From positions 1 through 64,000 of the forward strand of contig CAWDEM010000004.1 in NCBI GenBank assembly GCA_963801355.1: a stretch of DNA of 64,000 nt, given 5' to 3'. The DNA is from Ignavibacteriota bacterium (GTDB taxonomy: Bacteria; Bacteroidota; Ignavibacteria; UBA10030; UBA6906). The translations under genes were made by a program, and so were the position numbers. Position 1 is the stretch's first letter, and the number at the start of each line of letters is the position of its first letter. Under the pieces are notes generated by a model, which worked only from the letters and a program-made list of their open reading frames with translations, was not told the origin of the DNA and did not search any database. This document shows positions 1 through 64,000 of this stretch, one piece after another.

Positions 1-2505
1 TTACTTCGCAAGTATCATTTTTTTCGTACTTGCTTTCCCTTCCGCTTCCAGCCTGTAGAGATACACACCCGACGCCAGCTTCGAGGCCTCGAAACTTGTC
101 TTGTACATTCTCCCCGGCTCGGCAAAGCCATCAAACAGTGTCGCGATTTTTTGCCCGAGCAAGTTGCAGACTGTCACGGTTGCCTTTCCGCTCCTCGTGA
201 CAGAGAAGGATATTGTCGTCCTCGGGTTAAACGGGTTCGGATAGTTCTGAGCCAGTGCATAGACCGGCGAGATGGTACCCACCAGCTCTACATCAGACAC
301 GCGCTTTCCAAAGAGCACAGCAACAGAGTCAATCCGAAAACCTCCTGTCGATGTGTGCGCGAATCGCAGAGAGTTCTCACCGTCTTTCCAGGCTGTCGCG
401 GACATCCGCATCATGAACTCCGTCAACACATTGTCGCGAGCAGGAGCGGCAATCGAACCGAACAGGATAAGGGAGTCCACTCCATTGACATACAACATTC
501 CTTCACTGGCACCATCTGCATCGTACACCCTCATGCTGATATAGGCCGAGTCCATCCCTGCAGCCTTAGCCACAGTGACTGCAATTGTGTTCTCTTCGGG
601 GGGCGATCCCTGTAGGTTGACCGGGAATGGACTCCCGGTCTTATTCACAAGCGTCGAGAAGGACCAGATTGGGCTGAAGGGACCCCAACCAGCAAGATTC
701 CCTCCGCGTACACGCCAATAGTACGGCGTGTTATTGCGAAGGTTGCGAACCACTTTCGTGCAGCTCATCACCGCGGAATCGACAGACGTGGAAGAGACAA
801 ACAAGGAATCCGTTGAGATTTCAAACCAGTCCCACGAGGAAGGGGAGTTACTCCAAACACACTTGACGGTATCGCTTGAAACGCTCGCATTGTTGACGGG
901 CGCTATCAGCGGAATCATTCCGGGAACCAACCCGGTCGTAGCAACCTGCACCGACGCCTGCGATGTCACCGGTCCACCCGGTCCGTTCAGCGTGAGGGTA
1001 AATACCGTCGAGGCGTTCACCTGCACGCTGCGCGAACCGCTCGTCGCAACGCTCCCGATTCCCTGATCAATACTTGCGGACGTCGCGTTCTGCGACGACC
1101 AACTCAACATCACACTTCCCCCCCCGGCCGGAAGACTCACCGGATTTGTGCTCAGCGATCCGGTCACAGTTGACGGAACAACGCTCGAACCATTAGCGAT
1201 TAGGATGAAGGCACCGAACTCATTGCTCGTGTGCGCCGGCAGGGAACTCCCGGGACGATTGACCGGTATGGACCGCGGGGTAGCAATAGGATCACTGGAA
1301 CCGGGCATTCTCACAGCGATTGCCCCACCGCCGTAGGTCCCCGTGTCCACAGGAGCTCCAAAGAAATTCTGCACGTCTCTGATTTCATACCGGTCCCCTA
1401 CGCTCAAAACACCCACAGGCAGAGGTACGGTGACGGAGGATGCTCCACTTCCATTGAAAACTATAATGTTTGCCCGACGAGGCTCGTATTGATCAGCATA
1501 TTTGTTCGGGCGGACGAACACCTGGTTGCCAGTTGTGGTAACAACATTGCCGCTCTTTGCCCGGTACGTGTTCCCGGCATTCTCAGTGACCCCCCCCCGA
1601 AAGAAATAATTGTTCGTCAGGGTCGCATTCTCCACCCCATCACCGTTATAACCGAGCCACAGATCCGCTCGATAAAAGAAATTCGATGACCATTCGGGAT
1701 TTAGATTCTTCCCCGATCCTACTTCAAAGTTTCCATACAGCGCAATCACATTTTTGTTGTCATAAAGCGTATGTCCAAAAACCGTATTCCCAGTGAACGT
1801 TATGTCATCCAGTCTTGCAGTTGATGACCCTGCCATGTGCACCTGAAAAATACCGAAATTGTTAAAGAAGAAACTCTCCATGATGAACTTCTTGCTGGGC
1901 GCGGCGTTCTGTCCGTAGACCCCGTATCCGTTTCGATGCAGGGGGTCGTCTTCCCGTCCGTTGTAATACGCAAGGCATCCATAGATTTCTGCGTTCGTGG
2001 CGCCCGAGTAAGGATTCAGTGCCGTCGCACCTTCGTCGTGAATCACCAAATTGATCAGCTTCGTCCCTTCGCTTGCACCTAAGTTGATACCGGCCTCACC
2101 ACGAGGGGGATTGGGATTCGACGACCTGACCTCAAAACCCCAGAACCATGTATACGCACCATTAATCCACAGGGCGATCTCGTTCGTGCCCCCGTTATCG
2201 ATGATCGCCCACTCCCCAGGATACGAACGCACAATAATCGGTGCGTTTGCCGTACCCTGCAGATAACTCCCATACAACCCGGAGTACGTACCACCGTGCA
2301 GCCAGAGCGTATCCCCAGGATGTACTACGGCAGGATGACTCAACGCTGTCCTGAGATCCCACGGACTCGATGAACTCCCGCTACCTGTGGCGGAGCCATT
2401 CGGCCGTATATGATACTGAGCCGCAATGACAGGTGTGGCAAGAAAAATACAGAGAGGGATTATAATGGGCTTTACACGTTTGAGTCGGATGAGTAAGTCT
2501 CGCAT
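1..2505 (-). CDS. Secreted right-handed beta-helix (pectate-lyase-like) protein with Ig-like, FN3-like and T9SS C-terminal domains, copy 1
   Basis: 834 aa ORF. Signal peptide ending VIAAQ; GDTLWLHGGTY...GTANAPIIVRSY motif typical of beta-helix N-termini; Asn/Gly-rich coils; FN3-like YYWRVRG; tail LAQNYPNPFNP...YLYRL...KKMILAK. Confidence 0.8.
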   Translation of the reverse strand: MRDLLIRLKRVKPIIIPLCIFLATPVIAAQYHIRPNGSATGSGSSSSPWDLRTALSHPAVVHPGDTLWLHGGTYSGLYGSYLQGTANAPIIVRSYPGEWAIIDNGGTNEIALWINGAYTWFWGFEVRSSNPNPPRGEAGINLGASEGTKLINLVIHDEGATALNPYSGATNAEIYGCLAYYNGREDDPLHRNGYGVYGQNAAPSKKFIMESFFFNNFGIFQVHMAGSSTARLDDITFTGNTVFGHTLYDNKNVIALYGNFEVGSGKNLNPEWSSNFFYRADLWLGYNGDGVENATLTNNYFFRGGVTENAGNTYRAKSGNVVTTTGNQVFVRPNKYADQYEPRRANIIVFNGSGASSVTVPLPVGVLSVGDRYEIRDVQNFFGAPVDTGTYGGGAIAVRMPGSSDPIATPRSIPVNRPGSSLPAHTSNEFGAFILIANGSSVVPSTVTGSLSTNPVSLPAGGGSVMLSWSSQNATSASIDQGIGSVATSGSRSVQVNASTVFTLTLNGPGGPVTSQASVQVATTGLVPGMIPLIAPVNNASVSSDTVKCVWSNSPSSWDWFEISTDSLFVSSTSVDSAVMSCTKVVRNLRNNTPYYWRVRGGNLAGWGPFSPIWSFSTLVNKTGSPFPVNLQGSPPEENTIAVTVAKAAGMDSAYISMRVYDADGASEGMLYVNGVDSLILFGSIAAPARDNVLTEFMMRMSATAWKDGENSLRFAHTSTGGFRIDSVAVLFGKRVSDVELVGTISPVYALAQNYPNPFNPRTTISFSVTRSGKATVTVCNLLGQKIATLFDGFAEPGRMYKTSFEASKLASGVYLYRLEAEGKASTKKMILAK

Positions 2506-2715
2506 TCCGCTCTTCTCCCGAGAAAACGTGAAGGATATACTCGTTTTGTAGATCTTTCACGAATAGTCTCAACCCGCGTGCCACTATAGGTGGTGCCTTT
2601 TGCGGCTTGGATATCACGGGAGGTACTGAGGGAAGATCGAAAAAGCGGAGATCTCCGAAACAAAAGCGGAAACTTCTACAATTTTCACCCTACCGGCGTC
2701 AGAAATCAGACGGAC

Positions 2716-5268
2716 TTACTTCGCAAGTATCATTTTTTTCGTACTTGCTTTCCCTTCCGCTTCCAGCCTGTAGAGATACACACCCGACGCCAGCTTCGAG
2801 GCCTCGAAACTTGTCTTGTACATTCTCCCCGGCTCGGCAAAGCCATCAAACAGTGTCGCGATTTTTTGCCCGAGCAAGTTGCAGACTGTCACGGTTGCCT
2901 TTCCGCTCCTCGTGACAGAGAAGGATATTGTCGTCCTCGGGTTAAACGGGTTCGGATAGTTCTGAGCCAGTGCATAGACCGGCGAGATGGTACCCACCAG
3001 CTCTACATCAGACACGCGCTTTCCAAAGAGCACAGCAACAGAGTCAATCCGAAAACCTCCTGTCGATGTGTGCGCGAATCGCAGAGAGTTCTCACCGTCT
3101 TTCCAGGCTGTCGCGGACATCCGCATCATGAACTCCGTCAACACATTGTCGCGAGCAGGAGCGGCAATCGAACCGAACAGGATAAGGGAGTCCACTCCAT
3201 TGACATACAACATTCCTTCACTGGCACCATCTGCATCGTACACCCTCATGCTGATATAGGCCGAGTCCATCCCTGCAGCCTTAGCCACAGTGACTGCAAT
3301 TGTGTTCTCTTCGGGGGGCGATCCCTGTAGGTTGACCGGGAACGGACTCCCGGTCTTATTCACAAGCGTCGAGAAGGACCAGATTGGGCTGAAGGGACCC
3401 CAACCAGCAAGATTCCCTCCGCGTACACGCCAATAGTACGGCGTGTTATTGCGAAGGTTGCGAACCACTTTCGTGCAGCTCATCACCGCGGAATCGACAG
3501 ACGTGGAAGAGACAAACAAGGAATCCGTTGAGATTTCAAACCAGTCCCACGAGGAAGGGGAGTTACTCCAAACACACTTGACGGTATCGCTTGAAACGCT
3601 CGCATTGTTGACGGGCGCTATCAGCGGAATCATTCCGGGAACCAACCCGGTCGTAGCAACCTGCACCGACGCCTGCGATGTCACCGGTCCACCCGGTCCG
3701 TTCAGCGTGAGGGTAAATACCGTCGAGGCGTTCACCTGCACGCTGCGCGAACCGCTCGTCGCAACGCTCCCGATTCCCTGATCAATACTTGCGGACGTCG
3801 CGTTCTGCGACGACCAACTCAACATCACACTTCCCCCCCCGGCCGGAAGACTCACCGGATTTGTGCTCAGCGATCCGGTCACAGTTGACGGAACAACGCT
3901 CGAACCATTAGCGATTAGGATGAAGGCACCGAACTCATTGCTCGTGTGCGCCGGCAGGGAACTCCCGGGACGATTGACCGGTATGGACCGCGGGGTAGCA
4001 ATAGGATCACTGGAACCGGGCATTCTCACAGCGATTGCCCCACCGCCGTAGGTCCCCGTGTCCACAGGAGCTCCAAAGAAATTCTGCACGTCTCTGATTT
4101 CATACCGGTCCCCTACGCTCAAAACACCCACAGGCAGAGGTACGGTGACGGAGGATGCTCCACTTCCATTGAAAACTATAATGTTTGCCCGACGAGGCTC
4201 GTATTGATCAGCATATTTGTTCGGGCGGACGAACACCTGGTTGCCAGTTGTGGTAACAACATTGCCGCTCTTTGCCCGGTACGTGTTCCCGGCATTCTCA
4301 GTGACCCCCCCCCGAAAGAAATAATTGTTCGTCAGGGTCGCATTCTCCACCCCATCACCGTTATAACCGAGCCACAGATCCGCTCGATAAAAGAAATTCG
4401 ATGACCATTCGGGATTTAGATTCTTCCCCGATCCTACTTCAAAGTTTCCATACAGCGCAATCACATTTTTGTTGTCATAAAGCGTATGTCCAAAAACCGT
4501 ATTCCCAGTGAACGTTATGTCATCCAGTCTTGTAGTTGATGACCCTGCCATGTGCACCTGAAAAATACCGAAATTGTTAAAGAAGAAACTCTCCATGATG
4601 AACTTCTTGCTGGGCGCGGCGTTCTGTCCGTAGACCCCGTATCCGTTTCGATGCAGGGGGTCGTCTTCCCGTCCGTTGTAATACGCAAGGCATCCATAGA
4701 TTTCTGCGTTCGTGGCGCCCGAGTAAGGATTCAGTGCCGTCGCACCTTCGTCGTGAATCACCAAATTGATCAGCTTCGTCCCTTCGCTCGCACCTAAGTT
4801 GATACCGGCCTCACCACGAGGGGGATTGGGATTCGACGACCTGACCTCAAAACCCCAGAACCATGTATACGCACCATTAATCCACAGGGCGATCTCGTTC
4901 GTGCCCCCGTTATCGATGATCGCCCACTCCCCAGGATACGAACGCACAATAATCGGTGCGTTTGCCGTACCCTTCAGATAACTCCCATACAACCCGGAGT
5001 ACGTACCACCGTGCAGCCAGAGCGTATCCCCAGGATGTACTACGGCAGGATGACTCAACGCTGTCCTGAGATCCCACGGACTCGATGAACTCCCGCTACC
5101 TGTGGCGGAGCCATCCGGCCGTATATGATACTGAGCCGCAATGACATACCCGCTTGACAACATCAAGCCTATCAGAACAAAAAAGAATGCAGGAACAACA
5201 GACTTTCCACGGGGTGGCTTCATAAAGAGACCGATGCGCCTTTCTGAACAGTAGCTAGAGATCACCAT
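2716..5268 (-). CDS. Secreted beta-helix/FN3/T9SS-CTD protein, copy 2
   Basis: 850 aa ORF. 2716-5146 matches 1-2431 at offset 2715 (5 substitutions seen). Unrelated signal peptide; true start may be the MKPP Met. Confidence 0.8.
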   Translation of the reverse strand: MVISSYCSERRIGLFMKPPRGKSVVPAFFFVLIGLMLSSGYVIAAQYHIRPDGSATGSGSSSSPWDLRTALSHPAVVHPGDTLWLHGGTYSGLYGSYLKGTANAPIIVRSYPGEWAIIDNGGTNEIALWINGAYTWFWGFEVRSSNPNPPRGEAGINLGASEGTKLINLVIHDEGATALNPYSGATNAEIYGCLAYYNGREDDPLHRNGYGVYGQNAAPSKKFIMESFFFNNFGIFQVHMAGSSTTRLDDITFTGNTVFGHTLYDNKNVIALYGNFEVGSGKNLNPEWSSNFFYRADLWLGYNGDGVENATLTNNYFFRGGVTENAGNTYRAKSGNVVTTTGNQVFVRPNKYADQYEPRRANIIVFNGSGASSVTVPLPVGVLSVGDRYEIRDVQNFFGAPVDTGTYGGGAIAVRMPGSSDPIATPRSIPVNRPGSSLPAHTSNEFGAFILIANGSSVVPSTVTGSLSTNPVSLPAGGGSVMLSWSSQNATSASIDQGIGSVATSGSRSVQVNASTVFTLTLNGPGGPVTSQASVQVATTGLVPGMIPLIAPVNNASVSSDTVKCVWSNSPSSWDWFEISTDSLFVSSTSVDSAVMSCTKVVRNLRNNTPYYWRVRGGNLAGWGPFSPIWSFSTLVNKTGSPFPVNLQGSPPEENTIAVTVAKAAGMDSAYISMRVYDADGASEGMLYVNGVDSLILFGSIAAPARDNVLTEFMMRMSATAWKDGENSLRFAHTSTGGFRIDSVAVLFGKRVSDVELVGTISPVYALAQNYPNPFNPRTTISFSVTRSGKATVTVCNLLGQKIATLFDGFAEPGRMYKTSFEASKLASGVYLYRLEAEGKASTKKMILAK

Positions 5269-5429
5269 GTTGCAACGCCCTCCTCACGTCTCTCTCTTCA
5301 AAAAAAACCGGCTCATCAGTTACATGCAGTAGTTTACGCGCTGGTATGAACGATATTGCGGCTAATCAATCGGGTTTGTTGTACCTGATGGGAATTAACT
5401 ATGTATTGTACATCTTTTCGTAGTATTTG

Positions 5430-6818
5430 TCAATATGCGCCTCGCATTCCTCTACCATTAGCGATTAGGATGAAGGCACCGAACTCATTGCTCGTGTGCG
5501 CCGGCAGGGAACTCCCGGGACGATTGACCGGTATGGACCGCGGGGTAGCAATAGGATCACTGGAACCGGGCATTCTCACAGCGATTGCCCCACCGCCGTA
5601 GGTCCCCGTGTCCACAGGAGCTCCAAAGAAATCCTGCACATCTCTGATCTGATATCGGTCCCCTATCTTCAAAACACCCACAGGCAGAGGCACGGTGACG
5701 GAGGATGCTCCACTTCCATTGAAAACTATGATGTTGGCCCGACGAGGCTCGTATTGATCAGCATATTTGTTCGGACGGACGAACACCTCGTTGCCCGTTG
5801 TGGTAACAACATTGCCGCTCTTTGCCCGGTACGTGTTCCCGGCATTCTCAGTGACCCCCCCCCGAAAGAAATAATTGTTCGTCAGGGTCGCATTCTCCAC
5901 CCCATCACCGTTATAACCGAGCCACAGATCCGCTCGATAAAAGAAATTCGATGACCATTCGGGATTTAGATTCTTCCCCGATCCTACTTCAAAGTTTCCA
6001 TACAGCGCAATCACATTTTTGTTGTCATAAAGCGTATGTCCAAAAACCGTATTCCCAGTGAACGTTATGTCATCCAGTCTTGCAGTTGATGACCCTGCCA
6101 TGTGCACCTGAAAAATACCGAAATTGTTAAAGAAGAAACTCTCCATGATGAACTTCTTGCTGGGCGCGGCGTTCTGTCCGTAGACCCCGTATCCGTTTCG
6201 ATGCAGGGGGTCGTCTTCCCGTCCGTTGTAATACGCAAGGCATCCATAGATTTCTGCGTTCGTGGCGCCCGAGTAAGGATTCAGTGCCGTCGCACCTTCG
6301 TCGTGAATCACCAAATTGATCAGCTTCGTCCCTTCGCTTGCACCTAAGTTGATACCGGCCTCACCACGAGGGGGATTGGGATTCGACGACCTGACCTCAA
6401 AACCCCAGAACCATGTATACGCACCATTAATCCACAGGGCGATCTCGTTCGTGCCCCCGTTATCGATGATCGCCCACTCCCCAGGATACGAACGCACAAT
6501 AATCGGTGCGTTTGCCGTACCCTTCAGATAACTCCCATACAACCCGGAGTACGTACCACCGTGCAGCCAGAGCGTATCCCCAGGATGTACTACGGCAGGA
6601 TGACTCAACGCTGTCCTGAGATCCCACGGACTCGATGAACTCCCGCTACCTGTGGCGGAGCCATTCGGCGCTACGTGAAACCGTGCGCTACTTGCAGCCG
6701 TCGCCGATGCCATAATGCACAACGAGGTTACGAGCCCGATCATCACTCCACGCGCGAACAATCTAGCATCCTCTCTTGCTCCCACGTTCTCGAAATATGC
6801 ACACAGTTTTTCCCGCAT
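5430..6818 (-). CDS. Beta-helix protein, copy 3 (beta-helix domain only; no FN3 or T9SS tail)
   Basis: 462 aa ORF. 5454-6669 matches 1189-2404 at offset 4265. Own signal peptide; ends IANGRGMRGAY; start overlaps the stop of the upstream gene. Confidence 0.8.
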   Translation of the reverse strand: MREKLCAYFENVGAREDARLFARGVMIGLVTSLCIMASATAASSARFHVAPNGSATGSGSSSSPWDLRTALSHPAVVHPGDTLWLHGGTYSGLYGSYLKGTANAPIIVRSYPGEWAIIDNGGTNEIALWINGAYTWFWGFEVRSSNPNPPRGEAGINLGASEGTKLINLVIHDEGATALNPYSGATNAEIYGCLAYYNGREDDPLHRNGYGVYGQNAAPSKKFIMESFFFNNFGIFQVHMAGSSTARLDDITFTGNTVFGHTLYDNKNVIALYGNFEVGSGKNLNPEWSSNFFYRADLWLGYNGDGVENATLTNNYFFRGGVTENAGNTYRAKSGNVVTTTGNEVFVRPNKYADQYEPRRANIIVFNGSGASSVTVPLPVGVLKIGDRYQIRDVQDFFGAPVDTGTYGGGAIAVRMPGSSDPIATPRSIPVNRPGSSLPAHTSNEFGAFILIANGRGMRGAY

Positions 6819-7663
6819 TATCGGTTCCCTTCCATGGCAGTTTCCGCCAGCGTGCGCAGCAGTTCCCTTGCCGCAATGGTACGCCCCAACTCATTGAGGT
6901 GACCACCATCTCGCGTATAGTCGCTCACCAGGCTGAACGTCTGATTCCCATTTGATTCAAAGCTGTTTCTGCTCCCGTCTGGATACGTGGATTCAATCCT
7001 TGCCAGATCAAAAATTGGTTCACCATTGAAATACTCCACCAGCCTACTGTTGAACGCTGTTCTCCTGATGCTTGAAATCTCCCACACGTCACTCCGCCCT
7101 AGAATCCGTTTCGCCAATCTTCTCCATAGGCTGGTTCGTTCTGTTAATGGAACAGTCACATGAACGAATCTGACGCGCGGGCATTTACGTTTTAGGCTCT
7201 CAATTGTCCCGACGTAGTATCTGAACATCTCGTCCACATCTGTGCGATCTTTGATATCAACATAACAGAATTTCAGCAGTGCAATATCAAGCGAATCAAC
7301 GTTCAGCTTTTCCACCACTTCGCTGAAAGCGTCACACTTTGAATTTGGGTCCGAATTTCTGCCAACAAGTGCATCAATGAAGTAACTGCCCGCAGGGAAC
7401 GACCCATTTTCCAAAGGAACGAGATTGAGCCGCGAGCCCTTTGTTGCATGTTGTAGCTCGTTTACTCCTTGCATTATGTCCATACCAACAGATTGATGAC
7501 CGAAGAAGATGCGTTTCCCCGCAACAAGTTCAAGGTGGTTTCTCAGTTTCTCATCACTCATCAGCGAATCCATGTTTGTTTTTCTTTCTGAGCATGACAC
7601 AAGTGCCAGCGTGATGACGAGTGCTGCGCACTTCGCGCTCCATCTATTCGACATGGGCCTCAT
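6818..7663 (-). CDS. Putative SGNH-hydrolase-like lipoprotein
   Basis: Lipobox-like LVSC; IFFGHQSVG (nucleophile block), LKFCYVD and C-terminal DGGHLN (DxxH) motifs. Start taken at MRPMSN. Confidence 0.55.
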   Translation of the reverse strand: MRPMSNRWSAKCAALVITLALVSCSERKTNMDSLMSDEKLRNHLELVAGKRIFFGHQSVGMDIMQGVNELQHATKGSRLNLVPLENGSFPAGSYFIDALVGRNSDPNSKCDAFSEVVEKLNVDSLDIALLKFCYVDIKDRTDVDEMFRYYVGTIESLKRKCPRVRFVHVTVPLTERTSLWRRLAKRILGRSDVWEISSIRRTAFNSRLVEYFNGEPIFDLARIESTYPDGSRNSFESNGNQTFSLVSDYTRDGGHLNELGRTIAARELLRTLAETAMEGNR

Positions 7664-7789
7664 CTTTTGTCCTTCGACTTGTCTAGAATAGAACTCCGGG
7701 AAGTTGTACATTCTATAGTTGTTTTTCCTTCCCGTGGAAGTTATCTTAGTCGCAGGTATTATGCCTTCGTCTCAAATAAGGACTTCCTC

Positions 7790-8359
7790 ATGGTGAAGCA
7801 AGATTTCTTGAGAGTCTATGACATGTCAAACGGCACTCTTCTGAGGAGGTTGCTCACATGCTATCGGACTCCAGGCCTCCATGGTGTCGTTATCTATCGA
7901 TTTGGACACTGGTTGTTGCGCCAGTCGCTACCGGTAAAGATCTTTATGAAGCCAGTGTATCTATTTCTGAATCACAGGATGATGACAAAATGGGGGATTC
8001 AGATCTCTGCCGAATCACAAATTGGAGAGGGGTTCGTTATCTTTCATTACGGGGGTATCTTCGTTGGAGAAGACACGGTAATTGGCAAAAACGTGAGTAT
8101 CTCTCACAACGTGACTATCGGCCGATCCGGCGAAGGCAAACTTCGCGGTGTGCCAATAATTGGCGACAATGTGTACATCGCACCCGGAGCGAATGTGTCC
8201 GGAAAGATCAGATTAGGCAACAATGTGAAAATTGGAGCGAATGCCGTTGTCCACCGGGACATTTCCGACAATACCTTGGTTCATGTTCCCCGAATGCAGA
8301 TCGTCGCATTCCCATCGACCTATAGCCAGGGTGATTCCACACCCGGAAGCCGAGGATAA
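7790..8359 (+). CDS. Serine O-acetyltransferase-like left-handed beta-helix acetyltransferase (CysE/WcaB family)
   Basis: Hexapeptide repeats IGEGFVIFH, VIGKNVSISHNVTIG, PIIGDNVYIAPGA, LGNNVKIGANAVV; located in an EPS locus. Confidence 0.85.
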   Translation: MVKQDFLRVYDMSNGTLLRRLLTCYRTPGLHGVVIYRFGHWLLRQSLPVKIFMKPVYLFLNHRMMTKWGIQISAESQIGEGFVIFHYGGIFVGEDTVIGKNVSISHNVTIGRSGEGKLRGVPIIGDNVYIAPGANVSGKIRLGNNVKIGANAVVHRDISDNTLVHVPRMQIVAFPSTYSQGDSTPGSRG

Positions 8360-8410
8360 ACTTCAAGTCTGTCATTTCCGGAAGTAAGTTCCATTGACTA
8401 TCCGGGTTGT

Positions 8411-8938
8411 TTACCGCTGCCGGTCTACGATTGTGAAATACGTAGTGGCAAGTATGGCTCCCGTTGTGACCCAACTCAGAATTCGATCCATATTGACACC
8501 GGATTTCGTGCCGACATAGATGAAATCTTCATGTTCCAAAGTCAGGTAACTGCGTGAGAGATTTTGAATATCACTGAAATCCAACTTCAGCTTCCTTGGC
8601 TCGCCCGTTTTTCCGCCTCCTGCCCCACGATTAATCTGCACATCTTCAAGGTCCGCCATCTCCGTCCACCCGCCGGCGAGAGCAAAGAGGCTCAGCAGGT
8701 CGATTGACCGGGATATTTCGTAACGTCCAGGTTGTCGGACGGCACCTATGAGGTTCACAATGATGGTCAGCTCGCCTGCATCTGCAAATCGATAATTCGC
8801 GACTTTTTCCCCTTGCATCTGCTGTGTTCCGAGATCGAGTTGCCCGTATACAGTGGAAACGGAGCTGAGCAGGACGAGAGCGCTACCGATGGCAATGACC
8901 CGGCTATTCAGCCGTTTGGGTCGCCGCGTCTTTTCCAT
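8411..8938 (-). CDS. SLBB-domain polysaccharide export-associated protein (Wza-like)
   Basis: Signal peptide; VNLIGAVRQPGRYEI...LLSLFALAGG SLBB motif; overlaps the end of wzc. Confidence 0.75.
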   Translation of the reverse strand: MEKTRRPKRLNSRVIAIGSALVLLSSVSTVYGQLDLGTQQMQGEKVANYRFADAGELTIIVNLIGAVRQPGRYEISRSIDLLSLFALAGGWTEMADLEDVQINRGAGGGKTGEPRKLKLDFSDIQNLSRSYLTLEHEDFIYVGTKSGVNMDRILSWVTTGAILATTYFTIVDRQR

Positions 8939-11258
8939 TCCTTCCCTTTCCGGATGTGTAGTAGTTGTGGCGCGAATCATAGTGACCATACCGGTAACTC
9001 CCGTAGTAGCCGCCATAGGCCAATTTGGGATTGAATTTGTTGAGGACAAGACCTAGTATTCGTCCACCAACAGAGGCCAGAAGATCCACCGAACGCTCCA
9101 ACGCGTCAAACCTCGTCATGCCTGCGGTAACCGTCAGGATGGTCCCGTCTGCTATCGCTGCAAGGCTAGCGCCGTCATTGACAACAAGGACGGGAGGCGC
9201 ATCAATAAGAACCCAATCGTAGTTTGCCCGGACTTCCTTCAGAAATTCCGTCATGGTCTCCCCCCCGAAGACGTGAGAGGGAGCCTGCAGCGGAGTACCC
9301 GCCGCAAGGATGTCCAGATGCGGAACCACGTTTCGACAAACGGCCTCCTCGAAGCTCAAGTCCTTCAGGAGGACGTCTGACAAGCCTTGACCTGGTTCGA
9401 GTCCGAAAAGTGTGTGGACGAAGGGGCGGCGCAGGTCGGCATCAATGAGAAGAACGCGTTTCTGCGTCTCTGACAATGACAAGGCAAGATTGCTGATTGT
9501 CGTGCTTTTACCTTCTGAAGGGTTTGGGCTGGATATGACAATGACTTTCATCGGGTGGCTGAGATGCAGCCACAGCAGAGCGGAGCGCAGCCTTCGGTAC
9601 GACTCCGCCACAAATGAGAGTGGATTGAAAATCAACCACAAGCGTTTGTCAAACTGCCTCGCCATGTCGGGAAGAGACTTGTTCTTCTCCAACATTTTCA
9701 ACTCTTGATCCATCGTGGCTACTTCAACAAGCGGTACGTAGCCCCGCCGTTTGAGTTGCTCGGGAGAATGGATGCGGATATCCACCCTGTCCCTCAGGAC
9801 AACAAGACCGACACCTAGGGCCAGACCCACAGTCAAGCCAATCAGAAGATTGTTCACGAGATCGGGGCTGACTGGACGCGCCGGTGGTTCGGCTTCATCG
9901 AGCAGAATCACATTCCCAAATTCTGATTTCTCCGCGATCGCCGACTCGTTGTATTTCTCTTCAATGAGCGTGTACAGTTTCTCTGAGCTGACACGTTCCC
10001 GCTGAAGTCTCGCTAGAGCGAGGTTTTGCTGTGGCAGCGACTGGAATTGCCGTTCATATGAAGCGATAATACCGTTTAGCGTGGACTGCTGCGAACGAAG
10101 CCCATCCAACTGGATCCGGGTTTCAAGAAGCTGCTGATTGAGCGCGCGGAGATTTCCGACGGGGTCAGACTGATTTGATGACGGGGATCCGGAAATAAGT
10201 CCCTGAACAACCTCGCTCGTTCTGGCCTGAAGTTTTGTACGGAGAGACGATATCTGTTCGTTGATGTCATTGAGCCGTTTCCGGCTGATATCCTGCCCAA
10301 GAGTCGCTGGATCGTTTTGTGCAACTATCACATCGCGTTGCACTTCAAGACGAGCCAACTGCTCCTGCAGCAACTTGATGTACGAGTCATTGGCCTGCCC
10401 AACCGAACTCGCAATAGCCACACCGCGTTCCGGAAGTTCTTTTTGAATCGAGAGAATCTTTCTGTCCAAGCTTTCAATTTCGATGCTCAGCGCATTACGC
10501 TTTGCCTCCAGGGTCGCGACTTCTTGCACCACTCGGTCGGTTTCACCGCCTAGGGAGACCACCCCAGTCGCTTTCATATAGTCCTTCATGGAGCCTTCCG
10601 CCCTGCTCAGTTGTTCACGCTGTTCGCTGAGCCGCCCCTCCAGGAACTCCCGTACGGACCGAGATCTGGAACGGCTTTGCTCCATGATCTGTTCTTTGTA
10701 GACGCGTGCAAAGGTGTTGGCGAGAATTGCAGCTGCGCGCGGGTCGGTGTCGTATGCAGTAATCTTTATGATATCGGAATCTTTCTCTGGCAGAAAACGA
10801 ACGTTTTTCTGGGCTCTTTGGCTGATGATCTTCACGGTGGCGAGGGTTGTATCCTCGGGACTCTCGGGGGAACGAAGGATAATGGGGAGGACTTCCGTGC
10901 GAGTGGAGTTGGAGTAGCGGATTTGAATCAGTGACTCAGCAACCTTGCGCGCCAGCACCCGCGTTTTCAGAACGGCCAACTCATTGGCAAGTTTCTCATC
11001 CCCACGATCTGCCGCCTCCGAAAATGGGTTAGTGATCTGTCCTGCTTTCTGGTTGATGAGTACCGTCGCAACGGCTTCATAAGCTGGAAGAGTGTTGAGG
11101 GTTTTAACCAACATCGCCGCAATCAACAGGATTGTGACCGCACTGATGACCCAGCGTCCCCGAGTGAGCAAAGCCAAATACTCGCGAACTCGTGTTCCCG
11201 AATGATCTTCGGCGTCAATGAGAGAATCTTCGAGACTCATACTCCCCCTTTTGCTCAC
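8904..11258 (-). CDS. wzc: Polysaccharide co-polymerase / tyrosine autokinase (Wzc/GumC family)
   Basis: Two TM helices flanking a coiled coil; ESYRRLRS; Walker A SPNPSEGKST; LLIDADLRRP; IDAPP; C-terminal Tyr cluster YGGYYGSYRYGHY. Confidence 0.93.
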   Translation of the reverse strand: MSKRGSMSLEDSLIDAEDHSGTRVREYLALLTRGRWVISAVTILLIAAMLVKTLNTLPAYEAVATVLINQKAGQITNPFSEAADRGDEKLANELAVLKTRVLARKVAESLIQIRYSNSTRTEVLPIILRSPESPEDTTLATVKIISQRAQKNVRFLPEKDSDIIKITAYDTDPRAAAILANTFARVYKEQIMEQSRSRSRSVREFLEGRLSEQREQLSRAEGSMKDYMKATGVVSLGGETDRVVQEVATLEAKRNALSIEIESLDRKILSIQKELPERGVAIASSVGQANDSYIKLLQEQLARLEVQRDVIVAQNDPATLGQDISRKRLNDINEQISSLRTKLQARTSEVVQGLISGSPSSNQSDPVGNLRALNQQLLETRIQLDGLRSQQSTLNGIIASYERQFQSLPQQNLALARLQRERVSSEKLYTLIEEKYNESAIAEKSEFGNVILLDEAEPPARPVSPDLVNNLLIGLTVGLALGVGLVVLRDRVDIRIHSPEQLKRRGYVPLVEVATMDQELKMLEKNKSLPDMARQFDKRLWLIFNPLSFVAESYRRLRSALLWLHLSHPMKVIVISSPNPSEGKSTTISNLALSLSETQKRVLLIDADLRRPFVHTLFGLEPGQGLSDVLLKDLSFEEAVCRNVVPHLDILAAGTPLQAPSHVFGGETMTEFLKEVRANYDWVLIDAPPVLVVNDGASLAAIADGTILTVTAGMTRFDALERSVDLLASVGGRILGLVLNKFNPKLAYGGYYGSYRYGHYDSRHNYYTSGKGRNGKDAATQTAE

Positions 11259-11705
11259 AACATTTCTGTGATGCGGGATGACGAAAGGCGATCCCGACTT
11301 CTCATCATACGCATCCGGTCACCACCCTGTCTGAAGATAAATAACGCTGCCCGCCAACAGCTTTCGCCACCGTCTCAATCACATACGCTACATCCGCGTC
11401 AGAATAACACAACGTCTTTCCTCTTGCAGGTGAATAAAAGCTAACACAATAATGAGTAGCAGTCAACAGTTCCGTGAACTCTGCGAGGCTCTGACTTGAC
11501 TGCTTGCATCAGTGTATCTCACCTTTACTTCGAACAATCCTGAGAAAAGTCTTTTCCGCGAGCAGGATAGAGAACGCTCCGGACATACACGTGAAGGTGC
11601 GGTAGGCCTTAACGCCGGACCCGCAAATACTAGTCTGATGATCGTCGACGAATGCTCTCCTTTCGACTCACTTTTCAAAGAACTTGACTCCCAGCCGTTT
11701 CCACA

Positions 11706-12799
11706 CTACCTCACGACCATCATCTTTTGCACGTCCGTTTTCTGCTCCGTCACCAAGCGGTAGAAGTATATCGCCTGATGCAAGGCCTGCCGCATCGAAC
11801 TTCACCACATAGTATCGGCCTGCTTCCGCTGTTCCCTCAAACAGCGTTGTCACCTCTGCACCCAACAGGTTGTACACCTTCAGCACCGCTCTCCCTGTCA
11901 TCTCCACCGAGAACTTGAGCTGTGTACTCGGATTGAACGGATTCGGATAGTTCTGCAACAGCTGGAACATCTCGCGGCGCCACTTCCGCCACATCCGTCA
12001 CTGTCACTTGCACAATCACACTCTGCGTGTAGTGGATCGTCCCATCCATGTCCTGCTGCTTCAACCGGTAGCTGTACGTCCCCGCCTTCGCTATGCTCTT
12101 GTCCACATAGCTGTACGCCTGCGGCTCGACCGTCGTCCCCTTGCCTGCGATGAATGCATCCTTCAGGTCCGCAAAGCTTGCTTCATCCGTCCCCTGCCGC
12201 TGTACCGTGTACCCATAGTTGTTCACTTCGCTCGCCGTCTTCCACTCCAGCACCACGCCCCCCTTGCTCGCGTTGGCACTTCCCGTAAACGACGTCAACG
12301 TCACCGGCAGCGGGAGGTCCGTGCTCTCCTGGTAGAACAACAGTGAGTAATTCGTATAGTCTCCCGAGCCCGTTTCGAAGTACCAGTCGCCACTCCCGCC
12401 GGGGGGATTTTTCAGTGTAAATGTAGTCAATCCCGATCCCGTGACGCCCACCGTGAACAGCTCGTTTTCACTGTTCAGTGCCCAGGTAATGGTGGTATTC
12501 GGTGTCGACCCGAATTTCTGGTAGCTGTTCAATCCATCGGTCCCTATCCCTCCCTGCGTGGTGATGCCGTACGCAGAGCTTATGCTTCCCAGGCTGATTC
12601 CTGATGCTGTCGGCCAATACACCGTCACGATTACATTGGACCACAGTGTACTGGTGATCCCCAGATTGTACACCTTCGCCTTTACTGAAAGTGTATTGGA
12701 ACCGTTGGCGAAGATTCCGGCACTTACCCTCGGTTGGGCCCAAGAGAGCGCCACCCCCAGAACAATGAGTATCGTCAGCATCCACGCAATCTTTTTCAT
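11706..12799 (-). CDS. Secreted cohesin-like beta-sandwich + LPVTL Ig-like domain + T9SS CTD protein, copy A (apparent frameshifts near 11975 and 11770)
   Basis: Signal peptide MKKIAW...SWAQ; ~140 aa all-beta N-domain (SNVIVTVYWP, ELFTVGVTG); LPVTLTSF...LEWKTASE domain; NYPNPFNP tail in a shifted frame ending KMMVVR; AAAGGAG RBS. The cohesin call is inference. Confidence 0.65.
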
Positions 12800-12823
12800 T
12801 GAGTAGGCTCCTTTACTATGTAC

Positions 12824-15574
12824 TTAGTTCGGCACCTGCGTTAATTTTGTGGCCGTGATATCCGTACCACCGATATTCGTCAGAATGATCAACCGGTCAT
12901 TGTTCGCCCCCGAGTACTTGACCTGGCCGTTCAAGTTCACATCCTCAGTGTAGTAGCCGCTCACTGTTGCAGTGATGTCGGTCCCTCCTATACGGGTCAA
13001 GATCGGAAGCCGGTCATTCCCCCCACCACTATACTTGATCTGACCGTTTCCTGTCACATCTCCTGCATACATACCGTATATACCCGTTGTCACCTCCACC
13101 ATGGGAGCCACGCCGTAGGCCATGCCAGCAGCCCTGAAATCAGCCAATCCGTTAACCGGGGTCAACCCAAAGTGATTCGCACTCATTACTGCCAGATGAT
13201 TTCGATGTCTGAGCACAATGTAGTAGAGCCCCTCCTCAACCCCCACAAATGCCACAGGACTCAGACCATCAAGGTCGACAATGGATCCATCCCTCTTTAC
13301 GAAAGCAGCCCGTATCGCAATTGTGCTCGACGCCGCCGTGCCCGTACGCAGTTGCACCATTACCCAGTCGACAACGTCTACAGGGATGCTTGTCACCGAT
13401 TCCGTCCCGGAATAGTTCCATGGGGCAACGTTGTACGGTTGGCTCAATGGAATCAATCCCGCCGTGTTCAGTGCTGTCGACATCATCCCAGCAGAGTACG
13501 GACCCTGCAGCAAGACCCGCGCATTGCAGCTAACCGGACTGCTGCGGAATTCAGCACGAACGGCAATATCCATGGACGCCAAATTGCTGAAAGTTGTGCC
13601 ATTCGTTGAATAGTATGAATTTCCGGTGGCCGGAAGGGTAATGTCAACAGGAACTGTATATCCGCTTGACGCTCTCTGGAAGACAATTCTCACGTAAACG
13701 GGTACGTTTTGTGTTACATCAAGTGCAGGTGAGAAATTCAACTGTACGAAGCTAGTTATTCCCGGTGAAGCTCCCACGGCTGGACTACCCAATTGCCCTG
13801 ATAACGTATTTGAGGTAAAATTGGCAAACGCAGTTGCAGTAATGTTTGTATACCAACCCTCAAAACTGAACACCCTCAGGCCCACAAGCTTACCTGAAAA
13901 AGCAGGAGTACATCTAACCATCGCGTACCCAGTACTTGATCCTAGACCAGTGAACCAACCACTGAATGTTCTATAGAACTGCAGAGGATAGCCATAATAC
14001 GTCGGGAGAACAGCCGTGGCTGTCATAGTAGCTGCAGATGCGGAGATGCTGGTTATTTCAACACCGCTTGAATTCGTGTTCCAGAGCCTTGAGTTAGGTG
14101 TTGATGTTTGAGTCAAAGATGTATTACCTGTTGAACCAGGATAAGGATCTCCAGCATCGCCTCTGTTTGTATTTCCTGCCATTTGCTCCAAACCGTCAGC
14201 CTCATAAACCTTAACACCCAAATGCGTATTGGTTACATTTACTTCATTTGAAGCTGGCCAGATATCAGTCAGATTCTTGTCTACATGATAAATCAACAAG
14301 CCTGAGGCCGGCAAATTGAGATCAAATCCGGTCTGTTGTCTGTTCTCAACGAGCATATACTCATCGGACTTGTTGTTGTCCATCCAGATTTTGTAAGAAA
14401 ATGAATTTGTTTCAGCCCGAGGAATGCTCAATGCCTGACTTGACGCTACGACAGTTGGGTTCGTATATCCCAGAAGTTCTTTGCAGTAAGCAGACATGTG
14501 TGAAGGTCTTTCGGGAGTATATCCATTTCCGCCCCAACTTCCACCGGCCATCAAACACCAGTTACCTACACCTTGAGAACTACCATTTGAAGCGCCATCT
14601 GTATCGTAAAGATCAGGTAATCCGAGCATGTGTCCGTATTCGTGGCAAAACACTCCGATATCAACGTGGTTTGACCCGTACATTTCCGGCATGATAATAT
14701 ACGTGTTTATGGTTTTCCCGTCGTAGGCCCTCGAATACGACGGGTCCAGACCACCACTATGGGACCAAATATACTGTGTCTGGCTGCCTTCTTCGGCGCC
14801 TTTGCCGGAATGAACTATGAAAAGTCCGTCGACAGTACCGTCGAGATCGTTATCGTAAAGCGAGAAATCAACTCCGTTTGCTTCTGCTGCATCAACACAT
14901 TGACTTACAAGTTCCTGTACATGTGTCCAGAAATCTGCATTGCTATATGCATAATAGGACGATGGCTGTGCAGCGGTAATCCAATCCTTATAGTCCGCCT
15001 GTATCGAAACAGTGTTATATGATACGTCCTTATAGTACTTGCTCATGCCACCGATCCCGCCTTTCCAACTATCATTGTTTACCATATCTTGAAAACTCAC
15101 ACTCGTTTGAGTCGCAACGAGATCCGAATACTGCACACACAAAATGAGGACATGCATTGCCACATTTTGTGGTTGCTTCAATCCCTGAATACTTTTGTGA
15201 GGAGTGTTTTCATCAATATGCTTCTCCGCGCGGAAAGCCTGTTGCTTTTCGGCGATCACTTGTTGTGACTCTGTCAGATGCTTGGGGATACTCATCATCG
15301 TTTGATTCTGGGGCACTTTGCTGCCGCCCTGCACTTTGAACGCACTGGGAATGAACCTGCCTTCGGGACTTAGTGTCGCATAGTACCAGTACTCATCGCT
15401 CCCTCTGATTACGACGTAGCCGTCCAGGGTCTCAGCATAGTTGTAGCGTTCATCGCCAAAGCCCACCACGCTGAAGGTTGTTCCGTCAGGCTGTGAGACA
15501 ACCGTGGGCGTGTGCTTTGCCGGCATTGAGAAAACGGAAGCACCGACGAGCATCATGAGCAGCAGTTCTTTCAT
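12824..15574 (-). CDS. M6 family (immune inhibitor A-like) metalloprotease with C-terminal HRNHL/dockerin-like module
   Basis: QPDG...GDE propeptide; DFSLYDNDLDG; HEYGHMLGLPDLYD; WCLMAGGSW; EYMLVENRQ. C-terminus VLLQGPY...RHRNHL...GDVTGNG...EDVNLNG. No NYPNP tail. Confidence 0.9.
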   Translation of the reverse strand: MKELLLMMLVGASVFSMPAKHTPTVVSQPDGTTFSVVGFGDERYNYAETLDGYVVIRGSDEYWYYATLSPEGRFIPSAFKVQGGSKVPQNQTMMSIPKHLTESQQVIAEKQQAFRAEKHIDENTPHKSIQGLKQPQNVAMHVLILCVQYSDLVATQTSVSFQDMVNNDSWKGGIGGMSKYYKDVSYNTVSIQADYKDWITAAQPSSYYAYSNADFWTHVQELVSQCVDAAEANGVDFSLYDNDLDGTVDGLFIVHSGKGAEEGSQTQYIWSHSGGLDPSYSRAYDGKTINTYIIMPEMYGSNHVDIGVFCHEYGHMLGLPDLYDTDGASNGSSQGVGNWCLMAGGSWGGNGYTPERPSHMSAYCKELLGYTNPTVVASSQALSIPRAETNSFSYKIWMDNNKSDEYMLVENRQQTGFDLNLPASGLLIYHVDKNLTDIWPASNEVNVTNTHLGVKVYEADGLEQMAGNTNRGDAGDPYPGSTGNTSLTQTSTPNSRLWNTNSSGVEITSISASAATMTATAVLPTYYGYPLQFYRTFSGWFTGLGSSTGYAMVRCTPAFSGKLVGLRVFSFEGWYTNITATAFANFTSNTLSGQLGSPAVGASPGITSFVQLNFSPALDVTQNVPVYVRIVFQRASSGYTVPVDITLPATGNSYYSTNGTTFSNLASMDIAVRAEFRSSPVSCNARVLLQGPYSAGMMSTALNTAGLIPLSQPYNVAPWNYSGTESVTSIPVDVVDWVMVQLRTGTAASSTIAIRAAFVKRDGSIVDLDGLSPVAFVGVEEGLYYIVLRHRNHLAVMSANHFGLTPVNGLADFRAAGMAYGVAPMVEVTTGIYGMYAGDVTGNGQIKYSGGGNDRLPILTRIGGTDITATVSGYYTEDVNLNGQVKYSGANNDRLIILTNIGGTDITATKLTQVPN

Positions 15575-15654
15575 ACCAGTCTCCTTCTGATCTTGTGCAC
15601 TTCCGGGTCTGACGCGGGCACTGGTCCGCATTCCACCAAGGTAAGCTTGGCGGG

Positions 15655-15683
15655 AATATACCTGAGTGATCGCATGATGTCAA
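15655..15683 (-). promoter_or_regulatory. Sigma70-type promoter of the M6 protease/cohesin-like pair
   Basis: Minus strand TTGACA-17 nt-TATATT, about 80 bp upstream of the MKELLL start. Confidence 0.75.
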
Positions 15684-16082
15684 CAGGAGAAGGGCGGACA
15701 ATCTTGTACGGAAAATCTTGTACTGAAAACCTTGAAGGAAAACTGGAAATCGTCGTGTAGGAATATTCCTACATGGTACACGCGTCAGAAGAGGCGCGTT
15801 CACTCCTTTCTTGGACCAGTTCCAAGCCCCCTTCACTCCCTCAGAAGTCCCAAGATCACACCGTCCCCTGGCTCCAAACCAACAAGGCCCGGTGTGCATC
15901 CCGAGCCTGCTTCGTGCAAAGTCACGTGTGAACGATTGCGAATAATGAACCCAGACCAGCCTGGCATTCGTGGTTCTCGCCTCTCGCGAGACCACAGGCA
16001 ATCGAGTCAAGGTGTTCAATACTCAGAGAGGCGAAACCCTCCAGCCGCCATTCGGCAGTACTTGTTGATTTGTCTCTGCGCT

Positions 16083-17177
16083 TCACCGGACTAGCATCAT
16101 CTTCTGCACGTCGGTCTTCTGCTCCGTCACCAGGCGGTAGAAGTAGATCCCTGATGCAAGACCGGCGGCATCGAACGTCGCCACATAGTACCGGCCTGCT
16201 TCTGCAGTGCCCTCAAACAGCGTCGCCACCTCTGCACCCAAGCAGTGTTGTACACCTTCAGCACCGCTCTCCCTGTCGTCTCCACCGAGAACTTCAGCTG
16301 TGTACTCGGGTTGAAGGGATTCGGATAGTTCTGCATGAGCTGGAACACCTCTCGGTGCCACCTCCGCCACATCCGTCACCGTCACCTGCACGATCACACT
16401 CTGCGTGTAGTGGATCGTCCCGTCCAGTCCTGCTGCTTCAACCGGTAGCTGTACGTCCCTGCCTTCGCTATGCTCTTGTCCACATAGCTGTACGCCTGCG
16501 GCTCGACCGTCGTCCCCTTGCCTGCGATGAATGCATCCTTCAGGTCCGCAAAGCTTACTTCATCCGTCCGCCTTCCGCTGTACCGTGTACCCATAGTTGT
16601 TCACTTCGCTCGCCGTCTTCCACTCCAGCACCACGCCCCCCTTGCTTGCGTTGGCACTTCCCGTAAACGACGTCAACGTCACCGGCAGCGGGAGGTCTGT
16701 GCTCTCCTGGTAGAACAACAGTGAGTAATTCGTATAGTCTCCCGAGCCCGTTTCGAAGTACCAGTCGCCACTCCCGCCGGGGGGATTTTTCAGTGTAAAT
16801 GTAGTCAATCCCGATCCCGTGACGCCCACCGTGAACAGCTCGTTTTCACTGTTCAGTGCCCAGGTAATGGTGGTATTCGGTGTCGACCCGAATTTCTGGT
16901 AGCTGTTCAATCCATCGGTCCCTATCCCTCCCTGCGTGGTGATGCCGTACGCAGAGCTTATGCTTCCCAGGCTGATTCCTGATGCTGTCGGCCAATACAC
17001 CGTCACGATTACATTGGACCACAGTGTACTGGTGATCCCCAGATTGTACACCTTCGCCTTTACTGAAAGTGTATTGGAACCGTTGGCGAAGATTCCGGCA
17101 CTTACCCTCGGTTGGGCCCAAGAGAGCGCCACCCCCAAAACAATGAGTATCGTCAGCATCCACGCAATCTTTTTCAT
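16083..17177 (-). CDS. Secreted cohesin-like + Ig-like + T9SS CTD protein, copy B (several apparent frameshifts)
   Basis: First ~200 aa identical to copy A; pieces of the CTD (NYPNPFNP...YFYRL...KMMLVR) lie in shifted frames at 16083-16594. Confidence 0.65.
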
Positions 17178-17201
17178 TGAGTAGGCTCCTTTACTATGTA
17201 C

Positions 17202-20200
17202 TTAGTTCGGCACCTGCGTTAATTTTGTGGCCGTGATATCCGTACCACCGATATTCGTCAGAATGATCAACCGGTCATTGTTCGCCCCCGAGTACTTGAC
17301 CTGGCCGTTCAAGTTCACATCCTCAGTGTAGTAGCCGCTCACTGTTGCAGTGATGTCGGTCCCTCCTATACGGGTCAAGATCGGAAGCCGGTCATTCCCC
17401 CCACCACTATACTTGATCTGACCGTTTCCTGTCACATCTCCTGCCCAGAGGCCGTACACGCCGGTGGTGAGCTCCTTCGCGTCTCCACCATAGTACTTGT
17501 CTAAACCCGTCGTGAAATCGTACTGCGCACTGTTCACGTTGATCGCGACCGGGGCCGCACTCATCACCGCCAGATGATTGCGGTGACGCAGAACCACGTA
17601 ATAGTTACCAGTCGCCACCGATGGGAAGCTAACCGCGCTCGTCCCGTCAAGATCCACTACCGAACCATTGCTCTTAATGAACGCTGCGCGTGTGGCGACC
17701 TTCGTTCCTGATGCTGTGCCCGTACGCAGCTCCAACAGTACCCAGTCCACAACGCCGATCGGAATGCCCGCTACCGACTCCGTGCCGGAGTAGTTCCAGG
17801 GGGAGGGCGTGAACGGCTGCGTGACTGGAATGTAACCACCCGCCCGCAGAGCCGTTGACATCACACCACCCGAATAGGGGCCATCGAGGAAGGCCTTAAC
17901 CTCCACGGTTTGCGGAAGTGCTATACCGGTCCAGTGGAACTGTTGCTGGTAGCTGTTGTCAGACTCGCTGAATTCCTCCACCCCATTTTCCGCATCCACA
18001 ACGGTCTTTAGAATATGGTCGCCCGCAGGAACAACATAAGCAAAATCAGAAACGTAGGAATAGGTCTGTGCACCGAGCCCTGAGGAGTGATTAATGATGA
18101 GTATCGGTGAATCGTCAAGGTAAAGATACGTCGTGAAAGGTGTGGTGATATTGGAGGTTGTCAGGTTGGCGACTGCAACGTCAAGATACGTTGTCGCACC
18201 GCCCGTCAGGGCACCCACAGTTGTGGTTCCCGTAACGGATGAAGGCACGATTGGGGCATCCCACCCTTGTGGCGTGTACGTTGCTACCAGATTGAAGGGA
18301 TTGCTGGTGATCCCGTGCCGACTGAACGCGGCCGTGATCTGCGTGTAGTGTGGCGTGCCATTGGCCAGGTCCCCGTCGTCATCATCTGCAAGAAGAAGAT
18401 CCACATAAAGTTCTTGGTGTGAATCAGCATTGAGGAGCATGGCAGCCATGAACAGTTGGTCGGCAATCAGTGCATTCCCGATATTTGTTCGCATGTCCCA
18501 CAACGCACCGCTGGATGGTCCGGCATTGTGATGCAAATATCCCCAGTCATTCCAGGGCATGGCAGGATCCCACCAGGGGAGCACCCAATAGGTGTCACTG
18601 AGCCCTAGCCCATTGGAATAGTCGGAACTGCTGAGAATCTGTTGATTGTCGTACCTTCTGGGATTCGACCCCTGGTCCAGGTTTCTCCATGCGAGACCGA
18701 TGAGGGGATGATTGTTCATCGTTGCTGCCACGTAGTCGGAAAAACCTTCGCTCATCCCGCTCTCATCCGGCCCGCTATCGGCGACTCCATACGCCTTGTC
18801 CTGAATGCTGTGCCCGTACTCATGATAGAGCACATCGCTTTCCCGGGCCCATTCGACTGTCAGTCCGAACGTGTTCGATGGGAAATGGATCTCGTCTGAG
18901 TTGGGGAAATAGCAGGGCCCATTGTCGTCAACGCCGGAATCATTCGCATAGACCGTCATCTGAAAATCCATCCCTGTATACCCCAGTTGGTCGGATACAT
19001 AGGTGTGGATCCGGTCAGCATGATAATACAGACTTGTGATAATATCGCCGTTGACGGTAAGAGATCCATCCAGCGAACCTAATGGATTCGGGCCTAGACT
19101 GAGCAACCAAACCAGCACATTCTCTCCAGAAGATCCACCATTGCGATCCACGACCTTTGCCCACGTCCCTTCTGTGTTTGCCTCGACGTAATGGATGTCG
19201 GAGGTAGAGGCAAACGTCGAACTTGAAAATTGTCCGTTTGCATCGGTGGTTATCGGCCCCTCAATCCTTGTGGTACCCTTGCGTATGTACGTGTAGGCGT
19301 TGGGAAGCGGGCTGATGACGGGACTGCTGTCGTAGAACTGGGGATACTGTTGGCCGCTCATTGTTCCCGAAACATCAAATTGCGAATCGTACCAGTAGAA
19401 ACTTTGCGTGTACTCATTGTCTGTCTCATCCGATTCAACAATATCGTTTCTCGAATCCGCGAGGATCTTGAGAGTGTGCCACCCACTCGACAGAGTTTGC
19501 ACGTAGTCCTGAATAGACGCATAGTAGTTCGCCAGGAGTGAGTTACTGTACCACTCTGCCACGGGAGTGTCGTCAATGGAGAGCAGGTAAAAGAAGGTGC
19601 TCACAATATCCTGCGAGCTGTTGTTGGCAACCGCCCAGTCGATATACGTGCTCTGTCCGGCATAGAGACTGTTGCTCGTGTTGGTTCCTGCCACCGATGA
19701 GGCAACAATGGGAGCATCCCAACCGGTGGGTGTGTAGGGTGTCAGGTTCGGAAGGGAGCTTTCGGCAGTCAGAGAGATAGTGTCGAGGAACACGCCGTCG
19801 TATGGATCCCCGGAAACACTCCCGTCGCTGTCAAATCTGAACTGGATGTAGAGACCCGTCTGCCCCGCAAAAGCGTCCAGATTCAGTTCAATGTATTCCC
19901 AGGCGAGAGGATCGCTCATTCCGCTCTGTGAGTAAATCAGATGCCACGCCCCGCTCTGGTCACGCACATTCACAGTGAATTGATCGAAGCTCGCTTCGGT
20001 GTCGACAATCTTATAGAACGACAGTGTTGCGCTGGCGCAGCCCGCAAGACTAACTCCCCGTCGTTCCATGTATACCTTGAGATTGTCGGGATAATAGTAT
20101 TGGCCCCCTGATGGATCGGTATAGCAGTGCGCATAGCCGTACGCCCAGGCCCAGGAATAGGATCCGGAGCCCCCGTCGTGACCTATGCTCCATTCACCGG

Positions 20201-21368
20201 GATACGAGCTGCTGAAATCGTCGTAGAAAATAGTCGTGGAGGCCGGGGCTGCTGGCCCCGGCTTCGCGGAAGACCTGCGAAAAGCCGAATTGTCACTTTG
20301 AGGCAATGGTGGCGGGCCTTTCTTTCCGGACACCACCGATGTGTCCCGACGGTCGTCTACCGGACAGGATGTTGTGTGAACGGACAGGATGGTCGCAGCC
20401 GTATTCGTGCGACCCTGGCTCTCTGTGATTTGACGCGGCTTAGCAGAAACCGGTATCGCAATACGTGATAACGGCCTGGTGCTATCCGGAGGCGTGGTGC
20501 CAAGATTACCCACGGAGTTGTATTCCTGAGAAGGGTAAGCACTCATCTCATTAATAAGCAACGGCTCCCCCTTTAACACTTCTCCCGAAGTGGCATCCAC
20601 AAACGCTCTCATAAAAGGTTTCGTCACATCAACTGCAAGGTCAATTGTCCAGGCTAGTCTGTATTCGAACGCGGTTTCTGTGGGCTTCGGGAACACAACC
20701 AACGAGCCTGTTCCAAGTTGGACTAGACCCGACTTCCGTTTCGGATCCTTTTCCTGGAACCGGAGAGCACTTTCGAAAGCATCCCGTTCAGAGAGCCGCG
20801 GGACAACGGAGATTTCTCCCACCGGAAAATGCTGCAGAGAGACGGAGAGGATTTCGCCTCGATTGGACAAGAGCACCTTCATCATTCCTGAATGAACCGG
20901 GATTCCGCGGTACACCTGTTGATAGGATTGAAACAATTTTGTGTTGAGTCTCTGCTTTTTCTCCAGCTGAAAATCCGCGGTTTGAATATTGAAGAGGTCT
21001 TTCTGCCCAGCAAGAAAATTGTCAACGATCTGTTCCGAACTCAAATCCGATGGCTCCGAATGGAATCCATACAGCCTCTTGACGTTACCCAGCTTCTGGT
21101 CCCACTCGATCCTCCAATGTCCGTTATAACGGTCATTAAACTGCTTGAACGCTTGGATCCGGTTCGACGGCAACTTGATGGCTTCTCGAGTGATCGGAGC
21201 CACTTTGGGAACCACGGTTTGACTTCTGGAGGGCCGATCTCGTTCATCTCCCTTTCCCCTAGCATCCTGGGCTTGCGCTGTGCCCTGTACGACTCCGCTC
21301 AAGGCGAGCAGAACAGCAAGAGAAAAAAAGAAGGACGCTCGTGAGATCACAGCCTTCCTTTTCCTCAT
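17202..21368 (-). CDS. M4/M36-like gluzincin metalloprotease with FTP/PepSY propeptide, two CARDB-like repeats and C-terminal dockerin-like module
   Basis: YQQVYRGIPV (FTP); AFVDATSGEVL (PepSY); DVLYHEYGH...GMSEGFSDY; two YTPxGWDAPIV repeats; same C-terminal module as the M6 gene. Start at MRKRKA preferred (ORF is open to 21533). Confidence 0.85.
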   Translation of the reverse strand: MRKRKAVISRASFFFSLAVLLALSGVVQGTAQAQDARGKGDERDRPSRSQTVVPKVAPITREAIKLPSNRIQAFKQFNDRYNGHWRIEWDQKLGNVKRLYGFHSEPSDLSSEQIVDNFLAGQKDLFNIQTADFQLEKKQRLNTKLFQSYQQVYRGIPVHSGMMKVLLSNRGEILSVSLQHFPVGEISVVPRLSERDAFESALRFQEKDPKRKSGLVQLGTGSLVVFPKPTETAFEYRLAWTIDLAVDVTKPFMRAFVDATSGEVLKGEPLLINEMSAYPSQEYNSVGNLGTTPPDSTRPLSRIAIPVSAKPRQITESQGRTNTAATILSVHTTSCPVDDRRDTSVVSGKKGPPPLPQSDNSAFRRSSAKPGPAAPASTTIFYDDFSSSYPGEWSIGHDGGSGSYSWAWAYGYAHCYTDPSGGQYYYPDNLKVYMERRGVSLAGCASATLSFYKIVDTEASFDQFTVNVRDQSGAWHLIYSQSGMSDPLAWEYIELNLDAFAGQTGLYIQFRFDSDGSVSGDPYDGVFLDTISLTAESSLPNLTPYTPTGWDAPIVASSVAGTNTSNSLYAGQSTYIDWAVANNSSQDIVSTFFYLLSIDDTPVAEWYSNSLLANYYASIQDYVQTLSSGWHTLKILADSRNDIVESDETDNEYTQSFYWYDSQFDVSGTMSGQQYPQFYDSSPVISPLPNAYTYIRKGTTRIEGPITTDANGQFSSSTFASTSDIHYVEANTEGTWAKVVDRNGGSSGENVLVWLLSLGPNPLGSLDGSLTVNGDIITSLYYHADRIHTYVSDQLGYTGMDFQMTVYANDSGVDDNGPCYFPNSDEIHFPSNTFGLTVEWARESDVLYHEYGHSIQDKAYGVADSGPDESGMSEGFSDYVAATMNNHPLIGLAWRNLDQGSNPRRYDNQQILSSSDYSNGLGLSDTYWVLPWWDPAMPWNDWGYLHHNAGPSSGALWDMRTNIGNALIADQLFMAAMLLNADSHQELYVDLLLADDDDGDLANGTPHYTQITAAFSRHGITSNPFNLVATYTPQGWDAPIVPSSVTGTTTVGALTGGATTYLDVAVANLTTSNITTPFTTYLYLDDSPILIINHSSGLGAQTYSYVSDFAYVVPAGDHILKTVVDAENGVEEFSESDNSYQQQFHWTGIALPQTVEVKAFLDGPYSGGVMSTALRAGGYIPVTQPFTPSPWNYSGTESVAGIPIGVVDWVLLELRTGTASGTKVATRAAFIKSNGSVVDLDGTSAVSFPSVATGNYYVVLRHRNHLAVMSAAPVAINVNSAQYDFTTGLDKYYGGDAKELTTGVYGLWAGDVTGNGQIKYSGGGNDRLPILTRIGGTDITATVSGYYTEDVNLNGQVKYSGANNDRLIILTNIGGTDITATKLTQVPN

Positions 21369-22101
21369 CGCATAGCCTCGATAGCTGATGCACCGGTGGG
21401 TGGAATTCTCAAACGCTGGGTAATAGGAACCTGCGCTTTGACATTGAACGTCTTTTTCGGAGTGCATGGTGCTGTTCCTCTGTTTGCATTGAGGAATATG
21501 AAATTCAAGATTGGATAGATGTAGGTCATTCATGTTAGACTGATGAAACAGTTGTATTGTGCAAAGAAGAGTTCAGAGTCAATGATGTCTGTCGAGTACC
21601 TGACCTTAGTCCTAACCTACAACGCTTGTTGTGTCGAAACACACTTAGGTGAATCCAACAATCGCCTTCAGGGCCCCGTCTACACGGTGGCACCCGGGCA
21701 GGTGATATTCCTTATTCAAGACCAAAATTTTCGCCGCACTATTGAATGTACGCGCATGGATTTGATAGATATGCACTCCGGACGACAGCGCGATATGTGT
21801 ATCATCCTTTCCTTAGAAGCCGGTTCCCAGCGATTGCACGAACAGCGACTGCTATGATGGGCAAACCGCACACCATACCATCTGTCCAAGTTTTGATCTT
21901 GAGAAAAGTGCAAATGTGTGGAATGAGAAAAGAGAACCGGGTTCTGATCGAGAACCAACACTCTCGTGCATACTCCCCGGAATTCCCCCAAAGCCTGCAC
22001 TGAAGTGCGATACCCCACTATCGCTCTTGGCTGCCCCCTGCGGCACTACCTGGGGTAGGTGGTGTCGTCGCCTCCTTTCGGGGTGGCGAGTCATCAAGAG
22101 A

Positions 22102-22130
22102 AATATACCCTACTCGTTGAGCTAAGTCAA
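22102..22130 (-). promoter_or_regulatory. Sigma70-type promoter pointing toward the M4/M36 protease pair
   Basis: Minus strand TTGACT-17 nt-TATATT. Confidence 0.65.
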
Positions 22131-22221
22131 TCTCAAAACTCGATCCTCAAAATTGCTCTATCTGTGTCGGGATTCATTTGTGAGCGTCGACAACCGTGTA
22201 TGCAATGCGTTGTGATCCACG

Positions 22222-22550
22222 TCAACCTGAAGGCGGCGGATCGCCCTGCAAATCTTCTGGATCCACAAGATTCTGAATAGACATGGCGGGAAGAGCTCCA
22301 TGGATATATCCGCCCAGTTGACAGGCCTTGGAATTTACTGCAATGATCCGTCCCGTCTGATCGAAAAGCACTATGGCATCCGCTGCCCGCTCCATCTGGA
22401 AACGCTGGACCAACTCCTGGTCGCAAAAAGCTGTCACGTACACAATCGGGATGTCAAACTGCCCAGGCACACGCGCCACAACTTCCACGCCATCTTCGGA
22501 AGCCTGCAAAGAGACATCCATAAGCACAACGTCTGGTATCATTTCGCCAA
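22222..22550 (-). pseudogene. Degenerate receiver + PAS domain fragment
   Basis: PDVVLMDVSL...DGVEV...DIPIVYVTA (receiver lacking its N-terminus) fused to ADAIVLFDQTGRIIAVN (start of a PAS domain), then truncated. Confidence 0.6.
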
Positions 22551-22606
22551 TCTGCACAAGTGCCCGCAGAGATTGGAGATAGATCTTTGTTTTCGTACAT
22601 TTTGAT

Positions 22607-23008
22607 ATGAAGCAGGTCGCAGTTGGCATTCTGCACCGCGATGGTCTCGTGCTGGCGTGCCAGCGTAAGAAAACCGCGCTTTACCCCCTCCAATGGGAGT
22701 TTCCCGGCGGCAAGGTCGAATCTGACGAATCCCCAACCGATGCGCTTATCCGTGAACTGCGTGAAGAAATCGGCATCCTCGCTAAATCCGCGAACGAATT
22801 CCATAGACAGGAATGGGATTATGGGAACATGACCTACCGGGTCTTCTATTACAAAGTCTTCGAATTCAGCGGTGAGCCCGAAAACCGGGCGTTCGAGAAA
22901 ATCCGATGGGTAAAACCGGACGAGCTTCTAGTAATGAACATGCTCGAAGGCAACAGGAATGTTGTAAGAATGCTCTGCGATTCAAATCCTGCTGGGGAAT
23001 TGGTTTGA
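22607..23008 (+). CDS. mutT: NUDIX hydrolase, 8-oxo-dGTP diphosphatase MutT-like
   Basis: WEFPGGKVESDESPTDALIRELREEIG Nudix box; adjacent to mutY. Confidence 0.85.
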   Translation: MKQVAVGILHRDGLVLACQRKKTALYPLQWEFPGGKVESDESPTDALIRELREEIGILAKSANEFHRQEWDYGNMTYRVFYYKVFEFSGEPENRAFEKIRWVKPDELLVMNMLEGNRNVVRMLCDSNPAGELV

Positions 23009-23090
23009 TCTTCAGGAGCATCTCAGTTCAGGAAGATATTGTGAGGAACCATTGCGAGGAGTGATACGCAGAGACGATGCAATTTCCACC

Positions 23091-24128
23091 GTGAAGTTGA
23101 TACACAGCGCCACCCGCAAGGACCTGGTGCGCACCGTCCTTCGTTGGTACCGAGGCAACGGCCGCGTACTTCCCTGGCGCGGGATCCGTGATCCTTATCG
23201 GATCCTTGTGTCGGAGATCATGCTCCAGCAAACGCAGGTGACCCGTGTTCTGGAGAAGTACCCATTGTTCATCAAGACGTTTCCTACGCTTCACGATCTT
23301 GCACGCGCACCGCGTGCTGCGGTGATACGTACGTGGCAGGGAATGGGATACAACAACCGTGCTGTCTGGCTCCATATTCTCGCACAAATCGTCGTCGACA
23401 AACACATGGGCCAAGTCCCGAACGACTACGATTCACTTCATGAACTCCCTGGCATCGGCCAATACACCGCCCGTGCGATTCTCTCATCAGCGTTCGCTAT
23501 GGTGCAACCTGTGGTCGACATCAATGTCAGACGCCTCTTCTCACGCCTCTTCTGGACGATGCCCAGTGCAGAAGCCATGTGCCCGGAATTCGAGATCTGG
23601 AGTCTGGCAACGCGGCTACTGCCGCAACGTGCCTCATACCACTGGAACCAGGCTTTGATGGACATCGGCGCAACAATCTGTACAGCACGGACTCCCCGCT
23701 GCACTCTCTGCCCACTGGTGGGTTTTTGCAGGTCCCGCATAGGGTTGCAGAGTCCCCGTACCTATTGGGTTCATTCCGACGGAGCTAGCACTGCCAGGGC
23801 TCGCCCCAATGGGGTTAACACCAGGGGCGTTCATTCCGATAAGGTCAGGTCCCCGGGGGCAGATCCCAATGGGAACCGGTCAGCTGTCAAACGCGAGCCT
23901 TCCTACCGGGGCGTTCCCAACCGCCTTCACCGGGGACGAGTCGTGGAACAGCTGCGCCGAGTGAAAGAAGGGTCGTGGATCACAGTAGGTGGATTGACCA
24001 GAAGGGTCTTCAAGAATTCTACGAAAACTGATATTCATTGGGTGGAAAAGCTACTGAGCGTGTTGGAACGAGATGGATTGGTAAAGGTGCGGAAGAGGCA
24101 GGTAGGTGCCGTCGTGAGACTGGGATGA
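23091..24128 (+). CDS. mutY: A/G-specific adenine glycosylase
   Basis: LPWR...DPYRILVSEIMLQQTQV; HhH LPGIGQYTA; Fe-S motif C-x6-C-x2-C-x5-C; short C-terminus without a NUDIX-like domain. Confidence 0.92.
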   Translation: MKLIHSATRKDLVRTVLRWYRGNGRVLPWRGIRDPYRILVSEIMLQQTQVTRVLEKYPLFIKTFPTLHDLARAPRAAVIRTWQGMGYNNRAVWLHILAQIVVDKHMGQVPNDYDSLHELPGIGQYTARAILSSAFAMVQPVVDINVRRLFSRLFWTMPSAEAMCPEFEIWSLATRLLPQRASYHWNQALMDIGATICTARTPRCTLCPLVGFCRSRIGLQSPRTYWVHSDGASTARARPNGVNTRGVHSDKVRSPGADPNGNRSAVKREPSYRGVPNRLHRGRVVEQLRRVKEGSWITVGGLTRRVFKNSTKTDIHWVEKLLSVLERDGLVKVRKRQVGAVVRLG

Positions 24129-24143
24129 CGCAGCCCCCACAGC

Positions 24144-24238
24144 GTCATTGCAAGCGAAGCCCCGAAGGGGCAAGCGAAGCAATCCCGCTGTCGAAGTCGT
24201 ATTCGAATGTGTGATTGCTTCGGCCTTCGGGCAATGAC
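24144..24238. repeat. Palindromic REP/RPE-like element
   Basis: GTCATTGC...GAAGCAATC...GATTGCTTC...GCAATGAC nested inverted repeats. Confidence 0.8.
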
Positions 24239-24243
24239 AGACA

Positions 24244-24896
24244 ATGCCATATCGACATGTGAACGATATTATCGCCGCCCACGCCCAGCGCGGTCCTGCT
24301 ATTCGTGCCCGCCTGGCTGACTTCGCAGCGGTACCGCGCGAACTCTGGTTTTACGAACTGGCATACTGTCTTCTGACACCGCAATCCAGTGCCGCCAATG
24401 CTTCGCGTGTCGTAGATGCCCTTCAGGTCGCAAACTTTCTGGAAACCGGTCAGGATCCGACACCGCTGCTTCGCGATCGCCGGCACTATATACGCTTTCA
24501 CAATACAAAAGCACGTCGTCTTCTGGAGGCACGGGCGGATGTATCCGTTGCTCTCCGTAGAGCTGGAGTCGAGCAGGGCCCACACGTGATGCACTTACAA
24601 CTGACGGACCCGCACTACGGGAGTGGCTCCTTCGCAATGTTCACGGTCTCGGATGGAAAGAAGCATCGCACTTTCTCAGGAATATCGGCTACAGAGATCT
24701 CGCTATTCTCGACCGCCATATCCTGAGAAATCTCAAGCGTCATGGAGTCATACGATCCATTCCAAAATCGTTGACAGCAAAGCGCTACATTTCCATCGAA
24801 CGTGCATTCATGAAATTCGGCGGGGCCATCGGCATATCGATGGATGAGCTGGACTTGCTGTTCTGGAGCAGGGAGACGGGGGAAATACTGAAATGA
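24244..24896 (+). CDS. ogg: 8-oxoguanine DNA glycosylase/AP lyase, Ogg2 (archaeal/Thermotoga) type; one apparent frameshift near 24600
   Basis: ELAYCLLTPQSSA and IRFHNTKA, then in a shifted frame REWLLRNVHGLGWKEASHFLRNIG..LAILDRHI...ELDLLFWSRETGEILK. Confidence 0.85.
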
Positions 24897-24916
24897 TTGC
24901 CCAATTCATCAAGTGT

Positions 24917-24955
24917 GGGATTGCGTCGTCGCTGGGAAGAGCTCCTCGCAATGAC
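24917..24955. repeat. Right half of the same palindromic element
   Basis: GGGATTGCGTCG...CTCGCAATGAC. Confidence 0.65.
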
Positions 24956-25002
24956 AGATACTCGGCGAGGACACACTCAGATTATAGTAGGAGAATGGCA
25001 CA

Positions 25003-26144
25003 ATGACATTTCTCGTTCTCGGCGCCGGCATGATGGGAAGCGCGGTTGCATACGATCTCGCCAAAGCTTCACCATCATACAGGTGTTTCTGGCCGATATC
25101 TCAATCAGGTCGCGCAACGTGTCGCACAATCCATCGGCCCCAGTGTGACGCCGATGCAACTGGATGTGCACGACGCGTCGCGGTCGTCCGGGCGATGCCG
25201 GGAAAGGCAGTGGTCGTCAGCGCGGTCTCCTACTCGGTGAATGAGGAACTCACGCTTGCCGCTATTCATGCGGGCGTGCATTTCTGCGATCTCGGCGGCA
25301 ATAACGACGTTGTCGACCGACAGCTGACAATGGATCCAGCAGCCCATGCGCGCGGTGTTACGGTTGTACCGAATTGTGGCCTTGCCCCGGGACTGATCAA
25401 TATCCTGGCCGTCACCGGCATGCGAAAAAGTTCGACAGCGTCGATAGCATCCAGTTACGTGTCGGCGGACTTCCGCAACATCCCCGCCCGCCACTCAATT
25501 ATGAGATCGTCTTCTCCGCAGAAGGCCTGTTGAATGAGTACCTCGAACAGGCAGAAGTGATCGAAGATGGGGATCTTAAGACTGTGGAATCCATGACCGG
25601 ACTCGAATCAATCGCGTTTCCTCCCCCGTTCGGCACTATGGAAGCTTTCCATACGTCGGGCGGCATTTCAACGCTTACCCGGATGCTTCAGGGAAAAGTG
25701 CGCAATCTCGACTACAAGACTATCCGTTACCCGGGACACTGTGAGAAGTTCAAGACCCTTCTGGATCTGGGCTTTGCAGGTGCCGAACCGGTGATGATCG
25801 GACAGAACGTCACGACTACACGGGAATTCTTCACCGAACTGCTGAAACGGAAGCTCTCGACCGGAGACAAAGACCTGGTTCTCGCTCGCGCAACACTCAC
25901 CGGCACCGCCGCAGGAACCCCGCGAACGCTTGTGTATGAGTGCGTGGATTATTATGATGAATCAACACAGATCACCGCTATGATGCGCACAACGGCATTC
26001 CCGACCTCGATCACGGCGCGTATGCTGGCTGAGGGAATGATCACCCGCCGTGGCGTTATGCCCCCCGAAGCGTGTGTGCCGGGCGAACCGATGATCAAGG
26101 AACTTGCACAGCGGGGCGTGAATATCAGCACAATTACCAATTGA
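25003..26144 (+). CDS. Saccharopine/lysine dehydrogenase family oxidoreductase (apparent frameshifts)
   Basis: VLGAGMMG Rossmann motif; FCDLGGN; NCGLAPG; VGGLPQHP; YKTIRYPGH; TAMMRTTAF, spread over two to three frames. Confidence 0.85.
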
Positions 26145-26153
26145 CAAGTGTCA

Positions 26154-26190
26154 TCCTTAGGTTGACCCGCGCCGCGGGTCAACCTAAGGA
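26154..26190. terminator. Perfect 17-bp inverted repeat hairpin after the dehydrogenase gene
   Basis: TCCTTAGGTTGACCCGC-gcc-GCGGGTCAACCTAAGGA; no U-tract on the + strand. Confidence 0.5.
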
Positions 26191-26222
26191 AATCACCGTA
26201 AAGGCCAGAGATAAGTACCCAC

Positions 26223-26375
26223 ATGAGCATCCATCCCCTTTCGGTCACCATCAGCACGCGTGACAGCACGGCGGGACGCGACGTGCAGCAGCAGTACATC
26301 GTGCAAACGAAGCATCCCCGCTGGGAACTGCTCAAGATATTTGTCCATGCACTGACACATATGGAATTCCGGTGA
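26223..26375 (+). CDS. Small 50 aa hypothetical protein
   Basis: MSIHPLSVTI...HPRWELLKIFVHALTHMEFR; its stop overlaps the GTG of the next ORF (GTGA). Confidence 0.4.
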   Translation: MSIHPLSVTISTRDSTAGRDVQQQYIVQTKHPRWELLKIFVHALTHMEFR

Positions 26376-28092
26376 GCATTATGGGAAGTGTCATTGCGAG
26401 CGATGCCCTGAGGAGGCGAGCGAAGCAATCTCATACGTCAATGCTTAGTCGAGTGTGGGATTGCTTCGGCCCTTGGGGCCTCGCAATGACGGTCGTGACC
26501 ATTGTTGCATTCCTCCTCATCGTCTCCACCGCCCAGGCTCAGGATAACACCATCCGCGTCGTCTTCTCCGACAATCCCGATAGCAACACCGTCATCGGCG
26601 CGTTCCGCACAAAGGGAGTTCTGTACGGTTCACTGACCGACCTGGTCCATGTACTCCAGGTGGGTTCGTACACAAACCCGACCACTCCAAGATGGAAGTG
26701 AAACATGGGCCGTACCGGGTCAAAGTGACGGGCGGCAATCCGTTTATTGTCGTGACCGACCAGGCGCAGAAACAAACCGTGTACCAGCTCTCCGCAAACG
26801 TCATGTTCGCCGCAAATACATTCTTCGTTCCGATGCAGTCGACCCTGCGATACTTCCACGTTCTCTTTGACAAGTCCGGACGCTTTGACCTGACCGTAGA
26901 TGCTCTACATCGGCATTGCACCACCGCCCACGGCATACGACATCCCCTCCGTTTCGCTCGAACCGAAGATCAACGGCATGGTTATCCGTATCGCTTCGCA
27001 AAAGCGGGTCGAAGATGTCGAAAGCTGGCTGCGACCGGATGGATGGTTCTATGTGACGATTGCGGATGTGAAGGCGGATGTCCGGAGCATCAATGCAGTC
27101 AAGGGCACGAGCATTGTCAGAAAACGTCGTGGCAATCCAGTCACCGACCTCCGTACAGTTGACCTTTAAGCTCACGGGCAAAATCGCTGCAACGGAAATC
27201 CTGCGTGAAACCGGTTCCAATGACCTGCTGCTCTCGATCCGTGTACCCGAGCCCACCGAGGAACCCGTGTCGACCGAAAAACCCGTGCCGATTGAGAAGC
27301 CGCACCCGAACCCGAACAAGAAACCGCCGCGGGATGCTTCGCCCGATCTCTCCTCACAGAGAAAGCGGTGGGAGCTGGACGTGATAGTCATCGATCCCGG
27401 TCACGGCGGAAGAGATCCCGGAACAATCGGTGTTACGGGAGTCAGGGAGAAGGATATCACGCTGGGTGTCGCACGGCGCCTCGGCCAGCTCATCAAGGCC
27501 GACCGTTCGGACCTGCGTGATGTGAAGGTCGTGTTCACACGGTCCACAGACACGTTCGTTCCGCTCTACCGGCGCCCGCAGATTGCCAATGAGTCCGGCG
27601 GCAAATTGTTCGTCAGCATACACGGCAACTCGATGGACGCAAAAGCCAAATCCGCGACGGGGATTCGAAGTGTATCTCCTGCGTCCCGGCCGGACGGAAG
27701 ACGCTATTGCCATCGCCGAACGCGAGAACGCCGTGATCGAGCTGGAAGAAGGCTACGAAGACCGGTACAAGGAACTGACGGATGAGAATTTTATACTTGT
27801 GACCATGGCACAGAGCGCATACATGCGTTCCAGCGAGCATCTGGCGGGACTTGTGCAGAAACAGATGACGGACGTGGCGGGACTTCGTAACAACGGTGTG
27901 AAACAGGCAGGTTTTTATGTGCTCGTCGGGGCTGCGATGCCGAACATTCTTGTGGAGACGGGGTTCCTTTCAAACCGGAGGATGAGAAGTTCATCAAGAG
28001 CGCCGCCGGGCCAGCAGAAAGTGGCAGAAGCACTTTACCGCGCGATCCGGAAATACAAGACAGAATACGAGAAGCTGCTGGCGAATGAGTAG
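26372..28092 (+). CDS. N-acetylmuramoyl-L-alanine amidase (Amidase_3); several apparent frameshifts
   Basis: VIVIDPGHGGRDPG; EKDITL; FVSIHGN; AERENAVI; VKQAGFYVL..AAMPNILVETGFLSN. Confidence 0.88.
26390..26490. repeat. Palindromic REP/RPE-like element within or at the start of the amidase gene
   Basis: GTCATTGCGAG...GAAGCAATC...GATTGCTTC...CTCGCAATGAC. Confidence 0.85.
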
Positions 28093-28289
28093 CTGAATCG
28101 AACTCTTCGTACCTTCTGTTCTGCGTATGCTCAGGTTTGCCGACCATCAGAATCGCTATGCGCGAGATCCGACACGTCCGTCATTGAATATCTCTGTGAC
28201 CAGAGCACCAAGATTGTTGGACCAGAATGCTCCGCACAGATAACATTGCGTCATCATTGACACGGGTTGGACTGTCGGGAAAGGGCAAC

Positions 28290-29661
28290 ATGATGAGGCT
28301 GAGGAGATTTTGCATCTTTGTCGCTATTCTCACGATTGCAGCCGCTTCCTTCGGTCAGACGCGCTTCCGTTCGGGAATATTCCTCCATCATTCAACGGGC
28401 GCCTGCATCTGGGGACCAAACGGCGGACAGGTTTCCGTACCGACGGAAATTGCCAAATACAATCTGTCGCACGGTCATGTTGGGCTCCGATTCTGTGAAA
28501 ATGAGTCGAAACCTGGTGGCCTTCGGCTGACAACGAATGGACGACATGGCACAACATCTTTGACAACGGGATGCAGTCAAACGACATCCGGCCGTTCCTC
28601 GCCTCCTATCCCATGATCATGATCAAGTCCTGTTTCCCTTCGTCCCAGATGTCCGGTCCTGGCTCGAGCGCTGATACACTCAGTCCGACGATCAAGAGTA
28701 TCGCAAACTACAAGTGGCATTGGCGTTCGTTGATCTCCGTAATGAAGGGACGGCCACAAAACTTCTTTGTCATCTGGACTAACGCTCCCTGGTGGCAGGT
28801 GTCACGAATGCTTCTCAGGCAGCCCTCTCCAATGCATTCTGCCGCTGGGCGAAGGACACCCTTGCCGCCGGTCTCGACCCCATCGTCGGGACATTCCCAA
28901 AGAATATTTTCGTCTTTGATTTCTTCCATCTTCTCGCCGGCGCTGACGGCATGCTCCCGCTGCAGCTCGCGAGCGGATCAACTGACAGTCACCCCAATGC
29001 AGCCGCGACAACATTGGTGGCCCCTCAACTGGTGAAGCAGGTGTTTGACGCTGCGCTGGCATACGAATCCACCACGACCGCCACTGTTCCCGGAGTGATT
29101 CCGCTGACAACGCCCGTCAACGGTGCGAGGGTTTCAAGCGACACCGTCAAGTGTGTTTGGGGAGCATCCCCCTCCTCGTGGGACTGGTTTGAAATCTCAA
29201 CGGATTCCTTGTTTGTCTCTTCCACGTCCGTCGATTCCACGGTGATGAGCTGCACTAAGGTGGTCCGCAATCTTCGGAACAACACGCCGTATTACTGGCG
29301 TGTGCGCGGCGGTAATCTTGCAGGTTGGGGTCCATTCGGCGAACGGCGCATGTTTACCGTATCGTATACTGCAGTACGCGATCAGTACGGGATCCCCCCC
29401 ACCTTCGCGCTGAACCAGAACTACCCGAATCCGTTCAACCCATCGACGCAGATTGAATTTGGCATCCCCAAGGAAACCCGCGTGAAGCTAGAGGTGTATA
29501 ATGTTCTCGGGGCACGGGTGCTGACATTGGAGGACCGCATTATGTCCGCTGGGTATCACAGCGTTACAGTGCAGGCCGGTTCGCTTCCGAGCGGGCTCTA
29601 CGTGTACCGCTTGACAACCCGGGATATCTCACTCACCCGGAAGATGTTGTTGATGAAATAG
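28290..29661 (+). CDS. Secreted SGNH-like domain + FN3-like + T9SS CTD protein (apparent frameshifts near 28480 and 28795)
   Basis: Signal peptide; GIFLHHSTG, MIKSCFP, FDFFHLLA and DSHPN motifs; shared FN3 module; NQNYPNPFNP tail. Confidence 0.7.
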
Positions 29662-29702
29662 TGAGCATTCCGTCCGGGGCCTCGCGCCGAATTGTTGCAC
29701 AA

Positions 29703-29734
29703 CGACAGAAGGCGCCACACGGCGCCTTCTGTCG
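29703..29734 (+). terminator. Terminator-like hairpin
   Basis: CGACAGAAGGCGCC-acac-GGCGCCTTCTGTCG, 14-bp stem about 40 bp after the stop codon. Confidence 0.7.
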
Positions 29735-29736
29735 CT

Positions 29737-29865
29737 GTATGCCCAGCATGACGTATACCCTGGAGGTGAAAGCCCTCTCGAAAGCCGACCATAGCGAACG
29801 AAGCAAAGCAATACTGCGGAAAGGTGACTGACCGTGGGAAGGAAGCGAGGAGCGCAACCGAACGC
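29737..29865 (+). mobile_element. 5' fragment (domain I) of a group IIC intron, truncated
   Basis: GTATGCCCAGCATG (cf. GTGCGCCCAGCATG), GGTGAAAGCCC, CGACCATAGCGAACGAAG and GTGGGAAGGAAGCG motifs. Starts 2 nt after a terminator hairpin; no RT ORF follows. Confidence 0.65.
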
Positions 29866-30354
29866 GCAGGGAAAAGCGACCTGATGGAAATGGTAGTGCG
29901 ATGCACAGAGTCCACCCCAGATCACAAATTCACCAACTGAATTGGCGTTCCCCAGAATATCTCTTGCGGTAGTACAACTGACAGGGCTTTATCTGGATGA
30001 TTCATACTTGACATTGGTACGGCTATTCCCTAGCATTTGCACATTGAACCGCATCCTCGCGGAAGAAGTACGGGGGAAAATGAGAGGAGGCCTCTTCTGT
30101 CCGATTGATGGAGAGGCTTTTTTGTTCACGGCGTTGCGACCTCAGTACCGAAAGCACACTCCCTACGTCAGGTGGCCAATGCCTGACACACGGAATAAGC
30201 AAACGCATTATTCACACACAGACCGAGGGCTGGTCAGCTAGGTTTGGGGCTTTTGATAAACGATATTCGTACCACCACGAAGTGGAAGCAGGGCAACTGT
30301 CAGCAGGGAAACCACGGGCAAGAGAATAGAACAAACATCAGAACGAAGGTCCTC

Positions 30355-31377
30355 ATGACGAAACGGCGTGTAGGAAAAACAGCGGCTTTTGTGGGACTTG
30401 GCCTTCTCAGCTTGGCGTGCCTCTTTGTGTATTGGCCATTGGCCTATGAGAACCCCCAGTTTCCCGGTAACAAAAGTTTCGCCCTGACGATTTTTGATGA
30501 TACAGACCGTGGCACCGTCGAAAACACGAAGCCTGTGTACGATCTGTTGTCTGAGTTAGGAATTCTGACGACAAAATCAGTATGGGTGTTGCCTTCCAAT
30601 GACATTCGGCGGCGTTCGAGCAAATCTCTTAGCGATGCAGAGTATCTTTCATACGTCATTGGACTGAGGGACAAAGGATTCGAAATCGCCTTGCATGGTG
30701 TGCGCGATGGTAGTTCAACACGCGGAGATATTTCCGTGGGAATGGAACAATTTCGAGTAGCAATCGGCCGATATCCTCTCATTCATGTGAACCATGTGGG
30801 CAATGCCGAGAACCTTTATTGGGGGAGAAAACGGCTCGACATTTGGCCTCTGAACATGTTCTATGCTTTCGCAAGACCCAGCAGCGAAGGCAGATTCCTA
30901 GGAGATGAGGATACGTCCGAGTATTTTTGGGGAGATATCATCAAAGACAAGATTCGTTATGTTCGCAACTTCACTTTCCACGAAATCAACACGTACAAGT
31001 TGAACCCGTCCATGCCGTATCATGATGACTCTAAACCTTATGTAAATGGATGGTTCTCCTCTTCCGATGCGCACAACGTTCAAGCGTTCAACGACCTACT
31101 CAAAAAGGAAAATCTTGACCGCTTGGAACAAGAACACGGAACATGTATCATCTATACTCACTTCGCGTTTGGTTTCGTAGTGAACGGCGTCGTCAATGAC
31201 ACGGCGAAGGCTCGATTGCTCGATCTGTCGAGAAGAAACGGTTATTTCGTTCCCGTAGGTGAGCTTCTTCGATTCCTTGAGGATCGGAACAGGGGCAGTC
31301 AACCGCTTCGCTTCAGGGAAAGAGTTCAGTTGCAAGTGCGCTGGGTCATCGAGAAGGCACTGTCTGGCACATCTTAG
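30355..31377 (+). CDS. Membrane-anchored polysaccharide deacetylase-like (NodB/GH57-type barrel) protein
   Basis: N-terminal TM segment; FALTIFDDTD; GFEIALHG; HVNH; CIIYTHF...FVPVGELL. Confidence 0.6.
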   Translation: MTKRRVGKTAAFVGLGLLSLACLFVYWPLAYENPQFPGNKSFALTIFDDTDRGTVENTKPVYDLLSELGILTTKSVWVLPSNDIRRRSSKSLSDAEYLSYVIGLRDKGFEIALHGVRDGSSTRGDISVGMEQFRVAIGRYPLIHVNHVGNAENLYWGRKRLDIWPLNMFYAFARPSSEGRFLGDEDTSEYFWGDIIKDKIRYVRNFTFHEINTYKLNPSMPYHDDSKPYVNGWFSSSDAHNVQAFNDLLKKENLDRLEQEHGTCIIYTHFAFGFVVNGVVNDTAKARLLDLSRRNGYFVPVGELLRFLEDRNRGSQPLRFRERVQLQVRWVIEKALSGTS

Positions 31378-31496
31378 TTGAGGTCGGTTCCAACCGTGCA
31401 TCATTTTGATGGAGCTGTAGACGTTGCTGCTATTCATCGCCATGCCAAAGCGTGACACTTGCTGGAGGGGTTCGACACTTCCAAGAACATGCGACA

Positions 31497-31790
31497 TGAT
31501 CTGACCCTGTGATGAAGCTGCAGAATACGCTGGGATTCTGCTCTTCGTATCGTGGCCTATTTCGGACGTAAGTTTCTTGTTGTACTAGCACTTCCGAGGA
31601 GGAGGACCACGCGATGAAGATGCGCTCCTTTGAAGCACAGGTTGCTGTTGCCTTGCGCCAAGCTGCCTCAGGCCCTCCGGTCAGTGAGATCACACGGAAG
31701 ATGGAAGTGTCCGGTGTGACATTCTACCGGTGGAAGAAGCTCTATGCCAACTTGGTTGTGGCTGAGATTCGGCGGCTCAAGCAACTTGAT
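31497..31790 (+). mobile_element. IS3-family (IS407-like) remnant: possible left end and truncated OrfA
   Basis: TGATCTGACCC candidate end; HTH EAQVAVALRQ...EITRKMEVSGVTFYRWKKLY...EIRRLKQL; no integrase OrfB. Confidence 0.7.
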
Positions 31791-31988
31791 GTTAATTGCA
31801 GACGCTCTTGGCTTTCATCCCGACCACAAACGATTGCCTCAAGGTCCTTGATTATGGATGCGCTGCGGGTGGCTACCTGGAACTCCTTGCGGATAGAGAG
31901 TGGGACAGACGACGATTGAGCCAACGAGGCGCGAGCCAATTTCTAGTACTCTCGAAGTGATCCATTTTCCCCAGAAGGAAGCAGACAT

Positions 31989-33305
31989 ATGATTAACTTC
32001 CGTCTTTGGCCATCGAATCAGAAATGGCAGTCACTCGAGCAGAGCCTTCGGAGAAGCTTTCTGAGCGCCTGTGCAATCTTGGCACTTGCATCTGTTATTG
32101 GCATTCTTAGGTCTGGCCCAACTCAGAGAGATCTTATGCTTGAAGAGATGGTGAAGGCCCATATCGAGCAGGGCTTAACGGGCACAAAGGGATTCAACGT
32201 AGCCACGCGTTGGCTCACTACCAAGACCGATGTCTTCCTAAATGGCCACCCAGTTTATGCTTCGAGCCCGCCCTTGTATTCTCTGGTTTCCATACCTCTT
32301 TACGTGGCCATGGGCAACAATTGGAGAGCGATCAGGATGACCCCTGTGATTCTAGCCTTCATTTACCTCTATGGGGTTTTCATCCTTGCCGTTTCGTCCC
32401 TTCGTATGAAAAGGCGGTACTTGCTAGTGCTTTTTGCGCTATCTCCTATGATCCTTATCTATGCGACCGAGTTGGAAATAAACACTGGCACGGTAGGTCT
32501 GGCGTTGCTGTGTTATGTTTGCATTCTGGAATTTCTCAAGAACTATCGGCTCGGTTGGATTCTGTGGGCGGCACTCTTCTATTTACTTGCATTCTGGACT
32601 TCGTATCTTGCTGCCTCGGTTTCTTTGCCTATCCTTGCGCAACTTCTCTTACACCCAGAGCTGCCTCGATCAAAACGTTTGTCATCGGCCCTGCTTTGGG
32701 TCGCGTTTGTGGTTCTAGGAGTGGGTTTGGCTGTTTTGCATTTGTCGTTGATTCCTGGCGCTCTCTCGGATGTCCTCCCACGTATCACACTGCGATTCTC
32801 TGGACACCTCGAGGCCGAAAAGGTCAACATGATTCCCTTTACGTCCTTTGTGCTTCGACAGACTGTGCGGGTGTTGACTCATTTTACCCCCATTGAGTTG
32901 CTTCTTGCTCTGGTTGCGGTTGTTCGCTCCATCGTCGTTTTTGGAAGTGCACTAATTCGCCGAAGGCAACTTGATACTCAGGAAGGACTTCTGAATGCTA
33001 TCAATGTGCAGTTGTTTTCCTGGGGGTTTCCATTTGGAGTTATCGCTATCAACGTCGCATACATACATCCACACACATTGCACTACTTCTCCCCCTTCTT
33101 TGCCTTTGGTTCTATGGTTGGGCTAGATTGGCTTCTACAGAAGCTAAGATCAGAGAAAGCAAGGGGAGTAGCAGCCCTCACAACAGTTGTGATCTTCATC
33201 ATACTCTCTTTCGCTCGAACTGCCTACACTGTTTCTGGCCAAGGGCTGCCTGAGCTGCTTGGTCAACTATTGCCGAAAACCTGGATGTCAGCAATGGGTT
33301 GGTAG
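31989..33305 (+). CDS. Polytopic GT-C (ArnT/PMT-like) glycosyltransferase
   Basis: About 10 hydrophobic segments; YASSPPLY loop motif; clustered with a DPM1-like GT2. Confidence 0.6.
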   Translation: MINFRLWPSNQKWQSLEQSLRRSFLSACAILALASVIGILRSGPTQRDLMLEEMVKAHIEQGLTGTKGFNVATRWLTTKTDVFLNGHPVYASSPPLYSLVSIPLYVAMGNNWRAIRMTPVILAFIYLYGVFILAVSSLRMKRRYLLVLFALSPMILIYATELEINTGTVGLALLCYVCILEFLKNYRLGWILWAALFYLLAFWTSYLAASVSLPILAQLLLHPELPRSKRLSSALLWVAFVVLGVGLAVLHLSLIPGALSDVLPRITLRFSGHLEAEKVNMIPFTSFVLRQTVRVLTHFTPIELLLALVAVVRSIVVFGSALIRRRQLDTQEGLLNAINVQLFSWGFPFGVIAINVAYIHPHTLHYFSPFFAFGSMVGLDWLLQKLRSEKARGVAALTTVVIFIILSFARTAYTVSGQGLPELLGQLLPKTWMSAMGW

Positions 33306-33385
33306 GATAATCCAGGCAATTGGGGTTGAGGCTTTGTCCTTGGGCTGACCTCTTTTTTCTGTGATTATCAACCTTCAGGTACTCC

Positions 33386-34105
33386 ATGGAAATGCACCAT
33401 ACGCAAGCCCCCGAATACTTCGGCCGGGACCTTGAAGCAATGTGGTTCGCACGGAACTACTATGCATGGGTATTCGACGAATTCCGGCCCTTCCTGGGGA
33501 AGAACGTGGGGGAAGTGGGAGCTGGGTCAGGAACCTTTGCGGACTTCGTTCTCAAGGCCGGGGTAAGTACCCTTGTCGCGTTTGAACCATCTGCAAATAT
33601 GTTTCCGCTTCTCCAACAAAGGCTCTCCCGGTGTCATGCAGCACTTGCGGTGCAAGGTTTTCTTGAGACACACGCACGGGCCTATAGGGAAGCTTTCGAT
33701 TCAATCTTGTACGTCAATGTCCTGGAACATGTGGAATACGACGCGCAAGAACTCAGCATTGCCAGAACAACTCTGCAGCCAAATGGTTACCTCCTAGCTC
33801 TTGTTCCTGCCCAACCTTGGCTCTATAGCGACTTCGACCGGCACGTGGGCCATTTCAGGCGCTACACCAAAAGGGGCCTGAGAAAACTGGTGGAATGCAA
33901 TGGTTTTTCGATCGTTGAGCTAAAGCACTTCGATGTAGCCGGGATTATACCGTGGTATGTTGCGTATGTTCTGCTGAAACGCACTTTGACTAGTGGAAAT
34001 GTTTCCGCATACGACTCGATCATTGTGCCGGTCATGCGAAGAATCGAGCAGCTCGTGCCACCACCGATAGGGAAAAGTCTCATCCTCATTGCGAGGAAGA
34101 TCTGA
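33386..34105 (+). CDS. Class I SAM-dependent methyltransferase
   Basis: EVGAGSG; FDSILYVNVLEHVE; LVPA...D..VGHFRRY. Confidence 0.88.
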   Translation: MEMHHTQAPEYFGRDLEAMWFARNYYAWVFDEFRPFLGKNVGEVGAGSGTFADFVLKAGVSTLVAFEPSANMFPLLQQRLSRCHAALAVQGFLETHARAYREAFDSILYVNVLEHVEYDAQELSIARTTLQPNGYLLALVPAQPWLYSDFDRHVGHFRRYTKRGLRKLVECNGFSIVELKHFDVAGIIPWYVAYVLLKRTLTSGNVSAYDSIIVPVMRRIEQLVPPPIGKSLILIARKI

Positions 34106-34185
34106 GCAGAGGTGACGGCCATAAATCCGCCCGATACGCAGTCCTATTTCCGCCATCCAAACCAGGAAAATGGAGAATAGGTCCT

Positions 34186-34899
34186 ATGCTTCTTTCTGTG
34201 ATAGTCCCAGTTTACAACGAACAAGATCATGTGGACCAACTTCTTCAAAGGGTCACCGCGGTTGATCTGCAGCCGCTAGGGCTCTCGATGGAAATCATTG
34301 TCGTGGATGATTGCTCGACTGACAGGACTCCCTATGTTCTCAAGAACTGGAAAGACCGGGGTTCGATCATTCTTCTTAAACACTCAAAGAACCGGGGGAA
34401 GGGGGCGGCACTTCGCACGGGCTTTGGCCATGCAAAAGGGGAGATTGTTCTTGTCCAAGATTCCGACCTCGAGTATGATCCAAATGAGTACACAAAGTTG
34501 CTCAATCCAATAGTGCAGGGGAATGCAGACGTTGTATTCGGTTCCCGGTTCATGGGAGGAGAGGCTCACCGTGTACTTTTCTTCTGGCACTCCGTCGGCA
34601 ACAAGTTTCTCACGCTTCTCTCCAATGTCTTCACCAACCTCAACCTCACAGATATGGAGGTGTGCTATAAAGTCTTTCGGTCGGAAGTTGTACGTCAGAT
34701 TGACATAAAGGAAAAGGGGTTTGGATTCGAGCCTGAAATCACCGCGAAATGTGCGAAGCTGGCCAGGAAAAAGGGAATCCGCATCTTTGAGGTAGGTATT
34801 TCGTACAGCGGGAGAACCTATGCAGAAGGCAAGAAAATTGGCTGGAAGGACGGGTTCCATACACTCTGGTGCATCCTGAGGTATAATCTGGCTTCGTAA
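34186..34899 (+). CDS. GT2 polyprenol-phosphate glycosyltransferase (DPM1-like)
   Basis: LSVIVPVYNE; VVDDCSTD; NRGKGAA; QDSDLEYDP; FGFEPEIT; GKKIGWKDG. Confidence 0.92.
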   Translation: MLLSVIVPVYNEQDHVDQLLQRVTAVDLQPLGLSMEIIVVDDCSTDRTPYVLKNWKDRGSIILLKHSKNRGKGAALRTGFGHAKGEIVLVQDSDLEYDPNEYTKLLNPIVQGNADVVFGSRFMGGEAHRVLFFWHSVGNKFLTLLSNVFTNLNLTDMEVCYKVFRSEVVRQIDIKEKGFGFEPEITAKCAKLARKKGIRIFEVGISYSGRTYAEGKKIGWKDGFHTLWCILRYNLAS

Positions 34900-35066
34900 A
34901 GCCCCGATCAGAGCCTAAGATGCTCGGACAAGATATTCCTGCGTGTGATACACTCGAAGTGGTGAAATTGGCAGACACAAGAACTAACACTGAATTTGGA
35001 CCCACGATGGGGGTAAGTACCCATAGCAATTCCACAAACTAATTCTTCGATCATCTTTCAGGGTGT

Positions 35067-36602
35067 CATCTTTAAAAAGGACAAAGTCAAGAGGGTAAGA
35101 TCTCCCGGGGCGAACTTTTCACGAAGAGTTCGCCATGATTCAGTGTAGTTGCGACTTTGACGAGTGTGCCACATGCCACGAGCCGTTCGATTCTCGTTCC
35201 CCGAGGCGCCAACGGCGGCCAGGCATCTTTCGGGGCTTATCAGTGATCCTTACAAAACAGATCACTGCATCGCACACGTTAGGTGCGACCATCCCAGAGG
35301 TTTTCATCGGCACAACACCCGACTTCCCAATCAGGTCAGCGGCCTCGCAAATGCGCGTGCCAGCCCCCACGCCCGGGCTTGTCGGGTGTGGCCGTGGCGC
35401 TCCAAACAGACTCCCACTACGCTTCTCTCGGCCAGGTTGCCGACGAAGATGATAGATTTTCGGTGAGACGATCTGCGGAGCAAACTGCGCCTGGCGTGGC
35501 CAGGCACATGATTTCTGGCGACTGACGGGCTTGCCCTTGAAGCCTCGAAAGACTTCCTTGTCCTTGAGTATGTGATAGACGATTCGCGCAAGTTCTTTGG
35601 CAACGACTGTATGCGCGATGGCCTTGTTGGAACGTCAGAGGATCTTCTGGTAGAAGGCCCTGATCTCCGGGTAGTACCGCTTTGGCATGGACTGCAGCAT
35701 CGGTGAATGCAATCTTCAGGTATCTGTTCCCGTCTTTGCTCCCGGACTTCTGTCGACTCGACCGATTAGAGTTTTTTGCTCCGGGCACAAGGCGAGCAGT
35801 ACGAGAAGAAGTGTTTCTCGTCGGGAAGCGCTCGATCTGATCGATCTCCAGATACACCGAAAGAGCAGTGAGAAGCCCGACGGCCGGAACCCAGAGGAGG
35901 CGTTGAATGTCTTCGTTCGCGAATCAGTTCGGGACGAATCGTTTGCTCGAGCTCTTTGATCTGACGGTTGAAAGGCTGAATCTTGGTCCGTGTGCCACCG
36001 CATCTGGATCTTGTAGGGCTGCGGTAGATGATCGGGAGAAACACCGTCTTTCGGGTCGATTGCCGCTATTGAATTTCTCTCCGATCCGATGGATGGAGTT
36101 CTTTGAGGAGGTCCTCCTCTGGATGAGCCGGAGTCGAGTACGCATCGTGTCTCGGAGGCCCCGAAGTTCGGGACGGATCTTATGTGCCTGGGGAATGAAG
36201 TCCATGCGGAGAAGTTGCGCCAAGGTGCAGGAGTCCACCTTGTCGGTCTTCACCTTCGCATAGGCGATCGCCTTGATATATTTGGCATGAGCAAGCACAA
36301 GCTCAATCCCGTGTGCTTCCAGATAGATCGCTCAACCAGTACCAGTTGGCTGTCGATTCCACGACTGCCCGGTGGGGTCCGGGAAGGCCATGAAAGTAGT
36401 CGAGGATCAGGGCCGGTTCGTTCCGCATCCTTGCTCTCTTGACCACTGCTCCTGCATCATTGACTGTCGTGAGAAAGCAGTTGTCTTTATGGTCGTCGAT
36501 TCCTGTGCAGTACATGTGGACCTTCTGAGATTGTGGTTGAACGATGCCTCCTTTCCATGTCGTGCAATGTGCATACTCGGGAGGTTCCTTTTTGGCAACA
36601 TC
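35067..36602 (-). mobile_element. IS110-family element of IS1111 type; transposase (~35480-36515) degenerate
   Basis: GIDDHK, VESTANWYW, KTDKVDS and SKDGNRYLK motifs across frames. Sub-terminal inverted repeat AAAAAGGA (35074-35081) / TCCTTTTT (36586-36593); CATC at both ends; long 3' non-coding end. Confidence 0.85.
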
Positions 36603-36879
36603 AGGTCAGTTCGAGGATTGAAGAAATGTAGGATCTGCGTATGTACAGAGATTGGTGACAGATGCAGTTCTTTCTCTGCAAAGGGGCCTTGAATCCGTAG
36701 TTATGGTAATAATTCTCAAGATCACGAACGGAGAGGATGAACTATTTGTGGTTTTCTGCTTTTACTTCTGTATATTATGAAGAGTGGTACGAAGAATGCT
36801 TGTACTGCAATTCTAGAGAGAGCAGGACAAAGAAGTATGGTGCAGTTGATAGCAGTCAAGTGATGTAAGGAGAGAAGAG

Positions 36880-39183
36880 ATGAGACAACGTACAGTTGTT
36901 TTTCCAGCACTTGTTCTGATCCTTGTTATGACACGTGGTGCACAAGGTCAGGTAATCAATCACAATCACACAGACTTCAATTCGATTCCTGTTCGCTATC
37001 TTGATCAAGCTCGCTCTCAGTTACATTTTATACTCGAGGGTGCATCACACTCAACTCAAATACCCGTTGGTTTAGCAGCATTAGCAGGATGGGATAGTAA
37101 GTTTTCTGTTCCGGCGAGTATGATTCGTAGTGATGTGGGTGATAATGTGACTTTAGGTACCGGCAATCATGGACAGACTCTAAATTTTCATGAGTGGGCA
37201 ACGCTTGTACGGGGGGTTCTCAAAACTCCCGGCAATGGCATAAATGCTGTTTTATGGATGTGGTGTGGAGAACTGATTGAGAATCCTATAGATTCTGTTA
37301 ATGTATATTTGAGTTTGATCGGTCAACTTGAAACAGACTATCCATCTGTAAAGTTTGTGTATGCAACTCAGCACACATGGGGAAAGGGACCAGGTGATTT
37401 ACTCACTACAAATAATGCTGCTATTCGCAATTATTGCATTGCAAATGGAAAGATGCTCTATGATTTTGAAGATATTGAATGCTACGATCCAGATGGGTTA
37501 GTAAACTACCTACAGTATCATGTGGACGATTTCTGTGACTACTACGCTCCTACTAAACATAACTGGGCAGACGAGTGGATTGCTGCAAATCCTTCATCAT
37601 ATCTTACTGCCATAGCAAGAACGATATGTGATGGTTGCTGTGCTCATTCAAAAGGACTGAATTGTGTACAAAAAGGTGGTGCATTCTGGTGGTTGGCTGC
37701 ACGATTAGCTGGATGGGATGGCACGACAGGAACAGTTGGTGCACCGGGAAGTGTAATTCTGGTCGTCCCCGCTGACAACGTAACAGGTCAGGGGGTCAAC
37801 CCCACGTTACGCTGGCTTTCCACTGCCGATGCGACATCCTACTGGCTCCAGGCCGGCACCAGCAGCAGCTTCACCTCCGGCATTGTCTTCTCCGACTCCA
37901 CTCTTACCGAAACCGCAAAGTCCTTGAGTGGCCTGTCGAACGACACGAAGTACTATTGGCACGTCCGGGCCAAGAACGCCAGCGGTGCCGGGGCATTCTC
38001 CCCAACCTGGTCCTTCACCACAACCGGGGGAAGCCCTGCCGCAACGGTGCTGCGCATTCCGGCAGACAACGCAACAAATCAGGGGCTCACTCCTGCGTTG
38101 TTCTGGCTTCGCACTCCCGGTGCGACATCCTACTGGCTCCAGGCCGGCACCAGTAGCACCTTCACCTCCGGCATTGTCTTCTCCGACTCCACCCTTACTG
38201 ACACCGTGAAGTCCTTGAACGGCCTCTCAAACAACACGAAGTACTACTGGCACGTCCGTGCCAAGAACGCCAGTGGCGCTGGCGCATTTTCCCCAACCTG
38301 GTCCTTCACGACAATAGCTCCCGTTCCCCCCGTGATTACGCTGATAGCGCCTTTGAACAATGCGAGCGTCTCAAGCGACAGCATCAAGTGTGTTTGGCGA
38401 ATCTCCCCATCATGGTGGGACTGGTTTGAAATCTCAACGGATTCCTTGTTTGTCTCTTCGTCGTCTATCGACTCCGCGCTCACCGACACAACAAAAGTGG
38501 TTCGCAACCTTCGCAACAACACGCCGTATTACTGGCGTGTGCGCGGCGGGAATCTTGCAGGTTGGGGACCATTCTCCCTAACCTGGACCTTCACCACGAC
38601 CGGCTCTGTTCCCGGAGTGATTCCGCTGATAACGCCCGTCAACAACGCAAGCGTTTCAAGTGACACTGTCAAATGTGTTTGGGGAGCCTCCCCCTCCTCG
38701 TGGGACTGGTTTGAGATCTCAACGGATTCCTTGTTTGTCTCTTCGACGTCAGTCGATTCCGCGGTGATGAGCTGCACGAAAGTGGTTCGCAACCTGCGCG
38801 ACAACACGCTGTACTACTGGCGTGTGCGCGGAGGGAATCTTACAGGTTGGGGACCGTTCAGCGAACGGCGTAGTTTCAAGGTGTCATATACTGCGGTACG
38901 CGATCAGTACGGTATCCCCCCCACCTTCGCGCTGAACCAGAACTACCCGAATCCGTTCAACCCATCGACGCAGATCGCCTTCGACATCCCCAGGGAAACC
39001 CGCGTGAAGCTCGAGGTGTATAATGTTCTCGGGGCACGGGTGCTGACGTTGGAGGACCGCATCATGTCCGCCGGGTATCACAGCGCTACAGTGCAGGCCG
39101 GCTCCCTTCCGAGCGGGCTCTACCTGTACCGCTTGACAACCCCGGAAGCCTCACTCACCCGGAAGATGTTGCTTATGAAATAA
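36880..39183 (+). CDS. Secreted SGNH-like domain + four FN3-like repeats + T9SS CTD protein
   Basis: Signal peptide; GASHSTQI, WMWCGE, LYDFEDIECYDPDG and CAHS motifs; two FN3 pairs (offsets 291 and 285 bp); NQNYPNPFNP tail. Confidence 0.8.
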   Translation: MRQRTVVFPALVLILVMTRGAQGQVINHNHTDFNSIPVRYLDQARSQLHFILEGASHSTQIPVGLAALAGWDSKFSVPASMIRSDVGDNVTLGTGNHGQTLNFHEWATLVRGVLKTPGNGINAVLWMWCGELIENPIDSVNVYLSLIGQLETDYPSVKFVYATQHTWGKGPGDLLTTNNAAIRNYCIANGKMLYDFEDIECYDPDGLVNYLQYHVDDFCDYYAPTKHNWADEWIAANPSSYLTAIARTICDGCCAHSKGLNCVQKGGAFWWLAARLAGWDGTTGTVGAPGSVILVVPADNVTGQGVNPTLRWLSTADATSYWLQAGTSSSFTSGIVFSDSTLTETAKSLSGLSNDTKYYWHVRAKNASGAGAFSPTWSFTTTGGSPAATVLRIPADNATNQGLTPALFWLRTPGATSYWLQAGTSSTFTSGIVFSDSTLTDTVKSLNGLSNNTKYYWHVRAKNASGAGAFSPTWSFTTIAPVPPVITLIAPLNNASVSSDSIKCVWRISPSWWDWFEISTDSLFVSSSSIDSALTDTTKVVRNLRNNTPYYWRVRGGNLAGWGPFSLTWTFTTTGSVPGVIPLITPVNNASVSSDTVKCVWGASPSSWDWFEISTDSLFVSSTSVDSAVMSCTKVVRNLRDNTLYYWRVRGGNLTGWGPFSERRSFKVSYTAVRDQYGIPPTFALNQNYPNPFNPSTQIAFDIPRETRVKLEVYNVLGARVLTLEDRIMSAGYHSATVQAGSLPSGLYLYRLTTPEASLTRKMLLMK

Positions 39184-39214
39184 TGCGGGATTCAAGAAAA
39201 GCAGAACTGGCAAT

Positions 39215-39238
39215 AGAAGGCCCGGGTCCGGGCCTTCT
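39215..39238 (+). terminator. Terminator-like hairpin
   Basis: AGAAGGCCCG-ggtc-CGGGCCTTCT followed by gcatttt. Confidence 0.6.
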
Positions 39239-39304
39239 GCATTTTATGTGCTGCAAATCGGGTTCTTGCTTCTCCAGCCTTTTTGGGGTATGTTTCCACA
39301 TTCC

Positions 39305-39817
39305 ATGAGTAAAGTCACGTGGGCATATCTCCTCGCTCTTGCAGGCACGGCGGTCTGGTGCGCGCTCGTGGTTGCCGCACCTGGTTTCATGCACGCAGGC
39401 GGTGCATGGACTCCAATCGGCGAGACGATCTACACGGGGTTCCATCGCATCTGTCACCAGATTGATGCGCGTTCACTGCATCTCTTCGGATTTCCTCTAG
39501 CAGCGTGCTCACGATGCTCTGCGATCTATTTTGCATTCCTTGCCGGCACGGTGCTCTATCCTTTCGTGCGCCCGCTGCAAACGCCGCACACGCCGTCCAG
39601 GCTGACTTTTTTGCTTGCCCTTGCGCCTGTGCTCGTTGATGTCGGTCTTGCGATCTCGGGTGTCCATGAGAGCGGCACGCTCTCCCGGTTGATTACCGGT
39701 GCATTCTTCGGCGTGATGCTTCCGTTCGTTGTTCTTCCCGTGTACCTTGGTGCGATTCTTGAGCACTCTCCCTCATCTTCAATTCACACACACCTGAAAG
39801 GATCATTCGATGCCTGA
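39305..39817 (+). CDS. DUF2085-like membrane protein
   Basis: ICHQIDARS...ACSRCSAIY motif with TM helices; upstream TTGCTT-17-TATGTT. Confidence 0.75.
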   Translation: MSKVTWAYLLALAGTAVWCALVVAAPGFMHAGGAWTPIGETIYTGFHRICHQIDARSLHLFGFPLAACSRCSAIYFAFLAGTVLYPFVRPLQTPHTPSRLTFLLALAPVLVDVGLAISGVHESGTLSRLITGAFFGVMLPFVVLPVYLGAILEHSPSSSIHTHLKGSFDA

Positions 39818-40334
39818 AAAACCGAGCAAATTGATGCCCGCCCTCTATGGTGGTATTATTATGGGCATCATTTCGGGGGTTCCCTTCCTCAATTTTGTCA
39901 ACTGTCTTTGCTGCGCCGGGGTGATGTTCGGCGGCTTCATGGCGGTGTTCTTCTATAAGAAAGACCTCCCGCCGGACAATCCCACGTTTACGAACAGCGA
40001 TGGCATGGCCCTCGGCGCGCTGGCCGGCGTATTCGGCGCCGTGTTTGGGAATATCATCACAGGCATTCTTCTGGTCACCGTCGGCAATGTCACCGGTCAG
40101 GCTATGTATGACATGGTCATGGGGCTGTACGGCTCATTGGGGATCCTCGACAAGATGCCTCCGGATGCTATCGAACAAATGGAGTCCAGCATGATGGACT
40201 CGGGCCTGTCGGCCACAAGCATCATTCTTTCATTTGTCATCGACCCATTGTTCGGAATGCTCGGCGGGCTTATCGGCTACGCATTCCTGAAGCCGAAAGA
40301 AAAACCCCCGGCACAAACAGTGGCTCCGGTGTGA
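39810..40334 (+). CDS. Membrane protein of unknown function
   Basis: Four hydrophobic segments; NCLCC motif; overlaps the upstream gene. Confidence 0.7.
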   Translation: MPEKPSKLMPALYGGIIMGIISGVPFLNFVNCLCCAGVMFGGFMAVFFYKKDLPPDNPTFTNSDGMALGALAGVFGAVFGNIITGILLVTVGNVTGQAMYDMVMGLYGSLGILDKMPPDAIEQMESSMMDSGLSATSIILSFVIDPLFGMLGGLIGYAFLKPKEKPPAQTVAPV

Positions 40335-40412
40335 CAGCTGCCTTGTGAGTGAAGGTAGGCGTTAAGCGAGATGAACACAGGCAGGCGTTGAGCAAGGAAG
40401 GTCCTGGTGCGA

Positions 40413-40517
40413 GGCAACTGGCACGAGGCAATAGGCACGAGGGGAGCAGGCAGCAGGCAAGGGGTGATAGGCAATAGGATGGTATCCCTATTGCCTGTCA
40501 CCTGCCGCCTATTGCCT
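40413..40517. repeat. Degenerate heptamer repeat array forming an inverted repeat between convergent genes
   Basis: GGCAACT GGCACGA GGCAATA GGCACGA... followed by complementary CCTATTG CCTGTCA CCTGCCG CCTATTG. Confidence 0.75.
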
Positions 40518-42386
40518 ACTTTTTCTTGAAGATCTTCTTCACCGCATCGTCTATCCGTCCCTTCTTCTCTTTCTCCAGCCGCTCTTCCAGTTCTTTCTTC
40601 TTTGTTTCAACCATGGAAATCTTCTCGTTCACCAGCGCCTGGTACTGGGCAAGCTGCTGCTCTACCTCTGCCTTGCGAGCATTGTAGACTGTCTCGAACT
40701 CCTGCCGCTTCTTGGCGATGATAGCGTTCGACCGCGCACGCAATTCGGCCTGCGCCTTTGTCAATTCCGCCCCGAGCACCGCTTTCACCCGACCGATGAA
40801 CAGCGCGTCAAGATCTGTTGCCAGCGCCACATCAAATCCAGCATCCGTCTTCCATCCTCTGAGTTTTAGATCAAATCCGTTCACGCCGTCCAGCACATCA
40901 CGTACCAGGCGTTCGCCGATGTGGGCCGGAGCACCTGCATAGCTGAACCCGACCTGCCGGAAGTGCAGATTGGCTGAGCCGTCAAATCGGTCCCCAGGAA
41001 TGCTTACAGTGACTTCGGCGGCAAGCTGCGATCCGGTGATCTTTCCTTTGAGAAAGCTCTCCGATCCGATCCCGATATCGGAAATGCCGATCCCCGTAAT
41101 ACCGGCTTTGTATTCATCCACGGGTGTCTGCTTCCGGCGGTCCATGAGCGCCCCGAATGTTGCCGACACTTTACCGGCCTGTGTCCCCGAGAGCTGCACG
41201 GTCATCGGAAGTCCCGTCACGCGCTGGTCGCTGGCGATGTTCTTGACTTCTCCCTTTGCATAGAGATATTCGGTATCCTGTGTCCGGTCGGTCCCTCCGG
41301 ACACCACAAGATTCCGCACCCAGTACTTGGGTATGACGTCTCCACCGGGAAATGGATATCCTGCCCCTTCATCCGCGGCGGTGTTTCTATCTCCGGCTCG
41401 GGTTGGTACTCCGCGATCTTCGCACGGGCAATATCCACGTACGATAGGTATTTCTTCACATTCTCGATCAGCTGCCGGCCCAGGAGCGCTTCGGCAAGCC
41501 CCATGGTATTGAGATCGGGGAGCGCGCGCCAGGGCGAGGATCTTGCGGAAATCCTCTTTGGCAACATCGTCGATTCTGCCTGCCGAAGCAGCAATAGTAT
41601 TAATGTCGCTTCTAATGGAGGTCTGCCGGGAATCGAGTGTCGCAACAATATCCCGAAGCTCTTTGTACCCATGATCCACTGTCATGATAGCGGAAGTAAT
41701 CGAAGCGACATCCTTCAGCGCCGCGGGATTGATGGCACGAACACTCGAATCGATCAGGATCGCACGCTGTTTGGCGTTCTCAATGTCGTTCATCGCAGCC
41801 GGCCACTGGGCAGCCACTGCGGTTGCCTGCACCTTGAGCGTGTCAATGAATTTCAGTGAACGCAGATCCACCACTTTCAACAGGCTGTCTACGTTGATCC
41901 CCGTACGGAACATCGCCGGATCCAGCAAGCGGGTGCTCGATGATCCGCTTTTGCAGCGCTGCTTCAGCAAGGTCTGCGAACTTGATTGAGTTTTCCTGTC
42001 GCGTGCTTTTGCGCGCTACAGCCTGGCTACCCGGGAAGTGATCCGTCAGTCGTTCGCTGGTCCCCAGGATCAGATCATTCACCTTGGCGTTTTCGACGAT
42101 GTACTTCCCGCGCAAGAGCTGGCCGAGGTCCATCGCGAACTGCTACTTTCCCCGTTTCGAATATATTCTTCCACGGATCACTCGGATCAGCCACTTGCAG
42201 CTTGCTAAACTTCAATCCGAGGGGAGAGAATGTAACCGAAAGATTGTCAATCTCCACTCTCGCTCCCACAGCGTCTTCCGCCGCATACTCAATGCCCGAT
42301 TCGATCCAGCGGTCAATGAAGAAATAGGCCACAACTGCGAATATAATGAACGGAATCAGGACGAAGAGGATAAAGTTCTTTCTCAT
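40516..42386 (-). CDS. TIGR03545-like (AsmA-related) protein; several apparent frameshifts
   Basis: N-terminal TM segment; VGARVEI...LQVADP; PPRMKGQDIHF; coiled-coil C-terminus; paired with a TIGR03546-like gene. Confidence 0.7.
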
Positions 42387-42389
42387 GGC

Positions 42390-42914
42390 CTAGCCTCCGA
42401 TGTCCCGGAGCCGCTCATACCACTGTACGAGAGCGCTTCTTTTCACTATCTGATAGATCTTCATCTTCTCCACGCGCGCACCCACGGTGGTCCGGTATGC
42501 TACGACAAAGCGTTTCATGCCGAAGTAGATCGGGATAAAGAAAAGAAGTGCACAGAGAAAACTTCCCATCACCACCGTATTGTTGAAACGCGTGAGGGGG
42601 GCAATCGGAGCATTGTACAGCGAGGTCCAGAGGCTATGCAACGCGTCGATGTTCACTAGAACCTGGAATCCGAACCAGTGGAAAAGTGGATCCAGCAAAA
42701 AAGCAACAAGGCTGAACACCGTGAGTGCCACGAGGGATGCCGAAAGGTTGACATTGAGAACAAGAATAACCAGCCAGACCACGGCGCCCTGCAATGTCAG
42801 CATCGGTGAGAGTCCGAGTATAGAGCCGAGGGCGAACCCTCCGGCCACCTGCGCCGGCGTCTGTCCCTCACGAAGGATTTTTATGAAATCCCGCACCAAC
42901 TTGAGCCAGAACAT
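42390..42914 (-). CDS. TIGR03546-like (DUF2062) membrane protein
   Basis: TPAQVAGGFALG; LYNAPIAPLTRFNNTVVMGS. Confidence 0.8.
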   Translation of the reverse strand: MFWLKLVRDFIKILREGQTPAQVAGGFALGSILGLSPMLTLQGAVVWLVILVLNVNLSASLVALTVFSLVAFLLDPLFHWFGFQVLVNIDALHSLWTSLYNAPIAPLTRFNNTVVMGSFLCALLFFIPIYFGMKRFVVAYRTTVGARVEKMKIYQIVKRSALVQWYERLRDIGG

Positions 42915-42928
42915 TTGTTACCTCCGCA

Positions 42929-44654
42929 TTAGTACCCCACCGCTCTCCCCCCGCTCCTGGTGTCAGCCGCGCCCATCCAGACCTTCCCGCTACGGGCAAT
43001 CGACGGCGCAATGGCCAGCATCCTCACAAATTCCAACTTATGCCCCATCGCCTCCAACGCCGTGCAGGTTTCCGCAGAAAATCCCCCCTCTTCCAGATAG
43101 AGCTGATCGGGGAGATGCTGGTGATGCAACCTGGGTGCGCTGACTGCTGAGTCAATCGGCATCTTGAAATCCAGGACATTCGAGATGACCTGAAATGTCC
43201 CGGTGATGATGTGCGGCCCGCCGCTGGCCCCCACGATGAGTACCGGAGAGTCTGTGGCATCCAGGATGATGGTCGGCGACATGGACGAGAGAATGCGCTT
43301 CCCGGGGACGATGGCGTTGGCCTCTCCTTGAACTAAACCGAACGTGTTCGCACTTCCGGGCTTCGACGAAAAATCATCCATCTCGTTGTTCAAAAAGAAC
43401 CCTGCTCCTTCCACAACAACAGCAGACCCGAAACTGAGGTTCAAAGTTGTGGTTAGGGCAACCACGCACCCCGCACTGTCAACCACCGAGAAATGTGTGG
43501 TGTGCATACCTTCATGAACAGGCGCCATCAATCCGGGAAGGATCTCCCGCGACGGCGTGACATGGTGCAGGATCTATTGTGGATCGGCGTTCCGCCGCAT
43601 ATGATTTCGATAGCAGGGAATCCTGCGGAAACGTCACGACATCCGGATCGCCAAGCCAGTAGTTCCTGTCGGCGAAAGCTCTTCTCATTGCCTCGGCAAC
43701 CAGATGGATATGTTCCGGAGAATGCCACTTCATGCGGGGAAGATCGTATCCTTCGAGTATGTTCGCGATCTGCGCAATGGTGATCCCGCCGGACGACGGC
43801 GGCGGCGTGGAGATGATACGGTACCCGCGGTAGTACGCCTGCACCGGGGTGCGCCAAACTGCCTTGTATTCGCTCAGATCCTGTGCGGTGATGATCCCCC
43901 CACCCCGCTCCATTTCCCGCAGGAGAAGCTCCGCTGTTTCTCCGGTATAGAACCCGGCAGGGCCGCGTTGTGCAATGCGCTGCAGGCAACGCGCAATATC
44001 CGGATTGCGCCAGATGCTCCCTTCCGTTATGGAATGTCCACCGGGTAGAAACAGACCGGCTGAGCCGGGGAAACGCACAAGACGTACGGAATCCACGCGT
44101 ACGGAATGCGCAAAACTCCTGCTGACAGGAAACCCCTTGTCTGCCAGATGTATGGCCGGGTCCACCACATCACTCCAGGGCAGCCGGCCAAAACGCCGGT
44201 GCGCTTCATAGAGACCCGCGACGCTCCCCGGGATTCCTGCGGCAAGATGACCGGTGACCGAACGCTCGGTTACTTCCCCGGCAGCATTCAGATACATGTC
44301 ACGCCGCGCCGCAAGAGGTGCCTTCTCTCTGAAATCGAGCGCGGCGGTTGTGCCGTCAGGCATCCGTACAACCATAAATCCGCCACCGCCTAAATTGCCC
44401 GCTTCCGGCATGGTGACCGCCAGGGCGAACGCCGTTGCTACCGCAGCGTCTACGGCATTCCCTCCACGTTGCATGACTTCGATGCCCGCACGCGAAGCCA
44501 GTGGCTCATCACTCACGACGACACCGTGTGGCGCGGTGACAGCGGCACTGTCGGGAGGGTATGGCCAGGCATGATAATCCGGCAACAACCCTTCGATCCG
44601 GCCGCAGCCCGCATAGACCAGGAGCAGCACTGATACGAGGATTCTCGTGGACAT
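42929..44654 (-). CDS. ggt: Gamma-glutamyltransferase (frameshift near 43540)
   Basis: GGNAVDAAVA; GNLGGGGF; DFREKAP; TTHFSVVD; LNNEMDDF; LSSMSPTI. Confidence 0.92.
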
Positions 44655-44883
44655 TTTTTGTTTGCACGATGTCGGGATGAATCTTGCAAGATTCTCACCT
44701 CAATTCGTGATACACAAAGATACCGGAAACAGGTTCCATCTGCAACGAATCGAATACCCTTTCGAATGGAAACTTATGTGAGACGATAAGCGGGCAACGG
44801 CGTGGACGATCCTCCATCCAACACACAGGCACGGGCAGGGAGGAATGGTGAAATCTGTTATCTGAATTTCTTATCTTGTCTGC

Positions 44884-45630
44884 ATGGCTCACTCCGGTGT
44901 GTACAACTTCGCTCTCAAATCGTACCAACTGGATCAGCGCGGCCGCATGCCCGTCTGGATCATCTTCCAGAACCTGCAGGAAGCCGCCGAATACAATGCG
45001 GTGGATCTGGGATTCGATACCGAGACACTGCTTCAGCGCGGCCTCACCTGGGTCCTCTCGCGTCTGCAGCTCCGCGTGACCTCGGTCCCGAAAGGACGGC
45101 AGGGCATGGAGGTGGAGACCTGGCCGTCTGACATCGTGAGCCGGTTCGCCCACCGCGACTTCCGGCTCCGCCTTCCGGGCGAGGAAGAGTATTTCGCGGT
45201 GGCATCCAGTGCATGGATCATGCTCGATCTGCAGAAAATGAGACCGGTAACGGTGGCCACATACCTCCCTGAAGACCATGTTGTGCACCTCCCCCGCATG
45301 GTCACTGAACCATTTCCGGCTTTTGACACACAGGGTGAGCCGGAAGTTCTGACGGAATTCCGTGTGCGCAGATCGGACCTCGACCTGAACGATCACGTAA
45401 ACAACGTGCACTACGTCGAATGGCTGGCCGAGTCGGTGCCCGAACAGCTCTGGCGGAACGCGGATGTGAGTGCACTCGACGTTGAATACAAACGCGCCGT
45501 GAAGTTCGGCGACACCGTGACCGTTTCCACATATGCCGCAGGAGATCACACATACATCCACCGGATGCTGGTAGCCGGCCAACCCGGTGATGTTCTCCGC
45601 GCACGGACGGTCTGGAAGCCGTTGCCCTAG
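44884..45630 (+). CDS. Acyl-ACP thioesterase
   Basis: Double hot-dog fold; WVLSRL; VETWP; DLDLNDHVNNVHYVEW. Confidence 0.88.
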   Translation: MAHSGVYNFALKSYQLDQRGRMPVWIIFQNLQEAAEYNAVDLGFDTETLLQRGLTWVLSRLQLRVTSVPKGRQGMEVETWPSDIVSRFAHRDFRLRLPGEEEYFAVASSAWIMLDLQKMRPVTVATYLPEDHVVHLPRMVTEPFPAFDTQGEPEVLTEFRVRRSDLDLNDHVNNVHYVEWLAESVPEQLWRNADVSALDVEYKRAVKFGDTVTVSTYAAGDHTYIHRMLVAGQPGDVLRARTVWKPLP

Positions 45631-45638
45631 AAAACGCC

Positions 45639-46520
45639 ATGCAAATCGGACAGACTTTCGCTCATTACCGCATCATCGACCGCATCGGGACCGGAGATAC
45701 CGGAGAGCTCTATCGCGCGATGGACCACCGCCTTCGCCGCATGGTCGCTCTTAAGTTCTTTTCACCCGGCTGCATTGCAGACGAGCAGGCACGTGAACGG
45801 TTCATGCATGAAGCTCGAACAGCTTCCGGCCTCGACCATCCAAACATCTGCACGATCCATGGCATCGAGGAAACACCGGAGGGTCAACTCTTCGTAAGTA
45901 GGGAATGGTACGGCGGCGAGACACTCCGCAACACCATCGCACGCGGACCCCTGCGGATGGAAGATGCAATCGGGATCGCCCGGCAAGTGGCCGAAGGACT
46001 CGCCAGAGCTCACGATGAAGGCATTACACACCGCGACCTCCATCCTGGCAACATTCTGATTACCCCGGAACGTGCGGTGAAGATACTGGACTTCGGCGTT
46101 GCAGCACTGACCGGAGCAACACAGCCCCGGCGGCCCCGCGTTACCCCGGGAAGGCTCACCTACCTGTCGCCCGAACAGCTTCGCGGTGAAGAGGGTGGTG
46201 CATCATCGGATATCTGGGCATTCGGTGTCATGCTGTTTGAAATGCTCGCCGGCCGCATACCCGAGCAGGGAGAGGATCTCTCAACCATCCGGAAAGAAGT
46301 CCCCGGATCAATCGTGCAACTTTGCAGGCAATGCCTTCAGGCGAACCCGGATGAGCGTCTGCACTCCATGCACGATGTGATCGGCATGCTCGGTCACTGG
46401 CCGTTCGACGCCTCGCGTGTGGCATCCCCTCTGGTTCGGAAACTCAAGTCCCGTTACTTCGTGCCGCTGCTCGTGGCTGCGATTCTGCTCATTGTCATTC
46501 TCTACCTCCTTCTGAGATGA
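45639..46520 (+). CDS. Hanks-type Ser/Thr protein kinase with C-terminal TM helix
   Basis: VALK; HPNI; HRDLHPGN; DFG; YLSPEQ; SDIWAFG. Confidence 0.88.
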   Translation: MQIGQTFAHYRIIDRIGTGDTGELYRAMDHRLRRMVALKFFSPGCIADEQARERFMHEARTASGLDHPNICTIHGIEETPEGQLFVSREWYGGETLRNTIARGPLRMEDAIGIARQVAEGLARAHDEGITHRDLHPGNILITPERAVKILDFGVAALTGATQPRRPRVTPGRLTYLSPEQLRGEEGGASSDIWAFGVMLFEMLAGRIPEQGEDLSTIRKEVPGSIVQLCRQCLQANPDERLHSMHDVIGMLGHWPFDASRVASPLVRKLKSRYFVPLLVAAILLIVILYLLLR

Positions 46521-47100
46521 GCAACCTGGATGCTGACAATGGTTCCCCCGGCACGCAAAGCCGTCCGCGCGTGTATATCCTCACGGGCCCGCAGGGCTCC
46601 GGAAAATCCACACTGCTGAGAAGACCTTCTCGGCGCTACTGAGGCAGCATGGCCGCACCGTGGCAGGAATACGCGCTCCCGTGGTGGTGAAAGACGGCAC
46701 GCGCATCGGCTATGATGTTGAAGATGTACGCACCGGAGACACGACTTCCGCTCTGCCGGATCGATCAACGAGATCCGGTTGCCTCTGTAGGCCCCTTCGG
46801 GTTCAACCATGACGGCATCCGTTTCGGCAATGCGGCATTGTCACTCGAGGCATGCGGCCGAATGCGATCTGGTGATTGTCGATGAGATAGGACCGCTGGA
46901 ACTGGAAGGCGGCGGATGGGCACCCGCACTGCGCCACTCTGCTCGAATCCTATACCGGCCGCCTCCTCCTTGTTGTGCGCCCGGATATTCTCGGGAAGGT
47001 CCTCGAACAATGGAAGATCCAACCCGCTGCGACATGGAACCCGGCTCTCCACTCGGCCGACCACATCGCGGAACAGCTGTGGAGATCAAGCAAAGATTAA
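46517..47100 (+). CDS. P-loop NTPase (THEP1/DUF2478-like); frameshifted
   Basis: ILTGPQGSGKSTLL and DLVIVDEIGPLELEGGGW in different frames. Confidence 0.6.
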
Positions 47101-47228
47101 CAGCAGATGAAGGAAGTATGAAGTCTGGGAAAATGCTCAAAGGCCGTGATTATGCACCGAGGCCTCTTTTTGCGTCTTTGTGCATCTCATCAGAGTAGAT
47201 ATTTTCGACTAATCAAGGATTCCATACC

Positions 47229-47693
47229 ATGCTAAAAAGAGAAGCAATAGTTAAGCATATTCAGGGTGTCACGTTTGCGGGAAAGGCCGATACCGGCCAC
47301 TGGGTCATGATGGACGGTCCCGCCCGGTTGGGCGGCAGTGACGCCGGAGCGCGCCCTAAAGAACTCGTGCTGATCGGCCTGGGCGGCTGCACGGCGAGCG
47401 ACGTCGCTAATATTCTCCAGAAGAAGCGGGTTCCGTTTGAAGATCTCGAAGTCCTTCTTCATGCTGATGCTGCCGAAGATCCCCCGCAGGTCTACACGAA
47501 GATCCACATCGAGTATGTGGTATACGGAGAGAACATCAATCCTGCCGATGTCGAGCGTGCAATCGAGCTTTCCACGACAAAGTACTGCTCGGTGTCTGCC
47601 ATGTTGCGTGCATCGGTGGAGCTCACGCACTCCTACACGATCAAGCCTCCCCGGAGGCTGAGCGGTCACACCGCCGCACAACTGACGGACTGA
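47229..47693 (+). CDS. OsmC family protein
   Basis: RPKELVLIGLGGCT; LSTTKYCSVS. Confidence 0.88.
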   Translation: MLKREAIVKHIQGVTFAGKADTGHWVMMDGPARLGGSDAGARPKELVLIGLGGCTASDVANILQKKRVPFEDLEVLLHADAAEDPPQVYTKIHIEYVVYGENINPADVERAIELSTTKYCSVSAMLRASVELTHSYTIKPPRRLSGHTAAQLTD

Positions 47694-47788
47694 TCCCCTC
47701 ATCGATGACACACATTGACATCACCCGCACACAATCAGCAAAAATGTCGGCACTTATGCGTGGCTCGCCACCTATGGACGGATATACT

Positions 47789-48188
47789 ATGACAATTTCC
47801 CAGATTCTCCTGTATGCACTGCTGGCACTTGTCGATTCTTTTCTACTTGCGGCGTTTTCTCCTGACACGCACTGTTACGCGCTACTCGCCCGCACAGCTT
47901 GCCGACCGCTTGAAAGAACCCGGGGCTGTGCTGCTCGATGTCCGCACAGAAAAAGAGCGGCAGGCACAGCTGATCCCGGGTTCGCTGCATATCCCGCTGC
48001 AGGAGCTCGGGCGCCGCATGGGGGAACTTGAGAAGCACAAGAACCGCGAAGTGATCTGCTACTGCCAGTCGGGCAATCGCAGCCTCACCGCTGCTGTCCG
48101 CCTCCGCCGCTTCGGTTTCAACGCTTCACATCTCGAAGGCGGCATCGCAGAATGGAATTTCAGCCAACACACGAAAGGACAGCGATGA
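47789..48188 (+). CDS. Membrane-anchored rhodanese-like protein (frameshift near 47835)
   Basis: LLDVR..E; IPGSLHIPL; CYCQSGNRS; LEGGI. Confidence 0.85.
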
Positions 48189-48568
48189 AATACGGATTTT
48201 CACGCACGGTCGACCTCACGTACGAACGCGCCATCGAGCGGGTGACGGAAGAGCTTAAGAAGGAAGGGTTCGGAGTCCTGACAACGATTGACGTGCAGGA
48301 GACACTCAAGAAGAAGCTGGGTGTGGATTTCACCAAATATATCATTCTCGGCGCATGCAATCCCCCGTTTGCTCATAAGGCGCTGCAGCTCGAGGAACAG
48401 ATCGGCCTGCTGCTTCCCTGCAATGTCATTGTCTATGAAAAGGAAGGCAAGACCGTCGTGGCAGCGTTCGACCCGATGATAATGAGCGTTATACTGGAAG
48501 GGGAAAAGATGGAACCGGTTGCCCGGGAAGTGAAAAGCCGTCTGGAGCGGGTCCTGCAGAACCTCTGA
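48185..48568 (+). CDS. DUF302 family protein
   Basis: GFGVLTTID; YIILGACNP; IGLLLPCNV. Confidence 0.88.
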   Translation: MKYGFSRTVDLTYERAIERVTEELKKEGFGVLTTIDVQETLKKKLGVDFTKYIILGACNPPFAHKALQLEEQIGLLLPCNVIVYEKEGKTVVAAFDPMIMSVILEGEKMEPVAREVKSRLERVLQNL

Positions 48569-48575
48569 TGTACCA

Positions 48576-49743
48576 TCACCGGCGTCGTCGATCGGGAATG
48601 AATTCGCTTCCCGCTGACCGGCTCATGTGGAAGTAGTGTTTGATGACACGCACCGTCCGCTCGGCTGCGTGTCCATCACCGTACGGGTTGACCGCCGTGG
48701 CCATCGCACGGTACGCGGCCGGACGCGTGAGAAGTGTCTTGGCCGTGCGATAGATGCGATCGGCATCCAGCCCAACGAGTTTTACGGTGCCGAACTCCAC
48801 CGCTTCCGGTCTCTCGGTCTTCTCACGAAGCACAAGAATGGGTTTGCCCAGTGAAGGTCCCTCCTCCTGTACCCCCCCTGAATCCGTAATCACGAGTGTG
48901 GAGCGTGCCATCGTGTGCACGAAGTCGAGATAATCAAGCGGCTCGAGAAGAACGGCATTGGGCAGATCCCGGAGCAGCGGAACCACGACCTCTCTCACAA
49001 CCGGATTCTTGTGCAGGGGGAAGACGATCTGCACATCGGGAAATTCCACGGCAAGACGACGCAGTGCAGACGCCGCCCCACGCATCGGCGCTCCCCAATT
49101 CTCGCGCCGGTGCATCGTGACCAGAATCGTCCGGCGGCCGGTCTCCATGGCAGTCCGGAGCGCGGGAATGGAAAGCCTGTGCTTCCGTGCTCACCGCAAG
49201 CTGTAAGGCATCAATCACCGAGTTCCCGGTGATGAAGACGGTCCGGGGATCGATATGTTCCCGCAGGAGAGCCCGCTTTGCAGTTGCCGTCGGGGCAAAA
49301 TGCAGATCGCCGATGCAACTGGTCAACCGGCGGTTCATCTCTTCAGGGAAGGGTTGGGTTTTGTCGTTGGTACGAAGACCCGCCTCTACATGTCCCACGG
49401 GGATGTGACGGAAGAAAGCCGCAAGGCTGCCGACAAATGTGGTGAGCGTATCCCCCTGGACCAGCACCATGTCCGGTTCTTCACGAACCATGATGCGGTC
49501 GAGCGCGTCAATCGTGTTGCGCGTGATCTGCGCCAGAGATTGGCGGGGCTTCATGATGTTCAGGTCGTACTCCGGCCGGATGCCGAATACGGTGAGCACC
49601 TGATCCAGCATATGGCGGTGCTGCGCCGTCGCAATGGCGACGACGCGGCACCACGCATGTTCCTTCTGTAATCGCAGAATTATCGGGGCAAGCTTGATGG
49701 TATCAGGCCTGGTGCCGAATACTACCGCGATGGTCTTTTTCAC
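48576..49743 (-). CDS. wecB: UDP-N-acetylglucosamine 2-epimerase (frameshift near 49180)
   Basis: VFGTRP; VQGDT; HVEAGLR; PFPEEMNR; TMHRREN; TDSGGVQEE; NPYGDG. Confidence 0.93.
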
Positions 49744-49748
49744 GATCG

Positions 49749-50641
49749 CTATTTGGTGTCGAGGATGATGGGGAGGCCATCCTTCCCGGCACCGACAATG
49801 ATGATCTTCGTGTTGGGTGAATTCGCCAGCTTCTCGGTGGCTTCAATTCCCTTCCACCGGAGCAGCGGCTCGCTGATTCCCTGTGCGACGATATTCTGGA
49901 AATCGGAGATTCCCTTTGCCTCGATCCGCTTCCGGTCAGCTTCCTGCTTTTCCTTCAGCAGGATAAACTCCATCCGCTGCGCTTCCTGATCGGCACGCTG
50001 TTTCTGCTCGATGGCTTCGGTTAACTGAGTGGGCAGAGAGACATTGCGCAGCGGCACCGTTTCCACGATGATGCCGCGGGGAGCAAGTGCCCGGGCAAGT
50101 TCCTCCTGGATATTGATCGCGAGGCGCTCGCGTTCGGTGGAATAGAGCGCACTGGCCTGGAAACTCGCGGTCACCGCACGGCTGATGGAACGGAACTGCG
50201 GGATCAGGAGCACGTTCTCGTAGTCGCCGCTCACGATGGTCTGGTACACGCGCGCCGCGGAATCGGGATTCAACCGGTACAGCACGCTGAGTTCCAGGCC
50301 GATGGTCAACCCCTCGCGCGACAGGACCTGCATGTTTTCCTTGTGCTCCTGGGTCTGGGCCGTGAACTTGTGCGACGTTAGCCATCGGGTTCACCAGATT
50401 GATGCCCGGCGGCAGCGTGCGCGCCTGCACGATACCGAAGAAGTCCACGACACCGACGTAGCCCGCAGGGATTACGCTGAACACCTGGATCACAGACACC
50501 AGCGGCGAAGAAGACGCAGACAAGCAACAAGACTGTCGCCACAGCACGGAACGACAGGTTGTTCTGTTTTACCTTACTCGCGGCTGCACGCCAGCCGAAG
50601 AATGCGACAATGGCAACGATGACACTCAGGACGAAGCCCAT
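49749..50641 (-). CDS. SPFH/prohibitin family membrane protein (frameshifts)
   Basis: IPAGYVGV; LSREGL; AIEQKQRADQEA...EKQEADRKRIEAKG. Confidence 0.85.
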
Positions 50642-50686
50642 GGCTCATCTCCTCTAATGGAAGTTGTCAGAATAGCAGCTGTGCAT

Positions 50687-52408
50687 CTATACCGGCAAGC
50701 GCCGGATGATAAGAAGCGTTATGTCGTCCGCCTGCGGGGCGGTTCGCTGGTGTACACGTACTGCTTCAAGGATCTCTTCCTTGAGTCGCTCCGCGGGGAT
50801 GTTGTGCCGCTTGGCGATGAGCTCCTGCAGGTGGTCATCACCGAAGAGTTCCTGCTGCTCGTTCATCGCCTCCGTAACCCCGTCGGAATACAGGACAATC
50901 ACATCGCCCGGCGCAAGGGAGATAATCTCTTCTTCAAACGTCATCCCCTCCATAATGCCCAGGATGGGGCCACCCGTCGTCAACAACCGGGGACCCGCCT
51001 CGTTCACGCACACGGGCGGGTTGTGCCCGCCGTTCGTGTAGCGGAACATGTGATTGTGGGCATCCAGCACACCATAGACCATCGTCACGAATTTCTCGGG
51101 GCCGGTGCTCTGCACAAGACGGTCGTTGAGCAGCGTGGCGCATGCGCTGGCGGAGGACGCCTCGTGCGCCACATCGCGGACGGATGCCTGTGTGTGTGCC
51201 ATCAGGAGGGCGGCAGGAAGGCCTTTGCCTGACACATCACCCACCGTGACGACCACACGGTGCTGATCGAGACGGATGAAGTCGTAGAGGTCACCTGCCA
51301 CCTCAAGCGCGGGCACGGTCACAGCGGCAAACTCATAGCCCGGCAGTTCGGGAAGATTCTTGGGCAGAAGGCTTGTCTGCACTTCGCGCGCGGCTGCGAG
51401 GTCGCGCTCAATGCGTATTTTCTCTTTCTCCTGCAGTACCAACCGCGCATTCTCGAGGGCGATCGCAGCATGCACCGAAAGAGCGCCTATGATCGTCGCA
51501 TCGCTTTCGGTAAACACACCATCCCGTTTGTTCAACAGCTGGAAGACACCCACAATCTTCCCCGCCCGGTCTTTCATCGGAGCACAGAGAATCGAACGGG
51601 TACGATACCCGGTGACCCGGTCGAACTCCGGATCGAACCGCGGGTCGCTGTAGGCATCGGGAATGCTGATCGTGTCACCCGTCGCCGCCACGAAGCCGGC
51701 AATCCCCTTTCCGAGGGGAAGGCGAATGGTCTTCCGCTCGTCTTTGTCCAATCCGCGGGCGACTTTCGTCCAGATCTCCTTCTTGTCTTCCTGCAACACA
51801 TAGACCGTTCCGCGGTCGCCGTCCACAATATGCAGGGCGGTTTCCAGTATGACGTCGAGCAACTCTTCGAGATTCAGCGTGGAGTTCAAACTCTTTGCCG
51901 CCTCAATCAGCTGCTGAAGAGTCCGGACCTCGGCCTGCGTATGCTCCATGCGTCGGCTGATCTCCGACACGAAATGACTGTTCAGGGCGCGGAGGCGGAT
52001 GCTCAACACCTGAAGAAGACGCAGGGCAAGTACCGGTGAACGCCTTACCATCTCCTCAAAATCCCCGGCCGGGAGGAAATAGGCCACGCAATTGTCCTCT
52101 GCCACGATGCGCGCGGAACGCGGTCGCCCGGCAATGGCTTCCAATTCTCCAAAACAGTCGCCTGGATGCAACAGTGCAATCAGTTGAGGCTCGTTACCCG
52201 GACACGGTTTCAACACCCGTACCCGCCCCTCAACAAGAAAAAACACATCCCCACCCTGGGCCTCATCTTCTATAATGACGGCACCCGGAAGGAATGAGCA
52301 TTCTTTCAGAAGGGGCTCAAACTCTGCAAATTCCGCATCCGTGAGTGTCTCCAGGAGTACATTGTACCGGAGGCGGTTGCGAACAAGGGGATTCTGGGAT
52401 ATGGGCAT
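50687..52408 (-). CDS. cNMP-binding + GAF + PP2C (SpoIIE/RsbU-like) phosphatase
   Basis: GDCFGE...PRSA; GAF with DAYSDPRF and QLLNK; GDLYD; GDVSGKG; YSDGVTEA; DDIT. Confidence 0.9.
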   Translation of the reverse strand: MPISQNPLVRNRLRYNVLLETLTDAEFAEFEPLLKECSFLPGAVIIEDEAQGGDVFFLVEGRVRVLKPCPGNEPQLIALLHPGDCFGELEAIAGRPRSARIVAEDNCVAYFLPAGDFEEMVRRSPVLALRLLQVLSIRLRALNSHFVSEISRRMEHTQAEVRTLQQLIEAAKSLNSTLNLEELLDVILETALHIVDGDRGTVYVLQEDKKEIWTKVARGLDKDERKTIRLPLGKGIAGFVAATGDTISIPDAYSDPRFDPEFDRVTGYRTRSILCAPMKDRAGKIVGVFQLLNKRDGVFTESDATIIGALSVHAAIALENARLVLQEKEKIRIERDLAAAREVQTSLLPKNLPELPGYEFAAVTVPALEVAGDLYDFIRLDQHRVVVTVGDVSGKGLPAALLMAHTQASVRDVAHEASSASACATLLNDRLVQSTGPEKFVTMVYGVLDAHNHMFRYTNGGHNPPVCVNEAGPRLLTTGGPILGIMEGMTFEEEIISLAPGDVIVLYSDGVTEAMNEQQELFGDDHLQELIAKRHNIPAERLKEEILEAVRVHQRTAPQADDITLLIIRRLPV

Positions 52409-52426
52409 GGTCGGAAGGCTTTATCG

Positions 52427-52517
52427 AGTATACTTGCATCGGCAGGTAAAGTCAAGCAGAATCTTTTCGAGGATTCGAACAGTATCTCTTGATGTTCCCC
52501 GGGGCAATCTGTATCTT
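52427..52517. promoter_or_regulatory. Divergent sigma70-type promoter pair
   Basis: Minus strand TTGACT-17-TATACT (52455 to 52427); plus strand TTGATG-17-TATCTT (52489-52517). Confidence 0.65.
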
Positions 52518-52541
52518 TTCCGGACACTTCCTGGAGCTCCC

Positions 52542-53480
52542 TTGAAAACCCTGAAACCACGCCGCCTCAAAGCCGGCGACCTGATCGGCATCGTTTCTCC
52601 CGCAAGTACAATTCTCGACCCATCGCGCATCCAACAAGGCGTCGCATATCTCGAACGGCTGGGATATCGGACAGTCGTCGGAGAGCACGTGTTGAAAACC
52701 TACGGCTATCTTGCCGGCACCGATGAAGAACGGGTCGCCGACCTGCATGCCATGTTCCGCAACCCGGAGGTAAAAGCAATCATGTGCATCAGGGGAGGCT
52801 ATGGGACTCCACGCCTCCTTTCGCACATCGATTACCGGCTGATTGCGCGGAATCCGAAAATATTCGTCGGCTACAGCGACATCACGACACTCCAGCTCGC
52901 TCTCTGGAAGAAGTGCGGGCTGGTAAGCTTTCAGGGCCCGATGGTGGGCGTAGACATGCCGGATGGCCTGGATGCTTTCACCGAGGAACTGTTCTGGCGA
53001 ATCCTGACATCCCCAAAAAAGGCGGGATCGGTTCTGCCGCCGGATGAACCGGTGAATATGCTTCGCACCGGAAAAGGAACCGGAATTCTTATGGGCGGAA
53101 ACCTGGCACATCTGTCGGCGGCCATGGGAACACCTTACCTGCCGTCATTCAAAGGGACGGTCCTGTTTATAGAAGATATCGGGGAGGAACCCTACAGGAT
53201 CGACCGGATGATGTCACAATTGCGTCATGCATCGATTCTCCGGCAGGCGGCCGGGATTCTGGCCGGGAAATTCACCGACTGCGGCCCCAAGGATCCTGCA
53301 AAGCCGTCTCTGTCTGTGGACGATGTCTTGCGTGAACTCTCCGCCCTCACGCCGGTGCCGTTCCTGAGCAATCTGCCGTTCGGGCATGAAGCAAAGAAGA
53401 TTACCATGCCGATCGGGATCCGCGTGCGCATGGACGCGGCAAAACGCACGGTGGAGTTCCTTGAAGGGGCGGTGAGCTAG
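52542..53480 (+). CDS. ldcA: LD-carboxypeptidase (S66)
   Basis: RGGYG; FVGYSDIT; GGNL; FIEDIGE; PFGH. Confidence 0.9.
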   Translation: MKTLKPRRLKAGDLIGIVSPASTILDPSRIQQGVAYLERLGYRTVVGEHVLKTYGYLAGTDEERVADLHAMFRNPEVKAIMCIRGGYGTPRLLSHIDYRLIARNPKIFVGYSDITTLQLALWKKCGLVSFQGPMVGVDMPDGLDAFTEELFWRILTSPKKAGSVLPPDEPVNMLRTGKGTGILMGGNLAHLSAAMGTPYLPSFKGTVLFIEDIGEEPYRIDRMMSQLRHASILRQAAGILAGKFTDCGPKDPAKPSLSVDDVLRELSALTPVPFLSNLPFGHEAKKITMPIGIRVRMDAAKRTVEFLEGAVS

Positions 53481-53542
53481 GTACAGGCACAGGCATCGAG
53501 GCGTTGGTTGCATCTCTGGCGATTTCCTTGTACAATGATCGT

Positions 53543-54190
53543 ATGCTTAACATCACCGTTTTGGGATCCGGACGGGGATCTAACTTTGAAGCAATCCTGA
53601 AGGCAATGGCCGGCGGGATGCTCCCCGGCGGGAGGTTTTCCGGTGCAAGGATCGGACTGGTGTTAAGCAACAATTCAACCGCAGGGATTCTGGAGATTGC
53701 ACGGGCCCATGGGGTGCCGGCGGTGCATCTCAGCGAAAAGCAGTATCCATCGACGGAAGCGTTCGTCGATGCACTGCTTGCTGTGTTGCGCACGCATGAC
53801 ACGGGGCTGATCGTGCTCGCCGGCTATATGAAGAGGTTGCCGGCGCGTGTGGTGGCTGCCTACCGGCATCGTATCATCAATGTTCACCCGGCGTTGTTGC
53901 CTGAATTCGGCGGCCAGGGCATGTATGGCCTTCACGTCCATGAAGCCGTGCTTGCCGCTCACCGGACGGTCTCCGGTGCAACCGTCCACATGGTCGACGA
54001 CGATTACGACCATGGGGCAATACTGCTCCAGGAACAGGTTCCCGTGCTGCCGGACGACACGCCGGAGTCACTCGCCGCACGTGTGTTGCAGGTCGAACAT
54101 CGCATCCTCCCCGAGGCGATCCGTCTGTTCGCGGAGGAAAGAGTCTCTGTGGTTGACGGAAAAATCCATGTACGTTCTGCGCAGGAGTGA
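53543..54190 (+). CDS. purN: Phosphoribosylglycinamide formyltransferase
   Basis: GSGRGSN; LAGYM; INVHPALLP; GATVHMV...DHG. Confidence 0.95.
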   Translation: MLNITVLGSGRGSNFEAILKAMAGGMLPGGRFSGARIGLVLSNNSTAGILEIARAHGVPAVHLSEKQYPSTEAFVDALLAVLRTHDTGLIVLAGYMKRLPARVVAAYRHRIINVHPALLPEFGGQGMYGLHVHEAVLAAHRTVSGATVHMVDDDYDHGAILLQEQVPVLPDDTPESLAARVLQVEHRILPEAIRLFAEERVSVVDGKIHVRSAQE

Positions 54191-55734
54191 GTGTGCCTCG
54201 TATTCAACGCGCGCTGATTAGCGTGTCCGACAAGCAGGGGCTGGCCGAATTCGCATCCGCACTTCATGGCATGGGCGTTGAAATTCTTTCCACCGGCGGA
54301 ACACTCTCCGCTCTTCAAACCATGGGAATTCCCGCACGCTCGGTCGCTTCGGTCACCGGGTTTCCGGAGATTCTGGACGGACGCGTGAAGACCCTGCACC
54401 CGGCTATACACGGCGCACTGCTCGCCGTCGCCGACAACCCCGACCATGTACGTCAGCTCGCAGACCACAGTATCGCCCCTATCGACATGGTGGTGGTCAA
54501 TCTGTATCCGTTTGCCGCCACGGTGGCGCGGCCCGGCGTGACGCTCCCCGAAGCGGTGGAGCAAATTGACATCGGCGGACCGAGCATGCTTCGCTCTGCC
54601 GCGAAGAACTTCCGCCACAAAGCCGTTGTCACCAGTCCCTCACAGTATGCAGGCATTGTCGCAGAATTGCGCACCACGGGCGGCTCGCTGAGCGATGCCA
54701 CCTGCGCAGCGCTGGCCCGCGAGGTGTTCCACAATACGGCCCGCTACGACGCAACGATTGCCGGCTATCTGGATGCACAGGCTGCAACGGACGGTGCTCT
54801 TCCTCCGGCACTCACGATTGCCGCCCCCCGTGAGCTGGAGCTCCGGTACGGCGAGAATCCCCATCAGCATGCCGCGCTCTACGGCGCATGGGGGTCGCTC
54901 TTCAACAAGCTGCACGGGAAGGAACTCTCATACAACAACATCGTCGATGCGTCTGCGGCCGCCCTGCTCATTGCGGAATTTGACGAGCCGACCGTTGCGA
55001 TTGTGAAGCACACCAATCCCTGCGGTGTCGGTTCCGCGGCGACGCTGGCCGGGGCATACGACAAGGCCTTTGCCACCGACACCAAGTCGCCGTTCGGCGG
55101 CATCGTAGCCGTAAACCGTCCGCTGGATCTTGCCGCGGCGGAGAAGATCAACGCGGTCTTCACCGAAGTAGTCATCGCGCCGGAGTACCCTCCGGAAGTG
55201 CTGGCATTTCTCCAGAAGAAAAAGGATCGCCGTCTTCTCCGGTGCAGCGCCGATTTCCGGACGCACCGCCGTCATGACATCCGGAGCGTGCCCGGAGGAT
55301 TTCTTGTGCAGGAGAGCGACATGCCGGGGATGGCACACGAAGAGTTCCGCGTTGTCACCAAACGCGCCCCGACGGCCGATGAGGAACTTGCACTGAGGTT
55401 TGCGTGGCGTGTGACCAAGCACGTGAAGTCCAACGCCATCGTCTATGCCACTGCAGACCGTACGCTGGGTATCGGCGCCGGACAAATGTCACGCGTGGAC
55501 TCCGCGCGCATAGCCGCAGAGAAGGCGGCAGAAGCAGGTTTGTCGCTGACGGGCTCCGTTGTCGGGTCCGACGCGTTCTTCCCGTTCTCAGACGCCCTGC
55601 TTGAGGCAGTGCGCGCCGGCTCCAGAGCCGTTATTCAACCGGGGGGATCTGTCCGCGATGCCGAAGTCATCGCCGCCGCGGATGAACACGATATTGCGAT
55701 GGTTTTCACGGGCACCAGACACTTCCGGCACTAA
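54187..55734 (+). CDS. purH: Bifunctional AICAR transformylase/IMP cyclohydrolase
   Basis: RALISVSDK; GRVKTLHP; IDIGGP; LRYGENPHQ; KHTNPCG; QPGGS; RHFRH. Confidence 0.97.
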
Positions 55735-55739
55735 ACGCC

Positions 55740-56765
55740 ATGGGACTTTTTTCATTCTTTTCCGCCGATCTTGCCATCGATCTTGGCACGGCAAACACCC
55801 TGATCCACATGAAGGGAAAAGGGATCGTTCTCAACGAGCCTTCGATCGTGGCGTTCGACCGCAACACCAAGAAAATTGTCGCCATCGGTCACGAAGCGCA
55901 ACAGATGCTGGGGCGCACGCACCGCGACATCCGCACCATACGTCCCATGAGAGACGGTGTGATCGCCGATTTTGAAATCGCCGAAGGGATGATGCGCGAA
56001 TTCATCCGGAAGATCCACGCCAACTGGATGCCAAGCCGCCGCATCGTCATCTGCGTCCCGAGCGGCGTCACTGAAGTCGAGAAGCGTGCTGTCCGCGATG
56101 CCGCCGAACATGCCGGTGCAAAGGAAGTGCATCTGGTCGCCGAGCCGATGGCGGCTGCAATCGGAGTCGGGCTGGATGTGGATGCCCCCGTCGGCAATAT
56201 GATTGTCGATATCGGCGGCGGAACCACGGAAATCGCCGTTATCGCGCTTTCCGGCATCGTGAACGAAGAGTCGATCCGTGTGGCCGGCGACGAGATGAAC
56301 GGTGCGATCGTGCAGTTCTTCAAAAAGAATCACAACATTCTTATCGGCGAAAGGACTGCCGAAGCCATCAAATGTGAAGTCGGCTCGGCCATGCCGCTCA
56401 AGGAGGAGATCACCATCCGCGTCAAGGGACGCGATCTGGTGAACGGGATCCCGAAAACCACGGAAGCGAGCTCGGTGGAGATCCGCGAATCACTCAGCGA
56501 ACCCGTCGGCCAGATTATCGAAGCGGTCAAGCTCACGCTCGAGCGCACGCCGCCGGAATTGTCGGCGGATATTCTGGACCGCGGCATCATGTTGAGCGGC
56601 GGCGGAGCATTGCTGCGCGGACTCAACGAACGGCTGCGCCTGGAAACTCAACTGCCCGTCCATATTTCGGAAGATCCGCTGACTGCAGTCGTGCGCGGAA
56701 CCGGCAAGATCCTGGAAGACCTGAACGGCTACTCCAAGGTGCTCCTCAAGAGCAAACGCTACTGA
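55740..56765 (+). CDS. mreB: Rod shape-determining protein MreB
   Basis: IDLGTANT; EPMAAAIG; DIGGGTTE; GGGALL. Confidence 0.97.
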   Translation: MGLFSFFSADLAIDLGTANTLIHMKGKGIVLNEPSIVAFDRNTKKIVAIGHEAQQMLGRTHRDIRTIRPMRDGVIADFEIAEGMMREFIRKIHANWMPSRRIVICVPSGVTEVEKRAVRDAAEHAGAKEVHLVAEPMAAAIGVGLDVDAPVGNMIVDIGGGTTEIAVIALSGIVNEESIRVAGDEMNGAIVQFFKKNHNILIGERTAEAIKCEVGSAMPLKEEITIRVKGRDLVNGIPKTTEASSVEIRESLSEPVGQIIEAVKLTLERTPPELSADILDRGIMLSGGGALLRGLNERLRLETQLPVHISEDPLTAVVRGTGKILEDLNGYSKVLLKSKRY

Positions 56766-56792
56766 TCGATCCGGTCCAATGCCACCGGTACT

Positions 56793-57618
56793 ATGTTCAA
56801 ACGCGCATACGATATCATCCTCCTGTTCAAGGAGTACTTCCTCCTTGCCCTCTACATTGCCGTTGCACTCCTGTTGCTCGCGAGCAATCGGACGCCCCAG
56901 GTGCGCGCCATCCGCGCAGGGTTGCTGTCCGCCACCGGGGCATTGCAGGACGTTTTCGGCATAGTGCCCAATTACTTCGCCCTCCGCCAGGAAAACCGCG
57001 TCCTGCGCGAACAGAATCTCACGCTGAACGATGAGGTCAGCCGGCTCCGGGAAGCCCGCCTGGAGAATATCCGTCTGCAACGCCTGCTCGGACTGAAGGA
57101 CCGTCCCGCGTTCCGGTATCTTTCCGCCCGTGTCGTCGGTGCCACCAGTCAGAATCTCCGCAATACCATTACCATCGACCGCGGTCTGGATGACGGTGTG
57201 CTGCTCAACATGCCCGTGGTGACGGCTGACGGCCTCGCCGGCAGAGTGAGCAGCGTGAGCAGCAAGTATGCCATCGTGCATTTGCTCCTGCACAAAGATG
57301 TCCGCGTGAGCGCCCGCGTTGAACGCAGCAGGGTCAACGGTATCATCCGGTGGACGGGCGGACGATCGCTGTCGTTCGCCAACGTTCCCACATCGTTTGA
57401 CGTGCAGGAACGGAGATGTGATCATCACATCGGAATTCAGCAGCATGTTTCCTGCAGGTATCCGCATCGGCATTGTCAGTGGAACACACACGGTTCCCGG
57501 AGACCTCTTCAAGGCGGTGGATGTGACCCCGGTGGTGGACTTCGACCGCCTCGAAGAGGTCTTCATCGCCCTTCACACACCCGAAAGTGGCAGGGTGGCA
57601 ATCGATCAACGTCGCTGA
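56793..57618 (+). CDS. mreC: Rod shape-determining protein MreC (frameshift near 57405)
   Basis: TM segment, coiled coil, ITIDRG...GLAGRV, then GDVIITS...FPAGIRIG; synteny. Confidence 0.9.
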
Positions 57619-57627
57619 TCCCCCGGT

Positions 57628-58119
57628 ATGCGCCGCAATCTCATACTCATCGCCCTCTCGCTGCTCATCCTGCTGGTGCAAACGCTCATCATCCCGCAAA
57701 TCGCCATCCTGAGCATCGTGCCCGATCTGTTGCTGATCTGGATAGTCTACGTCGCGCTTACCAGGGGCCAGATAACGGCTATGACCGTCGGGTTTTTTCT
57801 GGGTGTCCTGGTCGACATACTCTCCGGCGGTGACAACATGCTGGGGTTGTCGGCGCTGACGAAGACTGTCGCCGGATTTCTTGCGGGATATTCATATAAC
57901 GAGAACAAGATCGCACCGTTTCTGAGCGGCCCGCAATTTCCCCTCGTGCTCATTGTCGTCTCTCTTGTGCACAATCTCCTCTATTTTCTTATCTTTCTGC
58001 AGGGATCCGACCTTTCCTGGAAAACGACAATTCTCCAGTTCGGCCTGCCCGCAACGCTCTACACGGTGGCCATCGCGGTGATCCCGATGTTTGCGTTTGC
58101 CCGACATTATCGAACCTGA
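57628..58119 (+). CDS. mreD: Rod shape-determining protein MreD
   Basis: PDLLLI; GFFLGVLVD; synteny. Confidence 0.9.
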   Translation: MRRNLILIALSLLILLVQTLIIPQIAILSIVPDLLLIWIVYVALTRGQITAMTVGFFLGVLVDILSGGDNMLGLSALTKTVAGFLAGYSYNENKIAPFLSGPQFPLVLIVVSLVHNLLYFLIFLQGSDLSWKTTILQFGLPATLYTVAIAVIPMFAFARHYRT

Positions 58120-58121
58120 GC

Positions 58122-59963
58122 ATGGCACTGCAGGATGACATACATATTATCCGGAAACGGCGTGTGCTGTACGCCGTGTTAGCAGTGATGTTTCTGACAT
58201 TCTTCGGCCGGTTGTACCAGCTTCAGCTGATCTTCAGCGAGGAATACGAAAGAAAGTCCGACGAGAACAGCATCCGCATCATCTCGCGCGAACCGATCCG
58301 TGGATATGTGTTCGACCGGAACCACAGGCTTGTGGTGGACAACAGGCCGGCCTTCACGGTGACGATCATGCCCTATGAGTTTGACAAACGCAATATCCCC
58401 TACCTCTCTTCGCTTCTCGGCCTGGATACCCTGTTCATCCGCGACCGCCTGAAGAAGGGGGAAGACTATTCACGTTTCTCGCCGGTGAAGATCAAACGCG
58501 ATCTCAACTTCACCGAACTCTCAGCACTTGAAGAGAATCGTGACCGTCTGACGGGGGTGGACTATCAGGTGGAGTCGAAACGATGGTATGGCACCGGCGC
58601 GCACGCGGCACACATCCTGGGATATACCAAGGAGATCTCCGAAACACAGATCAGAACACTCGGCGGGGAGTACCGGCAGGGAGACGTTGTCGGTTCGTCG
58701 GGTCTTGAGGGGGAATACGAACAGGCATTACGCGGCCAAAAGGGTGCAGAGTTCAGCACCGTCAATGTTCGCGGACAGGTGATCGGCAGCTTTGACAACG
58801 GGCGACTGGATGTCAGTGCGGTCGACGGCAAGGATATCATCCTGACAGTTGATATCGGTTTGCAGGCGTTCGCCGAGTCACTCATGACAGGGCGGAGGGG
58901 AGCCGTTGTCGCAATCGATCCGACCGACGGCGGCATCCTTGCCATGGTGAGCGCGCCGGACTACGACCTTTCGTTCTTCAGCGGGGTGACGCCTTCCCAG
59001 GTGTGGCGTGCGATCAGCTCCGATCCGGCACGTCCCCTGTTCAACCGTGCAACCTTGACCCGCTACCCGCCGGGCTCCACCTTCAAGATGGTCCTGGCTG
59101 CGGCGGCACTTGAGACCGGCACGGTGACACCCTCCTGGCGGATTACCTGCGGCGGATCGTTCCGTATGGGCAACAAGGTGTTCAAGGACCTGCATGTCCA
59201 TGGCAGCGTTGACATGACCGAGGCTCTCCAGGTATCATGCAACGTCTACTTCTATCAGCTCATGCTCAAGACAGGCCTTGACAACTGGTCGCGCTATGGA
59301 CGGGATTTCGGCTTTGGCATGCTGACAGGGATAGACATCGCAGAAGAGAACCCGGGTCTCCTTCCTACTACGGCCTACATGAACCGGCGCTATGGTCCGT
59401 CGGGCTGGACGCGGGGGTTTCTGCCGAGCCTCGCGATCGGACAGGGAGAATTGGGAGTGACGCCGTTGCAGATGGCCTGCTATGCAATGGTACTGGCGAA
59501 CGCCGGAGAATACCACCAACCACACGCCGTATGCGCATTACTCAGCAAGGGCGCAGAGAAGCCCGACACGCTCGCGTTCCAGAACCGCCGGGTGCAGCTG
59601 GCGCCGGCAACCTGGGGAGTCCTTCGTGAAGGGATGCATCGAGCCGTGCAGTCTCCCGGGGGTACGGGCAGCCTGGCACGTGTGAAGGGAATTGAGGTCG
59701 CCGGCAAGACAGGAACTGCACAGAATCCTCATGGTCCGGATCATGCCTGGTTCGTCGGCTTTGCCCCCTATGACAACCCGCGCATAGCCATCGTTGTGCT
59801 CGTCGAGAATGCCGGATTCGGTGGTTCGTATGCAGCCCCGATCGCGGGTCTCTGCTTTGAGCGTTATCTGTACGGAAGGTTGACGCGCTATGACATTCCC
59901 CAGCGCGCGCCGGTGATCACAGCACGGGAACCGGTTTCCACAGCTCCTGTTGCAGGAAGGTAA
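58122..59963 (+). CDS. mrdA: Penicillin-binding protein 2
   Basis: PGSTFK; SCN; GKTGTAQ; synteny. Confidence 0.95.
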   Translation: MALQDDIHIIRKRRVLYAVLAVMFLTFFGRLYQLQLIFSEEYERKSDENSIRIISREPIRGYVFDRNHRLVVDNRPAFTVTIMPYEFDKRNIPYLSSLLGLDTLFIRDRLKKGEDYSRFSPVKIKRDLNFTELSALEENRDRLTGVDYQVESKRWYGTGAHAAHILGYTKEISETQIRTLGGEYRQGDVVGSSGLEGEYEQALRGQKGAEFSTVNVRGQVIGSFDNGRLDVSAVDGKDIILTVDIGLQAFAESLMTGRRGAVVAIDPTDGGILAMVSAPDYDLSFFSGVTPSQVWRAISSDPARPLFNRATLTRYPPGSTFKMVLAAAALETGTVTPSWRITCGGSFRMGNKVFKDLHVHGSVDMTEALQVSCNVYFYQLMLKTGLDNWSRYGRDFGFGMLTGIDIAEENPGLLPTTAYMNRRYGPSGWTRGFLPSLAIGQGELGVTPLQMACYAMVLANAGEYHQPHAVCALLSKGAEKPDTLAFQNRRVQLAPATWGVLREGMHRAVQSPGGTGSLARVKGIEVAGKTGTAQNPHGPDHAWFVGFAPYDNPRIAIVVLVENAGFGGSYAAPIAGLCFERYLYGRLTRYDIPQRAPVITAREPVSTAPVAGR

Positions 59964-59965
59964 CA

Positions 59966-61183
59966 ATGTTCGCGTATATCCATCGCCATTTTGACCTTCA
60001 GGTGGGCATATCATCGCTGCTCCTGGCCATCGTTGGCGCAATTTCCATCTATAGCGCGACTTATGACGCAAGGGCCATGGGAATCTTCAACCGGCAGGTG
60101 ATCTGGCTTCTCTCAGGAACCGCTCTGGTGGTCATCATTGCGTTCATTCCCCTTCGACTATTACAGTCGCTGTCGTGGGCAGCGTATTTCTTTTCCATAT
60201 TCCTGCTGGTGAGTGTTCTGCTGTTCGGGAAGACCGTTTCGGGTTCGACGAGCTGGTTCAACCTGGGGGCATTCCGCATTCAACCTTCGGAGTTCGCCAA
60301 GATCACCACGGTGCTCGCCCTGGCAAGCTACCTCTCCCGTGTCGACATTTCGCTCCGGATACCCCGCCACTTCCTGACTGCATGCGGCATTGTGGGAATC
60401 CCGATCGTTCTGATACTGATGCAGCCCGATTTCGGAACCACGGTGATTTATGCAGGCATGTTTCTCACGCTTCTTTTCTGGGGCGGGGCACCCCGGTTCA
60501 CGCTTATTGCCATCGTCGCGCCGGTTGCGTCGGCTGTGGCCGCACTGTTCGGTACGACGTTCTTCCTTATTGTGATCGCGGTGTTCGGCGTCCTTCTGTA
60601 CGTTACGAAAGAGCACCGGCTCCTCGCCGCTGTGGCATTCTCGGTCATGGTGTTGTTCGGCATTTCCGTCCAGGTCATCTACGACGGCCTGAGGCCATAC
60701 CAGCAGAAACGCATTGAATCGTTTCTGAATCCGAATGCCGATCCGCTGGGGGCGGGGTACAACAGCCTGCAGTCGAAAGTGGCCATCGGCTCCGGGGGGG
60801 TGTTCGGAAAGGGATACCTGCGGGGTTCGCAAACACAATTGAATTTTATTCCCGAACAGTGGACCGATTTCATCTTCTGTGTGCCGGGAGAAGAATTCGG
60901 GTTCATGGGCGCCGGATTGGTCCTGGCGCTCTTTGCCGTGTTGCTGGTGCGGGGGGTCACCCTCGCGTCCATTGTCAAGAGCAGGTATGCCAGTTTTGTG
61001 GCTATCGGCCTGACCGCTCTGATCGCTACCCATGTCTTCCTCAACATCGGGATGGCGCTGGGTCTGCTTCCCGTGATCGGCGTTCCGCTCCCCTTCCTGA
61101 GCTACGGGGGTTCGTTCCTGATCACCAGCACCATCATGATTGGTATCCTCATGAACCTCTATACCAACCGAAAAGAGTACTAA
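59966..61183 (+). CDS. rodA: Rod shape-determining protein RodA
   Basis: IQPSEFAK; QPDFGT; PEQWTDFIF; PFLSYGGS. Confidence 0.95.
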   Translation: MFAYIHRHFDLQVGISSLLLAIVGAISIYSATYDARAMGIFNRQVIWLLSGTALVVIIAFIPLRLLQSLSWAAYFFSIFLLVSVLLFGKTVSGSTSWFNLGAFRIQPSEFAKITTVLALASYLSRVDISLRIPRHFLTACGIVGIPIVLILMQPDFGTTVIYAGMFLTLLFWGGAPRFTLIAIVAPVASAVAALFGTTFFLIVIAVFGVLLYVTKEHRLLAAVAFSVMVLFGISVQVIYDGLRPYQQKRIESFLNPNADPLGAGYNSLQSKVAIGSGGVFGKGYLRGSQTQLNFIPEQWTDFIFCVPGEEFGFMGAGLVLALFAVLLVRGVTLASIVKSRYASFVAIGLTALIATHVFLNIGMALGLLPVIGVPLPFLSYGGSFLITSTIMIGILMNLYTNRKEY

Positions 61184-63624
61184 TGAAGAAACGCGCCGCC
61201 GGCCAACGCCGGCATCCACTCGAAGTGCCCTCCGACCGTCTTCGCTGGCACTGCGTCCCCTCATCGCTGGGCATTGCACAGATTGAAGAAGTCACGCCGC
61301 TGAAGGAAATCATCGGACAGGATCGCGCCCTGCGGGCATTGCATATCGGGCTGGAGATGAAGCATGTCGGGTACAATGTTTTTGTCACCGGCAGCAGCGG
61401 CACCGGCCGCACCACCTCCATCAAACAGCTCCTGCACGGCCTGGCGGAACAACCCGCGTCGTTGACGGACAAATGCTACGTGCACAACTTCCGTGATCCG
61501 GACTCCCCGTTGATGATCATGCTGCCGGCGGGACAGGGCACTGCGTTCAAGAAAGACATGGCCGCGTTCCTCTCCGAGTTAATGAAGGCCATCCCGGCTG
61601 TCTTCGACAGCCGCCGGTATGCAGACCAGCGCAAAACCACACTCGGACATTTTCAGGACCGCCAGCGCAGCATTCTCCGCGAGTTCGAAAAACGCGTCCG
61701 GGAGAAGGGATTCGAAGTTGTCCAGGTCCAGGGTGGCACCGGCAGCCGCCCCGAAATCGCACCCCTCATCGACGGCAATCCCGCCAGCATGGAGCAAATG
61801 CATGCCCGCATAGAGACCGGCGAGATGACCGAAGAGAACTTCAAGGCCCTGGTCGAGCAACATATGCTCCTCGAAAAGCAGATGGACCTCGTGATGCGTG
61901 AAATGCGGACCATCGAACGCAAGGCAAAACGCTCGCTGGAGGAATTGAACCACAAGATCGTGGTCCCGGTCGTCGAGGAATTGCTCGAGGACCTCCGCCA
62001 GCGCTATGAAAGTCCGCGCATCACCACATTTCTCAACGATGTTGAACAGAGCATTATCGAGAACGTTGCACGATTCCACACCCATGAAGAACCCCAACAG
62101 GCACTGATGTCGCTGGGCGCCGTCAAAGATGACGATGAGTTCCTGGAATACCAGGTCAACGTGATTGTCGACAACAGCGCCGTCAAAGGTGTCCCGGTAA
62201 TCATCGAAACCAATCCGCGCTACAAAAACCTCTTTGGCACCATCGAGCGTGTGGTGGACCGCAACGGGGTATGGCGGAGCGATTTCACCCGCGTGAAGGC
62301 GGGCTCAATACTGAAAGCCGACGGAGGGGTGCTGGTCCTGAATGCAACGGATGCACTCAGTGAACCCGGGGTGTACACGACGCTCAAACGCATCCTGCGC
62401 AACCGCCAGATTGAGATTCAGTCGCTGGAACAGGGGCTTTTCGGCGCGAGCTCCGCGTTGAAGCCCGAGCCGATCGACCTCAACGTCAAGGTCATCATGA
62501 TCGGCGATGCTTCGGTGTACCATCTGCTCTTCGCACTGGACGATGATTTCAAGAAGATTTTCAAGATTCGCGCCGACTTTGACTCCGAAATGGCCAACGA
62601 CGGGAAATCCATCTCCAGCTATCTCTCGTTCATCAAGACCCTCTGCGAACGCGAGGAGCTGCTGCCGTTCGAAGTGAGCGCTGCGGCGGAGGTGATCGAA
62701 TACGGCGCGCGGCTTGCCGGTCAACAGAACAAGCTCTCCACACGCTTCAGCGCCCTTGCGGACATCCTCCGGGAGGCAGATTACTGGGCCTCGGGAGAAA
62801 AGGCCGAGCGCGTCACAGCCACACACGTACGCAAAGCCATTGCCGAACGGATCGAGCGTTTCCGTCTCCTCGAAGACAAGATCCAGGAGATGATCCTGGA
62901 CGGATCCATCCTCATCGATTCCACCGGAGAAGTGGTCGGGCAGGTGAACGGTCTTTCCGTCTATGCCTTCGGGGAAACCGAATTCGGGCGGCCGACACGC
63001 ATCACCGCAAAGACCGCGGTGGGACGCGGCGGCATCATCAACATCGAACGGGAAGCCGCAATGAGCGGCCCGACGCACAACAAGGGCGTGTTGATCCTGA
63101 GCGGCTATCTTCATGCCCAGTATGCACAGGACAAACCCCTGGTCCTCAGCGCGAGCATCGCATTCGAGCAATCATACTCCGGGGTCGACGGCGACAGCGC
63201 ATCCTCCACCGAGATCTATGCGATCCTGTCGAGCCTTGCGAACCTTCCGTTGCGTCAGGATATCGCGGTGACCGGTTCCGTCAACCAGCACGGAAAGATC
63301 CAGCCGATCGGCGGCGTGAACCAGAAGGTGGAGGGGTTCTATGATGTCTGCAATGCGCGCGGCCTCACGGGTCATCAGGGTGTGCTCATCCCCATGCAAA
63401 ATGTCAAGGATCTGATGCTGCGTCACGACGTCGTCGATGCCGTCCGCGCCGGAAAATTCCACGTCTATGCCATCGACAGCATCGATCAGGGAATTGAGAT
63501 CCTGACCGGGAAGAAGGCCGGCGCCCGGAGTGCTTCGGGGAAGTTCACACCGGGCAGCGTGCATGCGCTTGTGAACAGTGTGCTGCAACGGTTCGCCCGC
63601 ACCAACAAAGCATTTGAAGCATGA
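61183..63624 (+). CDS. Lon-like ATP-dependent protease (LonB/LonC type, S16)
   Basis: IIGQDRA; GSSGTGRTT; GQVNGL; FEQSYSGVDGDSAS; IGGVNQKVEGF. Confidence 0.9.
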   Translation: MKKRAAGQRRHPLEVPSDRLRWHCVPSSLGIAQIEEVTPLKEIIGQDRALRALHIGLEMKHVGYNVFVTGSSGTGRTTSIKQLLHGLAEQPASLTDKCYVHNFRDPDSPLMIMLPAGQGTAFKKDMAAFLSELMKAIPAVFDSRRYADQRKTTLGHFQDRQRSILREFEKRVREKGFEVVQVQGGTGSRPEIAPLIDGNPASMEQMHARIETGEMTEENFKALVEQHMLLEKQMDLVMREMRTIERKAKRSLEELNHKIVVPVVEELLEDLRQRYESPRITTFLNDVEQSIIENVARFHTHEEPQQALMSLGAVKDDDEFLEYQVNVIVDNSAVKGVPVIIETNPRYKNLFGTIERVVDRNGVWRSDFTRVKAGSILKADGGVLVLNATDALSEPGVYTTLKRILRNRQIEIQSLEQGLFGASSALKPEPIDLNVKVIMIGDASVYHLLFALDDDFKKIFKIRADFDSEMANDGKSISSYLSFIKTLCEREELLPFEVSAAAEVIEYGARLAGQQNKLSTRFSALADILREADYWASGEKAERVTATHVRKAIAERIERFRLLEDKIQEMILDGSILIDSTGEVVGQVNGLSVYAFGETEFGRPTRITAKTAVGRGGIINIEREAAMSGPTHNKGVLILSGYLHAQYAQDKPLVLSASIAFEQSYSGVDGDSASSTEIYAILSSLANLPLRQDIAVTGSVNQHGKIQPIGGVNQKVEGFYDVCNARGLTGHQGVLIPMQNVKDLMLRHDVVDAVRAGKFHVYAIDSIDQGIEILTGKKAGARSASGKFTPGSVHALVNSVLQRFARTNKAFEA

Positions 63625-64000
63625 CGCCAGAAGAATTCCGCGCACACGCGCATGAACTCGTCGATTGGATGGCGGACTATCTGGAAGGAGTCGGGCAGTA
63701 TCCGGTGAAATCTGCGGCTGCGCCGCGCGACATCATCCGCAAGCTCCCCGCAGCACCCCCCGACGCGGGAGAACCCTTTGACAATATCTTCCGCGATTTC
63801 CGTGAGATCGTTCTTCCGGGAATGACACACTGGCAGCATCCCTCGTTCTTCGCATACTTCCCCGCCAACAGCAGCCCGCCGTCTGTCCTGGCGGAAATGT
63901 TGACCGCCACACTGGCCGCGCAATGCATGAGCTGGGCGACATCACCGGCAGCCACCGAACTTGAAGAACGCATGATGGAGTGGCTGCGCGGGATGATCGG
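63621..64000 (+). CDS. Group II PLP-dependent (aromatic amino acid) decarboxylase, runs off the window
   Basis: MTPEEFR...VDWMADYL...PGMTHWQHP.FFAYFPANSS...SWATSPAATELE. Confidence 0.9.
   Translation, partial: MTPEEFRAHAHELVDWMADYLEGVGQYPVKSAAAPRDIIRKLPAAPPDAGEPFDNIFRDFREIVLPGMTHWQHPSFFAYFPANSSPPSVLAEMLTATLAAQCMSWATSPAATELEERMMEWLRGMI

Follow-up and report, generated by a model that had tools for sequence, protein, structure and literature searches.

Two metalloprotease genes, each with a small gene directly behind it, would make up two 'cargo plus anchor' units, both bicistronic, that belong to a divergent system of the cohesin-dockerin type, a reading that we consider modestly probable. 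The units lie in a 64,000-nucleotide stretch of an Ignavibacteriota genome (the window), and every gene of both is encoded on the minus strand. In the mechanism that we propose, a Sec signal peptide would take each protease to the periplasm. The protease has no C-terminal domain (CTD) of its own for secretion by the type IX system (T9SS) and ends in an HRNHL domain that resembles an X-module and then in a duplication of dockerin origin. The gene 24 nt downstream would encode a partner of about 363 aa, whose cohesin-shaped N-terminal domain (N-domain) would be the socket for the protease tail. An Ig-like spacer and a type-A CTD would route the partner through type IX secretion and anchor it on the outer surface, and the protease would then be held at the cell surface without a covalent bond, through a CTD that its partner provides in trans. 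The arrangement looks like plug-and-socket hanging of enzymes on the surface, with putative binding. A cargo with a dockerin and a surface-anchored cohesin protein are both present at the level of distant homology or fold. We infer the binding of tail to N-domain, the involvement of calcium and the place in the cell where the two would meet.

The first cargo is a metalloprotease of the M6 (InhA-like) family, with both the catalytic domain and the HExxH motif. Its gene occupies 12824..15574 (-), in an ORF open to 15631, and the catalytic domain lies at about 14285..15139. It matches TIGR03296 with 213.5 bits against a cut-off of 110.8, Pfam Peptidase_M6 (E = 1.6e-21) and, in the PDB, InhA (4yu5, E = 9.7e-13), with HEYGH at ORF residue 330. 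Protein P0216, of 916 aa, is this same protease from the source genome itself. The second cargo, at 17202..21368 (-), begins with an ATG at 21368 in an ORF open to 21533, and its N-terminus, judged by eye, is signal-peptide-like. It has HEYGH at 18810..18824 (ORF residue 904), an FTP propeptide motif at about 20838..20930 (Pfam, 20.7 bits, cut-off 21) and a CARDB domain at about 19407..19685 (E = 2.1e-12), Pfam giving two CARDB stretches below cut-off. Pfam Peptidase_M36 reached 16.7 bits against 23.3, and a sequence search of the PDB gave no match. All of its family matches fall below cut-off, and the M4/M36-like label of the preliminary description is therefore tentative, while the M6 label held.

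The same description had two metalloproteases without a T9SS tail, and neither protease matched the CTD model PF18962 in Pfam. This model matches four other proteins in the window (1..2505, 2716..5268, 28792..29661 and 36880..39183). The 24-bp spacer, with AAAGGAG on the coding strand, is also just as described, being identical before partner A (12800..12823) and before partner B (17178..17201). Counts from a scan for promoters and terminators were no higher than those of shuffles (11 vs 8.9 and 10 vs 8.5), and no tRNA genes were found in the window.

The tails of the two proteases are homologous, with 62% identity across about 280 aligned columns, and from 'AGDVTGNG' to the C-terminus (about 80 aa) they are fully identical, which bears out the earlier observation. 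Each tail consists of two parts. The HRNHL module lies at 13064..13540 in the M6 protease, with the name-giving motif at 13193..13207, and at 17442..17918 (about 150 aa; motif at 17571..17585) in metalloprotease 2. A profile made from relatives matches the module in the metalloprotease 2 ORF with an E-value of 2e-75. No Pfam or NCBIfam model covers the module, the M6 copy finding no Pfam match at E up to 10. In 143 of the 150 top representatives of the family, the module ends 21-125 aa before the C-terminus. A CTD motif occurs in only one of these 150, and PF18962 matches one of 120 listed relatives. The tail thus appears to replace the CTD on cargo enzymes.

The second part is a duplicated segment at 12827..13063 in the M6 protease and at 17205..17441 in metalloprotease 2, the copies being 100% identical. 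It contains two repeats of the type D-x-[TN]-x-N-G-Q-[IV]-K-Y-S-G-x-x-N-D, with a helix-like stretch behind each. With 25 of 32 residues identical (E = 9e-17), the internal duplication reported from first inspection is well founded. Its identification as a dockerin stood at the level of profile homology and failed at the level of a direct Pfam match. The Dockerin_1 model (PF00404) describes two 12-residue calcium loops, each then followed by a helix; it had no match in the tail from the window at E up to 10, and it matched none of 26 window-type tails at E up to 1. The only PDB profile match of the tail is a dockerin (4uyp_B), at E = 8.4. However, at the equivalent terminal position of HRNHL relatives P0150, P0265, P0286 and P0168, Dockerin_1 scores above cut-off (24.9-27.9 bits vs 22.9). 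When 100 window-type tails were aligned by hhalign with 50 short-loop, Pfam-type dockerin tails, the probability was 99.3% (E = 3.9e-20, 73 columns). The loops of the window type have 16 residues rather than 12, owing to a 4-residue insertion in each. On this homology, the end of the tail is a true but divergent dockerin relative, a C-terminal tandem duplication on an enzyme that is related to accepted dockerins. Inspection of the loops found D/N kept at positions 1, 3 and 5, along with the terminal N-D. As the loops are 16 and not 12 residues long, calcium binding cannot be assumed.

The partner's N-domain is a confidently modelled beta-sandwich (pLDDT 95.9, pTM 0.90), and the best PDB matches of the model are mostly cohesins. 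Among the PDB rows listed by Foldseek, 27 of 36 are cohesins, with E-values from 5.6e-5 to 1.7e-3, TM-scores of 0.31-0.55 and probabilities of 0.97-1.00. The sandwich is flattened, measures about 140 aa and can be superposed on solved cohesins, and the match is moderate rather than close, with TM only about 0.5 and an rmsd of 5-6 Å. For the two-domain model of the partner, the best match is a cohesin-FN3 construct (2w1n, E = 1.8e-7). The top row for the N-domain alone is a CnaA-like CLIPPER domain, and CBM3c modules are also among the rows. We dropped a CnaA/CLIPPER stalk identity, for which there is one PDB row against 27 for cohesins and no Pfam DUF11 match. The cohesin proposed in the preliminary description was thus recovered as a fold but not as a sequence signal. 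Pfam cohesin PF00963 did not match the N-domain at E up to 10, nor its homologues; phmmer and profile searches of the PDB gave no match; and hhalign against 10 Pfam-positive cohesins from the same protein set returned a probability of 0.3%. A search of the viral fold library gave nothing informative. An Atlas search offered a lead at rank 7 (score 0.89), with Cohesin on 13% of its members. Prediction of a complex of the N-domain with tail residues 148-238 and two calcium ions, made without controls, reached scores of 0.21 and 0.29, where the mark is 0.32, and gave no answer either way.

The strongest support for pairing is evolutionary, and comes from the boundaries of a homogenised tract and from a comparison with related proteins. 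The tract, 12193..13075 against 16571..17453 (-), is identical at 874 of 883 positions, and the longest stretch free of mismatches is 439 nt. The tract takes in the dockerin-like segment and the spacer, then continues over the signal peptide and N-domain of the partner into the start of its Ig-like domain. At the DNA level the copies do not differ at all from the first codon of the dockerin, across the stop codon and the 24-nt spacer, into the partner gene. Directly upstream of the tract it falls to 65 of 125 and 209 of 340 bases. Along the partner gene, pS between the copies rises from 0.017 in the N-domain to 0.13 in the Ig-like domain and 0.34 in the CTD. To judge by this pattern, the tract is recently homogenised. 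The second line of evidence concerns P0069, an M6 orthologue from elsewhere, which is 85% identical to the M6 protease of the window (769/909) up to 'MYAGDVT' and then continues into a different, short-loop dockerin. P0026, putatively from the same genome as P0069, has no match to the partner before residue 120 (62% from there on), and its N-domain is of another type. A profile of this other type (26 members) aligns weakly with Pfam-type cohesins (73.5%, E = 3e-5). Tract and comparison both support a joint swap of dockerin and N-domain as one cassette, and this swap is the only indirect support for binding between the two.

Partner-type genes also adjoin tail genes in other genomes, and this adjacency is not general. 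At locus L003, a 392-aa gene with N-domain, Ig-like domain and CTD begins 62 nt behind a tail gene (1,292 aa); at L055, a 406-aa gene built in the same way follows a tail gene after 114 nt. These are two of the eight tail genes in the fetched loci. One of the others runs off its contig, and five have no same-strand gene of at least 100 aa within 600 nt downstream. The linkage expected from the preliminary description therefore recurs in two other MAG loci but does not hold as a rule (2/8), and most tail genes have no adjoining partner. Long-loop tails and window-type partners putatively co-occur for P0217/P0073 with P0005 and for P0221 with P0018, and the P0077 tail putatively co-occurs with the P0010 partner on a 6,304-nt contig. 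A scan for loci related to the partner gave at least 60, dominated by the common CTD pattern QN[YW]PNPFN. Most of them share only the Ig-like 'SEVNNYG' domain that precedes the CTD, a domain spread over unrelated T9SS proteins with lengths of 110-2,399 aa, and none of the loci listed has the window-type N-domain.

Sparse adjacency is what makes an alternative worth weighing, namely that the tail docks elsewhere, on multi-cohesin scaffoldins or adaptors encoded at other loci or on a surface glycan, and that the small gene encodes an independent, co-travelling T9SS surface protein. We consider this unlikely. In size the tail family exceeds the partner family by orders of magnitude, with 10,583 clusters at E<=1e-3 against only 65 proteins from the partner query. 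Single proteins that combine a Pfam cohesin with the same tail exist (P0252, P0133, P0271 and P0162, and also 4 of the 26 proteins in the window-type tail set), which makes it plausible that the tails belong to a network whose partners are encoded at other places. The want of a cohesin sequence signal in the window-type N-domain points the same way. Against docking elsewhere, both the conversion tract and the orthologue comparison exchange the dockerin with the N-domain, with boundaries at module edges. Retention of the 24-nt spacing and ribosome-binding site in both copies, together with the recurrence at L003 and L055, favours a functional pair. The window-type N-domain was found only in the architecture of about 365 aa and in none of 1,206 longer candidates, which is weak evidence.

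The partner genes themselves are broken in the window. Partner A occupies 11706..12799 (-), with its stop codon at 11706..11708, as supported by tblastn with intact homologues and by structure models. It comprises a signal peptide (12737..12799), the cohesin-like N-domain (12296..12736, supported by the model and Foldseek), an Ig-like domain (about 11990..12304) and a T9SS CTD (11709 to about 11970) in two other frames. Two indels divide it into frames 12799..11972, 11973..11773 and 11786..11709. Partner B, at 16083..17177 (-), has the same signal peptide, N-domain (about 16674..17114; N-domain profile E = 1.7e-62), Ig-like domain and CTD, and is broken by four indels. Those particular to B are at alignment columns 641, 785 and 964-965, and copies A and B have in common an extra G at column 863. 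As annotated, the partner ORFs reach only 320 aa and 205 aa. The CTD appears in them as sub-threshold fragments in shifted frames (Pfam E = 0.012 and 0.038; TIGR04183 E = 9.6e-4 and 4e-4, the latter in partner B), to which homologue residues 277-364 align at 58-75% identity. With the indel columns removed, both copies read through 363 codons to a common stop. Intact homologues have 358-371 aa, and PF18962 matches all 22 of the full-length ones (P0002-P0023), with 39.8 bits for P0004 and 36.8 for P0005 against a cut-off of 27. The small gene with a T9SS CTD, as first described, is thus real in intact homologues and is not a single open frame in either window copy.

These breaks are probably assembly errors, because housekeeping genes in the window are also split and the differences between the partner copies are mostly synonymous. 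The gamma-glutamyltransferase (GGT) gene is split into 43512..44654 and 42929..43531, the UDP-GlcNAc 2-epimerase gene into 48934..49743 and 48576..49148, and the saccharopine dehydrogenase and amidase genes are each halved. In the homologue-defined frame, the partner copies differ by 29.8 synonymous and 11.2 non-synonymous changes (pN/pS 0.11), and both evolved there under purifying selection. The one extra base common to both copies is odd for a random error. A programmed frameshift at this G was considered and dropped, the other five indels being unshared and the assembly error-prone.

An error-prone assembly raises the question of whether the duplication and its identity are themselves artefacts, a mis-joined or cross-polished repeat that conceals one real unit, or whether the partner genes are true pseudogenes. 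The broken housekeeping genes lend this some weight, as does the position of all six partner indels in the region where the copies resemble each other without being identical. We nevertheless regard it as improbable. The cargo genes are unrelated and are intact across 2.8 and 4.3 kb, the pS gradient and the low pN/pS fit gene conversion between real, selected paralogues, and the same architecture is present in other genomes. It is more improbable still that the small protein regulates the protease (as an inhibitor, chaperone or maturation factor) rather than anchoring it: dedicated partners are frequent for secreted proteases and the small gene lies tightly downstream of two different ones, but the conserved and exchanged element is the non-catalytic tail and not the protease domain, the same tail occurs on phosphatases, esterases, lyases, deacetylases and phytases, the upstream tail protein at L003 differs much in length from the window cargoes, and the partner is built like a surface-anchored T9SS substrate.

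The 'cargo plus anchor' reading has parallels among known systems. Cellulosomes include single-cohesin anchoring scaffoldins: OlpC, OlpA and SdbA of C. thermocellum and ScaE of R. flavefaciens. Like these, the partner would combine a single cohesin-type beta-sandwich with a surface anchor, and the cargo or adaptor would end in a duplicated dockerin; one of the fold matches of the N-domain is OlpC in complex with a dockerin (the cohesin-dockerin structure 4dh2). The module that directly precedes the dockerin is reminiscent of the X-module in X-Doc dyads. Unlike in cellulosomes, a diderm's type-A T9SS CTD stands as anchor in place of SLH repeats or a sortase signal, sequence searches do not recognise the N-domain as a cohesin, and each dockerin loop is 4 residues longer. 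The cargoes are proteases, and an anchor gene stands directly behind each cargo gene.

There are also likenesses outside the cellulosome. One is with the non-cellulosomal cohesin-dockerin pairs, reportedly surveyed by Peer et al. (2009). There as here, cohesin- and dockerin-like modules have uses other than the breakdown of cellulose, on proteases among other enzymes. Fold matches of this kind were modules of C. perfringens glycoside hydrolases (2jh2, 2vo8 and 2w1n) and an Archaeoglobus cohesin (2xdh), and the cohesin-FN3 tandem was the top two-domain match. Those modules are recognisable by sequence, in contrast to the N-domain, and none is known to be coupled to the T9SS. Ordinary T9SS-dependent proteases come from the same protease clans and from T9SS-bearing phyla. 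They carry the CTD in cis, whereas here it is on the downstream partner, and the window proteases score far below the cut-offs of their models: metalloprotease 2 reaches 19.8 against 885 for NF038113, the T9SS-dependent M36 model (E = 1.8e-4), and the M6 protease 56.9 against 600 for NF052323, the T9SS-dependent M6-like model (E = 9.6e-16).

The closest precedent is a cellulosome-like system in the Cloacimonadota, 'Ca. Stygibacter', inferred from genomes only (2021, PMC8542988). According to the accessible part of that paper, enzymes that include S8 and C25 peptidases there have a signal peptide and a C-terminal dockerin, and a cohesin protein has a conserved CTD for surface attachment. Its scaffoldin is one protein of 3,755 aa, with tandem cohesins recognisable by InterPro and carbohydrate-binding modules (PMC8542988). 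On that account a CTD-bearing cohesin scaffoldin in a phylum of the FCB group is already published, and the idea of the preliminary description has a forerunner in the group. Both systems are known from genomes alone and have in common an FCB-group host, dockerin-tailed peptidases and a putative CTD-anchored cohesin. As far as the same part of the paper goes, the window differs in its small, one-socket, Pfam-negative proteins, its gene-by-gene pairing and its extra HRNHL module.

The pairing could extend to secretion itself. After Sec export of both proteins, the tail might plug into the partner in the periplasm, the complex might pass through SprA on the partner's signal supplied in trans, and the anchor would then be fixed to the surface; cargoes of this kind would form a large class of indirect substrates. 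The C-terminus of the cargo would lead the way into the SprA translocon, just as it would in an enzyme that bears a CTD itself. We regard this route as doubtful, and the earlier wording that the partner 'carries out' its enzyme as pure conjecture. In the accessible parts of the type IX secretion literature searched, no paper on co-export of proteins by the T9SS was found. If the trans signal is true, the HRNHL module with its dockerin tail would be the hallmark of a large class of indirect T9SS substrates that has gone unrecognised. This putative class would span the Ignavibacteriota, Bacteroidota and Calditrichota and include more than 10,000 clusters that almost never have a CTD.

If the pairing is real, it would explain how many CTD-less secreted enzymes of T9SS-bearing phyla reach the cell surface or stay on it. 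It would also bring to light two module families missed by current libraries, the HRNHL module and a long-loop dockerin subtype. Finally, the plugs and sockets would be matched, exchangeable cassettes of at least two specificities, and may serve as a test system for whether the T9SS carries non-covalent passengers.

All of the relevant genes lie on the minus strand, in the order metalloprotease 2, spacer, partner B, M6 protease, spacer, partner A. Metalloprotease 2 (17202..21368, in an ORF open to 21533, with a likely start MRKRKAV at 21368) is separated by a 24-nt spacer from the small gene of partner B (16083..17177). The M6 metalloprotease (12824..15574) follows about 450 nt beyond partner B in the direction of transcription, and an identical 24-nt spacer separates it from the second copy of the small gene, partner A (11706..12799). 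Both spacers carry AAAGGAG, as the preliminary description had stated. The M6 assignment of the protease at 12824..15574 is solid (TIGR03296, 213.5 bits, cut-off 110.8; InhA, PDB 4yu5, E 9.7e-13). Metalloprotease 2 contains HEYGH and, in Pfam, two CARDB stretches. Its Peptidase_M36 match in Pfam is sub-threshold and its FTP propeptide motif falls barely below cut-off, and the label M36/M4-like is therefore tentative. Signal peptides were assigned by eye. A Pfam search finds no T9SS C-terminal domain (CTD) in either protease, in agreement with the earlier claim. Four other proteins in the window carry one, which shows type-A CTDs to be in use in this organism. Immediately downstream of partner A (8411..11258, minus strand), an exopolysaccharide export locus is represented by genes for a Wzc-like chain-length determinant/tyrosine kinase (Wzz, GNVR, AAA_31) and an SLBB-domain (Wza-like) protein. 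Genes at 45639..46520, 50687..52408 and 55740..63624 (both strands) encode a Ser/Thr kinase, a cNMP-GAF-SpoIIE phosphatase, a MreB-MreC-PBP2-RodA cluster and a LonB-like protease, with no apparent link to the finding.

The homology of the two protease tails, first noticed by inspection, is borne out by protein alignment: they are 62% identical over ~280 aligned columns, and their last ~80 residues are identical. The two dockerin-like repeats proposed within the tail are also real, with 25 of 32 positions identical to each other (E 9e-17). The DNA is fully identical as well: the identity sets in at the first codon of the dockerin-like segment, takes in the stop codon and spacer, and extends into the small gene. 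Positions 12193..13075 and 16571..17453 share 874 of 883 bases, while identity just upstream is 52-61%. A recent conversion tract spans exactly these units: dockerin, spacer and the cohesin-like N-terminal domain (N-domain) of the partner. Between the partner copies, synonymous divergence is lowest in the N-domain (0.017), higher in the Ig-like domain (0.13) and highest in the CTD (0.34). Elsewhere in the window, tandem paralogous genes for large surface proteins (1..2505, 2716..5268 and 5430..6818, minus strand) contain 300-nt blocks that are 100% identical and lie 2715 nt apart, which again points to recent duplication or conversion, or to trouble in assembling repeats; the first two match PF18962 and the third has no Pfam match. 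Two T9SS-CTD proteins on the plus strand (28792..29661 and 36880..39183) have repeated units of ~285-291 nt in common. The longer matches FN3 and purple-acid-phosphatase-N, the shorter PF18962 only.

The tail belongs to a large family. A search with the 238-aa tail (HRNHL module plus dockerin-like segment) against 1.84 billion representatives, with clusters at 50% identity, returned 10,583 clusters at E<=1e-3, of which 1,976 remain at E<=1e-30. The cargoes are very diverse: C1A, M6, M4, S8 and C10 peptidases, metallophosphatases, GDSL esterases, beta-helix lyases, deacetylases and phytase. The HRNHL module itself (~150 aa; 13064..13540 in the M6 protease and 17442..17918 in metalloprotease 2, minus strand), also present in database proteins P0066-P0298, has no sequence match in Pfam, NCBIfam or the PDB. 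It is nearly always trailed by a dockerin-size tail alone; among the best 150 matches, 21-125 residues follow it in 143 and more in 7, with a CTD motif in 1. By its position the module presumably recalls the X-module of X-dockerin dyads.

Among the 120 tail relatives listed, PF18962 is found in 1, Pfam Dockerin_1 in 4 and Pfam Cohesin in 4. In the four Dockerin_1 relatives, the dockerin sits exactly where the window's duplicated segment does. The window's tails are of a long-loop subtype ('K-Y-S-G-x-x-N-D'), and none of the 26 members of an alignment of such tails (A6) matches Pfam Dockerin_1. A profile built from 100 long-loop tails nevertheless aligns with one from 50 short-loop tails (probability 99.3%, E 3.9e-20), each loop being longer by an insertion of 4 residues. 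Because of this alignment and the shared position, the end of the tail is, judged by its sequence, dockerin-derived. Pfam Cohesin and an HRNHL-dockerin tail occur together in P0252, P0133, P0271 and P0162, each confirmed individually, and Pfam Cohesin is matched by 4 of the 26 A6 members. Such proteins look like adaptors that could chain these units. The ~400-aa A6 members P0070, P0080, P0085 and P0086 are putative cohesin proteins, as read from their N-termini in the alignment.

The small partner had been described as a single-cohesin scaffoldin. Its 275-aa model (pLDDT 89.6) consists of a signal helix and two beta-sandwiches, and the best PDB match is the cohesin-FN3 tandem 2w1n, with generic two-sandwich proteins scoring alike. 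For the N-domain modeled alone (pLDDT 95.9, pTM 0.90), cohesins make up 27 of the 36 PDB matches listed (TM 0.31-0.55); a CLIPPER domain ranks first, and several CBM3c modules are also among the matches listed. Sequence methods gave no cohesin signal in the N-domain. The domain is therefore cohesin-like in predicted fold, but its membership in the cohesin family is not demonstrable.

The architecture of N-domain, Ig-like domain and CTD is also found with other N-domains. Among 55 that were typed, 22 are of the window type, 26 of a second type and 3 of a third, and 4 are singletons. Compared as profiles with Pfam-type cohesins, the second type matches weakly (73.5%, E 3e-5) and the third reaches 52%. 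The Ig-like domain (11990..12304 in the window; 'LPV.L.SF ... W.T.SE.NN.G[YF] ... YRLKQ.D.DG') is generic. It immediately precedes the CTD in T9SS proteins of very different kinds, 110-2,399 aa long, from MAGs of Ignavibacteriota, Calditrichota and Bacteroidota (loci L001-L060).

Neither partner gene is a single open frame as assembled. Aligned by tblastn to intact homologues, copy A crosses three frames; copy B is interrupted by four indels, and the annotated ORFs of 320 aa and 205 aa show the CTD as sub-threshold fragments only. Support for a T9SS CTD in these small genes comes instead from the intact homologues (358-371 aa), with PF18962 present in 22 of 22 full-length ones. Dropping six indel columns lets both copies read 363 codons to a common stop, and their differences over the Ig-like domain and CTD amount to 29.8 synonymous and 11.2 non-synonymous changes (pN/pS 0.11). 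Housekeeping genes are also frame-split. In Pfam coordinates, GGT (gamma-glutamyltranspeptidase; 42929..44654, minus strand) is divided between an ORF with positions 2-308 and an adjacent one with 322-511; UDP-GlcNAc 2-epimerase (48576..49743, minus strand) has positions 5-165 and 180-347 in separate ORFs; and on the plus strand (25374..26144 and 27078..28092) one ORF contains just the C-domain of saccharopine dehydrogenase, while Amidase_3 is cut in half. The broken frames could mark pseudogenes, and a surplus G that both copies have immediately ahead of the CTD (column 863 of their alignment, A1; ~11972 and ~16350), '...APR|G|MFQL...' in A and '...APR|G|VFQL...' in B with differing flanks, is odd for a random sequencing error. 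Because housekeeping genes are split too and the restored frames show this pN/pS, pseudogenes are disfavored; the source assembly seems to carry indel errors.

The best evidence that tail and partner belong together is the manner in which dockerin and N-domain are exchanged, within the window by the conversion tract described above and also between genomes. P0069, an orthologue of the window's M6 protease, is 85% identical to it up to 'MYAGDVT' and then has a short-loop dockerin instead. P0026, a partner relative putatively from the same genome, matches the window partner in its Ig-like domain and CTD but has a second-type N-domain. Three further long-loop cargoes putatively share a contig with window-type partners, once a contig of 6.3 kb. 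The order of cargo then partner recurs in two examined loci of other subtypes: in L003 a short-loop dockerin cargo precedes a second-type N-domain gene 62 nt downstream, and in L055 a tail gene precedes a singleton N-domain gene 114 nt downstream. Such linkage is not a general rule: 5 of the 8 tail genes in examined loci, a sample picked via the Ig-like domain and not via the tail, lack such a neighbor, and 1 runs off its contig. Since the tail family is also far larger than the partner family, many cargoes must, by these counts, use partners encoded elsewhere, as in cellulosomes.

Non-cellulosomal cohesins and dockerins are known, also on peptidases (PMC6487960). In Cloacimonadota, a multi-cohesin scaffoldin that bears a CTD has been inferred together with peptidases that bear dockerins (PMC8542988); the partners here are, in contrast, small CTD anchors, each with a single socket and paired with a cargo gene. 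The authors of a study on the Ignavibacteria-related Melioribacter genome report cellulase genes without a dockerin or scaffoldin domain (PMC3534657). Within the accessible literature on cohesin/dockerin with T9SS or Ignavibacteria, we found neither such paired anchors nor the HRNHL module or the long-loop dockerin described.

We lean somewhat toward a model in which the proteases are displayed on the cell surface by a CTD supplied in trans. Cargo and anchor would both be exported by Sec, and the dockerin-derived tail of the cargo would plug into the cohesin-like N-domain of the anchor. The anchor's CTD would then take it through the T9SS and fix it on the surface by the surface-anchoring chemistry of T9SS CTDs. 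It is rather unlikely that cargo and anchor meet in the periplasm and cross together, as opposed to meeting outside. Since both would first be in the periplasm, such co-export is a live and novel possibility for this display system.
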